Positions 1 to 32,000 of a stretch of 32,000 nucleotides of DNA are shown here, one piece after another (within the stretch, counting starts at the first letter, position 1; each line of letters starts with the position of its first letter). The stretch is from contig NZ_LR590477.1 of assembly GCF_901482445.1 (NCBI RefSeq), positions 1,315,161 through 1,347,160 of the forward strand, in the 5' to 3' direction. Made by a program: the position numbers and the translations under genes. The notes beneath the pieces were generated by a model that was given only the letters and a program-made list of their open reading frames with translations, did not search any database and was not told the origin of the DNA. This stretch comes from Neisseria lactamica (GTDB taxonomy: Bacteria > Pseudomonadota > Gammaproteobacteria > Burkholderiales > Neisseriaceae).

Positions 1-602
1 GACAATGTGCGGCTGACGGTTTCGAGTTTCAGGCCGATATAGCTGCCGATTTCTTCGCGCGACATACGCAGGATGAAATCGTTGGCGGCAAAACCGCGCG
101 AATAAAGGCGTTGGGAAAGGTTTAACAGAAAGGCGGCAATCCGCTCTTCGGCACGCATATTGCCCAAAAGCAGCATTACCCCCTGGTCGCGCACGATTTC
201 GCGGCTCATCATACGGAAAAAGTGGGTACGCAGGCTGGGGATATTCTGACCGAGTTCTTCGATATGGGTAAACGGCAGCTCGCATACCTCGCTGTCTTCC
301 AAGGCGACCGCGTCGCAACTGTGCACGTGGGAACAGATGCCGTCCATACCGATGAGTTCGCCCGACATAAAGAAACCCGTTACCTGATCGCGTCCGTCCT
401 GACTGGCGACGGTTGTTTTGAAGAAACCCGAACGGATGGCAAAGAGCGAGGTAAAGGCTTCGCCGGCACGGAACAGGTATTCGCCTTTTTTCAGGCGGCG
501 GCTTTGGCGGATGACGGCATCGAGTTGGCTGAACTCGTTGGGCAGCAGCCCGACAGGCAGGCAGAGTTCCCTCAGGGAACAGGAAGAACACAGCGTTTTC
601 AT
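1..602 (-). CDS. fnr: FNR/CRP-family anaerobic transcriptional regulator, partial (C-terminus runs off the left window edge)
   Basis: Absent from the ORF track because there is no stop in the window. My reverse-strand translation from the ATG at 602..600 gives MKTLCSSCSLRELCLPVGLLPNEFSQLDAVIRQSRRLKKGEYLFRAGEAF...GELIGMDGICSHVHSCDAVALEDSEVCELPF...EEIGSYIGLKLETVSRTLS. It shows an FNR-type N-terminal Cys cluster, a cNMP-binding-like fold and the start of the C-terminal HTH. Confidence 0.85.
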   Translation of the reverse strand, partial: MKTLCSSCSLRELCLPVGLLPNEFSQLDAVIRQSRRLKKGEYLFRAGEAFTSLFAIRSGFFKTTVASQDGRDQVTGFFMSGELIGMDGICSHVHSCDAVALEDSEVCELPFTHIEELGQNIPSLRTHFFRMMSREIVRDQGVMLLLGNMRAEERIAAFLLNLSQRLYSRGFAANDFILRMSREEIGSYIGLKLETVSRTL

Positions 603-674
603 CTGATGTGTAGTATTATGCGGAGCCATACCGTACCTTTTTGTGCGTTTTGCCCCATCCCGATTGTGTATTTG

Positions 675-688
675 TTGACACATATCAA
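675..688. promoter_or_regulatory. FNR-type binding box TTGAC-ACAT-ATCAA in the fnr/hemN divergent intergenic region
   Basis: Near-perfect match to the FNR consensus TTGAT-N4-ATCAA (one mismatch). It lies about 80 bp from both the hemN ATG (764) and the fnr ATG (602). Confidence 0.55.
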
Positions 689-763
689 GACAGGTTTATC
701 ATACGGCGGCATTTTACCAAACTATCCAAAATTTGACGAACATCATAAAATCGAACACGCACC

Positions 764-2176
764 ATGAAAATTATACAGATACAGAACAATCACAATACCC
801 GTCCCGAGTTTGACCGCGAGCTGATTGCCGGCCTCCCGTCCAGCGGCCCGCGCTACACCTCCTACCCTACCGCAGACCGTTTCCACGGCGGTTTCCGCGA
901 AAAGGAATATCTTGAAGCCCTGCATTCGCGCGGCGCGGATGCGTCAAACAAACCGCTTTCCCTTTACATCCACATCCCCTTTTGCAATACCATCTGCTAC
1001 TACTGCGGCTGCAACAAAATCATTACCAAAGACAAGGGCCGCGCCGATGCCTATATCGAATATCTTGAAAAAGAAATGAAGCTGCTTGCCCCGCATTTGG
1101 GCGGGCGGCACCAGCTTGCCCAACTGCACTTCGGCGGCGGCACGCCGACTTTTTTGAGCGACAATCAGTTGGAACGCGTCTTTGAGATGATACGGAAATA
1201 TTTCCAACTGATTCCGGACGGGGAATACTCCATCGAAATCGACCCGCGCAAAGTCAGCCGGGAAACCGTCCTCAAACTGGGCAAACTCGGCTTCAACCGT
1301 ATGAGTGTGGGCATTCAGGATTTCGACCCCAAAGTGCAGGCGGCGGTCAACCGCATCCAAAGTTACGAAGAAACCAAAGAAGTCATCGATGCCGCCCGTG
1401 AGGCAGGGTTCAAATCCGTCAGCGTCGATTTGATTTACGGCCTGCCGTATCAGACTTCCGAAAGCATCAAAACCACCATCGATACTGTTTTGTCGCTCGA
1501 TCCCGACCGGCTCGCCCTTTATCACTACGCCCACCTGCCGCATGTTTTCAAACCGCAACGACGCATCGATACCGCCGCCGTTCCCGGCAGCGAGGAAAAA
1601 CTCGATATGCTGCAATACTGCGTCCAAACCCTGACCGAACGCGGCTACGTCTTCATCGGTATGGATCATTTTGCCAAGCCGGACGACGAATTGTCTGTCG
1701 CCCTCGAAAAAGGATTGCTGCAACGCAATTTCCAAGGTTATTCGACCTATGCGGATTGCGACCTGGTTGCCATCGGCGTGTCGTCCATCGGTAAAATCGG
1801 CAATACCTACTCCCAAAACGAACGCGACATCGATGCCTACTATGCCGCTATCGACGAAGGCAGACTGCCCGTTATGCGCGGTTATCAGCTCAATCAGGAC
1901 GATATCCTGCGCCGCAATATTATTCAGGATTTGATGTGCCGTTTCGCGCTCGACTACCGTGTTTACGAAGACATATCCGGCACTCCGTTCGACCGTTACT
2001 TCAAAGACGAACTCGCCGATTTGGAAAAACTTGCAGATTTGGGACTCGTCAGCCTGAACAAGCAGGGGCTGACCGTTACCCCGAAGGGTCGCTTCCTCAT
2101 CCGCAACATCGCTATGGTGTTCGACTACCACTTGCGCCACAAGAAAACCAAGGCGAAATATTCGCAAACGGTGTGA
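764..2176 (+). CDS. hemN: Oxygen-independent coproporphyrinogen III oxidase (radical SAM)
   Basis: 470-aa ORF with the radical-SAM motif CNTICYYCGC and HemN-like sequence throughout (GPRYTSYPTADRF, LHFGGGTPTFL, QRNFQGYS). Confidence 0.95.
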   Translation: MKIIQIQNNHNTRPEFDRELIAGLPSSGPRYTSYPTADRFHGGFREKEYLEALHSRGADASNKPLSLYIHIPFCNTICYYCGCNKIITKDKGRADAYIEYLEKEMKLLAPHLGGRHQLAQLHFGGGTPTFLSDNQLERVFEMIRKYFQLIPDGEYSIEIDPRKVSRETVLKLGKLGFNRMSVGIQDFDPKVQAAVNRIQSYEETKEVIDAAREAGFKSVSVDLIYGLPYQTSESIKTTIDTVLSLDPDRLALYHYAHLPHVFKPQRRIDTAAVPGSEEKLDMLQYCVQTLTERGYVFIGMDHFAKPDDELSVALEKGLLQRNFQGYSTYADCDLVAIGVSSIGKIGNTYSQNERDIDAYYAAIDEGRLPVMRGYQLNQDDILRRNIIQDLMCRFALDYRVYEDISGTPFDRYFKDELADLEKLADLGLVSLNKQGLTVTPKGRFLIRNIAMVFDYHLRHKKTKAKYSQTV

Positions 2177-2194
2177 CCGGTTTTCAACGTACCA

Positions 2195-2225
2195 ATGCCG
2201 TCTGAAAGGCTTTTTCAGACGGCAT
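2195..2225. terminator. DUS inverted-repeat hairpin (ATGCCGTCTGAA ... TTCAGACGGCAT) downstream of hemN
   Basis: Perfect 12-nt arms at 2195..2206 and 2214..2225, followed by TTTT. Confidence 0.6.
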
Positions 2226-2384
2226 TTTGCTGTCGGCAGGATAAGTGTTTTCAAGAACAGGCGGCGGCATATCATAACGTTCCGCACCTTTGTATCCGAC
2301 CGTTCCGAAACCAAGATACCAAACGGCATATCCCGACAGAACAGATTGTGCATAAGGCACAAGCCCGTACATTCCATCAACAAA

Positions 2385-2414
2385 ATGCCGTCTGAACACG
2401 GGTTCAGACGGCAT
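2385..2414. terminator. DUS inverted-repeat hairpin downstream of the minus-strand PiT gene
   Basis: Perfect 12-nt arms at 2385..2396 and 2403..2414, located 14 nt beyond the stop of the 2428..4002 gene. Confidence 0.55.
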
Positions 2415-2427
2415 CAGTATTTCACAA

Positions 2428-4002
2428 TCAGAACACTGCCTGCAAAACCAAATAACCGGCAACCGACAATACGGCGGCGGCAGGCAGGGTAATAACCCAC
2501 GCCAGACCGATGGGCTTCATCAGTTTCCAGTTGGCATTGCGGTTGACCAAACCGATGCCGAGTACCGCGCCGACCAAGATGTGCGTACTGGACACGGGCA
2601 GCCCCATCAGCGACGCGCCCATCACGACGGAGGCGGCGGACAGTTCGGCAGTAAATCCCGAAGCAGGATGCATTTCGGCCAAACTCGTACCGACGGTTTT
2701 AATCACCTCTTTACCGACAAACCACAAACCGACAATCAGCGCGATGCCGAAAGTCAGCATCGCAATCGGAGGAACGGCGCTTTGCGCGGCAACGCTGTTG
2801 GTACGCAAAACATCCATAATCGCGGCAAACGGGCCGATGGCGTTGGCGATATCGTTCGCACCGTGGCTGAATGCGAAGCCGCAGGCGGTAAAGACCTGCA
2901 TCCAAGAAAACATCTGAAAGGTCGATTTGCCCAAATCTTTACGCTTGAGGCTTTTGGCAAAAACAAACGTCCCCATCCACACCGCCGCGCCTATCATAAA
3001 GATGGTCAGGAAGCTGTTGACGTTGCTCATCCCCAGATGCAGGTTTTTCAAGCCCTTGAAAATCAGCATAGCGGAAATCATCATCGCGCCGAACGAAGCG
3101 ATAAAGGGAACCCAGGAATGCAACGCCTTGTAAGAATCGACATTGTCTTTGCGGTTGTCGAACACATACAGCCCGCGATAATACTCGGATTGCAGCTCTT
3201 GCGGATCGAATTCCGGCTCGTCGTAAATTTGCGCGTCGTGCGCCATTTTGGTGGCATATTCGATTTTTTCCGCTTCGGACAAACCCTCGAAAAACAGGCG
3301 GTGCTGTTCTTTATACGCCTTTTTTTCCTGCTTGATGCCTTTGAGCGTGCCTTCCGCCCAAGCATTGTAATCTAAGACATTTTTCTTGACGCGGGAAAAC
3401 AGGAAATAGGAAACCGCGCCGCCCAAAACGGGCGACAACACCCAAGACATTCCGATTTCGCCCAGCTTGCCCCACCGTATCAACGCCACCCCGTCGGCAT
3501 TATGCGTAAACGCCATACACAACGCACTGCCGACGATGCCGCCGATAATCGCGTGCGTCGTCGAAACCGGCAGACCTTTGCGGGACGCGAACAACAGCCA
3601 CAATGCCGCCGCCAAAAGTGCGGACATCATAATAAACACAAACTGCATAGGCTCAAGATTCATACCGTTCAGATCGACGATGCCTTTGCGTATGGTATCG
3701 GTTACCTCGCCGCCCGCGATGACCGCGCCGCTGACCTCAAACACCGCCGCAATCAGCAAGGCCTGCGGGATGGTCAGCGTGCCGGAACCGACGCTGGTAC
3801 CGAAAGAGTTGGCAATATCGTTGCCGCCGACGTTGAACGCCATAAACACGCCGAACATGGTGGCGATGATGAAAAGCACGCTGTTCGTGTAGTGGGTGTA
3901 ACCCAAACCCCAATAGATAAAATAGCCGACTATGCCTACCAGCATGGCGGCAAAGACGGCGTTAATCAGTTTCAAGTTCGCACTCATTTGAGTTTGAGCC
4001 AT
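2428..4002 (-). CDS. Inorganic phosphate transporter, PiT (PHO4) family
   Basis: Polytopic membrane protein carrying both PiT signature repeats (GGNDIANSFGTSVG and HGANDIANAIGP). I place the start at MAQTQMSANL (ATG 4002), which follows AAGGAA. The track ORF extends to 4074. Confidence 0.85.
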   Translation of the reverse strand: MAQTQMSANLKLINAVFAAMLVGIVGYFIYWGLGYTHYTNSVLFIIATMFGVFMAFNVGGNDIANSFGTSVGSGTLTIPQALLIAAVFEVSGAVIAGGEVTDTIRKGIVDLNGMNLEPMQFVFIMMSALLAAALWLLFASRKGLPVSTTHAIIGGIVGSALCMAFTHNADGVALIRWGKLGEIGMSWVLSPVLGGAVSYFLFSRVKKNVLDYNAWAEGTLKGIKQEKKAYKEQHRLFFEGLSEAEKIEYATKMAHDAQIYDEPEFDPQELQSEYYRGLYVFDNRKDNVDSYKALHSWVPFIASFGAMMISAMLIFKGLKNLHLGMSNVNSFLTIFMIGAAVWMGTFVFAKSLKRKDLGKSTFQMFSWMQVFTACGFAFSHGANDIANAIGPFAAIMDVLRTNSVAAQSAVPPIAMLTFGIALIVGLWFVGKEVIKTVGTSLAEMHPASGFTAELSAASVVMGASLMGLPVSSTHILVGAVLGIGLVNRNANWKLMKPIGLAWVITLPAAAVLSVAGYLVLQAVF

Positions 4003-4152
4003 GGAAGATTCCTTAGTGGATACAGAAAGGGTTTTCGCGGATATTGTAACCTTTTGCAATCCGTCTTGAAACATTTATTTACACTGCGGCGGCAAATCGG
4101 TATACGAGCGTCAATACACGTTAAAATGGCGTTTTACACTGGTTCGGGAGTG

Positions 4153-5256
4153 ATGATGGAAACTCAGCTTTACATCGGCATCATGTCGGGAACAAGCATG
4201 GACGGGGCGGATGCCGTACTGATACGGATGGACGGCGGCAAATGGCTGGGCGCGGAAGGGCACGCCTTTACCCCCTACCCTGACCGGTTGCGCCGCAAAT
4301 TGCTGGATTTGCAGGACACAGGCGCAGACGAACTGCACCGCAGCAGGATGTTGTCGCAAGAACTCAGCCGCCTGTACGCGCAAACCGTCGCCGAACTGCT
4401 GTGCAGTCAAAACCTCGCACTGTGCGACATTACCGCCCTCGGCTGCCACGGGCAAACCGTCCGACACGCGCCGGAACACGGTTACAGCGTACAGCTTGCC
4501 GATTTGCCGCTGCTGGCGGAACTGACGCGGATTTTTACCGTCGGCGACTTCCGCAGCCGCGACCTTGCCGCCGGCGGACAAGGCGCGCCGCTCGTCCCCG
4601 CCTTTCACGAAGCCCTGTTCCGCGACGACAAAGAAACACGCGCGGTGCTGAACATCGGCGGGATTGCCAACATCAGCGTACTCCCGCCCGACGCACCCGC
4701 CTTCGGCTTCGACACAGGGCCTGGCAATATGCTGATGGACGCATGGACGCAGGCACACTGGCAGCTGCCTTACGACAAAAACGGTGCAAAGGCGGCACAA
4801 GGCAACATATTGCCGCACCTGCTCGACAGGCTGCTCGCCCACCCGTATTTCGCACAACCCCACCCCAAAAGCACGGGGCGCGAACTGTTTGCCCTAAATT
4901 GGCTCGAAACCTACCTTGGCGGCGGTGAAAACCGATACGACGTATTGCGGACGCTTTCCCGTTTTACCGCGCAAACCGTTTGCGACGCCGTCTCACACGC
5001 AGCGGCAGATGCCCGTCAAATGTATATTTGCGGCGGCGGCATCCGCAATCCTGTTTTAATGGCGGATTTGGCAGACTGTTTCGGCACACACGTTTCCCTG
5101 CACAGCACCGCCGAACTGAACCTCGATCCGCAATGGGTGGAAGCCGCCGCATTTGCGTGGTTGGCGGCGTGTTGGGTCAACCGCATCCCCGATAGTCCGC
5201 ACAAAGCAACCGGCGCGGCAAAACCGTGTATTCTGGGCGCGGGATATTATTATTGA
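4153..5256 (+). CDS. anmK: Anhydro-N-acetylmuramic acid kinase
   Basis: MMETQLYIGIMSGTSMDGADAVL... is the typical AnmK N-terminus, and the sequence is AnmK-like to the end. GGGAG lies just upstream of the ATG ATG at 4153/4156. The track ORF's 5' extension (3502..4152) is antisense to the PiT gene. Confidence 0.9.
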   Translation: MMETQLYIGIMSGTSMDGADAVLIRMDGGKWLGAEGHAFTPYPDRLRRKLLDLQDTGADELHRSRMLSQELSRLYAQTVAELLCSQNLALCDITALGCHGQTVRHAPEHGYSVQLADLPLLAELTRIFTVGDFRSRDLAAGGQGAPLVPAFHEALFRDDKETRAVLNIGGIANISVLPPDAPAFGFDTGPGNMLMDAWTQAHWQLPYDKNGAKAAQGNILPHLLDRLLAHPYFAQPHPKSTGRELFALNWLETYLGGGENRYDVLRTLSRFTAQTVCDAVSHAAADARQMYICGGGIRNPVLMADLADCFGTHVSLHSTAELNLDPQWVEAAAFAWLAACWVNRIPDSPHKATGAAKPCILGAGYYY

Positions 5257-5262
5257 GCGCAA

Positions 5263-5300
5263 ATGCCGTCTGAAAGACCGTTCCGCCGTTCAGACGGCAT
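5263..5300. terminator. DUS inverted-repeat hairpin downstream of anmK
   Basis: Arms at 5263..5274 and 5289..5300, followed by a T-run. It is part of a 42-bp sequence repeated exactly at 5825..5866. Confidence 0.6.
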
Positions 5301-5370
5301 TTTTGATACAAAGCAGGTAACTAAAAGGAACGTTTGACGGCAAAGAAGAAACTAAAATAAAGGATTACAC

Positions 5371-5817
5371 TTGGCATCATCAAGATACCGGATGTATCGG
5401 CTGGAAAGCGATGAACACAAGAAGATAATTATGTGGAAAATTTATAAAGAAAATAGCACCGACTTAAATTTTGCCCTAGGCAGTATATATTGCCAAGCAA
5501 TCAATATTACCGAATTTAAAATGTGGGTCGAAAAAATCATAAGGGAAATGGATTTAGATGAAATTCCAAATTATTTTTTTGATTTAACAGATCTTCAATC
5601 ACTATTCCATCTAATTGATATTATAGGATTTGTTCCCGAAAATAACTTATCAAAAAATCAGGATAATGCATTAACAGGCATTGCCTTCTTAAGGGGGATA
5701 GATGTCTATGACCCTCCCGTTTCAAAAGAAAAAGCATTAAAAGCCTTAAAGAAACATCCTGAAATTTATCAGAAGTTTCGACATTTCTTTCCGTTTGTAG
5801 AGCTGCCCCCGCTTTAA
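5371..5817 (+). CDS. AT-rich hypothetical protein, possibly an orphan immunity-type gene; start uncertain (TTG 5371, ATG 5392 or ATG 5431)
   Basis: Open frame of 148 codons in a strongly AT-rich block flanked by identical DUS hairpins. No signal peptide and no family I recognise. Confidence 0.45.
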   Translation: MASSRYRMYRLESDEHKKIIMWKIYKENSTDLNFALGSIYCQAINITEFKMWVEKIIREMDLDEIPNYFFDLTDLQSLFHLIDIIGFVPENNLSKNQDNALTGIAFLRGIDVYDPPVSKEKALKALKKHPEIYQKFRHFFPFVELPPL

Positions 5818-5826
5818 ACAGTCAAA

Positions 5827-5864
5827 ATGCCGTCTGAAAGACCGTTCCGCCGTTCAGACGGCAT
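5827..5864. terminator. DUS inverted-repeat hairpin (second copy of the 5263..5300 hairpin)
   Basis: Arms at 5827..5838 and 5853..5864, with loop sequence identical to the first copy. Confidence 0.55.
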
Positions 5865-5878
5865 TTCCGCCCCTTTTG

Positions 5879-5907
5879 TTTACAAAATCTTAAAATCCCT
5901 TTACACT
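5879..5907 (+). promoter_or_regulatory. Candidate sigma70 promoter for mafA-mafB (TTTACA-17 nt-TACACT)
   Basis: Hexamers at 5879..5884 and 5902..5907 with 17-nt spacing, about 33 nt upstream of the mafA ATG. This is pattern match only. Confidence 0.25.
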
Positions 5908-5939
5908 CAAAATCCGTTCAACATCAAACAAACCCCGCT

Positions 5940-6881
5940 ATGAAAATCCTGCTCCTCCTCATCCCTCTCGTCCTCGCCGCCTGCGGCACACTGACCGGTA
6001 TTCCCGCCCACGGCGGCGGCAAACGCTTTGCCGTCGAACAAGAACTCGTCGCCGCATCGTCCCGCGCCGCCGTCAAAGAAATGGATTTGTCCGCCCTGAA
6101 AGGACGCAAAGCCGCCCTTTACGTCTCCGTTATGGGCGACCAAGGTTCGGGCAACATAAGCGGCGGACGCTACTCTATCGACGCACTGATACGCGGCGGC
6201 TACCACAACAACCCCGACAGCAGCACCCAATACAGCTACCCCGCCTACGACACTACCGCCACCACCAAATCCGACGCGCTCTCCAGCGTAACCACTTCCA
6301 CATCGGTCTTAAACGCCCCCGCCGCCGCCCTGACGAAAAACAACGGGCGCAAAGGCGAACGCTCCGCCGGACTGTCCGTCAACGGTACGGGCGACTACCG
6401 CAACGAAACCCTGCTTGCCAATCCCCGCGACGTTTCCTTCCTGACCAACCTCATTCAAACCGTCTTCTACCTGCGCGGCATCGAGGTCGTACCGCCCGAA
6501 TACGCCGACACCGACGTATTCGTAACCGTCGACGTATTCGGCACCGTCCGCAGCCGTACCGAACTGCACCTCTACAACGCCGAAACCCTTAAAGCCCAAA
6601 CCAAGCTCGAATATTTCGCCGTCGACCGCGACAGCCGGAAACTGCTGATTGCCCCTAAAACCGCCGCCTACGAATCCCAATACCAAGAACAATACGCCCT
6701 CTGGATGGGACCTTACAGCGTCGGCAAAACCGTCAAAGCCTCAGACGGCCTGATGGTCGATTTCTCCGACATCACCCCCTACGGCGACACGACCGCCCAA
6801 AACCGTCCCGACTTCAAACAAAACAACGGTAAAAACCCCGATGTCGGTAACGAAGTCATCCGCCGCCGCAAAGGAGGATAA
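5940..6881 (+). CDS. mafA: MafA lipoprotein (maf locus, adhesin-family A)
   Basis: 313 aa with signal peptide and lipobox [15 protein letters not shown]|G. It sits directly upstream of mafB (3-nt gap), and an AGGAGG inside its 3' end serves mafB. I recognise the sequence as Neisseria MafA. Confidence 0.9.
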
Positions 6882-6884
6882 ACC

Positions 6885-8288
6885 GTGAAACCGCTGCGCA
6901 GACTGACAAACCTCCTTGCCGCCTGCGCCGTAGCGGCGGCCGCACTCATACAGCCCGCCCTCGCCGCAGAATTGGCGCAAGACCCGTTCATTACCGATAA
7001 CGCCCAACGGCAGCACTACGAACCCGGAGGCAAATACCACCTCTTCGGCGACCCGCGCGGCAGCGTCTCCGACCGCACCGGCAAAATCAATATCATCCAA
7101 GACTATACCCACCGGATGGGCAACCTGCTCATCCAACAGGCGGCAATCCAAGGCAATCTTGGTTACACCGTCCGCTTTTCAGGACACGGATACGAAGAAC
7201 ACGCCCCCTTCGACAACCACGCCGCCGACAGCGCAAGCGAAGAACAAGGCAACGTTGACGACGGCTTTACCGTATACCGGCTCAACTGGGAAGGACACGA
7301 ACACCATCCCGCCGATGCCTACGACGGGCCCAAAGGCAGCGACTATCCCGACCCCACGGGCGCAAGGGACGAATACACCTATCACGTCAACGGCACAGCC
7401 CGCAGTATCAAACTCAATCCGACCGACACCCGCAGCATCCGGCAACGCCTGTCCGACAACTACAACAATCTCGGCAGCAATTTCTCCGACCGCGCCGATG
7501 AAGCCAACAAAAAAATGTTCGAGCACAATGCCAAGCTCGACCGCTGGGGCAACAGCATGGAGTTTGTCAACGGTATTGCCGCCGGAGCGCTCAACCCCTT
7601 TATCAGCGCGGGCGAAGCCTTGGGCATAGGCGACATACTGTACGGAACGCGCTATGCCATAGACAAAGCCGCGATGCGCAACATCGCCCCCTTGCCCGCC
7701 GAGGGCAAATTCGCCGTCATCGGCGGCTTGGGCAGCGTGGCGGGCTTTGAAAAGAATACGCGCGAAGCCGTTGACCGGTGGATACAGGAAAACCCCAATG
7801 CCGCCGAAACCGTCGAAGCCGTCTTCAACGTTGCCGCCGCCGCCAAAGCCGCGAAGTTGGCAAAGGCGGCAAAACCGGGGAAAGCTGCGGTTAGCGGGGA
7901 TTTTGCTGATTCTTATAAAAAGAAATTGGCTTTGTCTGATAGTGCGAGACAGTTATATCAAAATGCAAAGTATAGAGAAGCTCTAGATATACATTATGAA
8001 GATTTAATTAGAAGAAAAACTGGTGGTTCATCAAAATTTATTAACGGTAGAGAAATTGACGCTGTCACGAATGATGCTTTAATACAAGCCAAAAGAACAA
8101 TTTCAGCAATAGATAAACCTAAAAATTTCTTAAATCAAAAAAATAGAAAGCAAATTAAAGCAACCATCGAAGCAGCAAACCAACAGGGAAAACGTGCAGA
8201 ATTTTGGTTTAAATACGGTGTTCATTCACAAGTTAAGTCATATATTGAATCAAAAGGCGGCATTGTTAAAACAGGTTTAGGAGATTAA
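6885..8288 (+). CDS. mafB: MafB polymorphic toxin, class 1 (VSGDF motif), with an AT-rich C-terminal toxin domain
   Basis: GTG start 6 nt after the AGGAGG-containing stretch. Sec signal peptide MKPLRRLTNLLAACAVAAAALIQPALA|AE. GC-rich conserved N-terminal region ends in KAAKLAKAAKPGKAAVSGDF (VSGDF codons at 7890..7904). About 127 aa of AT-rich variable C-terminus follow. Confidence 0.9.
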   Translation: MKPLRRLTNLLAACAVAAAALIQPALAAELAQDPFITDNAQRQHYEPGGKYHLFGDPRGSVSDRTGKINIIQDYTHRMGNLLIQQAAIQGNLGYTVRFSGHGYEEHAPFDNHAADSASEEQGNVDDGFTVYRLNWEGHEHHPADAYDGPKGSDYPDPTGARDEYTYHVNGTARSIKLNPTDTRSIRQRLSDNYNNLGSNFSDRADEANKKMFEHNAKLDRWGNSMEFVNGIAAGALNPFISAGEALGIGDILYGTRYAIDKAAMRNIAPLPAEGKFAVIGGLGSVAGFEKNTREAVDRWIQENPNAAETVEAVFNVAAAAKAAKLAKAAKPGKAAVSGDFADSYKKKLALSDSARQLYQNAKYREALDIHYEDLIRRKTGGSSKFINGREIDAVTNDALIQAKRTISAIDKPKNFLNQKNRKQIKATIEAANQQGKRAEFWFKYGVHSQVKSYIESKGGIVKTGLGD

Positions 8289-8290
8289 AC

Positions 8291-8650
8291 ATGGCATCAT
8301 ATGTTTCCATAAAAGGATGGATTGAATGCTCTGACGATGATATAAAAATCATCCAAGAAAACATTAATAATTTTTGGAATAATTGTCCCTTTAATATCGA
8401 AGAGAAAGAATCTGCAAAAATATATAAAAGCGGGTGGGTTTTCCCGACAAATAGTTTTAATTGGAGCAGCTATATTTTTTTTGGTGCATGCGTAAAATCT
8501 TATTTCATGATTTATTTTGAAAAATGTATTAAAACAATAATGGAATTGGATATTGAAATATCAGGTTTTTTTGAATTAGATTATTATGAAGATGGTTATA
8601 AAGTAAATTGGAAAATAAATAATGGCAATTTAATACAAACAACTGATTAA
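8291..8650 (+). CDS. mafI: Putative cognate immunity protein of the expressed MafB toxin (MafI)
   Basis: 119-aa cytoplasmic-looking protein starting 2 nt after the mafB stop, preceded by AGGAG. Very AT-rich: I counted 13/60 G+C in 8341..8400. Confidence 0.7.
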   Translation: MASYVSIKGWIECSDDDIKIIQENINNFWNNCPFNIEEKESAKIYKSGWVFPTNSFNWSSYIFFGACVKSYFMIYFEKCIKTIMELDIEISGFFELDYYEDGYKVNWKINNGNLIQTTD

Positions 8651-8796
8651 ATGGACAAATATAAGTTAGATTGGACACCTAAACCTAGAAATTGCCTGAA
8701 ACTCAATTTGGTTTTCAGACAACCTTTTCCCGTATCGGCAGACTATGAATTTACAGCTATCGGGAAATTGAGGATAGAGAAAATTCCATACGCTAA

Positions 8797-9339
8797 GCCG
8801 TTGACCGGTGGATACGGGAAAATCCCAATGCCGCCGAAACCATCGAAGCCCTGGCCAACGTCCTGCCGTTTGCCAAAGTCAAAAACCTGACAAAGGCGGC
8901 AAAAGTAGCCAAAGCCGCGAAGTTGGCAAAGGCGGCAAAACCGGGGAAGGCGAAGGTCAGCGGGGATTTTGCTGTTGCCACACAAGCCAAATACAAGCAA
9001 TATGGGGATGCGCATTCTGCCAATGCCCAATCGGCATTAGCTAAGAAATTGTCAGGTTTGGAAGATGCTCAAAATAGTGCGTCTAGGACAAAAACTTTAC
9101 CTGATGGGAGAATCAGGTATTATGAAGCTGAGCGATTTGCTAGAACCGAGGGAAGAACGAGGGGTAATAGCTTTGTTACAGAATATAATCCTAAAACAGG
9201 CAGTACCCGACAATGGACGGAAAATTATGACCATAGCGGGAACGTAACTATGGTTCATCCTAAATCAATTAACGGACAAAGTGTAACCTCTCAGCATTAT
9301 CCACCAACAAAACAGGAATTAGATTCATGGAAAAAATAA
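8797..9339 (+). CDS. Silent/orphan mafB C-terminal cassette 1 (5'-truncated mafB module with an alternative toxin tip)
   Basis: The frame opens right after a TAA (8794..8796) and encodes AVDRWIRENPNAAETIEAL...KAAKLAKAAKPGKAKVSGDF, homologous to MafB residues encoded at 7767..7904. A different C-terminal domain follows (...GRIRYYEAERFARTEGRTRGNSFVTEYNPKTGSTRQWTENYDHSGNVTMVHPK...). No ATG or RBS. The track's TTG start at 8923 lies inside the Lys/Ala linker. Confidence 0.75.
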   Translation, partial: AVDRWIRENPNAAETIEALANVLPFAKVKNLTKAAKVAKAAKLAKAAKPGKAKVSGDFAVATQAKYKQYGDAHSANAQSALAKKLSGLEDAQNSASRTKTLPDGRIRYYEAERFARTEGRTRGNSFVTEYNPKTGSTRQWTENYDHSGNVTMVHPKSINGQSVTSQHYPPTKQELDSWKK

Positions 9340-9557
9340 CTCAACAATACGCATATTCTGAACTGCTCAGATTGTTCAATCAAAACGCTTCGGATGAAAA
9401 AATTGCGAATCTTGCTTTTGATTTTCTGTATGCTTGGTCAAAAGATAATTCTCCAGAATCGCGTAATATAATCTATGATTTAGCACTTATCGGTGAACCG
9501 GGTATGGAACTGACCCGTAATGACATAAAAGAATTGATTGACAGTTTAGTTGAGTAA
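9327..9557 (+). CDS. Putative immunity protein for orphan cassette 1 (MafI-like, 76 aa)
   Basis: Its ATG is embedded in the last codons of the cassette (13-nt overlap: gat tcATGg aaa aaa taa). Small acidic protein, AT-rich. Confidence 0.6.
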   Translation: MEKITQQYAYSELLRLFNQNASDEKIANLAFDFLYAWSKDNSPESRNIIYDLALIGEPGMELTRNDIKELIDSLVE

Positions 9558-9589
9558 GTATAGGTTAGGCTGAAAATCCCACAATCAAA

Positions 9590-9601
9590 AGGTCGTCTGA
9601 A
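9590..9601 (+). repeat. Non-canonical DNA uptake sequence AGGTCGTCTGAA (matches the mucosa-type DUS dialect as I recall it)
   Basis: Exact 12-mer AGGTCGTCTGAA. It is the left arm of a degenerate hairpin (AAAGGTCGT 9588..9596 pairs with ACGACCTTT 9620..9628). Confidence 0.6.
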
Positions 9602-9659
9602 ACTGCTTTTAATTTCCAAACGACCTTTCCTTCATTTGAAACAGGATATTGAGAACTAA

Positions 9660-10331
9660 GTTCTTCAAAAATCCTACACCTGCTCCTTCCACGGCAGCAC
9701 CTTGGTCAAAACGGCAGACGGCTACAAAGCTATTGCCCGTATCTAGGTCGGAGACCGCGTCTTTGCCAAGGACGAGGCAAGCGGGGAAACAGGATACAAA
9801 CCCGTTACCGCCCAATACGGCAATCCGTATCGGGAAACCGTTTACATTGAAGTTTCAGACGGCATCGGCAACAGCCAAACCCTGATTTCCAACCGCATCC
9901 ATCCGTTTTATTCGGACGGCAAATGGATTAAGGCGGAAGACTTAAAGGCGGGAATCAGGCTGTTATCCGAAAGCGGTGCAGAGCAGGCCGTTCAAAGCGT
10001 TACCGTTAAACCAAAACCGCTCAAAGCCTACAATCTGACCGTTGCCGACTGGCATACTTACTTCGTCAAGGGCAATCAGGCGGAGACGGAAGGGGTTTGG
10101 GTTCATAATTCTTGTCCGCCCAAAAGAACAGGAAGCTCCAAGAATGAAAAACATGGAGACGGCGGTCGAAGTCAAATATCAGCGGAATCAAAAATTACTG
10201 AATTAACAAATAAAATTATTCCCGGAATGTCCAAAAATGAACGCTTAAAGATTAAGCAAAAAATCAAAAATATTGCCAAAAATGCCAATCGAAAAACAAA
10301 AGGAGAAGAGCATGGTCGACGCGGTCGTTAA
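9660..10331 (+). pseudogene. Start-less Hint/bacterial-intein-like (BIL) pretoxin module plus short basic C-terminal toxin tip, interrupted by an in-frame TAG (9744..9746)
   Basis: Not in the ORF track. My translation in the frame with codon starts divisible by 3: VLQKSYTCSFHGSTLVKTADGYKAIARI*VGDRVFAKDEASGETGYKPVTAQYGNPYRETVYIEVSDGIGNSQTLISNRIHPFYSDGKWIKAEDLKAGIRLLSESGAEQAVQSVTVKPKPLKAYNLTVADWHTYFVKGNQAETEGVWVHNSCPPKRTGSSKNEKHGDGGRSQISAESKITELTNKIIPGMSKNERLKIKQKIKNIAKNANRKTKGEEHGRRGR*. It shows the Hint N-terminal Cys (CSFHGSTLV), the block TVADWHTYFV and the terminal VHN-S/C. Confidence 0.75.
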
Positions 10332-10767
10332 AACTCCCGAATTTTTACCTTTTACTTCTGTAGGAATATTCCGTTTTGGTGCGGATATAACACAGTACAA
10401 AAACATACTGGAAACTTTTATGTATGAACCTCCTGATGAGTTTGGAACAGAATATTATGAATCTCCCGACTCAAATTTACTCATTTCCGTCAAAAAAAAC
10501 AAAATTATTTCGATATTTTGTTATCAGGAGCTATATTTTATGGGCGTTAATATAATAGGTCTGAATTTTGAAGATTTTAAACAGCTTTTCCATCACCCTA
10601 AATCATACGGTGTTGATAAATATTATTTATCAAATGAATCTTATCCGACATATGTCTATGAGTTTGATGAAATAGGAGTACAAGCTTGGGAAGCAAAAGG
10701 GAAAATTGTTACTATCATTGCCGGGGGCAAAGACAATTATTCGACAGAACCTTACTACGATGAATAA
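10312..10767 (+). CDS. Putative immunity protein for the Hint-toxin cassette (151 aa)
   Basis: ATG at 10312 is preceded by AGGAG (10301..10305) and overlaps the cassette 3' end by 20 nt. AT-rich, no signal peptide. The track starts it at TTG 10273. Confidence 0.55.
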   Translation: MVDAVVKTPEFLPFTSVGIFRFGADITQYKNILETFMYEPPDEFGTEYYESPDSNLLISVKKNKIISIFCYQELYFMGVNIIGLNFEDFKQLFHHPKSYGVDKYYLSNESYPTYVYEFDEIGVQAWEAKGKIVTIIAGGKDNYSTEPYYDE

Positions 10768-10835
10768 CATTACAGAAAAGAAACAAGAAACGGTACATTT
10801 GATAAAAACCTAAATCGTATTGGAGATTAATTATT

Positions 10836-11213
10836 ATGTGTGAGTTCAAGGATTTTAGAAGAAACATCCCTTGTTTTGAAGAGTATGACGAAAATTCATT
10901 TATTGGCAAATGGTATGATGACGGGGTGTGGGATGATGAAGAATATTGGAAGTTGGAGAATGATTTAATCGAGGTTAGGAGAAAATATCCTTATCCGATG
11001 GATATACCAAGGGATATTGTGATTGGAATCGGTACCATTATTGATTTTTTAATGGTTCCAAATTGGGAGCTTTTTGAAATTAAAGCTTCCCCTTGGTTGC
11101 CTGATAGTGTGGGAATTCATGAACGTTATGAAAGATTCACAACGATGCTCCGTTATATTTTTACCGAGATAGACATAGTCAACGTGCGATTTGATTATTA
11201 CAACAAAAAATAG
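10836..11213 (+). CDS. AT-rich hypothetical protein, orphan immunity-like (125 aa)
   Basis: Clean ORF in an AT-rich block with GGAG upstream. Acidic and Trp/Tyr-rich, no signal peptide, no toxin gene directly upstream. Confidence 0.5.
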   Translation: MCEFKDFRRNIPCFEEYDENSFIGKWYDDGVWDDEEYWKLENDLIEVRRKYPYPMDIPRDIVIGIGTIIDFLMVPNWELFEIKASPWLPDSVGIHERYERFTTMLRYIFTEIDIVNVRFDYYNKK

Positions 11214-11270
11214 CAAAACCCGGCAATCAAAGCTCGTCTGATATAATCGATATATCCTTTTAAACGAAAA

Positions 11271-12410
11271 ATGAATATGTTTAAAAAATTCAAACCGGTA
11301 TTGTTGTCATTTTTTGCACTTGTATTTGCCTTTTGGCTGGGGACGGGTATTGCCTATGAGATTAATCCGCGTTGGTTTTTGAGCGATACGGCAACTGAAA
11401 TACCTGAAAATCCGAATGCTTTTGTGGCGAAACTTGCCCGCCTGTTCCGAAATGCCGACAGGGCGGTTGTCATCGTGAAGGAATCGATGAGGACGGAGGA
11501 AAGTCTTGCCGAAACTGCGGATGACGGTCCGTTGCAGTCGGAGAAGGATTATCTTGCGCTCGCTATCCGGCTCAGTCGTTTGAAAGAAAAGGCGAAATGG
11601 TTTCACGTAACGGAGCAGGAACATGGGGAAGAGGTCTGGCTGGATTACTATATCGGCGAGGGCGGTTTGGTTGCGGTTTCGCTTTTGCAACGCTCGCCGG
11701 AAGCGTTTGTTAATGCCGAATATCTGTATCGGAACGATCGTCCGTTTTCTGTAAATGTGTACGGCGGAACGGTTCACGGGGAAAATTATGAAACGACAGG
11801 AGAATATCGGGTTATTTGGCAACCGGACGGTTCGGTATTTGATGCGGCGGGGCGCGGGAAAATCGGGGAGGATGTTTATGAGCATTGCCTCGGGTGTTAT
11901 CAGATGGCCCGGGTATATTTGGCGAAATACCGGGATGTCGCGAATGACGAGCAGAAGGTTTGGGACTTCCGCGAAGAGAGCAACCGGATTGCATCGGACT
12001 CGCGCGATTCTGTGTTTTATCAGAATATGCGGGAATTGATGCCCCGGGGGATGAAGGCAAACAGTCTTGTGGTCGGCTATGATGCGGACGGTCTGCCGCA
12101 GAAAGTCTATTGGAGTTTCGACAATGGGAAAAAACGCCAGAGTTTCGAATATTATTTGAAAAACGGAAATCTTTTTATTGCACAATCTTCGACGGTAGCA
12201 TTGAAAGCGGATGGCGTAACGGCGGATATACAGACCTATCATGCGCAACAGACGTGGTATTTGGATGGCGGGCGGATTATCCGCGAAGAGAAACAGGGGG
12301 ACAAACTGCCTGATTTTCCTTTGAACTTGGAAGATTTGGAAAAAGAGGTGAGCCGTTATGCAGAGGCTGCGGCGAGACGTTCGGGCGGCAGGCGCGACCT
12401 TTCTCACTGA
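11271..12410 (+). CDS. Hypothetical membrane-anchored protein (379 aa) of normal Neisseria GC content embedded in the island
   Basis: N-terminal hydrophobic segment KPVLLSFFALVFAFWLGTGIAY, and coding-like composition. It is followed by a canonical DUS hairpin. No family recognised. Confidence 0.65.
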   Translation: MNMFKKFKPVLLSFFALVFAFWLGTGIAYEINPRWFLSDTATEIPENPNAFVAKLARLFRNADRAVVIVKESMRTEESLAETADDGPLQSEKDYLALAIRLSRLKEKAKWFHVTEQEHGEEVWLDYYIGEGGLVAVSLLQRSPEAFVNAEYLYRNDRPFSVNVYGGTVHGENYETTGEYRVIWQPDGSVFDAAGRGKIGEDVYEHCLGCYQMARVYLAKYRDVANDEQKVWDFREESNRIASDSRDSVFYQNMRELMPRGMKANSLVVGYDADGLPQKVYWSFDNGKKRQSFEYYLKNGNLFIAQSSTVALKADGVTADIQTYHAQQTWYLDGGRIIREEKQGDKLPDFPLNLEDLEKEVSRYAEAAARRSGGRRDLSH

Positions 12411-12416
12411 ACGCAA

Positions 12417-12447
12417 ATGCCGTCTGAAACCGGTTTTCAGACGGCAT
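12417..12447. terminator. DUS inverted-repeat hairpin downstream of the 379-aa gene
   Basis: Arms at 12417..12428 and 12436..12447. Confidence 0.5.
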
Positions 12448-12616
12448 TGGAGAGTCAGACGCTTTTTGCAATGCCGTATATGCCGAATCCGATTCGCAAC
12501 AAATTGAAAACCACAATCCAAAAAACGGAAATACACATTAAATAACTTAAATATTAATTTAAAAGGCAAGCCAACAGAGTTAAAATTTAAATTCCCTGCT
12601 AGATAAGGATGTTTTA

Positions 12617-13071
12617 ATGAATTTAGAGACAGCAGAAAATATTCAATGCGAATTTGAGTATTTAGCATTAGATGGTTATTTTCCAATGCATTTTGCATCG
12701 CATGGTCAAGGAAACAAAGATTGGCAATTTGCAGTTGAATTCATATATAGATTATTAATATGTCAATTAGCAACTCTTGAACCTATCAACTTTGAAACGA
12801 AAAATGATATTTTAGACTTTTGCCATAATTTAGCAAAACAAAGTCCTTTTAATAATGATAATGAGGTGTGGTATCAGGGGGAAATTGTATTAACAAAAAA
12901 GGGATAGATTTAATAAAGGAATATATTCCAGAGGCGTTTGAAGAGTGGAATGGAAAGAAATTTGAATTAAACATTCCTTTCATTAAAACATTAAAAAATA
13001 TATTTGTTAATTATGAGGTAGCATGGGATGAGAATAATCCACTATTCCCCATTATATCTTTTAAATATTGA
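12617..13071 (+). pseudogene. AT-rich immunity-like gene split by a frameshift at an A6G3 tract (12895..12903)
   Basis: Track ORFs 12617..12907 and 12868..13071 read ...GEIVLTKKG* and ...NKKGIDLIKEY... across the same homopolymer. One added base would fuse them into a single protein of about 150 aa. AAGGA lies upstream of ATG 12617. Confidence 0.55.
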
Positions 13072-13099
13072 ATAAGCGGCATATAGGACAAAAAAGGGG

Positions 13100-13348
13100 C
13101 TAGAAACCCCTGCAAGCCTTATCCTGCAAGACTTTAAGCGGAGTCGAAAGTTTTGAACACAAAAAATTCCCTTTTTGCTGCCCAATAAAACAAACAAATA
13201 AGTTGACATATTGTGCGATATCGAAAGCTGTACCGTATTTTCCCATCGGGTCTTCCCCGTTCTTTATATGAGCGGCAGGCATCCTCATAAAAGAAGGGAT
13301 ACCGATAAGGGAAAATACCCCGGCATAAAAAATATACTGATTAATCAA
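13100..13348 (-). CDS. Doubtful small hydrophobic ORF (82 codons, TTG start) at the AT-rich right edge of the island
   Basis: Only an open frame with two hydrophobic stretches. No ATG start, no RBS, no homology recognised. It may be a gene remnant. Confidence 0.15.
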   Translation of the reverse strand: MINQYIFYAGVFSLIGIPSFMRMPAAHIKNGEDPMGKYGTAFDIAQYVNLFVCFIGQQKGNFLCSKLSTPLKVLQDKACRGF

Positions 13349-13530
13349 TACGAATCCAACAAACAGTTCATCGTATTCTTTTCTGTTGGCGTATAAAAAA
13401 TACTGATATATGCCTTCACTTTCATAGGGCGACGCTTTATGTGCCGTCCTGTGTGTTGAAACGTCGGTTTTCCTTACCGCCTGCCCCGCTTTTCCCTGAT
13501 TGCTGCCAACTGCCGTCCGAACCTGAACCG

Positions 13531-13806
13531 TCAGGTTTCAGACGGCATTTTTTCTGCCTGTTCCCACAATTTCCGTTTTTGTGCGGCGGTCAGTTTTTTG
13601 ACGGCGATTTCCTGTTTGAGCGCAGTGCCTTTATCCATCCCGCCTGCAACGATACGCATCGCCACCGGTTTGAATACGCGGGTATATTTCGCGCCTTTGC
13701 CGGAAGCGTGGGCGGCAAGCCGCTGTTGCGGATTCGGGCTGATACCGCAATAGAACGCGCTGTTTTCACACAATATCAGGTAAACGCTCCAGTTTGACGC
13801 GTTCAT
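13531..13806 (-). CDS. GIY-YIG domain protein (UPF0213/YhbQ-like), 91 aa
   Basis: MNASNWSVYLILCENSAFYCGISPNPQQRLAAHASGKGAKYTRV... matches the small GIY-YIG YhbQ family. The ATG at 13806 overlaps the ampG stop (ATGA). The track ORF's 5' extension lies inside ampG. Confidence 0.8.
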   Translation of the reverse strand: MNASNWSVYLILCENSAFYCGISPNPQQRLAAHASGKGAKYTRVFKPVAMRIVAGGMDKGTALKQEIAVKKLTAAQKRKLWEQAEKMPSET

Positions 13807-15086
13807 CTGCCTGCATCCTGAGTTTTCTCCCCGTTCCAAGGCGCAACTTTCAGCAGCAGCAGCATACCCGGCAGGGCAAGTACGAAACACAGCCGGAAAA
13901 ACGGCACATAACCCATCCATTCGATCAGATAGCCTGCAAAGGAATTGATGACCGTACGCGGCACGGCGGACAGGCTGGTAAACAGCGCAAGCTGCGTTGC
14001 GGTAAATGCGGGATTGGTTTCACGCGCCATATACGATACGAACGCCGCCGTCCCCAAACCCACGCCGACTGCCTCTGCGCCGATAACTGCCGCCAGCATC
14101 AGCCTCTCGCTCGTACCGACTGTGTCGAAATGTCCGAACCCTGCCAACCATACAAACCCCAAAACGGTTACAGCCTGCACCGCGCCGAATATCCACAAGG
14201 CTTTGTTTACGCCGATTTTCAGCATCCACACGCCGCCCAAGATACCTGCCGCCACTGCCGGCCACAGTCCTGCATTTTTCGCAATCAAACCGATGTCGGT
14301 CTTGCTGAAACCCATATCCAGATAAAACGGCGTTGCCAACGAGGTTGCCATACTGTCGCCGAGTTTGTAAAGGAAGATAAACAGCAGCACGCATACCGCC
14401 GAAGCGATGCCTTTGCGCGTAAAAAATTCTTTAAACGGCTCTACCACGGTCTGCTTCAACGTTTTAGGAACGGAAGGCGGCAACACGGGTTCGCGAGCGA
14501 GAAACAGCGTCATCAGAAGGCCGGGCAGCATAAACAGCGAAGTGATGACAAACACCTCCGGCCACGGCATCCTGTCTGCCAACACCAAACTCAATGAACC
14601 GGGAATCAGGGCGGCAACCCGATAGGCGTTCACGTGAACCGAGTTGCCCAAACCCAATTCTTCGTCCGACAAAATCTCGCGCCTGAACGCATCCAACACA
14701 ATATCCTGACTGGCGGCAAAAAACGCGACAAGCACCGACAAGCCGGCAATCAGCGGCAGATGATTACGGGGGTTTAAAAAGGCATATGCCGCCAAAGCCG
14801 CCAGCAACCCTGCCTGCGTCAGCAGCATCCACCCGCGCCGCCGACCCAAAACGGGCAGCCTGACCGCGTCCATCAGCGGCGACCACAAAAATTTCCAAGT
14901 AAACGGCAGACCGATTAACGCCATCAGCCCGATGCTCTTCAAATCCACCTGCTCGCTGCGCAACCACGCCGGAATCAGGTTAATCAGAAAATACAGCGGC
15001 AGCCCCGAGGCAAACCCCGTAAAAATACAGACGAGCATATTGCGGGAAAAGATTTGCCCGATAAAACCTGATTTCGATGCAGTCAT
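13803..15086 (-). CDS. ampG: Muropeptide permease AmpG (MFS)
   Basis: Polytopic MFS protein with AmpG-like motifs (GFASGLPLYF, FTWKFLWSPLMD). I place the start at MTASKSGFIG (ATG 15086). The track's upstream extension begins inside a DUS (MPSE...). Confidence 0.85.
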   Translation of the reverse strand: MTASKSGFIGQIFSRNMLVCIFTGFASGLPLYFLINLIPAWLRSEQVDLKSIGLMALIGLPFTWKFLWSPLMDAVRLPVLGRRRGWMLLTQAGLLAALAAYAFLNPRNHLPLIAGLSVLVAFFAASQDIVLDAFRREILSDEELGLGNSVHVNAYRVAALIPGSLSLVLADRMPWPEVFVITSLFMLPGLLMTLFLAREPVLPPSVPKTLKQTVVEPFKEFFTRKGIASAVCVLLFIFLYKLGDSMATSLATPFYLDMGFSKTDIGLIAKNAGLWPAVAAGILGGVWMLKIGVNKALWIFGAVQAVTVLGFVWLAGFGHFDTVGTSERLMLAAVIGAEAVGVGLGTAAFVSYMARETNPAFTATQLALFTSLSAVPRTVINSFAGYLIEWMGYVPFFRLCFVLALPGMLLLLKVAPWNGEKTQDAGR

Positions 15087-15179
15087 CGTTCGTGTAGCCA
15101 AAAAACAAAAGCCTATTGTAGCAAATATCGCCCGCCTGCTGAAAAACGCCGCGCCGCCGTTTTGCCGTTCCAATGCAAA

Positions 15180-15209
15180 ATGCCGTCTGAAACTGTGTTC
15201 AGACGGCAT
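15180..15209. terminator. DUS inverted-repeat hairpin downstream of glnA
   Basis: Arms at 15180..15191 and 15198..15209, located 25 nt beyond the glnA stop. Confidence 0.55.
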
Positions 15210-15233
15210 TGCTTTTCTGAAAACCCGACGTGC

Positions 15234-16652
15234 TTACAGGCTGTAATACATTTCAAATTCCAGCGGATGCGGCGCCATACGGATGCGGCGGACATCTTCC
15301 TCTTTAAAGGCGATGTAGCTGTCGATCCAGTCTTTGCTGAACACGCCGCCGCGCAGCAGGAATTCGTGGTCGGCTTTGAGGGCGGCGAGTGCTTCTTCCA
15401 AAGAAGCGCAAACGGTCGGCACCAATGCATCTTCTTCCGGCGGCAGGTCGTACAGGTTTTTATCGGCAGGGTCGCCCGGATGGATTTTGTTTTGAATACC
15501 GTCCAAACCGGCCATCAGCAGGGCGGCAAATGCCAAATACGGGTTGGCGGTCGGATCGGGGAAACGCGCTTCGATGCGGCGCGCCTTGCTGCTGTTCACA
15601 GACGGAATGCGGATGGAAGCGGAACGGTTTTTGGCGGAATAAGCCAGTTTGGTCGGCGCTTCAAAGTGCGGCACAAGGCGTTTGTAGGAGTTGGTGGACG
15701 GATTGGTAATCGCGTTCAGGGCTTTGGCGTGTTTGATGATGCCGCCGATGTAGTAGAGCGCGGTGTCGCTCAGACCGGCATAGCCGTCGCCTGCAAACAG
15801 GTTTTGACCGTCTTTCCAGATGGATTGGTGGACGTGCATACCGCTGCCGTTGTCGCCCATAATCGGTTTGGGCATAAAGGTGGCGGTTTTGCCGAAGTTG
15901 TGGGCAACGTTTTGGATGACGTATTTCATATCTTGGGTTTGGTCGGCGCGTTTGACCAAAGTAGCAAAGCGCGTGCCGATTTCCATTTGGCTGCCGGTGC
16001 CGACTTCGCTGTGGTGCACTTCCACTTCAATACCGAGTTCTTCCAAAATGTTCACCATCGCCGAACGCAAATCCTGACCGCAGTCAATCGGCGCAACAGG
16101 CGCGTAACCGCCTTTGACGGCGGGGCGGTGGCCGGTATTTTGACCGTCCATATGCAGACCGCTTGCCCACGCGCCGCTTTCGGACGTGATTTCATAACGG
16201 GTTTTGTGCATATCGGTTTCAAATTCTACGCCGTCAAAAACGAAGAATTCAGGCTCGGGGCCGAAGTATGCCGTGTCGCCGATACCGGAAGATTTCAAAT
16301 AGGCTTCGGCTCGGCGGGCGATGGAGCGCGGGTCGCGGTCGTAACCCTGACCGTCGGCGGGATCGATAACGTCGCAGGTAATGACGACGGTAACATCATC
16401 ATAAAAAGGATCGACAAACGCCGTGGCGGGATCGGGGCGAAGCTGCATATCGGAAGCCTGAATGCCTTTCCAGCCGCCGATGGACGAACCGTCAAACGCC
16501 TGTCCGTTTTCGAACCACTCTTCGGGGTCTTCCAACACGATGCGCGCAGGCACGGTAAAGTGGTGCTGCTTGCCTTTGGTATCGGTAAAGCGCAAATCGA
16601 CAAAGCGGGCTTCGCTTTCTTCAATCAGTTTTACAGCGTCTTTGATGGACAT
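15234..16652 (-). CDS. glnA: Glutamine synthetase type I
   Basis: 472 aa from [32 protein letters not shown] (ATG 16652, AGGAG upstream). Canonical GlnA sequence, including the adenylylation-region motif NLYDLPPEE. Confidence 0.95.
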
Positions 16653-16862
16653 CTTCAGCTCCTGAAAAAGGGAAATGGCAAAATATGCGGAACGCGGCGG
16701 CTTGACGCAAAGTCGGCACGATTTTACCACGCCGATGCCGTCTGAAACCGGTTTTGCGTCAAATTTCAAGCCGGAAAATATAGTTTCAGACGGCAAGATT
16801 GTCAACAATGCGGACAAGCCGGCGCACCGCATCCGGATTTTTCCCGACCGATACAGGGAACG

Positions 16863-16892
16863 ATGCCGTCTGAAGGCGGTTTCAGACGGCAT
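16863..16892. repeat. DUS inverted-repeat hairpin in the glnA/aroE divergent intergenic region (a second, looser DUS pair lies at 16735..16794)
   Basis: Arms at 16863..16874 and 16881..16892. In addition, ATGCCGTCTGAA at 16735..16746 faces TTCAGACGGC at 16785..16794. Confidence 0.6.
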
Positions 16893-16950
16893 CGTTTCCA
16901 TCTGTACGCCGCCGTTATAAAATAGCCTCCTCGTCTTTTGGAACACGACC

Positions 16951-17760
16951 ATGACCGCCCTCCCCCGCTACGCCGTTTTCGGCAACCCCGTCGCCCACAG
17001 CAAATCGCCGCAAATCCATCGGCAGTTTGCCCTTCAGGAAGGCGTTGAAATCGAATACGGACGCATTTGCGCCGACATCGGCAGTTTTGCACAGGCGGTT
17101 TCGACATTTTTTGGAACAGGCGGTTGCGGGGCAAACGTTACCGTACCGTTCAAGCAGGAAGCGTTTGACTTGGCGGACGAACATTCCGAACGCGCATCGG
17201 CGGCAGGCGCGGTCAATACGCTGATTTTGCTGGAGAACGGAAAACTGCGCGGCGACAATACCGACGGTTTGGGCTTGGTCGGCGATATAGTGAAGGTGCA
17301 AAACACAGAAGTTGAAGGCAAAAATATCCTATTGCTCGGCGCGGGCGGCGCGGTGCGCGGCGTGATTCCCGTATTGCTGGCGCAAAATCCCGCCCGCATC
17401 GTCATCGCCAACCGGACGCGTGCCAAAGCGGAAGAAGTTGCAGCGCGTTTCGGCATCGAAGCCGTCCCGATGGCGGATTTGAACGGCGGTTTCGACATCA
17501 TCATCAACGGCACGTCCGGCGGTCTGAACGGTCAGATTCCCGATATTCCACCCGATATTTTTCAAAACTGCGCGCTTGCCTACGATATGGTGTACGGCGA
17601 AGCGGCAAAACCGTTTTTGGATTTTGCCCGGCAATCGGGCGCGAAACAAACCGCCGACGGACTGGGTATGCTGGTCGGTCAGGCGGCGGCTTCCTATGCC
17701 CTCTGGCGCGGTTTCAAACCGGACATCCGCCCCGTCATCGAATATATGAAAGCCCTGTAA
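16951..17760 (+). CDS. aroE: Shikimate 5-dehydrogenase
   Basis: 269 aa. The AroE N-terminus [17 protein letters not shown], the NVTVPFK motif and the GAGGA Rossmann motif are present. Confidence 0.95.
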
Positions 17761-17761
17761 T

Positions 17762-18463
17762 ATGTTCCGCATCGTCAAATGGCTGATTGCCCTGCCTGTC
17801 GGCATCTTTATCTTTTTCAATGCCTATGTGTACGGCAACATCATCACCTACCGCGCTGTCGCGCCGCATCGGACTGCCTTTATGTCGATGCGGATGAAGC
17901 AGTTTGAACAAGAAGGGCGCGATGTTCCTCTGGATTACCGCTGGGTGCCCTACAACCGCATTTCAGTCAACCTGAAAAAAGCCCTGATTGCTTCCGAAGA
18001 TGCCCGTTTCGCCGGACACGGCGGCTTCGATTGGGGCGGCATTCAAAACGCCATCAGGCGCAACCGGAACAGCGGCAAAGTGAAGGCGGGCGGCTCGACC
18101 ATCAGCCAGCAGCTTGCCAAAAACCTGTTTTTGAACGAAAGCCGCAGCTATATCCGCAAAGGCGAAGAAGCCGCGATTACCGCGATGATGGAAGCCGTTA
18201 CCGACAAAGACAGGATTTTTGAATTGTATTTAAATTCAATCGAATGGCACTACGGCGTGTTTGGTGCGGAAGCCGCGTCCCGGTATTTTTATCAAATACC
18301 CGCCGCCAAGCTGAACAAACAGCAGGCGGCGAAACTGACCGCCCGCGTCCCCGCCCCGCTCTACTACGCCGATCATCCGAAAAGCAAACGGCTGCGCAAC
18401 AAAACCAATATCGTACTCAAACGCATGGGTTCGGCAGAATTGCCTGAAGACGACACGGACTGA
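17762..18463 (+). CDS. mtgA: Monofunctional biosynthetic peptidoglycan transglycosylase
   Basis: 233 aa with an N-terminal TM helix and GT51 motifs (ASEDARFAGHGGFDW, GGSTISQQLAKN). It starts 1 nt after the aroE stop. Confidence 0.95.
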   Translation: MFRIVKWLIALPVGIFIFFNAYVYGNIITYRAVAPHRTAFMSMRMKQFEQEGRDVPLDYRWVPYNRISVNLKKALIASEDARFAGHGGFDWGGIQNAIRRNRNSGKVKAGGSTISQQLAKNLFLNESRSYIRKGEEAAITAMMEAVTDKDRIFELYLNSIEWHYGVFGAEAASRYFYQIPAAKLNKQQAAKLTARVPAPLYYADHPKSKRLRNKTNIVLKRMGSAELPEDDTD

Positions 18464-18662
18464 GTGCCGCCGCGATAAGCGATGCCGTCTGAAGCATCGT
18501 TCGGACGGCACTGCCTCCCGCCCTGCCCCGCTTCCCAAAACGCAACGGGGCAGACGATTGCCGCTTCCACCCCTTTACATAAGGTTCGGACACAAAACAT
18601 TCCCGACACGGACAATACGGACAGCTTTCCAAAAACCGGGCAACTTTCCAAAAACGGCAGGC

Positions 18663-18691
18663 AAAAAAATAACCGCTTCAAAGCGGTTTTT
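18663..18691. terminator. Bidirectional rho-independent terminator between mtgA and tRNA-Phe
   Basis: AACCGC (18671..18676) pairs with GCGGTT (18683..18688). An A7 run lies on one side and a T-run on the other. Confidence 0.5.
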
Positions 18692-18767
18692 TGGTGGCCA
18701 GAGGCGGAATCGAACCGCCGACACACGGATTTTCAATCCGTTGCTCTACCAACTGAGCTATCTGGCC
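18692..18767 (-). tRNA. tRNA-Phe (anticodon GAA)
   Basis: The reverse complement reads GGCCAGATAGCTCAGTTGGTAGAGCAACGGATTGAAAATCCGTGTGTCGGCGGTTCGATTCCGCCTCTGGCCACCA. This is a 76-nt cloverleaf with anticodon loop TTGAAAA, a GGTTCGATTCC T-arm and an encoded CCA. Confidence 0.95.
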
Positions 18768-19070
18768 TGTGTCTGTCTCGTTAAGAGATGCGTATTAAAC
18801 CAAATTACGGGACCGTATGCAAGCATATCCGGCAATATTCTTTGAAAACCGGTTTAAGTCAATGTTTTAAATTTGAATTAATTTTCACCGCGCCGGCAAT
18901 ATCGGGAAATGGCGGCACAGACGCACAATTCGCGCGGACGGTTCGCCATTCTGCCTGACGAATCCCGACGAATCCCGATGAGTCCCGCCCGCCGCAAAAT
19001 CCGCCGCCCTGCCCGCATATGCCGGACATCCGCCCGGACATCTTTGGCGATAATGCGGCGGCGCAATGTT

Positions 19071-19805
19071 TCAATATTTGAAATTCTCGCCCAAATAGAC
19101 GGCGCGGACTTTTTCGTTGCCGACCAAGTCGTCCGGCCTGCCGGATGCCAGCACCGCCCCGTCCGAAATAATGTAGGCGCGGTCGCAGATGCTGAGGGTT
19201 TCGCGCACGTTGTGGTCGGTAATCAGTACGCCGATGCCGCGCGATTTGAGGAATCCGATGATTTTCTGGATGTCGATGACGGCGATGGGATCGACGCCGG
19301 CAAAAGGTTCGTCCAACAAAATAAAACGCGGCTTCACCGCCAATACGCGGGCAATTTCGACGCGGCGGCGTTCGCCCCCGGACAATGCCGGCGCGGGGCT
19401 GCGGCGCAGGTGTCCGATATTGAGGTCGGCAAGCAGTTTTTCGACTTCGCCGTCGATTTGTTTTTTGTCTCTGATGCGGATTTCGAGAATGGCGCGGATG
19501 TTTTGTTCGACCGTCATTTTCCGGAAAATCGAGTTTTCCTGCGGCAGGTAGCCGATGCCCAGCCGGGCGCGTTCGTGTATGGGCAGGCGGCGCAATTCCC
19601 GCCCGTCCAGCATCACGCTGCCCGCGTCGGCGGCGATAAGCCCGACTATCATATAAAAGCCGGTGGTTTTGCCCGCGCCGTTGGGACCGAGCAGCCCGAC
19701 GACTTCGCCGCTTTCGATTTCAAGGGAAAAGTTTTTGACGACTTGGCGTTTTTTGAAACTTTTTTGCAGGTTTTGAACAACGAGGCGGCTGGTATTTTCG
19801 CTCAT
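19071..19805 (-). CDS. lptB: LPS export ABC transporter ATP-binding protein
   Basis: 244 aa with Walker [10 protein letters not shown], signature LSGGERRR and Walker B ILLDEP. Synteny with lptA/lptC/kdsC/kdsD supports the call. Confidence 0.95.
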
Positions 19806-19834
19806 AAATCCCCCTTTGGTGTTTCGGCCGGCAA

Positions 19835-19870
19835 ATGCCGTCTGAAGCGTGCTGCCGTTTCAGACGGCAT
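19835..19870. repeat. Perfect DUS inverted-repeat hairpin in the lptA-lptB intercistronic gap
   Basis: Arms at 19835..19846 and 19859..19870 with a 12-nt loop. No U-tract on either strand. Confidence 0.7.
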
Positions 19871-19877
19871 CGGCCGG

Positions 19878-20393
19878 TTATTCGGACTGCGCGCCGGCCG
19901 GCCGGATGACGACGCTGACCCTGCCGGATTTGGCGGCGGATTTCGCGCCGCCGCTGACGGTATAGACTTCGGTTTGCGTGTTGTAGGTAATGACTGCGCC
20001 TTCGACGACATCGCCGCCGCGCTGCACTTTGGCATTGCCGGTCAGAACGACGGTGCTGCCGGCGGAGGAATAGGCGATATTGTTTGCCTGTCCGCGCACC
20101 GTGCCTTTGCCGCCGTCCAAGGTCTGGCTGAAGCGGACGGGCGAACCTTCCGCCCGCACGGATTCGCCGCCTTTGCCGCCGCGTGTGACGTTGACGCGCG
20201 AGGCGGAAATGTTGAGCGTACCCTGCCGGATGACGACGTTGCCGCTGAACGTGGTGCTTTGTTTGGTTTGATCGAGCGAGCCCCGGTCGGCTTCGATTTG
20301 GATGGGCTGCCTGCTGTCGCTTTGCAGGGCGAAGGCGGGGGAGGCTGCGGATAATGCGGTTAAAACAAACGCCTTACCTATTTTTTGTATCAT
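19878..20393 (-). CDS. lptA: LPS transport periplasmic protein LptA (OstA-like)
   Basis: 171 aa with signal peptide ...SPAFA|LQSD. An OstA-like beta-jellyroll pattern (IEADRGSLDQ..., GNVVIRQGTL) and synteny support the call. Confidence 0.85.
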   Translation of the reverse strand: MIQKIGKAFVLTALSAASPAFALQSDSRQPIQIEADRGSLDQTKQSTTFSGNVVIRQGTLNISASRVNVTRGGKGGESVRAEGSPVRFSQTLDGGKGTVRGQANNIAYSSAGSTVVLTGNAKVQRGGDVVEGAVITYNTQTEVYTVSGGAKSAAKSGRVSVVIRPAGAQSE

Positions 20394-20955
20394 AAATCGT
20401 GGCTTTCACTTTGGATGGGAAGTTCAACAAACCGGTCCGGCGGTCGTATTCCATACCGTCCGCCCGTCCGTATGACGCGCCGTACCTGAAGCGGACGGGC
20501 GCGTCGGTCCTGGCGTATTGCGATTCGGTATCGACGTGCAACTCGTCGGTTTCGACCGTGCCCGGCTGCCTGCCGCCTTCGGGCGTTTGGGCCAATACGA
20601 CGTTTTTTTGAAACGAAACCTGTTTGTTTCCGGTATGGTAAACCGCCCCGCCGCTGCCGACTTCGTACAGCAGCGCGCCGTTCCGGTAAAATTTCAGGCG
20701 GGGGGAGTCAAAATATATGTCGCTGCTTTCGGGATACTGTTTCGCGCCTTTCGCGCCCAAATGTTCTTTCAAATAGCCCTGCGTGTCGAAAGTCCGCCCG
20801 TCTATGCCGTCCATCGTGTATTGCGGTTCGTCGGGATTGAGCCTGACTTCCTCGATTTCGACTTCGCTGATGCGCCCCAGCCAGGCCGACAGGCTGCCCA
20901 AGGCAACCGCCAATATCAATGGGAACGCGATTCCGTAGCGCCATCTGATTTTCAT
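20374..20955 (-). CDS. lptC: LPS export system protein LptC
   Basis: 193 aa from MKIRWRYGIAFPLILAVALGSL (single N-terminal TM). Its ATG at 20955 overlaps the kdsC stop (ATGA), and its 3' end overlaps the lptA start by 20 nt. Confidence 0.75.
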   Translation of the reverse strand: MKIRWRYGIAFPLILAVALGSLSAWLGRISEVEIEEVRLNPDEPQYTMDGIDGRTFDTQGYLKEHLGAKGAKQYPESSDIYFDSPRLKFYRNGALLYEVGSGGAVYHTGNKQVSFQKNVVLAQTPEGGRQPGTVETDELHVDTESQYARTDAPVRFRYGASYGRADGMEYDRRTGLLNFPSKVKATIYDTKNR

Positions 20956-21488
20956 TTGATGTACCCGTTCAAAGCCGCGCCCAAAGTCCCTTGCGCCTGC
21001 ATAATCAGGTCGCACACTTCGCGCACCGCGCCTGCGCCGCCCGCGTGTTCCGTGATATAGGCGGCGTGTTGCCGCGTAAACCAATGCGCGCCGGGGACGG
21101 CAACCGGCAATCCGCAGCGCACCATTACCGGCAAATCGACCACGTCGTCGCCGACAAAGGCGTACTCGGCTTCTTCCACGCCCGCCTGCGCGCGCAATTC
21201 TTCATAGGCGGCACGTTTGTCGCTGATACCTTTGAAATAGTAATTTATGCCCAACTGTTTGACGCGGATGCCGACGGAGGGCGCGTCCCGGCCCGTGATA
21301 ATCGCAGTCTGCACGCCGCTCTCCTGAAGCATTTTCAGACCGTGTCCGTCCAGTGTGTGAAACGATTTGATTTCTTCGCCGTTATCGCGGATAAAGATGC
21401 GCCCGTCGGTCAAAACGCCGTCCACATCCAGAATCAGCAGCTTGATTTTGGCGGCGCGCGCCTGTAATTCGGGAGAAATTGCCTGCAT
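20952..21488 (-). CDS. kdsC: 3-deoxy-D-manno-octulosonate 8-phosphate phosphatase
   Basis: 178 aa. HAD motif LLILDVDGVLTDG and KdsC-like sequence throughout. Confidence 0.9.
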   Translation of the reverse strand: MQAISPELQARAAKIKLLILDVDGVLTDGRIFIRDNGEEIKSFHTLDGHGLKMLQESGVQTAIITGRDAPSVGIRVKQLGINYYFKGISDKRAAYEELRAQAGVEEAEYAFVGDDVVDLPVMVRCGLPVAVPGAHWFTRQHAAYITEHAGGAGAVREVCDLIMQAQGTLGAALNGYIK

Positions 21489-21555
21489 GGGATTTCCTTG
21501 TTTTCAGGCGGCACATTTTAGCACAAATGCCGTCTGAAACGGCTGCGCCGCCTTA

Positions 21556-21710
21556 TATAGTGGATTAACAAAAATCAGGACAAGGCGACGAAGCCGCAGA
21601 CAGTACAAATAGTACGGAACCGATTCACTTGGTGCTTCAGCACCTTAGAGAATCGTTCTCTTTGAGCTAAGGCGAGGCAACGCCGTACTGGTTTTTGTTA
21701 ATCCACTATA
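21556..21710. mobile_element. Correia repeat-enclosed element (155 bp)
   Basis: Terminal inverted repeats TATAGTGGATTAACAAAAATCAGGAC ... GTACTGGTTTTTGTTAATCCACTATA, with the typical internal core (CAGACAGTACAAATAGTACGG...). Confidence 0.9.
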
Positions 21711-22680
21711 CAATCCGCGCCGCCAAAAGGTCGTGCATATTCAACGCACCGATCAGCACGCCGTCGGCATCGGTTACCAAAAGACCGTTGATGTGGTTTG
21801 CCTGCATCACTTTCAACGCTTCGGCGGCGAGGCGTTCGGCGGAGATGGTTTTGGGCTGCGTATGCATCATTTCCTCCACTTGAAGGCCGGCAAGGCTGTC
21901 GCGCCGTTGGAACAGGCGGCGCAAATCGCCGTCGGTGAACACGCCTTTCAGACGGCCTTGTGCGTCCGTTACCGCCAGCATCCCCAGTCCTTTCTCGCTC
22001 ATACTGACGATGGCTTCTTTTAAAGGTGTGCCGAGCCGGACGGCAGGCAGGCCGCCGCCTTTGTGCATAATGTCGGCAACGCGCAAAAGCAGGCGTTTGC
22101 CGAGGCTGCCGGCAGGATGGCTCAAGGCGAAATCGTCGGGTGTGAACGCGCGTGCGCGCAGCAGGACGACCGCCAACGCATCGCCCAAAGCCATGACGGC
22201 GGTGGTGCTGCTGGTCGGGGCAAGCCCCAGCGGGCAGGCTTCTTTGGAAACCGATGCGGTGATGTGGATGTCGGCATAACGCGCCATCGTCGAACCGGGG
22301 CGGGCGGTGATGCAGACAAGCGTGATGTTTTTGCGTTTGAGCGCGGGAATGATGGCGGCGATTTCGTCGCTTTCGCCGGAATTGGAAATGGCGACGACGA
22401 CATCGTTATCCACAATCATCCCCAAATCGCCGTGTGCCGCTTCCGCAGGATGGACGAAAAACGCAGGCGTGCCGGTCGAGGCCATCGTTGCCGCGATTTT
22501 GCGCCCGACGTGTCCCGACTTGCCCATCCCCGTGATGACGACCCTGCCCGTGCAGCGCAACAGCGCGTCTGCCGCGCGGGCGAAGTTTTCGTCCAAATCC
22601 GCCGCAATTTCGCGCAAGCCTTCCGCTTCGGTGTGCAACACTTCGCGCGCCCAGTCGAGATATTTTCCGTTTCCTACCAT
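21706..22680 (-). CDS. kdsD: Arabinose-5-phosphate isomerase (SIS + tandem CBS domains)
   Basis: 324 aa from MVGNGKYLDWAREVLHTEAEGL (ATG 22680). SIS motif GMGKSGHVGRKIAATMASTG and a C-terminal CBS pair are present. The stop codon TAG lies inside the Correia terminal repeat. Confidence 0.9.
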   Translation of the reverse strand: MVGNGKYLDWAREVLHTEAEGLREIAADLDENFARAADALLRCTGRVVITGMGKSGHVGRKIAATMASTGTPAFFVHPAEAAHGDLGMIVDNDVVVAISNSGESDEIAAIIPALKRKNITLVCITARPGSTMARYADIHITASVSKEACPLGLAPTSSTTAVMALGDALAVVLLRARAFTPDDFALSHPAGSLGKRLLLRVADIMHKGGGLPAVRLGTPLKEAIVSMSEKGLGMLAVTDAQGRLKGVFTDGDLRRLFQRRDSLAGLQVEEMMHTQPKTISAERLAAEALKVMQANHINGLLVTDADGVLIGALNMHDLLAARIV

Positions 22681-22776
22681 CGCAATCCGCCTTTGCTGTA
22701 ATAAAACTACCCAAAATTTCCGAATCGGGGTAGCATAAGCCCTCAAACCCCGCCTATCCATCCAAAGGAATCAGAG

Positions 22777-23832
22777 ATGACCATTTTATCGGACGTTAAA
22801 GCATTAGGACAACAAATCTGGCTGGACAACCTTTCCCGCTCGCTCGTGCAAAGCGGCGAATTGGCGCAAATGTTGAAACAAGGCGTGTGCGGCGTAACTT
22901 CCAATCCCGCCATCTTCCAAAAAGCCTTCGCCGGCGACGCGCTTTACGCCGACGAGGTCGCCGCCCTCAAGCAGCAAGACCTGACCCCGAAACAACGCTA
23001 CGAAACAATGGCGGTTGCCGATGTGCGTGCCGCCTGCGGCGTTTGCCTTGCCGAACACGAATCCACCGGCGGCAAAACTGGCTTCGTCAGCCTCGAAGTT
23101 TCGCCCGAGCTTGCCAAAGACGCGCAAGGCACGGTTGAAGAAGCGCGCCGCCTCTACGCCGCCATCGGGTGCAAAAACGCGATGATTAAAGTGCCGGCTA
23201 CCGACGCAGGCATCGATGCGCTCGAAACCCTCGTTTCAGACGGCATCAGCGTGAACCTCACGCTGCTGTTCTCACGCGCCCAAACCCTCAAAGCCTACGC
23301 CGCCTACGCGCGCGGCATCGCCAAACGTTTGGCGGCCGGACAAAGCGTTGCCCATGTCCACGTCGTCGCCAGCTTCTTCATCTCCCGCGTGGACGGCGCG
23401 CTGGACGCAACACTGCCCGACCGGCTCAAAGGCAAAATCGCCATCGCCCTTGCCAAAGCCGCCTACCAAGACTGGGCGCAATACTTCGGCAGCCCGGAAT
23501 TTGCCGCGCTGGAAGCCCAAGGCGCAAACCGCGTGCAGCTTTTATGGGCATCCACCGGCGTGAAAAACCCGGCCTATCCCGACACGCTCTACGTTGACAG
23601 CCTAATCGGCGCGCACACCGTCAACACCGTTCCCGATGCCACGCTCAAAGCCTTTATCGACCACGGCACAGCCAAAGCCACGCTGACCGAAGGCGCGGAA
23701 GAAGCACAAGCGCAGCTTGCCGAAACCGCCGCGCTCGGCATAGATGTCGAAACCTTGGCGGCGCGTTTGCAGGAAGACGGTTTGAAACAATTTGAAGAAG
23801 CGTTTGAAAAACTGCTCGCACCGTTGGTTTAA
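22777..23832 (+). CDS. tal: Transaldolase
   Basis: 351 aa. Transaldolase motifs include GVTSNPAIF and the active-site region NAMIKVPAT. Confidence 0.95.
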
Positions 23833-23846
23833 ACTTTTCATCCCCG

Positions 23847-23875
23847 ATGCCGTCTGAAAGGCTTTCAGACGGCAT
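23847..23875. terminator. DUS inverted-repeat hairpin downstream of tal
   Basis: Arms at 23847..23858 and 23864..23875. Confidence 0.55.
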
Positions 23876-23902
23876 CGCCCGTTTGACCGGACACAGTGCG
23901 GC

Positions 23903-23989
23903 ATATCAAGGATTCGCCCTAAAAATATTAATCAACAAGAAGTTAATGCACGACATTACCCACCAACACAAAAGGGAATAGAATCATGG
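23903..23989 (+). pseudogene. 3' remnant of a toxin gene related to the tail of orphan mafB cassette 1
   Basis: This frame reads ISRIRPKNINQQEVNARHYPPTQKGIESW. The cassette-1 tail reads MVHPKSINGQSVTSQHYPPTKQELDSW (9252..9330). By hand count, 30 of the last 36 nt are identical. In both loci the downstream gene's ATG sits in the same tcATGg context. Confidence 0.55.
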
Positions 23990-24438
23990 CAAAAGCACTC
24001 GAAATCATTTCACCCGATGAAATTTATTCAGATCTGATTTTTAAGGATCCGGTATCTCCCCATACTATTGAATATAAAATGATTAACCTAGAATTGAAAG
24101 CCATCAATCTTTACGATTGTGCCTTTGAAGATTTCGTTCCCGAAATCAAAGACAATTTTTGTGTGGGAATTGATTTAGACATAGGAACTGATGATAGTGA
24201 TGCTGCAGATATATTTTCTGTTCGCATATGCTCTCCTAAATGGATTTTGCATAATTGTTTCCAAAATCAAAGAGTTAAATGGGGAGCGGGTATGATGATT
24301 ATGAATGAATTTAATCATTCTGTTATTAAATCGGAAATTGAGAAAATTCTTAAAGAATGTTCAAAAGAAACTTGGGAAAAGTCATTGACTTATTTACTTC
24401 GTTTTTTTTCGTGGGAATTTGAAGATTATCAGTGCTAA
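23986..24438 (+). CDS. AT-rich immunity-like hypothetical protein (150 aa)
   Basis: Clean ORF whose ATG overlaps the toxin-remnant frame. Acidic, no signal peptide, ends in ...FFSWEFEDYQC, and is followed by a strong hairpin terminator. Confidence 0.5.
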   Translation: MAKALEIISPDEIYSDLIFKDPVSPHTIEYKMINLELKAINLYDCAFEDFVPEIKDNFCVGIDLDIGTDDSDAADIFSVRICSPKWILHNCFQNQRVKWGAGMMIMNEFNHSVIKSEIEKILKECSKETWEKSLTYLLRFFSWEFEDYQC

Positions 24439-24448
24439 TTAAATCAAA

Positions 24449-24485
24449 AACAGCGAAACCAAAACTTTTTCGCTGTTTTATTTTT
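24449..24485 (+). terminator. Rho-independent terminator
   Basis: A 10-bp stem (AACAGCGAAA at 24449..24458 pairs with TTTCGCTGTT at 24468..24477), followed by TTATTTTT. Confidence 0.6.
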
Positions 24486-24533
24486 CCATAAACTTTTCAA
24501 AATATACAGAATTGACGAAACTGGTTAGTAGAA

Positions 24534-24710
24534 ATGCAAGTAAGTGAGAGAATTGCAGATAGAGCCTTCGATTTTTTCTCGTCCGGCCTTATGGATGATT
24601 CGGCTACCGAAGAGCAATATAATGCCCTATATGATTTAACCTTGCTTGAAGAGCCCGGGATGGAACTGAATAAAGATAAGATAATGGCTTTGATTAATAG
24701 TCTTAAATAA
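24534..24710 (+). CDS. Unlisted 58-codon ORF, paralog of the 76-aa orphan immunity gene at 9327..9557 (possibly 5'-degraded)
   Basis: My translation is [58 protein letters not shown]. It aligns with ...EKIANLAFDFLYAWSKDNSPESRNIIYDLALIGEPGMELTRNDIKELIDSLVE. It falls below the 60-aa track cutoff. Confidence 0.5.
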
Positions 24711-24726
24711 AGGGGCTGTACCGGAT

Positions 24727-25614
24727 ATGTACACAGGACGTTTCGCCCCCAGCCCGACCGGGCTGCTCCACATCGGCTCGCTGCTGACCGCCGTCGCTTC
24801 CTATGCCGATGCACGCTCAAACGGCGGCAAATGGCTGGTCCGCATGGAAGACCTCGATCCGCCGCGCGAAATGCCGGGGGCGGCAAGCCATATCCTGCAC
24901 ACGCTCGAGGCATTCGGATTCGAATGGGACGGAGAAGTCGCCTATCAGAGCCGCCGTTACGCCCTGTATGAAGAAACCCTATGCCGTCTGAAAACCGCCG
25001 GACTGGTCTATCCCTGCCATTGCAGCCGCAAAGACTGGCAGGCTGCGGCAGTCCACGGCGCAGACGGATTCGTCTATAACGGACGTTGCCGCAATCCGCA
25101 GCAACGCCCTGCACTGCAAGGCAAACAACCGGCGTGGCGCATCCGCGTCCCCGACCGCGTTATCGGTTTTTCAGACGGCATCGTCGGCGGTTACGCCCAA
25201 AACCTAGCCGGCGACATCGGCGATTTCGTCCTGCTTCGTGCAGACGGTTACTGGGCATACCAGCTCGCCGTCGTAGCCGACGATGCCGAACAGGGCGTTA
25301 CCCACATCGTCCGCGGACAAGACCTGCTCGTTTCTACGCCGCGCCAAATCTATTTGCAGCAGTGTTTGGGCGTTCCGACACCGCAATATGCCCACCTGCC
25401 GCTCCTGACCAACGCGCAAGGGCAGAAATGGTCGAAACAGACGCTCGCCCCCACATTGGATTTAAACCGCCGCGAACAACTCCTCCGCCAAGTGTTCCGT
25501 TACCTCAACCTGCCCGAAGCACCGGAAACCGACCGCCCTGCCGAACTGCTCGACTGGGCGGTGACACACTGGGATATGGACAAAGTGCCGAAACACGCCA
25601 TTACCACTCCCTAA
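24727..25614 (+). CDS. gluQ: Glutamyl-Q tRNA(Asp) synthetase
   Basis: 295 aa. Truncated GluRS-like catalytic domain ([15 protein letters not shown], a class-I HIGH-type motif; KWSKQ, a KMSKS-like motif). Confidence 0.9.
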
Positions 25615-25636
25615 ACACCGCCCGACAAACGCACAA

Positions 25637-25663
25637 ATGCCGTCTGAAACCTTCAGACGGCAT
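25637..25663. terminator. DUS inverted-repeat hairpin between the convergent genes gluQ and dusA
   Basis: Arms at 25637..25648 and 25652..25663. Confidence 0.55.
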
Positions 25664-25683
25664 TTCACACATACAGCCCCGCC

Positions 25684-26694
25684 CTATTCGCGCATATTTG
25701 CCCGCTCAACCTCTTTCCACGCTTCGAGAATCAGGCTGCCGTCGTTATCTTTCAAGAGCATTGCGTCGGAAAGCATACGCCGCCAAGTCCGCGCGCCTTT
25801 CAAGCCGTGCATCAGCCCGAGGCTGTGGCGGACGATGTGGCGCAAGATTGTGCCGCGTCCGGCTTGGATTTGGGCTTGACTGTATGTGTAGAGACGCTGC
25901 ACCAAATCGGCGTATTCAATCGGGCTGCGGGTATCGCCGTAAAACAGCCTGTCCCATTCGCGCATCACCATCGGGTTGTGGTACGCCTCGCGCCCGACCA
26001 TCACGCCGTCAACGTGTTGCAGGTGTCCGGCGATTGCTTCGTTGGTGGTGATGCCGCCGTTGATGATGATTTCCAGCTCGGGAAACTCTTGCTTGAGGCG
26101 GTAAACGTAATCGTATTTCAAGGGCGGAACGTCGCGGTTTTCTTTGGGCGAAAGACCGTCCAGCCAAGCGTTGCGGGCGTGGACGATAAAGGTTTTGCAG
26201 GCGGTTTTGTCGCGCAGCGTGCCGACGAAATCGGCAACGGTTTGGTATTCGGTCTGCCTGTCCACACCGATGCGGTGTTTGACGGTAACGGGAATACCGA
26301 CCGCTTCCTGCATGGCGTTGAGGCAGTCGGCAACCAGCCCGACTTCGTTCATCAGGCACGCGCCGAACGAACCTTTCTGCACGCGCGGACTGGGGCAGCC
26401 GCAGTTGAGGTTGACCTCGTTGTAGCCGTATGCTTCGGCAGCTTTGGCGGCTTTCGCCAAATCGGACGGATCGCTGCCGCCCAGTTGCAGGGCGACGGGC
26501 TGCTCGCCTTCGTTAAACATCAAAAAGCGGTCTTTGTCGCCGTAAACAATCGCGCCGGCGTTGACCATTTCGCTGTACAGCCAAGTATTGCGGGTAATCT
26601 GGCGCGCCATATAACGGTAGTGCCTGTCCGTCCAGTCGAGCATCGGGGCGACGGACAGGCGGCGGGGAGGAAGGGTTTGCGTGTTGTCGTTCAT
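25684..26694 (-). CDS. dusA: tRNA-dihydrouridine synthase A
   Basis: 336 aa. DusA N-terminus LSVAPMLDWTDRHYRY and a TIM-barrel Dus sequence (NLNCGCPS). Confidence 0.95.
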   Translation of the reverse strand: MNDNTQTLPPRRLSVAPMLDWTDRHYRYMARQITRNTWLYSEMVNAGAIVYGDKDRFLMFNEGEQPVALQLGGSDPSDLAKAAKAAEAYGYNEVNLNCGCPSPRVQKGSFGACLMNEVGLVADCLNAMQEAVGIPVTVKHRIGVDRQTEYQTVADFVGTLRDKTACKTFIVHARNAWLDGLSPKENRDVPPLKYDYVYRLKQEFPELEIIINGGITTNEAIAGHLQHVDGVMVGREAYHNPMVMREWDRLFYGDTRSPIEYADLVQRLYTYSQAQIQAGRGTILRHIVRHSLGLMHGLKGARTWRRMLSDAMLLKDNDGSLILEAWKEVERANMRE

Positions 26695-26724
26695 TGTCGA
26701 TATTTCATCATTGCGGATTCAATT

Positions 26725-27216
26725 TCAATCCGGAACAACCTTCATTTTTGGGGAAATCCGCGTCATGAAAGAGTCCAGCAGTATGGTTACCGGCCCGTCG
26801 TTGCAGAGCGACACCTGCATATGCGTACGGAAACGCCCTGTTTCGACATGAATCCCGTGTCCGCGCAACAGTTCTGCCGTATGCAGATAAAGCCGTTTTG
26901 CCTGTTCTGCAGGTGCGGCTTGCGAAAACGACGGCCGCCGGCCGCTTGCCGCATCGGCATAAAGCGTAAACTGCGACACCAGCAGCACGGATCCCCCGAC
27001 ATCTTTCAAAGACAGGTTCAGCTTGCCCGCTTCGTCTTCAAACACGCGCAAATGGGCAATTTTGTCGGCAATATATTGCGCATCTTTCTCGGTATCATCA
27101 TGCGTTACACCGAGCAACACGACAAACCCGCCGTCAATTTTGCCGCAGGTTTCCGTGCCGTTTTCAGACACGACATCTACCTTCGCGCCCGTCGTTTTCT
27201 GTATCACCGCACGCAT
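26725..27216 (-). CDS. dtd: D-aminoacyl-tRNA deacylase
   Basis: [15 protein letters not shown]...[16 protein letters not shown]...NDGPVT are canonical Dtd motifs. It has a short C-terminal extension relative to typical proteins of about 145 aa. Confidence 0.9.
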
Positions 27217-27243
27217 AAGCCGTCCTCCTTACCTGAACGTGCA

Positions 27244-27271
27244 ATGCCGTCTGAAAGGCTTCAGACGGCAT
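27244..27271. terminator. DUS inverted-repeat hairpin
   Basis: Arms at 27244..27255 and 27260..27271, between dtd and the upstream PPIase-like gene. Confidence 0.5.
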
Positions 27272-27288
27272 CGGTATCGGAAATGCCA

Positions 27289-28047
27289 TTACGGTTTGAC
27301 ACCGTTTTCTTCCAAAAGGGCATCGACTTTCAAGCGGGCTTTTTCTTGTCTCAAACCCTGCTCCAATTGGTTTCTGACCAACTCGAAAGGTTGCGCGTCG
27401 GGGTTTTTCCCGATTTCGCTGAGTTTGAACAGATAATAGCGTTCGCCCAATTTGACCGGATCTCGGGTTACGTCGCCGCGATTCATCGCGGCAAACCGGG
27501 AAGCCAGCGGCTCGGGAAGCTGCTGCGCCATAATGAAACTGTCAAACGCCTGCTCGTCGTTCGGATAACGTTTCATTAATCCTTCAAAAGACAGGCCCTT
27601 CAGCAGAAGCTGCTGCGCCTGACGCGCCTCATCCTCCGTGGCAAAACCGACCTGCTGCAATTTGATCATGCGGATTTGCCGCTCATAAAACTGACGCAGT
27701 TCGCTTTCGGAAACCGTTTCCGAACGTTCCAAAAAGCGGACGTATTCTTGGGCGTAAAAAGACGCTTCGGCGATTTTAAAGCGGTTTTGAACGCCTTTAT
27801 CCTTATCCAAACCCGCCTGCAATGCCCCGTTTTTCAAAACTTCCAAAGTTTGCAGCCGGCGGACGGCATCGTTCCGGATTGCCTGCCCGTCCGGTTTTTG
27901 GGATTGTTCCGTATGCAGGTCCGGCTGCCCCATAAGCTGCGCCACCACCTCGTCCACCAAAGCCGGGTCGATTTCGGGTACTTTGGCTGCCGCAAAACCT
28001 GCCAACATTGCAGCAATAACTGCGGCAGCGGTTTTTTTCTGTTTCAT
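27289..28047 (-). CDS. Secreted SurA/parvulin-like chaperone family protein (putative, possibly a degenerate PPIase)
   Basis: 252 aa from MKQKKTAAAVIAAMLAGFAAA (signal peptide). Its architecture and several blocks parallel the neighbouring 288-aa parvulin protein (...ERYYLFKLSEI versus ...DFYGVYYVND). Confidence 0.65.
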   Translation of the reverse strand: MKQKKTAAAVIAAMLAGFAAAKVPEIDPALVDEVVAQLMGQPDLHTEQSQKPDGQAIRNDAVRRLQTLEVLKNGALQAGLDKDKGVQNRFKIAEASFYAQEYVRFLERSETVSESELRQFYERQIRMIKLQQVGFATEDEARQAQQLLLKGLSFEGLMKRYPNDEQAFDSFIMAQQLPEPLASRFAAMNRGDVTRDPVKLGERYYLFKLSEIGKNPDAQPFELVRNQLEQGLRQEKARLKVDALLEENGVKP

Positions 28048-28116
28048 GGTATTCCCTGTCCTGTGCGGCGGCAAAACGCCTGTCTGAACGTCTTGCCGCC
28101 GTATCCCGTTTTCAGA

Positions 28117-28983
28117 TTATTTTGCAGGTTTGATGTCTGCCTTGCCCAACAGCGCGCCGACGGCACGGTCGATCCGTTCCGCCTGAAGGTCGCCGGTAAG
28201 CTGTTCCTTCATTTCATCAAAGGAAGGCACTTTCACCTCGCGGCGGTCGTTGACATAATAAACGCCGTAGAAATCGCCGTTTTTCAGCGGCGTTGCCGTA
28301 AATTCGCCTTTTTTCAAGTCCTTAATTGCTTGATAAAGCGGCGGAACACCCTGTTCCAAATCTTTCAGCGGCACATATCCGTCCGGCTTGCCGGTCTGTT
28401 TGGTATGGTCGTTGAGGGAATATTGTTTCAAAACGGCATCAAAACCTTTTTTCGCCTTCAGGCCGGCAACCGCTTTTTTCGCATTGTCTTCCTTGTCGGT
28501 CAGGATTTCGCCCAACTGGACTTCCTGCGTACCTTTATAAAAACCTCTGATATTGTCATATGCGGCTTTTGCGTCCTGCTCTGAAACCGGCTGGGTTTTG
28601 GCGATATGCAGCGCGTATGCCCTGCCGTTCAAGCCATATTCTACCGCCTGCCAAACGGTTTTGAAGGACGGTTTTTTATCATCGCCCGACTTCTCCGCTT
28701 CGGCACGCAATTTGGCCAGCATGTCTTTAAACTCTGCCGACCGGTCGAGTTTCAAACGTTTGACCTCCTGCGCCACCACGGTGTGGGTGATTTCCTGATT
28801 CAGCAGTGCACGGCGCAACTGCGGGGAATCTTCGGCACTGCTGTTTTCCGCACGAAACGCGGCAACCTGGGCATCAATGACGCTGCTGTCGATTTTTTGA
28901 CCGTTGACGGTTGCCAAAGTTTGGGCAAACAGGCTGCCGGAACAGGCAAGCAGTGCAACGGAAGTCAGGATTTTTGCTTTCAT
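28117..28983 (-). CDS. Peptidyl-prolyl cis-trans isomerase, PpiC/parvulin type (PEB4/cell-binding-factor-like)
   Basis: 288 aa with signal peptide MKAKILTSVALLACSGSLFA|Q, a SurA-like N-domain and a parvulin domain. Confidence 0.8.
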   Translation of the reverse strand: MKAKILTSVALLACSGSLFAQTLATVNGQKIDSSVIDAQVAAFRAENSSAEDSPQLRRALLNQEITHTVVAQEVKRLKLDRSAEFKDMLAKLRAEAEKSGDDKKPSFKTVWQAVEYGLNGRAYALHIAKTQPVSEQDAKAAYDNIRGFYKGTQEVQLGEILTDKEDNAKKAVAGLKAKKGFDAVLKQYSLNDHTKQTGKPDGYVPLKDLEQGVPPLYQAIKDLKKGEFTATPLKNGDFYGVYYVNDRREVKVPSFDEMKEQLTGDLQAERIDRAVGALLGKADIKPAK

Positions 28984-29031
28984 AATCTTCTCTCTTTAAA
29001 TTTTAAATTGAAATGTTCGGGCAGACTTCAT

Positions 29032-29310
29032 TCAGTCCGCCGTATGGAAATACTCGTCGGGGGCAGCCGCCCGGATGCCGAGCGCGTGGATGATGCCGTC
29101 TGAAAACAAATCTTTGAGCAGCGATTTGACCGTTTTCTGACGATTCAGACGGCTTGCGCCTTCAAAATGCCGGCTGACAACCAAAACGGCATAATGTCCG
29201 CCGCCGGTATTGCCCGCGTGTCCTTTGTGCAGATGGCTCTCATCGCCGATTTCCAACACCAGAGGATCGAGCGTCTGCAGGCGTTCGCGGATCAAATCGA
29301 CGGACGGCAT
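29032..29310 (-). CDS. bolA: BolA family protein
   Basis: 92 aa with a BolA-like pattern (DESHLHKGHAG...HFEGASRLNRQKTVKSLL...IHALGI). Confidence 0.8.
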   Translation of the reverse strand: MPSVDLIRERLQTLDPLVLEIGDESHLHKGHAGNTGGGHYAVLVVSRHFEGASRLNRQKTVKSLLKDLFSDGIIHALGIRAAAPDEYFHTAD

Positions 29311-29588
29311 TATTTGAACACCGCTTTAAACGGCTTGATCAGCACTTCGCTATACACGCCGGCGTGAACATAGGGATCGTCTTCCGCCCAAGCCTGCGCC
29401 GCATCCAAAGACTCGAACTGCGCCACAATCAGACTGCCCGAAACACGTTCGGGATTGTCCGGCAGCGGGTTTGGGCCTGCCGTCAACAGCCGACCTTTCG
29501 ACTTCAGCGTCTCCAGCCGTTTGAGGTGTTCGGGACGTGCCGCCATACGCGCCTCGTGCACATCCTCCCCGTCTGTTGCCAGCAACAT
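29310..29588 (-). CDS. yciI: YciI-like protein
   Basis: MLLATDGEDVHEARMAARPEHLKRLETLKSKGRLLTAGP...AEDDPYVHAGVYSEVLIKPFKAVF aligns with my recollection of E. coli YciI. The start may instead be TTG at 29606, as in the track. Confidence 0.8.
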   Translation of the reverse strand: MLLATDGEDVHEARMAARPEHLKRLETLKSKGRLLTAGPNPLPDNPERVSGSLIVAQFESLDAAQAWAEDDPYVHAGVYSEVLIKPFKAVFK

Positions 29589-29602
29589 AAAATATTCCAC
29601 AG

Positions 29603-30133
29603 TCAATCCTCCTTTTTCAGATAGGTACTCAGATAAATACCCTGAATAATAAAGAAAACAAGCATCAGCGCAGTCGAACCGAACATCTTATAGTTAACCC
29701 ATTGCGCTTCAAACCTAGTAAACACAAACCAGTTGGCAATACCCATAAAAATCAGAAAACCGACCCACATATAAGTCAATTTCGCCCATACGGCATCTGG
29801 AAGCTGAATCTCCCTGCCGATACTCGCCTTTAAACCGTTTTTACCCGCAAGGTGGCTGCCCAGCAGGAATAACGCCCCGCACCAGAACAATACTGTCGGC
29901 TTCCACATAATGAAGCGGCTGTCGCCCAAAACAATGGTTGCGCCGCCGAATACGACAATCAGCACCAGTCCGACCCACTGCATCGTATCCAGCTTTTTAT
30001 ATTTCCAATACAGAAAAGCCGCCTGAACCACACCGGCAACCAAGGCAACCGCCGTAGCGGCAATCATATTTTTGGTAACGGTATAAGTAGCAAAAAACAA
30101 GATGACAGACAAAAGGTCGCTGACAAATTTCAT
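29603..30133 (-). CDS. yciB: Intracellular septation protein A (YciB/IspZ)
   Basis: 176 aa from MKFVSDLLSVILFFATY. Five hydrophobic helices typical of YciB, and synteny with yciI. Confidence 0.9.
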   Translation of the reverse strand: MKFVSDLLSVILFFATYTVTKNMIAATAVALVAGVVQAAFLYWKYKKLDTMQWVGLVLIVVFGGATIVLGDSRFIMWKPTVLFWCGALFLLGSHLAGKNGLKASIGREIQLPDAVWAKLTYMWVGFLIFMGIANWFVFTRFEAQWVNYKMFGSTALMLVFFIIQGIYLSTYLKKED

Positions 30134-30421
30134 ATCCAAATGAGAAAGCAAATCAAATAAACGCTAATCATACAGGCAGAACCCTATTTTTGCACCTGCA
30201 AAGCCAACAAATTTTGTTTTGTTTAATGAAAATATGCACAGATGTTTTTGAAAAAAGATGGAGATATGTCATAATTTGTAAAATTGGCTTTAAAATACAG
30301 CTTCGGCTGGGACCTCTGCCTATCCGCACCCTATCGTCCGTATTGCCGATGCCTGATGACGAAATTTACAGACTGTACGCGGTCAAACCGTATTCAGCCG
30401 CCAACCCACAGGGGATACATC

Positions 30422-32000
30422 TTGAAAAACAACAGACAAATCAAACTGATTGCCGCCTCCGTCGCACTTGCCGCATCCTTACAGGCGCACGCGGGGCTCA
30501 GCGGGCTGGATGTCCGTTCCAACCTTGACGAACCTTTTTCCGGCAGCATTACCGTAACCGGCGAAGAAGCCAAAGCCCTGCTAGGCGGCGGCAGCGTTAC
30601 CGTTTCCGAAAAAGGCCTGACCGCCAAAGTCCACAAGTTGGGCGACAAAGCCGTCATTGCCGTTTCTTCCGCGCAGGCAGTCCGCGATCCCGTCCTGGTG
30701 TTCCGCATCGGTGCAGGCGCGCAGGTACGCGAATACACCGCCATCCTCGATCCTGTCGGCTACTCGCCCAAAACCAAATCTGCACTTTCAGACGGCAAGA
30801 CACACCGCAAAACCACTCCGACAGCAGAGTCCCAAGAAAATCAAAACACCAAAGCCCTCCGCAAAACCGATAAAAAAGACAGCGCGAACGTAGCCGTCAA
30901 ACCGGCGCATAACGGCAAAACCCATACCGTCCGCAAAGGCGAAACGCTCAAACAGATTGCCGCCGCCATCCGTCCGAAACACCTGACGCTCGAACAGGTT
31001 GCCGATGCGCTGCTGAAGGCAAACCCAAATGTTTCCGCACACGGCAGACTGCGTGCGGGCAGCGTCATCCAAATCCCGGACTTCAGCAAAATCAAGGCGG
31101 AAACCCCTAAAAAAATCAAGCCGGAACCTACCCCGCCAAAAACAGCGAAACCCCAAGCCGCACCCGTGCCGTCTGAAACGCCCAAACCGGCAGGAAAACC
31201 GGCATCCGTACCCGCCGAAACAGAAATGCCGGCTCCGGCAAAACACCGGCCCGAAACCGCGTCCGTGCCGTCTGAAACACCCGAACCGGCTGCCGAATCC
31301 GCGCCTCAAGAAGCTGCCGCTTCCGCAACTGCCGCAGAACCTGCCGGCGAAATTGCCGCAGAACCCGTTGCCGAACCCGCCGGCAAAGTTGCGCCCGAAC
31401 CCGTTGCCGAACCTGCCGGACAGGCAGCCGCCGAAGAAGAAACCGAAAGCGGACTGTTTGACGGTCTGTTCGGCGTTTCGTACACCTTGCTGCTTGCCGG
31501 CGGAGGCGCGGCATTAATTGCCCTGCTGCTGCTTTTGCGCCTTGCCCGAACCAAACGCGCGCGCCGCACGGAAGAATCCGCCCTTGCAGAAGGTGCGGAA
31601 TCCGGCCCGGACGGCGCATCGGACGACGGCATAGAAATCACCTTCTCCGAAACCGAAATCCCGACAGCGTCCGAAACCGCGCCCCAACCGGACGGGAATG
31701 CCCCGCTTGCCTTGGATGAAGAGGCCGAACAAACCTTGTCGGCGGAACAAACGTTCGATGTAGGTGCAGACACCCCTTCCGGCCATATCGATTTGGATTT
31801 CGACAGTTTGGAAACCGCGCAAAACGGCATCGTATCCGGCGCGCTTACCCGGGATGAAGAAACCCAAAACCGTGAGAATGCCGATTGGAACACCGTCGAA
31901 TCCACAGACAGCGTGTACGAACCCGAAACCCCCAACCCGTACAATCCGGTCTCCATCGTCACCGATACGCCCGAACCGGATTTTACCGAAGGCAGACCGG
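30422..32000 (+). CDS. tspA: FimV/TspA-like LysM-domain protein, partial (continues past the right window edge)
   Basis: Not in the track because there is no stop in the window. The TTG start at 30422 follows AGGGGA. My translation is MKNNRQIKLIAASVALAASLQAHAGLSGLDVRSNLDEPFSGSITV... (FimV N-terminal motif). Further on are a LysM domain (HTVRKGETLKQIAAAI...RLRAGSVIQIP), a Pro/Ala/Glu-rich repeat region, a TM helix (YTLLLAGGGAALIALLLLL) and an acidic tail. Confidence 0.8.
   Translation, partial: MKNNRQIKLIAASVALAASLQAHAGLSGLDVRSNLDEPFSGSITVTGEEAKALLGGGSVTVSEKGLTAKVHKLGDKAVIAVSSAQAVRDPVLVFRIGAGAQVREYTAILDPVGYSPKTKSALSDGKTHRKTTPTAESQENQNTKALRKTDKKDSANVAVKPAHNGKTHTVRKGETLKQIAAAIRPKHLTLEQVADALLKANPNVSAHGRLRAGSVIQIPDFSKIKAETPKKIKPEPTPPKTAKPQAAPVPSETPKPAGKPASVPAETEMPAPAKHRPETASVPSETPEPAAESAPQEAAASATAAEPAGEIAAEPVAEPAGKVAPEPVAEPAGQAAAEEETESGLFDGLFGVSYTLLLAGGGAALIALLLLLRLARTKRARRTEESALAEGAESGPDGASDDGIEITFSETEIPTASETAPQPDGNAPLALDEEAEQTLSAEQTFDVGADTPSGHIDLDFDSLETAQNGIVSGALTRDEETQNRENADWNTVESTDSVYEPETPNPYNPVSIVTDTPEPDFTEGRP

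Follow-up and report, generated by a model that had tools for sequence, protein, structure and literature searches.

The closest described system is the maf genomic island MGI-1 of N. meningitidis, N. gonorrhoeae and N. lactamica 020-06, whose layout was defined by Jamet et al. 2015 (PLoS Pathog 11:e1004592, PMC4287609) and Arenas et al. 2015 (BMC Microbiol 15:156, PMC4524018). [quoted passage not shown] Its 3′ flank is a conserved "hypothetical periplasmic protein" according to Jamet et al. 2015, while Arenas et al. 2015 place it at a 91-aa FrpC-like ORF beyond a 377-aa gene in other strains. The experimental evidence on toxicity, immunity and secretion comes from these two papers and Arenas 2020 (PMC7738311): MafB-CTs of the meningococcus proved toxic and MafI neutralised them (Jamet 2015), and N. 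meningitidis MafA is required for MafB secretion (Arenas 2020). The same organisation occurs in CdiA-CT/CdiI and Rhs-CT/RhsI loci with orphan toxin/immunity modules and in the TpsA/TpsC cassettes of N. meningitidis: a conserved delivery region leads through a short demarcation motif to a variable C-terminal toxin, an immunity gene lies next to it, and start-less tips downstream retain part of the constant region.

The window analysed here is a stretch of 32,000 nucleotides from the N. lactamica type strain, ATCC 23970. A sequence-only reading had described in it a Maf-type toxin/immunity island whose MafB is of class 1 and which also contains silent cassettes and orphan immunity genes. All of these elements were verified. 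The best overall account of the region, with a probability of about 0.93, is that it is the published polymorphic-toxin locus MGI-1 of this strain. The features are as follows.

5261..5302, no strand: DUS hairpin copy 1, two inverted DNA uptake sequences (GCCGTCTGAA) 3′ of anmK
5342..5428, plus strand: Tox-WHH tip remnant (HNH/Colicin-DNase type), start-less, with an internal deletion
5431..5817, plus strand: orphan gene for a 128-aa immunity protein; its family is confined to Neisseria and has paralogues 3 nt 3′ of WHH tips
5825..5866, no strand: DUS hairpin copy 2, a 42-nt perfect direct repeat of 5261-5302 at a spacing of 564
5940..6881, plus strand: mafA, outer-membrane lipoprotein of 313 aa, lipobox LAAC with Gly at +2
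6885..7907, plus strand: mafB constant part, with GTG start, signal peptide, MafB-N/DUF1020 and VSGDF at 7893-7907
7908..8288, plus strand: tip 1, Tox-REase-3, 126 aa (PF15647, E=9e-50, full model length)
8291..8650, plus strand: mafI1, 119 aa, predicted cognate immunity for tip 1, starting 2 nt after mafB
8791..8970, plus strand: 5′ part of cassette 2, repeating the final ~150 nt of the mafB constant region (AVDRW...VSGDF)
8971..9339, plus strand: tip 2, a toxin domain of 122 aa whose family is uncurated (40 homologues, 42-76% identity)
9327..9557, plus strand: mafI2, 76 aa, predicted immunity for tip 2, with a 13-nt overlap with the tip
9681..10109, plus strand: pretoxin HINT/bacterial intein-like domain of cassette 3 (PF07591, E=2.6e-73), inactivated by TAG
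10110..10331, plus strand: tip 3, a ~60-aa domain predicted to fold as a helical hairpin; its motifs KNEKHGDGGR and KGEEHGR are invariant
10312..10767, plus strand: mafI3, 151 aa, predicted immunity for tip 3, with a 20-nt overlap with the tip
10836..11213, plus strand: orphan Imm41 immunity gene (PF15592, E=1.8e-71)
11271..12410, plus strand: 379-aa gene, conserved, 50% G+C, with a hydrophobic segment at the N-terminus; not maf
12617..13071, plus strand: AT-rich 151-aa gene, frameshifted by loss of one A from an A7 run, intact copy in locus L082

The site after anmK (AnmK domain match upstream, E=9e-165), the class-1 VSGDF, the BIL cassettes and the low G+C all agree with published MGI-1. The island has 44.7% G+C against 54-55% in its flanks, and composition alternates by module: tips and immunity genes have 26-41%, and mafA, the mafB constant region and BIL 52-60%. 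Hand counts of 40/60 in 7801..7860 and 13/60 in 8341..8400 proved exact, as did the coordinates and spacings given earlier. By exact-sequence look-up all ten ORFs have identical proteins in N. lactamica ATCC 23970-type assemblies, two of them under the NCBI product names "polymorphic toxin MafB class 1" and "adhesin MafA". The published background given earlier (maf islands, VSGDF as the class-1 mark) was accurate per Jamet et al. 2015. Since the system is both published and annotated in this very genome, the novelty that had been implied is not justified; the earlier reading was correct, of a known, already described system, and no discovery. What this strain has is that same system, and the differences from published MGI-1 are confined to strain-specific module content. 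Its expressed MafB bears a Tox-REase-3 tip, its BIL cassette has a nonsense codon, mafA is preceded by a WHH-remnant/immunity module, and a displaced tip-2 cassette retains constant-region homology.

The 3′ border had been set at GIY-YIG/ampG, and this did not hold: the published flank is the 379-aa gene (Jamet) or the small FrpC-like ORF just beyond it (Arenas). The small AT-rich genes listed earlier are present, but the conserved GC-rich gene among them (11271-12410) had been overlooked. It is the "hypothetical periplasmic protein" that flanks MGI-1 on the 3′ side, its cluster has 1,835 members in N. meningitidis, N. gonorrhoeae and N. lactamica, and it is 95-99% identical in every MGI-1 locus compared. 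To regard 5261-13530 as one 8-kb island between anmK and GIY-YIG/ampG would accommodate the AT-rich genes on both sides of this gene, the variability of 12543-13198 among strains and the flank chosen by Arenas et al. 2015. We nevertheless consider it improbable, as the 379-aa gene, with its G+C content and conservation, keeps the same place whatever the maf content, serves as the flank in Jamet et al. 2015, and is followed by a stretch whose content varies independently of the maf array. Beyond this gene no maf-related sequence was found. The frameshifted gene noticed there earlier was confirmed, and FrpC-like genes take its place in L084, L085 and L087-L089; L089 shares its proximal part with the window and has FrpC-like genes distally. 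The AT-rich stretch between the 379-aa gene and GIY-YIG is a separate variable spot.

In the mafA-mafB-mafI1 series, mafA comes first. Its product (WP_003709864.1) had no match in the Pfam library searched here; the lipoprotein assignment comes from the sequence, and the identical gene in L083, this strain's own contig, has a precomputed match to PF26521 MAFA_adhesin. The whole mafB (6885-8288, containing KAAKPGKAAVSGDF) follows 3 nt downstream with its GTG start, and the 119-aa ORF comes 2 nt later, as had been described. A profile search of 6885..8288, from which a DUF1020-type N-terminal domain had been expected, returned PF06255, a domain specific to Neisseria, over residues 33-346 (E=3.6e-160). 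The signal peptide is predicted to be cleaved at ALA|AE, residues 27/28, read from the sequence and in agreement with Jamet 2015. The domain family of tip 1, with conserved REID and QAK, comprises 75 representative clusters and is also found C-terminally on proteins with RHS-like and other unrelated N-termini. Tip 1 is a putative DNase that MafI1 would neutralise in this strain. No Pfam family matched MafI1, and profile searches matched no immunity family to MafI1, MafI2 or MafI3.

Are these proteins host-cell adhesins, as in their original annotation as a "multiple adhesin family", with C-termini that vary for antigenic variation and not for killing? NCBI still uses the name adhesin for MafA, and gonococcal MafA was reported as a glycolipid binder (cited in Jamet 2015). 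This is highly improbable, however, in view of the nuclease-fold toxin domain at the C-terminus of MafB, which also occurs on the proteins with other N-termini named above, the small cytoplasmic-type ORF after each tip, and the published toxicity, neutralisation and MafA-dependent secretion.

The polymorphic-toxin grammar recognised earlier as that of CdiA/Rhs is indeed shared, and homologues of tip 2 are annotated as filamentous hemagglutinin fragments. In contrast to CdiA and Rhs, MafB has no TPS domain, FHA repeat or RHS repeat and matches only PF06255 and the toxin domain; its export involves a Sec signal peptide and the lipoprotein MafA, not CdiB or a type VI system. The MafB2-CT/MafI2 pair of MGI-2 in N. 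meningitidis B16B6 (PDB 8HHJ; Sci Rep 2023, PMC9970974) likewise belongs to a class-1 MafB. Its sole sequence match here is the junction AKxxxLxKAAKPGKAAVSGDFxDSYK (E=1.4e-6), and the toxin domains are unrelated. This junction aside, sequence searches found no solved relative for the three tips, MafI2 or full-length MafB.

Cassette 2, described earlier as a start-less copy of the mafB 3′ region with a different tip and an overlapping 76-aa gene, was confirmed: 7761-7908 and 8791-8974 are 89-93% identical, with a 36-nt insertion in the cassette, whose constant-region piece matches PF06255 positions 263-311 (E=1e-8). It has TAA at 8794-8796, where mafB has GAA, and no start codon until TTG at 8923. 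Class-1 cassettes lack constant-region homology in the account of Jamet et al. 2015, and shared sequences in cassettes were described in general by Arenas et al. 2015. Tip 2 and tip 3 had no matches in the Pfam or NCBIfam libraries searched. The tip-2 family also occurs on CdiA/FhaB-type proteins of Pseudomonas, Stutzerimonas and Vibrio, some named filamentous hemagglutinin; its AF2 model (pLDDT 84.5) gave no PDB neighbour. In each of the ten loci L081-L090, tip 2 is followed by an identical MafI2 protein, and in 8 other loci the pair sits on a full-length MafB.

The Hint/BIL module and its overlapping 151-aa gene in cassette 3 were both found as described, but a strain-specific stop had been missed. 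An in-frame TAG lies at 9744-9746, 13 codons past the TTG start used in other strains, and after it no in-frame ATG, GTG or TTG occurs until 10228. In sixteen further BIL copies this codon is CGA or CAA; TAG is seen only in this strain. Because of it the cassette is dead here, and its immunity gene is still intact. MafI3 always comes after tip 3 (L001, L081, L085-L088). One of the further small AT-rich genes reported downstream is the Imm41 gene, unrecognised earlier. Zhang 2012 paired Imm41 with Ntox21; PT-HINT and Ntox21 precede Imm41 in L081, L082, L084, L086 and L089, and this usual BIL-Ntox21 partner, present in sister strains, is absent here.

The AT-rich orphan gene upstream of mafA is present too, but the decayed toxin-tip remnant before it (5342-5425) had escaped notice. 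This remnant of ~28 codons reads KEETKIKDYTWH, then 15 aa are missing, then HQDTGCIGWKAMNTRR and a stop. Compared with the 81-aa WHH tip of gonococcal locus L091 it gave tblastn E=2e-8, with DNA 86-90% identical in two blocks. Paralogues of the 128-aa gene, at 64-65% identity, lie directly 3′ of PF14414/PF12639 tips in MGI-2 and also form tandem arrays of four. By homology and position, the gene is most probably a Tox-WHH-type immunity gene behind its decayed tip. The module is bracketed by the two 100% identical hairpins, the first of which contains a terminator-like site (5285-5298); it is present in L086 and L089 and absent from L001, L082 and L085.

The island had been predicted to be mosaic across strains, and comparison of the anmK-ampG junction bore this out: ten other loci at the same site contain the same modules, shuffled. 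L082 and L084 equal the window minus 7882-8790, that is, the product predicted for a crossover that swaps tip 1 for tip 2. The two arrangements are probably related by rearrangement, a comparison that carries no direction. Tip replacement is also backed by the genomes that Jamet 2015 and Arenas 2015 compared.

In another interpretation, the array would be a polyimmunity locus strewn with decaying debris and nothing more. Selection would then keep the immunity genes as protection from the toxins of neighbouring strains, and the toxin fragments would be non-functional displacement leftovers, not a store for tip switching. All five immunity-type genes are intact and every associated tip is crippled: the WHH tip by truncation and internal deletion, cassette 2 by the TAA at its 5′ edge and the late TTG, cassette 3 by TAG, and Imm41 has no toxin at all. 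Intact mafI1 beside a 25-aa tip-1 stump in L001, L085 and L088 fits as well, as does the second islet. Against it, cassette 2 keeps its constant-region homology and a full-length tip with 100% protein identity to expressed copies elsewhere, the exact crossover product exists, and published comparisons support tip replacement. We regard it as rather unlikely; the two readings are not mutually exclusive. The second islet, at 23.9-24.7 kb, consists solely of an Imm8 gene and a MafI2-like ORF that is truncated.

By analogy with meningococcal homologues that have different tips, MafB of this MGI-1 would cross the inner membrane by Sec, be released through the outer membrane in a MafA-dependent way, and poison with its C-terminal domain those neighbouring Neisseria that lack a matching MafI. 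The array on both sides would protect the cell from the toxins of other strains through the intact WHH-type immunity gene, MafI2, MafI3 and Imm41. It may also store alternative tips, a reservoir role that only comparative data suggest, given the pseudogene state of cassette 3 and the lack of a convincing start in cassette 2. Through the ~180 nt of mafB constant region kept by cassette 2, one homologous crossover could place tip 2 on MafB, and would delete tip 1 and mafI1.

The island between anmK and a conserved 379-aa gene is, by every sequence criterion, a member of the Maf family. The system itself is already known: Maf toxin/immunity and MGI-1 (maf genomic island 1) were defined in 2015, and NCBI annotates a class-1 MafB toxin in this genome. 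Jamet et al. 2015 (PMC4287609) delimited MGI-1 from the 3′ end of anmK to the 5′ end of a conserved hypothetical periplasmic protein, noted it in N. lactamica, and described class-1 MafB as carrying VSGDF and, optionally, a bacterial intein-like domain (BIL), preceded by mafA and followed by mafI, with mafB-CT cassettes that each bring a mafI, and with about 40% G+C. The recomputed gene map agreed almost base for base with the reading frames and translations of the sequence-only reading, whose hand counts of G+C (40/60 and 13/60) were exact on recount.

Features of the island and its flanks
4150-5256, plus strand: anmK (PF03702, E=9e-165)
5431-5817, plus strand: AT-rich gene of 128 aa (ORF map)
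5940-6881, plus strand: mafA, 313 aa, lipobox LAAC with Gly at +2
6885-8288, plus strand: mafB, 467 aa, GTG start, 3 nt after mafA (PF06255)
8291-8650, plus strand: mafI1, 119 aa, 2 nt after mafB
8791-9339, plus strand: cassette 2, start-less copy of the mafB 3′ end with a different tip (ORF map)
9327-9557, plus strand: 76-aa gene (MafI2), overlapping cassette 2 (ORF map)
9681-10331, plus strand: cassette 3, HINT module with a third tip (PT-HINT match)
10312-10767, plus strand: 151-aa gene (MafI3), overlapping tip 3 (ORF map)
10836-11213: Imm41 gene (PF15592)
11271-12410: conserved 379-aa gene, 50% G+C

The end of anmK at 5256 bounds the island on one side and the 379-aa gene on the other. The sequence-only reading had carried the island on to the GIY-YIG and ampG genes; its Maf interpretation stands, and the 3′ boundary is moved back to the 379-aa gene, which is the published 3′ flank of MGI-1 and keeps 95-99% identity across all the related loci compared. 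G+C is 44.7% in the island and 52-55% outside it. By module it is 59-60% in mafA and the constant part of mafB, 52% in the BIL, 31-41% in the tips (the C-terminal toxin domains) and 26-36% in the immunity genes. Each of the ten ORFs has an exact match in public N. lactamica ATCC 23970-type assembly records; "polymorphic toxin MafB class 1", "adhesin MafA" and "immunity 41 family protein" are among the NCBI product names given there. No NCBIfam family scored above threshold for any island ORF. The Neisseria DNA uptake sequence occurs 37 times in the window, where 0.06 occurrences would be expected, and the promoter and terminator counts of the window are near the shuffled expectation, with one weak promoter-like site 5′ of mafA (5879-5907).

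The core of the island is a full-length mafB followed after 2 nt by the 119-aa ORF, with a lipoprotein gene directly 5′ of mafB, as for class-1 mafA. MafA had no match in the local Pfam copy, and a precomputed PF26521 assignment exists for the identical gene. The hmmscan proposed by the sequence-only reading for 6885-8288 found the expected MafB N-terminal domain: PF06255 spans residues 33-346 (E=3.6e-160, 533 bits against a cut-off of 25). [quoted passage not shown] VSGDF occupies residues 337-341 (7893-7907; junction sequence KAAKPGKAAVSGDF), with a second copy in cassette 2, and G+C falls there from 60% to 31%. The PF06255 match, this junction and the NCBI names together uphold the earlier proposal of a polymorphic toxin island with a class-1 MafB. 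Tip 1 (7908-8288) was judged by the Tox-REase-3 definition of Zhang et al. 2012 (PMC3482391), a profile match above the curated cut-off together with the motifs [KR]ExD, K and ExQxK; the last 106 residues of MafB match Tox-REase-3 (PF15647) over the full model length with E=9e-50. The same authors list Tox-REase-3 and Ntox21/Imm41 among MafB-N-linked toxins. Comparison of full-length MafB with PDB sequences found nothing beyond the VSGDF junction of 8HHJ.

The delivery region of CdiA (type Vb) proteins contains a TPS secretion domain with FHA repeats, and that of Rhs proteins contains RHS/YD repeats; the profile search of MafB returned PF06255 and PF15647 only, with no TPS domain, FHA repeats or RHS/YD repeats. 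Because MafB has none of these elements, the island functions like the CdiA and Rhs systems without belonging to them. MafB-CTs are toxic and MafI protective (Jamet et al. 2015, PMC4287609), fratricide activity has been reported (Arenas et al. 2015, PMC4524018), and MafB secretion needs MafA (Arenas et al. 2020, PMC7738311); the evidence for toxicity, MafI neutralisation and MafA-dependent secretion comes only from meningococcal homologues whose tips are different (Jamet et al. 2015, PMC4287609; Arenas et al. 2020, PMC7738311).

Downstream lie two mafB-CT cassettes, each with an overlapping small ORF. The start-less copy in cassette 2 aligns to the final 50 positions of the MafB model (E=1e-8). 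Class-1 cassettes were described without constant-region homology (Jamet et al. 2015, PMC4287609), and we considered whether cassette 2 is a new variant. This was ruled out by the sequences shared between mafB and mafB-CT in Arenas et al. 2015 (PMC4524018), where they are presented as substrates of homologous recombination.

We compared ten loci that encode the 76-aa MafI2 in identical form, together with the N. polysaccharea type strain, by mapping the window proteins and by blastn. Module orders differ among these 11 loci at or near the site, which bears out the mosaicism expected by the sequence-only reading. In two loci, L082 and L084, collinearity with the window extends to 7881 and resumes at 8791. 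This layout is the one predicted for recombination between the repeats 7761-7908 and 8791-8974, which would delete tip 1 and mafI1. Two N. lactamica loci, L086 and L089, lack 7620-8791 and encode a MafB 50 aa shorter; their junction lies at the 8-nt repeat GCGAAGCC, which occurs at 7612-7619 and 7762-7769 in the window and near 7466 in these loci. The 50-aa-shorter class-1 MafB of Jamet et al. corresponds to an in-frame loss of 150 nt from one GCGAAGCC octamer to the other. At the same point as this deletion lies the 5′ edge of cassette 2 homology (GCTAAGCC at 8792). In three further loci (L001, L085 and L088) tip 1 is a 25-aa stump beside intact MafI1, followed by the same spacer and mafB fragment as in the window. 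Every tip moves with its downstream gene and is seen both expressed and displaced, and this supports a probable cognate pairing of tip and immunity gene and their exchange by recombination.

In positions 1-8300 of the locus L090, a full-length MafB bearing tip 2 lies, together with the 76-aa gene, beside Mu-like transposase/repressor genes, with relA downstream. The position is MGI-5-like but its neighbours differ, and mafA is absent upstream.

When AnmK was scanned against species-representative genomes, N. polysaccharea was the only close relative among the matches listed. In more distant Neisseria, sicca, mucosa, subflava and flavescens among them, AnmK and the phosphate transporter are retained, and none of the island's downstream genes lies within 10 kb of anmK. 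No true "empty site" at the anmK junction was seen among the matches listed.

The first AT-rich gene (5431-5817) is a putative immunity gene of the WHH (Tox-WHH) type. Its paralogues (64-65% identity) lie 3 nt 3′ of Tox-WHH/Colicin-DNase tips in gonococcal MGI-2 and in a different Neisseria genome are arranged as tandem arrays of four; the 90 nt 5′ of it encode what is left of a WHH tip, with 15 aa deleted from its interior. This 564-bp remnant/immunity module lies between two perfect 42-nt copies of the uptake-sequence hairpin of anmK (5261-5302 and 5825-5866); it is missing in L001, L082 and L085 and present in some N. lactamica loci. The module looks like an indel that may have arisen or been lost by recombination at the hairpin. 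At the other end of the island, the Imm41 profile match is strong (E=1.8e-71, 237.7 bits against a cut-off of 26.9). We looked nearby for its partner toxins Ntox21, Ntox29 and Tox-ART-RSE and found none within the window, therefore Imm41 is an orphan in this strain. In sister strains it follows PT-HINT plus Ntox21, and this BIL-Ntox21 cassette is absent here. Four orphan immunity genes can be tentatively assigned by toxin type, to WHH, tip 2, tip 3 and Ntox21/Imm41.

[quoted passage not shown] Cassette 3 has a complete PT-HINT match (PF07591, positions 1-137 of 137, E=2.6e-73), beginning CSFHG and ending VWVHNSC. Its reading frame is interrupted by an in-frame TAG at 9744-9746, 13 codons past the TTG that opens the same cassette in other strains; the codon is CGA or CAA in 16 other BIL copies, and there is no in-frame start after the TAG before 10228. 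The broken frame makes the BIL cassette a pseudogene copy. Tip 3 (10110-10331) cannot be produced in this strain, although the gene for its 151-aa partner is intact. The tip, about 60 aa long, is predicted as a low-information helical hairpin (model pLDDT 73) with the invariant motifs KNEKHGDGGR and KGEEHGR. Most of its homologues (P0181-P0201) are not tips of large toxins but short free-standing proteins, about 75-135 aa long, and many have a hydrophobic, signal-peptide-like N-terminus. One of them carries PF27469, a family outside the local Pfam copy.

Tip 2 (8971-9339) is about 110 aa long with conserved D, R, E, H and K. We found 40 homologues (42-76% identity) in Pseudomonas, Stutzerimonas, Vibrio and other assemblies, some named filamentous hemagglutinin; the family is common to CdiA-type proteins of these three genera. 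Its model is confident (pLDDT 84.5) and has one helix, a five-stranded sheet and one helix. A BECR-type RNase fold would be compatible with the predicted helix and sheet, but Foldseek against the PDB did not support it, giving no significant neighbour (best E=0.1, TM<=0.32). Tip 2 and MafI2 also had no matches among PDB sequences. Another part of the window bears on the same family.

Features of the second AT-rich islet
23880-24720: islet of 27-38% G+C, between a 351-aa ORF (22777-23832) and a 295-aa ORF (24727-25614)
23903-23995: start-less remnant of a tip-2-family toxin C-terminus
23986-24438: Imm8 gene (PF15586, E=8e-41), overlapping the remnant
24534-24710: N-terminally truncated MafI2 homologue, 49% identical to the 76-aa MafI2

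The remnant and its overlapping Imm8 gene indicate that the tip-2 family has, within a single genome, two unrelated kinds of immunity partner, the 76-aa MafI2 in MGI-1 and Imm8 at 23.9 kb. The Imm8 gene had also given the idea that tip 2 is Ntox7, which was ruled out: none of the 40 family members matches Ntox7 or any other toxin Pfam family. Tips 2 and 3 have no match in the local Pfam or NCBIfam libraries; that they are founding members of toxin-domain families with activities still uncatalogued is a rather doubtful proposition in our estimate.

Beyond the 379-aa gene is a separate AT-rich variable stretch (about 12543-13198) with no maf-related sequence, which is a second variable spot adjoining MGI-1. 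It holds a 151-aa gene of unknown family, inactivated here by a homopolymer loss from A7 to A6 that shifts the frame (12890-12900). With 119 contigs on record for the truncated 96-aa product, the frameshift allele is common, and the site could be slippage-prone rather than the place of a one-off lesion. In L084, L085, L087, L088 and L089 its place is taken by FrpC-like genes (PF06901) on the minus strand, located 3′ of a 377-aa gene; they encode 236-257 aa in all five loci, with an extra 91-aa ORF in four. [quoted passage not shown] The Rfam scan of the window gave tRNA only; tRNA-Phe (GAA, 18692-18767) and tRNA-Arg (TCG, 31604-31693) are on the minus strand and neither adjoins the island.

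N. lactamica is a commensal used in human challenge studies. The finding adds no new biology: the sequence-only reading correctly identified a system that had already been described and annotated. What value remains is modest and lies in the two uncurated toxin domains (tips 2 and 3) and in a clear case from nature of an expressed toxin tip that is one crossover away from an alternative tip, the predicted recombinant being present in other strains.

What the first reader, a model, noticed from the sequence alone, without database searches (positions are those of the whole stretch)
9660..10331. Hidden Hint/bacterial-intein-like pretoxin cassette, invisible to the ORF track and carrying a nonsense codon
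A frame of about 220 codons, open except for one TAG at 9744..9746, encodes a complete Hint-type autoprocessing domain. Its features are the N-terminal nucleophile Cys in YTC|SFHGSTLV (Cys codon 9681..9683), the block NLTVADWHTYFV, and the terminal VWVHN|SC. A short toxin tip follows. The frame has no usable start codon: it opens at 9660 just after a TAA, and the first ATG/GTG/TTG after the TAG is at 10227. It therefore does not appear in the ORF list. Unlike cassette 1, it lacks the VSGDF-region handle, so it may derive from, or be destined for, a different carrier toxin. As I recall, BIL domains have been reported in Neisseria variable secreted proteins, where they would self-cleave to release the tip. 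The TAG sits where Hint domains usually have a charged residue before VGD. That is consistent with a single-base change such as GAG to TAG.
Basis: partly seen in the sequence, partly recalled or inferred. Interest (0 to 1): 0.75.

Follow-up and report, generated by a model that had tools for sequence, protein, structure and literature searches.

The report
Silent MafB toxin-tip cassette, with stop
This is a spare, unexpressed 3' end for the Neisseria MafB toxin: a self-cleaving Hint domain, a small toxin tip and an immunity gene, of a type described in 2015, which in this Neisseria lactamica strain carries one strain-specific stop codon.

Summary
Frame 9660..10331 is open except for TAG 9744-9746 and encodes a full-length PT-HINT domain (PF07591, 137/137 positions, E=2.6e-73) with Cys1, block-B His and terminal His-Asn, followed by a 73-aa tip.

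The window is maf genomic island 1 of Neisseria lactamica: anmK, mafA, mafB, mafI, then cassettes. The finding is a class-1 "mafB-CT" alternative C-terminus cassette. Jamet et al. 2015 and Arenas et al. [quoted passage not shown]

- The same cassette is intact in 9 of 9 gonococcal loci and in N. polysaccharea, N. viridiae, N. uirgultaei and metagenomic Neisseria.
- All cassette copies share the same non-coding leader and the same upstream stop.
- In N. oralis the same Hint, tip and immunity gene form the 3' end of a full-length 558-aa MafB, directly after VSGDF.
- The closest orthologues read TGG (Trp) at the TAG position; other copies read Gln or Arg, never Glu.
- Hint dN/dS is about 0.23, and the window copy is a recombinant mosaic.

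The tip has no Pfam, PDB or literature match. It belongs to a cross-phylum C-terminal toxin family found on RHS, eCIS and MafB carriers, and it keeps a conserved downstream immunity gene. That is the only mildly new element.

The parts
5940..6881 (+). mafA, a lipoprotein gene and the first gene of the maf island
   Evidence: 313 aa. The identically placed gene in L002 and L054 carries PF26521 MAFA_adhesin. It lies directly upstream of mafB.
6885..8288 (+). Resident expressed class-1 mafB. It has the MafB N-domain, the VSGDF motif and a Tox-REase-3 tip, and no Hint domain.
   Evidence: PF06255 E=3.6e-160 and PF15647 E=9.2e-50. The exact protein is WP_036475178.1 of N. lactamica. No Hint repeat occurs anywhere in 5300-13000.
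8791..9557 (+). Cassette 1, with a VSGDF-region handle at 8791-8974 repeating mafB 7761-7908, a tip ORF at 8923-9339, and its mafI at 9327-9557
   Evidence: Direct repeats D2 and D3 at 89-93% identity. The translation reads KAAKPGKAKVSGDF.
9626..9668 (+). Conserved non-coding cassette leader ending in the in-frame stop TAA 9657-9659
   Evidence: The leader is the same (translating as D-I-E/G-N-*-V-L/F-Q) in front of every Hint cassette, whatever its tip. Full-length genes read VSGDFS there instead.
9669..10109 (+). A-type BIL / PT-HINT domain, with Cys1 at 9681-9683, block-B His in SNRIHPF, NLTVADWHTYFV, and His-Asn at 10104-10109
   Evidence: PF07591 137/137 positions, E=2.6e-73. 2LWY E=6.8e-12. 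The catalytic residues are invariant in 18 aligned copies. dN/dS is about 0.23.
9702..9704 (+). In-frame TTG (Leu15), used by annotators as the start codon of the intact 209-aa cassette ORFs
   Evidence: Jamet 2015 (PMC4287609) states that the TTG start leaves the BIL short of its first 7 residues.
9744..9746 (+). Strain-specific nonsense codon TAG, derived from TGG (Trp)
   Evidence: The orthologous cassettes L002, L005, L006 and L007 read TGG in otherwise identical surroundings. Other copies have Gln or Arg.
9854..9865 (-). 12-nt AT-type DNA uptake sequence (ATGCCGTCTGAA) embedded in the Hint coding sequence for VSDGIG
   Evidence: The 12-mer is kept in 27 of 30 intact Hint copies and the 10-mer in 30 of 30.
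10110..10331 (+). 73-aa toxin tip plus stop, with motifs NEKHGDGGR and KGEEHGR flanking a helical hairpin
   Evidence: No Pfam hit. 163 representative clusters at E<1e-3, always C-terminal, on RHS, DUF6443, eCIS-core and MafB carriers. AF2 pLDDT 81.
10312..10767 (+). Cognate immunity gene mafI (151 aa). Its ATG overlaps the tip by 20 nt and follows a Shine-Dalgarno AAGGAG at 10300-10305.
   Evidence: The exact protein is widespread in gonococcal genomes, always just after this cassette. Homologues lie directly downstream of tip homologues in at least 17 of 19 loci from several phyla.
10836..11213 (+). Orphan Imm41 immunity gene that travels with the module
   Evidence: PF15592 E=1.8e-71. It is part of the roughly 1.67-kb block 9573-11241 that is shared at about 95% identity with gonococcal MGI-5 and other MGI-1 loci.

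Best explanation
The region is a promoter-less, start-less alternative 3' end ('mafB-CT' cassette) for the class-1 MafB polymorphic toxin. It lies in maf genomic island 1 of Neisseria lactamica.

It has four parts:
- a conserved non-coding leader that ends in a stop;
- a complete A-type bacterial intein-like (PT-HINT) domain;
- a 73-aa basic helical-hairpin toxin tip;
- a translationally overlapping cognate immunity gene, mafI.

Shown: when the same Hint-tip-mafI unit sits after the VSGDF motif of a full-length mafB, it is the 3' end of a normal toxin gene.

Inferred mechanism:
1. The cassette is a reservoir. Homologous recombination uses the roughly 440-bp conserved Hint sequence as the 5' arm, either within a genome or after DUS-mediated DNA uptake. 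This swaps the cassette's tip and immunity gene into an expressed Hint-bearing mafB.
2. The chimeric toxin is exported by Sec and MafA. The Hint domain then releases the tip by Asn cyclisation at HN|S.
3. The immunity gene can meanwhile protect the cell against neighbours that express this tip.

In this strain a single G-to-A change (TGG to TAG) has closed the Hint frame at codon 29. The resident mafB of the island has also lost its Hint domain, so the cassette has no partner in this island.

The stop would not matter for crossovers downstream of it. 363 of the 441 homologous bases lie 3' of the TAG.
For: Identity:
- PF07591 matches full length, E=2.6e-73, and the BIL structure 2LWY is the best PDB relative.

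Context:
- The PHO4, anmK, 148-aa ORF, mafA, mafB, mafI order matches MGI-1 as defined in PMC4287609.
- The organism is N. lactamica.

Cassette nature:
- Homology to full-length mafB starts exactly after VSGDF-S.
- The same leader and stop precede all 26 intact and 5 disrupted distinct cassette copies found, whatever their tip. The 4 remaining distinct copies comprise 2 full-length genes that read VSGDFS instead, plus the window copy and its duplicate L054.

Parent gene:
- In N. oralis, L011:2987-4663 encodes a 558-aa MafB with signal peptide, DUF1020, VSGDF, Hint and this tip, followed by the same mafI.
- Sister MGI-1 loci have a Hint-bearing 583-aa resident mafB about 500 bp upstream of this cassette.

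Selection and recombination:
- The frame is intact in 9 of 9 gonococcal copies and in 3 other species.
- dN/dS is about 0.23 in the Hint part.
- The window copy is a mosaic. Its Hint resembles L002 (7 mismatches in 408 nt) and its tip resembles gonococcus (4 mismatches in 306 nt), with a breakpoint near 10025-10076.
- The same tip is joined to different Hint variants, and the same Hint variants to different tips.

TAG:
- TGG is present in the four closest orthologues aligned, L002, L005, L006 and L007.

Toxin and immunity:
- The tip-mafI linkage is conserved across phyla.

Literature:
- PMC4287609 and PMC4524018 describe BIL-initiated class-1 mafB-CTs and cassette/full-length identities.
- PMC7738311 shows MafA-dependent secretion of a Hint-bearing MafB.
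Against: - No recombination event has been observed for this cassette in this strain.
- The window holds no second Hint copy to recombine with, and I could not inspect the rest of the genome.
- No promoter-like site stands out near the cassette or mafI. There were 11 sites against 10.1 expected by chance. Expression of mafI is therefore inferred only from its Shine-Dalgarno sequence and its conservation.
- Some Hint cassettes elsewhere are truncated or disrupted (5 of the 35 distinct copies), so decay does occur.
- Autocleavage of this Hint domain and toxicity of the tip are untested.
Confidence: 0.85

Rival explanations
1. In this particular strain the cassette is a dead remnant. With a nonsense codon and no Hint-bearing mafB in its island, only the linked immunity genes (mafI, Imm41) are still useful, and the Hint-tip DNA is decaying.
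For: - TAG at codon 29.
- No second Hint copy in 5300-13000.
- The resident mafB has a Hint-less Tox-REase-3 tip.
- Truncated or disrupted Hint cassettes exist in other genomes (L047:1527, L047:2843, L015:4070, L002:7610).
Against: - There is only one lesion.
- The rest of the copy differs from its closest intact orthologue by 7 bases over the Hint part.
- All catalytic residues are retained.
- 82% of the Hint homology lies downstream of the stop, so the tip remains recoverable by recombination or by transformation into another strain.
- The embedded DUS is intact.
Confidence: 0.3
2. Hint cassettes are free-standing genes translated from the in-frame TTG (9702) into a cytoplasmic Hint-toxin protein. 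The TAG is then a true knockout of an expressed gene.
For: Jamet et al. call these cassettes 'potentially translated' because of the TTG (PMC4287609). Annotation pipelines-aa proteins from it.
Against: - The TTG is simply the Leu of the conserved block-A motif GSTLV.
- The reading frame is conserved for 11 further codons upstream of the TTG, including Cys1. It ends at a conserved stop in every copy.
- No Shine-Dalgarno-like sequence precedes the TTG.
- The product would lack a signal peptide, the MafB N-domain and the nucleophile Cys.
Confidence: 0.1
3. The TAG is a sequencing or assembly error, and the cassette is intact in the living strain.
For: It is a single-base difference from TGG in the nearest orthologues. 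It was not found in any other record I could read.
Against: The public assembly GCA_000741965.1 (L054) is base-for-base identical over 9.4 kb, including the TAG. It may, however, be the same assembly as the window. A G-to-A transition in unexpressed DNA is unremarkable.
Confidence: 0.07
4. It is a true intein, or a cassette for the two-partner-secretion toxin TpsA/CdiA, rather than for MafB.
For: There is a weak hit to the intein C-terminal motif TIGR01443 (E=0.006). Hint domains also occur in T5SS toxins (PMC3482391).
Against: - The +1 residue after His-Asn varies (S, A, D, E).
- There is no homing endonuclease and no conserved host protein on both sides.
- The cassette sits in a maf island.
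- It matches MafB genes base for base from the residue after VSGDFS onward.
Confidence: 0.02

Closest known systems
Class-1 mafB-CT alternative C-terminus cassettes with an A-type BIL domain, in maf genomic islands MGI-1, MGI-4 and MGI-5 (Jamet et al. 2015, PMC4287609; Arenas et al. 2015, PMC4524018)
   Same: - Same island position.
- It starts with the BIL that follows VSGDF in full-length class-1 MafB.
- It has no homology to the MafB N-domain.
- It has the in-frame TTG 7 residues into the BIL.
- It is followed by a cognate mafI.
- An identical tip is present in a full-length mafB of another strain.
   Different: This copy carries a nonsense codon. Its island's resident mafB has no Hint domain. 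The tip belongs to no named toxin family.
A-type bacterial intein-like domains / Pfam PT-HINT (Amitai et al. 2003 as cited in PMC4524018; PDB 2LWY)
   Same: It has Cys1, block-B His, the NLTV..HTYFV block and terminal His-Asn. The +1 residue is variable and is not a conserved nucleophile, so cleavage rather than splicing is expected.
   Different: Activity of the Neisseria MafB Hint has not been shown for this sequence. An invariant Cys-Pro follows the +1 position.
Orphan CdiA-CT/CdiI and Rhs-CT/RhsI modules, and the tpsA cassettes of N. meningitidis
   Same: These are promoter-less 3' toxin fragments with their immunity genes, stored downstream of the expressed gene. They are exchanged through a conserved pretoxin segment (VENN, PxxxxDPxGL or Hint).
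   Different: Here the homology arm is a whole autoprocessing domain of about 440 bp. The carrier is the Neisseria-specific MafB/MafA secretion pair.
pilS silent cassettes of pathogenic Neisseria
   Same: These are start-less partial gene copies kept as donors for gene conversion of an expression locus, in a naturally transformable genus.
   Different: pilS serves antigenic variation of pilin. No G4 or RecA-dependent initiating element is known or seen here. The maf cassettes bring an immunity gene with them.

Membership tests
PT-HINT (PF07591) / A-type bacterial intein-like domain | Profile match above the curated threshold over the whole model | tested here: met
   245.2 bits against a cut-off of 27.7, profile positions 1-137 of 137.
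PT-HINT (PF07591) / A-type bacterial intein-like domain | N-terminal nucleophile Cys1 in block A (C-x-x-x-G-S/T-x-V) | tested here: met
   CSFHGSTLV with the Cys codon at 9681-9683. The Cys is present in every copy that extends that far.
PT-HINT (PF07591) / A-type bacterial intein-like domain | Block-B His and C-terminal His-Asn | tested here: met
   H81 (SNRIHPF), H149 and N150 are invariant in 18 aligned sequences.
PT-HINT (PF07591) / A-type bacterial intein-like domain | No conserved +1 nucleophile, so the domain cleaves rather than splices | tested here: met
   The +1 residue is S, A, D or E in different copies. The definition of this feature comes from established knowledge (Dassa et al. 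2004, cited as ref 13 in PMC7738311).
PT-HINT (PF07591) / A-type bacterial intein-like domain | Uninterrupted reading frame | tested here: not met
   TAG at 9744-9746. This copy encodes the domain but cannot produce it as it stands.
PT-HINT (PF07591) / A-type bacterial intein-like domain | Autocatalytic cleavage | not testable with these tools
   This needs a repaired fusion protein with C1A and N143A controls.
Class-1 mafB-CT cassette of a maf genomic island | Lies downstream of mafA-mafB-mafI in an MGI | tested here: met
   Gene order anmK, mafA, mafB, mafI, cassettes. This is MGI-1 by the flanking anmK (PMC4287609).
Class-1 mafB-CT cassette of a maf genomic island | Lacks the MafB N-domain, and its 5' part equals the segment next to the toxin domain of a full-length mafB | tested here: met
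   Homology begins at the codon after VSGDFS.
Class-1 mafB-CT cassette of a maf genomic island | The same C-terminal region occurs in a full-length mafB elsewhere | tested here: met
   558-aa MafB in N. oralis EXNM717, L011:2987-4663.
Class-1 mafB-CT cassette of a maf genomic island | Followed by a cognate immunity gene | tested here: met
   mafI at 10312-10767. Its linkage to the tip is conserved in Neisseria and across phyla. Neutralisation itself was not tested.
Canonical intein | Conserved +1 Cys/Ser/Thr, insertion in a conserved host protein, extein ligation | tested here: not met
   The +1 residue is variable and the downstream 'extein' is a polymorphic toxin tip.
Named toxin domain families (Pfam Tox-*/Ntox*, NCBIfam) | Profile match of the 73-aa tip | tested here: not met
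   No relevant Pfam hit even at E<=10. NCBIfam gave nothing for the tip. The PDB profile search and Foldseek gave nothing.

The most novel reading that the evidence does not exclude
The 73-aa tip (motifs NEKHGDGGR and KGEEH[S/G]R around a helical hairpin) and its 151-aa partner may define a toxin-immunity family that has not been described. The pair is spread across Neisseria, Moraxella, Bacteroidota, cyanobacteria, Acidobacteriota, Ignavibacteriota and Myxococcota. It is delivered by MafB, RHS/DUF6443 and eCIS-type carriers. Its target and chemistry are unknown. The Neisseria Hint cassette would be one vehicle for this family.
Probability: 0.45. Interest if true: 0.4.

Novelty: already known. 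Interest (0 to 1): 0.2.

Why it matters
The finding explains an unannotated stretch of a Neisseria lactamica maf island as an ordinary member of a described system. The system is the repertoire of swappable MafB toxin ends that commensal and pathogenic Neisseria use against each other.

Three points have some practical value.
- Annotation pipelines miss such cassettes once a stop codon appears, and they otherwise mis-start them at an internal Leu codon.
- The cassette, its immunity gene and Imm41 move as a block of about 1.7 kb between species and between islands.
- The tip belongs to an uncharacterised, widely distributed toxin-immunity pair that could be tested cheaply.

Tried and rejected
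- GAG-to-TAG origin: rejected, because the orthologues read TGG.
- Different carrier family (TpsA/CdiA) or true intein: rejected on junction identity with mafB and on the variable +1 residue.
- Naming the tip: nothing came from Pfam at E<=10 or NCBIfam. A PDB profile search and AF2 plus Foldseek against the PDB gave only generic helical hairpins. A full-text search for the motif HGDGGR and the supplements of the 'PT1-PT9' toxin screen also gave no match.
- Terminator upstream of the cassette: a 9-bp stem at 9588-9628 folds no better than shuffles (z=-0.28), and the scan found no terminator there.
- Promoter for the cassette or mafI: counts were at chance level.
- Looking for the TAG or TGG allele in JGI metagenome contigs: no hit for either allele, so this was uninformative.
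- The independent second assembly of the strain could not be fetched. It was collapsed as a 'similar place', so a sequencing error cannot be formally excluded.
- A protein comparison on L052 failed on coordinates and was replaced by reading the ORFs.

Full report
**Observation.**
- TAA 9657-9659 closes the frame, which reopens at 9660.
- The Cys codon is at 9681-9683.
- The only internal stop is TAG 9744-9746.
- His-Asn is at 10104-10109 and is followed by Ser-Cys.
- The frame ends at TAA 10329-10331.

No ORF of 50 aa or more ends at 10331. The next in-frame start after the TAG is therefore ATG 10227. The translation matches Pfam PT-HINT (PF07591) over all 137 profile positions at 245 bits, E=2.6e-73. 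Its best relative with a solved structure is the Clostridium bacterial intein-like domain 2LWY, E=6.8e-12. This is not a chance open frame.

**Context.** The window comes from Neisseria lactamica.
- The resident MafB protein is exactly WP_036475178.1 / KFJ35497.1.
- Assembly GCA_000741965.1 is identical to the window over 9.4 kb, TAG included.
- Thirty-one AT-type DNA uptake sequences in 32 kb fit that species group.

The gene order is a PHO4 transporter, anmK, a 148-aa ORF, mafA (5940-6881), mafB (6885-8288) and mafI (8291-8650). The mafB product has a MafB N-domain, the VSGDF motif and a Tox-REase-3 tip. Two cassettes, each with its immunity gene, follow, and then an Imm41 gene. This is maf genomic island 1 as defined by its anmK flank in Jamet et al. 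2015 (PMC4287609).

**Anatomy of the cassette.**
- A non-coding leader (about 9626-9668) ends in the in-frame TAA.
- From the Lys codon at 9669, the DNA is homologous to full-length class-1 mafB genes. These read ...KAAKPGKAAVSGDFS|KSYTCSFHGSTLVKTADG....
- The Hint domain runs to His-Asn at 10104-10109.
- A 73-aa basic tip follows (10110-10328).
- The immunity gene mafI starts at ATG 10312, behind a Shine-Dalgarno AAGGAG at 10300-10305. It overlaps the tip by 20 nt and ends at 10767.

**Comparative evidence.** Scanning the fetched loci gave 35 distinct Hint copies carrying at least seven different tips.
- Every cassette copy has the same leader, translating as D-I-E/G-N-stop-V-L/F-Q, in front of KSYTC.
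- Only the two full-length genes read VSGDFS at that point.

This particular cassette (Hint, this tip, the 151-aa mafI and Imm41) occurs widely.
- It is intact in 9 of 9 gonococcal loci, where it sits next to relA in MGI-5.
- It is intact in N. polysaccharea, N. viridiae and N. uirgultaei.
- It is intact in metagenomic Neisseria, where it occupies the same MGI-1 position as in the window.
- The whole block 9573-11241 is about 95% identical between these places.

In N. oralis EXNM717, the same Hint, tip and mafI form the 3' end of a complete 558-aa MafB with signal peptide, DUF1020 and VSGDF (L011:2987-4663). In the sister MGI-1 loci, the resident mafB is a 583-aa Hint-bearing form lying about 500 bp upstream of the cassette. 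The window's resident mafB has no Hint, and no second Hint copy occurs in 5300-13000.

**The stop codon.** The closest orthologues aligned (L002, L005, L006, L007) read TGG where the window reads TAG, within otherwise identical surroundings. Other copies have Gln or Arg there, and none has Glu. The lesion is therefore a single G-to-A transition of a Trp codon. So far it has been seen only in this strain.

**Selection and recombination.**
- Pairwise Nei-Gojobori estimates give a median dN/dS of 0.23 for the Hint part and 0.58 for the tip. These start-less copies have therefore evolved under protein-level constraint.
- The window copy is a mosaic. Its Hint differs from L002 by 7 bases in 408 nt, and from gonococcal copies by more than 40.
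- Its tip differs from gonococcal copies by 4 bases in 306 nt, and from L002 by about 16.
- The breakpoint lies near 10025-10076, in the conserved NLTVADWHTYFV block.
- Its mafI product is identical to the gonococcal protein.
- In the protein alignment, the same tip is joined to different Hint variants, and the same Hint variants to different tips.
- An AT-DUS lies on the minus strand inside the Hint coding sequence (9854-9865). It is kept in nearly all intact copies.

**The tip.** No Pfam, NCBIfam, PDB-sequence or Foldseek match was found. No paper in the library contains its motif.

An exhaustive HMMER search nevertheless found 163 representative clusters at E<1e-3, and the match is always at the extreme C-terminus. 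The long members are RHS-repeat, DUF6443, eCIS-core and MafB proteins.

Genome hits come from several groups:
- Moraxella;
- Bacteroidota;
- Holophagae;
- Ignavibacteria;
- cyanobacteria;
- Myxococcota.

In at least 17 of 19 such loci, a homologue of the 151-aa mafI lies immediately downstream. The alignment has an invariant H-G-D and a near-invariant G-E-x-H. AlphaFold gives a helical hairpin, H20-35 and H42-64, with the two motifs brought together, at pLDDT 81. I infer a genuine but unnamed toxin-immunity pair of unknown chemistry.

**Mechanism.**

Shown:
- the domain identity;
- the island context;
- the exact junction with mafB;
- a full-length parent gene;
- conservation of the open frame and catalytic residues;
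- the mosaic structure;
- the conserved toxin-immunity linkage.

Inferred from these results and from the literature:
- The cassette is a silent donor. The roughly 440-bp Hint sequence serves as the 5' homology arm for replacing the tip and immunity gene of an expressed Hint-bearing mafB.
- The resulting toxin is secreted by Sec and MafA. MafA-dependent secretion of a Hint-bearing MafB was shown in PMC7738311.
- The tip is freed by Asn cyclisation at HN|S, by analogy with A-type BILs.
- mafI gives standing protection against the toxin.

In this strain the TAG would be imported only by crossovers in the 75 nt upstream of it. The remaining 363 nt of Hint homology lie downstream. Whether the strain has a Hint-bearing mafB elsewhere in its genome is unknown.

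**Comparison with what is known.** Jamet et al. [quoted passage not shown]
- they have no homology with the conserved N-terminal region;
- they begin at a TTG that leaves the BIL short of its first seven residues;
- the full-length gene upstream may hold a complete BIL.

Arenas et al. 2015 say that mafB-CTs sometimes include an intact Hint domain of type A. Zhang et al. 2012 list HINT among the processing domains of MafB-N toxins. Public annotation already names intact copies 'HINT domain-containing protein', 'pretoxin' or 'putative MafB alternative C-terminus'. The finding is thus a correct rediscovery of a known element. It is made invisible here by one nonsense mutation.

**Verdict.** Three details are wrong:
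- the ancestral codon;
- the 'different carrier';
- the placement of the N-terminal scissile bond.

Novelty: already known. Interest is low (0.2). The only thread worth a follow-up is the unnamed tip-immunity family.

Noticed in passing
window 9854-9865 (minus strand): A 12-nt AT-type DNA uptake sequence is embedded in the Hint coding sequence (VSDGIG). The 12-mer is kept in 27 of 30 intact Hint copies and the 10-mer in all 30. It could favour uptake of cassette DNA between strains and species.
   Followed up: partly
window 10110-10767; loci L024-L043: The 73-aa tip and the 151-aa MafI form a linked pair conserved across several phyla. The pair occurs on RHS, DUF6443, eCIS-core and MafB carriers. 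It has no Pfam, PDB or literature match.
   Followed up: partly
window 7905-8650 versus L052:1850-2643: The Tox-REase-3 tip of the window's resident mafB and its 119-aa mafI occur almost unchanged in gonococcal MGI-5. There they form a start-less VSGDF-type cassette reading ...KAAKPGKAAVSEDFADSYKKKLALSDS... This is a direct example of cassette-to-expression-site exchange between species.
   Followed up: partly
window 10836-11213: An Imm41 immunity gene has no Ntox21 toxin in the window. In gonococcal loci, Ntox21 fragments and duplicated Imm41 genes lie nearby. It always travels with the Hint cassette as the end of a block of about 1.67 kb.
   Followed up: partly
window 10110-10118 and all Hint copies: After His-Asn the +1 residue varies (S, A, D, E), but the next two residues, Cys-Pro, are invariant in all aligned copies whatever the tip. 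Their role is unknown.
   Followed up: no
window 5371-5817; L011:5293-5682: The 148-aa ORF between anmK and mafA has a homologue inside the cassette array of N. oralis, sharing the C-terminal ...ALTGIAFLRGIDVYDPP.SKEKALKALKKHPEIYQ.F.HFFPFVELPPL. It may therefore be an orphan immunity-type gene rather than a flanking gene.
   Followed up: no
PLSDB records NZ_CP119140.1 and NZ_CP119142.1 (L001): Two 2.17-Mb N. gonorrhoeae chromosomes are filed as plasmids in the plasmid collection, with almost no annotation.
   Followed up: no
L021 (Enterobacter sp. RIT637, 543-bp contig, coverage 0.79): A Neisseria-type Hint fragment sits in an Enterobacter assembly on a very low-coverage contig. Contamination is the likely cause.
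   Followed up: no

Follow-up and report, generated by a model that had tools for sequence, protein, structure and literature searches.

In the window (the whole 32,000-nt stretch of DNA that was analysed) an AT-rich islet lies between two genes that form its conserved flanks, tal on the left and gluQ on the right (Table 1). The GC content falls to 0.27–0.38, against approximately 0.6 in the flanks, from the end of a DUS-containing inverted repeat, ATGCCGTCTGAAAGGCTTTCAGACGGCAT, to the start of gluQ; this repeat is probably the tal terminator, and the drop that follows it agrees with the first-pass annotation of this DNA, which had placed the beginning of an AT-rich islet just past that terminator. 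The 894-bp tal–gluQ interval contains only a toxin stub, an Imm8 gene and the fragments of a gene for a 96-aa protein. In every related locus tal is the left neighbour of the islet, the repeat 3' of tal is conserved in all islet-bearing species, and gluQ of the window is 94–96 % identical to its counterparts in Neisseria polysaccharea, Neisseria viridiae, Neisseria lactamica and Neisseria gonorrhoeae. A 44-aa ORF called at 23847–23981 (MPSERLSDG...) starts inside the repeat and is a spurious call. Inverted repeats containing DUS occur throughout the window.

Table 1. Features of the tal–gluQ islet and of the maf cassette with which it is compared (positions in the window)
Feature	Position	Strand	Basis or remark
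mafB-CT orphan cassette 1 (MGI-1)	8797..9339	+	stop-to-stop frame 8797–9336
76-aa putative immunity gene of cassette 1	9327..9557	+	homologue of the split 96-aa gene
tal (transaldolase), conserved left flank	22777..23832	+	Pfam TAL_FSA, E=1.6e-81
DUS-containing inverted repeat	23845..23877	.	self inverted match, 97 % over 33 nt
Toxin 3' remnant	23903..23989	+	~29 codons of a polymorphic-toxin C-terminal domain, cassette-1 family
96-aa gene, 5' fragment (codons 1–28)	23986..24068	+	now the N-terminus of the 150-aa ORF 23986–24438
Last 4 codons and stop of the Imm8 partner toxin	24068–24082	+	TTG AAT ATA AAA TGA = LNIK*
Inserted 433-bp Imm8 cassette	24069..24501	+	absent from L001, L018 and L020; blunt junctions
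Imm8 gene proper, 119 aa	ATG 24079 to stop 24438	+	
Hairpin followed by a T-run, in the Imm8 insert	24450–24485		
96-aa gene, 3' fragment (codons 29–96)	24502..24710	+	alignment with intact alleles
gluQ (glutamyl-Q tRNA(Asp) synthetase-like), conserved right flank	24727..25614	+	Pfam tRNA-synt_1c, E=9e-46

The comparator for the islet is found in the maf island of the same window, which sits 3' of anmK, the position named MGI-1 in the available parts of Jamet et al. (2015, PMC4287609); the remnant does lie outside this island, as had been claimed. The first ~59 aa of cassette 1 match MafB residues 295–342 and the remainder is a toxin domain, and since the frame begins with that match we regard cassette 1 as a genuine mafB-CT cassette. 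The ATG of its 76-aa gene is nested in the Ser-Trp codons of the toxin. Nothing matching the toxin domain itself was found in Pfam, NCBIfam or PDB sequences, and a confident AlphaFold model of it (pLDDT 87.6) resembled no PDB fold (best E=0.1, TM≤0.36). The proteins that carry members of this domain family are MafB-CT and filamentous-haemagglutinin/CdiA-type proteins. In Stutzerimonas (L105) the homologue is an orphan lying behind a CdiA that bears PT-VENN/EndoU, and there as in Fastidiosibacter (L106) a gene of 76 or 78 aa comes next, its start overlapping with the stop of the toxin. A non-circular hhalign comparison of these partners with the Neisseria 76/96-aa proteins gave weak similarity (probability 4 %, E=0.01), which leaves positional equivalence; we therefore treat the 76/96-aa proteins as a putative immunity family on the strength of conserved position and size, and claim no homology for them outside Neisseria.

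The remnant is read in the frame starting at 23903, with the translation ISRIRPKNINQQEVNARHYPPTQKGIESW. It has no start codon, and its frame, preceded by an in-frame stop, opens only at 23858, inside the tal terminator, and runs to 24034. Against the tail of cassette 1 (ORF 8923–9339), BLASTP aligned 31 residues with 14 identities and 81 % positives (pairwise E=5e-11). At the DNA level, 55 of the 84 positions upstream of the ATG match without gaps, and 29 of the last 36 do so (81 %, compared with ~55 % further upstream); the best local alignment has 34/41 matches (23954–23994 vs 9295–9335). The homology to the tail of cassette 1 that had been noticed by eye is significant, then, and the ATG of the downstream gene was read in the same tcATGg context at both loci, as had been stated; the hand counts need adjusting, from 13/25 residues to 13/27 over the 27 residues compared, and from 30/36 to 29/36 nt. 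We also collected 47 homologues of the cassette-1 domain and built a family HMM from 27 of them, leaving out the sequence of the window itself, and searched all 957 six-frame peptides of the window, which guards against the bias of a hand-picked pair. Cassette 1 was recovered with E=1.4e-65 and the remnant with E=5.7e-10; the next best peptide had E=2.7. The match of the remnant is confined to HMM positions 134–164 of 165, i.e. 31 positions at the end of the domain, and approximately 80 % of the toxin domain is missing. Set against the family alignment, the remnant has retained the invariant P, K and H together with the near-invariant YPP, and has Arg in place of the near-invariant His of VHPK. 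We consider the remnant to be a fragment of a cassette-1-family toxin domain with no delivery region, and not a member gene of that family.

The gene that starts within the remnant was annotated as a 150-aa ORF, the first 28 residues of which (MAKALEIISPDEIYSDLIFKDPVSPHTI) recur, identical or with 1 aa different, as the N-terminus of 96-aa Neisseria proteins (P0008/P0010). The remaining part of these proteins corresponds to a 58-aa ORF of the window (24534–24710), which begins at a fortuitous ATG in a shifted frame, an extra G at 24544 having frameshifted the 3' fragment of the 96-aa gene; the extra G is absent from L102, which also has the Imm8 insert. The 58-aa ORF is homologous to the 76-aa gene of cassette 1 (26/53 identical, E=2e-14); identity between the 96-aa/58-aa sequences and the 76-aa gene is 44–49 %, and relative to the latter the 96-aa gene has a 20-residue N-terminal extension. 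The 76-aa homologue directly follows a toxin domain; the 96-aa gene's own tal–gluQ locus is without a complete toxin. Many N. meningitidis have the 96-aa gene intact at this site; in one of them, GCA_045143915.1 (L001), tal is followed by the same stub and then by the intact gene and gluQ. The gene is likewise intact at tal–gluQ in N. gonorrhoeae (L020), N. viridiae (L018) and the metagenome loci L100/L103, with two variants of the intact gene each present on at least 1000 contigs. Among intact alleles dN/dS is 0.18–0.71, from 3–8 substitutions per class, and is weakly indicative of constraint. Diverged full-length copies of the 96-aa type (69–75 % identical) with a contiguous N-terminus occur in another lineage, and therefore the 96-aa form is a natural gene. 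The 150-aa ORF is a chimera of the 96-aa gene start and Imm8.

The Imm8 part of the chimera matches the Pfam family (PF15586) with 139.2 bits (cut-off 27; E=8e-41) over residues 35–148 of the ORF, and its end, ...FFSWEFEDYQC, carries the C-terminal W-E-aromatic motif described for Imm8 in the available parts of Zhang et al. (2012, PMC3482391). All other Imm8 relatives that were found have 119–120 aa and start at Met32 of the window ORF; the exact 150-aa protein is also encoded on ACEQ02000043 and CP031253. Compared with the L001 allele, the window has a clean 433-bp insertion between ...CCCCATACTAT and ATATACAG..., with junctions at 24068/24069 and 24501/24502 and no target bases lost or duplicated, although a TA duplication would be compatible with the data, since the length of the (TA)n tract varies. 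Imm8 was thereby fused in frame to the old start of the 96-aa gene, and the 3' two-thirds of that gene was left downstream. The insert also brings the last four codons of another toxin (LNIK*, the first T of which, at 24068, is common to the left flank), and the window thus contains two toxin stubs, one at 23903–23989 and this four-codon one at 24068–24082.

Donor-like loci for the insert are of two kinds. Over 432 bp (24073–24504), comprising the Imm8 gene and 66 bp of 3' flank, it is 95 % identical to loci L009–L012, in which the Imm8 gene overlaps the stop of a 2415–2658-aa TpsA (TPS and Fil_haemagg_2 domains) with TpsB nearby. Over 365 bp (24068–24432) it is 99.7 % identical to loci L107–L109, in which a 164-aa orphan toxin ending ...TLTNGHLNIK* is followed by Imm8, between aceE and Sel1-repeat genes; in L107 the toxin occupies 3663–4157. 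According to the available parts of Zhang et al. (2012, PMC3482391), the immunity protein that predominates among Ntox7 RNase toxins is Imm8; the tails of the partner toxins found here (TpsA and the orphan toxin) have no Pfam match, and the Ntox7 link comes from that paper only.

For a survey of the genus, GluQ was used to collect 80 species-representative loci, among which tal and gluQ are adjacent in two groups only. In the islet-bearing group (N. polysaccharea, N. viridiae, N. lactamica and N. gonorrhoeae) the site holds the stub and the 96-aa gene, intact in N. gonorrhoeae and N. viridiae among these four surveyed species, and the left edge of the stub is identical across them, just past the tal hairpin. 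The other group (Neisseria flavescens, Neisseria perflava, Neisseria subflava and related MAGs) has an empty site with an unrelated spacer of 158–160 bp. Decay of the 5' part of the stub is tolerated: N. viridiae and N. polysaccharea have lost 12 bp there and carry an in-frame TAA, and N. lactamica has lost 14 bp. In none of the genomes surveyed does tal–gluQ hold a longer or intact toxin, and the truncation therefore predates the split of the islet-bearing species. The first-pass annotation had proposed that a second toxin module, in a decayed state, exists between tal and gluQ, and had pointed to other Neisseria as the place to look for related or more complete toxin sequence. The module is borne out by the remnant and the pieces of the immunity gene, and toxin remnants do occur at this site in five species, including N. 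meningitidis; a longer toxin occurs nowhere, an outcome that counts against a toxin recently decayed at tal–gluQ. Elsewhere, L110 has a diverged copy of the immunity gene 79 nt past ftsK, and L113 has another; in both the toxin is absent.

From the anatomy of the islet, the homologies of its parts, the insertion boundaries, the donor-like loci and the distribution across species, all of which are directly observed, we put at about four in five the probability that the tal–gluQ islet is an orphan immunity locus, later split by an Imm8 module, and not a toxin locus. We suggest that a toxin/immunity module of the cassette-1 type was truncated in the ancestor of N. meningitidis, N. gonorrhoeae, N. 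lactamica, N. polysaccharea and N. viridiae, which would have left the last ~28 toxin codons and a complete 96-aa immunity gene. The stub may have been kept since it carries the translation start of the immunity gene (AAGGGA and the nested ATG). The 433-bp Imm8 module, a copy from either a TpsA/CdiA-type or an orphan toxin locus, would then have entered the (TA)n tract bluntly, behind codon 28, and fused Imm8 to the old start as the 150-aa ORF; in the window the 3' remainder would have become frameshifted. The products of the 96-aa and Imm8 genes may protect against incoming toxins of rival neisseriae, and because the alleles are distributed across species they have presumably spread as minimal mobile elements do, through transformation with homologous recombination in the flanking tal and gluQ genes. 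If so, Neisseria keeps and swaps immunity genes outside the maf and tps islands, between two housekeeping genes, and strains would differ in the rival toxins that they resist according to whether they have the intact 96-aa gene, Imm8 or another cassette.

We propose that the stub persists as the leader and ribosome-binding site of the immunity gene. A Shine–Dalgarno-like AAGGGA (23972–23977) stands 8 nt before the ATG at 23986, within the last ~35 nt of the stub. In L110 and L113 only ~35 nt of the toxin tail are kept, ...TTATCCACCAACAAAAAGGGAGGTGAATCATGG, again with a Shine–Dalgarno-like run before the nested ATG, and altogether the last ~35 nt of the tail are retained in three chromosomal contexts, in which the sequence 5' of them differs or is deleted. 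The proposal follows from this retention of the Shine–Dalgarno-bearing stretch across contexts, and from its being the part best conserved between the two modules of the window: if the stub carries the translation start region, its last ~36 nt would be expected to be the best conserved. The shared tcATGg context would likewise arise, with no need of a recombination breakpoint, because the conserved Ser-Trp codons and the immunity start region both lie inside the last codons of the toxin. A neutral leftover without a role, its 3' conservation due to recent ancestry or chance, seems to us an unlikely account. It draws on the His-to-Arg change and the indels, which show the stub to be no coding sequence, and on a consensus scan of the + strand of tal–gluQ, which found no sigma-70-like promoter (the same scan also missed the hairpin of the insert, which has a 9-nt loop); with no consensus promoter, the islet would have to be transcribed through the tal hairpin or from a non-consensus promoter. 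Against it, the ~35 nt by the ATG with their purine run survive in three contexts, in which the 5' part differs or is deleted, and the same stretch is 81 % identical between the two modules of the window as against ~55 % upstream. A ribosome-binding region and a nested start codon may thus be offered as a reason why 3' stubs of toxins persist before orphan immunity genes.

The (TA)n tract has received more than one cassette. In addition to the Imm8 insert (c1), a 917-bp insert (c2) with an in-frame toxin-CT fragment and a 223-aa gene occurs in L006–L008, mostly N. polysaccharea, occupying 5084–6000 of L006, and a 638-bp insert (c3) with a signal-peptide-like 147-aa ORF in L099 and L101; c1, c2 and c3 lie at exactly the same T/A bond of (TA)n, with no target bases lost or gained. 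A fourth insert (c4, 462 bp; L002–L005 and L017) is a clean insertion 92 nt further 3' and takes up 5406–5867 of L017. In N. lactamica a dRS3/NIME repeat is found within 3 nt of the shared bond, Correia elements lie at other points in the 96-aa gene, and the length of the (TA)n tract is itself variable (L098). There are therefore at least six states of the site (empty spacer, intact 96-aa gene, c1, c2, c3 and c4), in addition to the NIME/Correia variants; c1 is common, the ORF formed by its 3' flank and the 3' gene fragment (P0077) being present on 878 contigs. The four inserts are mutually unrelated, have a GC content of 0.30–0.40 and contain no DUS, terminal inverted repeats or direct repeats; a Correia/MITE element or an IS as their vehicle was rejected, since terminal repeats are absent and the junctions are blunt.

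Three different modules at one bond would not be expected from random illegitimate recombination, and either fragility of (TA)n or a site-directed process is possible. That the tract after codon 28 (...CCCCATACTAT/ATATACAG...) is a dedicated landing site for an undescribed, site-directed capture of modules strikes us as doubtful; if true, immunity genes would be gathered in an integron-like fashion with no obvious integrase, each borrowing the start signals of the resident gene. The insertion point shared by unrelated cassettes is a lead on how modules move in naturally transformable bacteria. It is formally conceivable that the intact 96-aa allele is secondary, an ancestral array of cassettes having given rise to the empty and single-cassette alleles by deletion, and precise deletions would explain the identical junctions of three cassettes. 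We rejected this reading as very improbable: there are no repeats at the cassette ends to guide such deletions, and several species have the intact form, which a diverged lineage also has at a different locus.

An orphan 96-aa gene split by a later insertion also differs from the first-pass view of the toxin/immunity boundary, in which the two loci diverge after the nested ATG and the boundary itself is a recombination breakpoint, one toxin tail having been joined to a 76-aa gene in the island and to a 150-aa gene here. The nucleotide similarity of the two loci does fade ~9 nt past the ATG, and the 150-aa product belongs to Imm8 and bears no relation to the 76-aa protein. However, codons 1–28 of the 150-aa ORF are not Imm8 and in intact alleles are continuous with the 76-aa-like gene; the 58-aa ORF homologous to that gene had been overlooked; the 28-codon and 58-aa pieces form one continuous 96-aa gene in other genomes; and Imm8 DNA begins only at 24069, the real break (24068/24069) lying 83 nt after the ATG, inside the immunity gene. 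The drop in similarity after the ATG is accounted for by the 20-residue N-terminal extension of the 96-aa gene, and we find a breakpoint at the ATG hardly credible. Least of all can the remnant be a chance or compositional likeness of two AT-rich segments and no toxin remnant at all, short (~29 codons) and AT-rich as it is, considering that the search of 957 peptides with an HMM built without the window sequence refutes this (E=5.7e-10 against 2.7 for the runner-up) and that the match is to the domain end, stands directly before a homologous immunity gene and retains family-invariant residues.

The islet adds a further example to a kind of feature that is already known. As in the orphan modules of CDI/Rhs systems (Poole et al., 2011, PMC3150448) and the polyimmunity loci of Zhang et al. 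(2012, PMC3482391), in so far as the available parts of these papers describe them, an immunity gene is present without a full-length toxin. Like polymorphic-toxin orphans, the islet has a 5'-truncated piece of toxin ahead, low GC and a member of Pfam Imm8, and has a homologous, toxin-linked pair at another place in its genome. Unlike them, it stands alone between housekeeping genes and not downstream of cdiA, rhs or mafB, its toxin piece has only 28 codons (4 for the Imm8 partner), and one immunity module lies within another immunity gene instead of following it in tandem. Orphan immunity genes outside toxin loci, often after 3' fragments of toxins, are reportedly also a feature of the Bacteroidales AID clusters that Ross and colleagues are said to have described in 2019; these belong to another phylum, and in contrast to them the islet has no evident recombinase or conserved repeat and is of the scale of one or two genes.

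With the maf islands MGI-1 to MGI-5 (Jamet et al., 2015, PMC4287609) the islet shares a stub from a toxin family of mafB-CT cassettes, followed by a gene related to the putative mafI of the MGI-1 cassette, but tal–gluQ has no mafA, no mafB N-terminal region and no 5' homology region of the cassettes. It is not a maf genomic island, and tal–gluQ is not among the five MGI positions given in the available parts of that paper. The meningococcal tpsA/tpsC cassettes, which have immunity ORFs between them (Arenas et al., 2013, PMC3848433, available parts), are a further parallel: the Imm8 module is 95 % identical to the gene directly after a full-length TpsA in related loci, but in the window it lies outside any tps island and is without the 5' homology through which tpsC cassettes are exchanged. 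The tal–gluQ site was not found described in the available parts of Jamet et al. (2015) and Arenas et al. (2013) or of the Neisseria literature on Imm8 and orphan immunity that was searched. With its conserved tal and gluQ flanks, cassettes that differ by strain and species, and an empty state, the site fits the definition of Neisseria minimal mobile elements (Saunders & Snyder, 2002; Snyder et al., 2007) in the form in which it is quoted in PMC3082526, with the difference that the islet cassettes occupy one fixed bond within a small resident gene and not simply the space between the flanking genes.

For annotation, the 150-aa protein is a fusion artefact that the insertion has produced, and the hypothetical proteins of 44, 58 and 88 aa that have been called at the site are fragments.

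Three unrelated cassettes, each carrying a toxin tail and an immunity gene, are inserted at one and the same T|A bond within a (TA)n tract of the 96-aa orphan immunity gene of the tal–gluQ islet, and all have blunt junctions. The tract itself is of variable length (L098 reads TATATATATATA), and at L019 a dRS3/NIME repeat lies no more than 3 nt from the shared bond. The 433-bp insert of the window, which carries Imm8, is 99.7% identical to a small orphan islet found at three loci, which comprises a 5′-truncated toxin (164 aa) and Imm8 (130 aa), yet the C-terminal end of Imm8 and the 3′ flank differ; because of this combination the window insert looks like a mosaic of the L107 type and the tpsA-linked type.

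A further, clean insertion of 462 bp lies farther 3′ in the 96-aa gene and is present in N. polysaccharea, N. bergeri, N. lactamica and N. meningitidis. It creates a 91-aa chimeric ORF (P0009; C-terminus ...SERNYGAANQAIEQQRQAERQIQKKQAKWWSMG*) and also carries short hydrophobic ORFs, one of 26 aa on the + strand and one of 54 aa on the − strand. In the 917-bp allele, a Correia element interrupts the 3′ fragment of the 96-aa gene after its first 29 nt; similarly, protein P0079 of other strains has a Correia-derived N-terminus.

Coordinates of the features discussed
Feature	Location	Detail
433-bp cassette	window 24068|24069 and 24501|24502	junctions
917-bp cassette	L006 5083|5084 and 6000|6001	junctions
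638-bp cassette	L101/L099	
462-bp insertion	L017 5406–5867	also L002–L005
Imm8 islet	L107 3663–4546	also L108, L109; between aceE and Sel1-repeat/ftsJ genes
Correia element	L006 6029–6131	~105 bp, TATAGTGGATTAAATTTAAACC...GGATTAAATTTAATCCACTATA
Diverged 96-aa gene copy (97 aa)	L110 7001–7835; L113 138–936	including next gene; directly after ftsK
Cassette 1	window 8797–9339	47 homologues, P0020–P0066
Full-length MafB	window 6885–8288	MGI-1
Imm41 family gene	window 10836–11213	distal end of MGI-1
44-aa ORF, MPSERLSDGIARLTG...	window 23847–23981	starts in DUS (ATGCCGTCTGAA); annotated e.g. at L001 5862–5996, L116/L117 1362–1496

Only ~35 nt of toxin tail precede the diverged 97-aa copy, and 3′ of it stands an unannotated gene of 139–150 aa (MNWKYEKWKNSAVSEYEDI...). 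It matches no family and may be a second gene for orphan immunity.

The toxin domain of cassette 1, an orphan mafB-CT cassette of the maf island MGI-1, has no match in Pfam, NCBIfam or PDB, and a fold search of PDB with its confident AlphaFold model (pLDDT 87.6; a helix, five strands and a C-terminal helix) found nothing similar. The family is widespread (Neisseria, Pseudomonas, Stutzerimonas, Fastidiosibacter and Paracaedibacteraceae), several homologues being named filamentous haemagglutinin. Elsewhere in MGI-1, the full-length MafB carries a Tox-REase-3 domain (E=9e-50), and a gene at the distal end belongs to the Imm41 family (E=2e-71); the immunity genes of this island therefore come from several families that are not related to one another.

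Finally, the 44-aa ORF annotated as a gene in several assemblies crosses the toxin stub, the 3′ remnant preceding the 96-aa gene, in a different frame and looks like an artefact.
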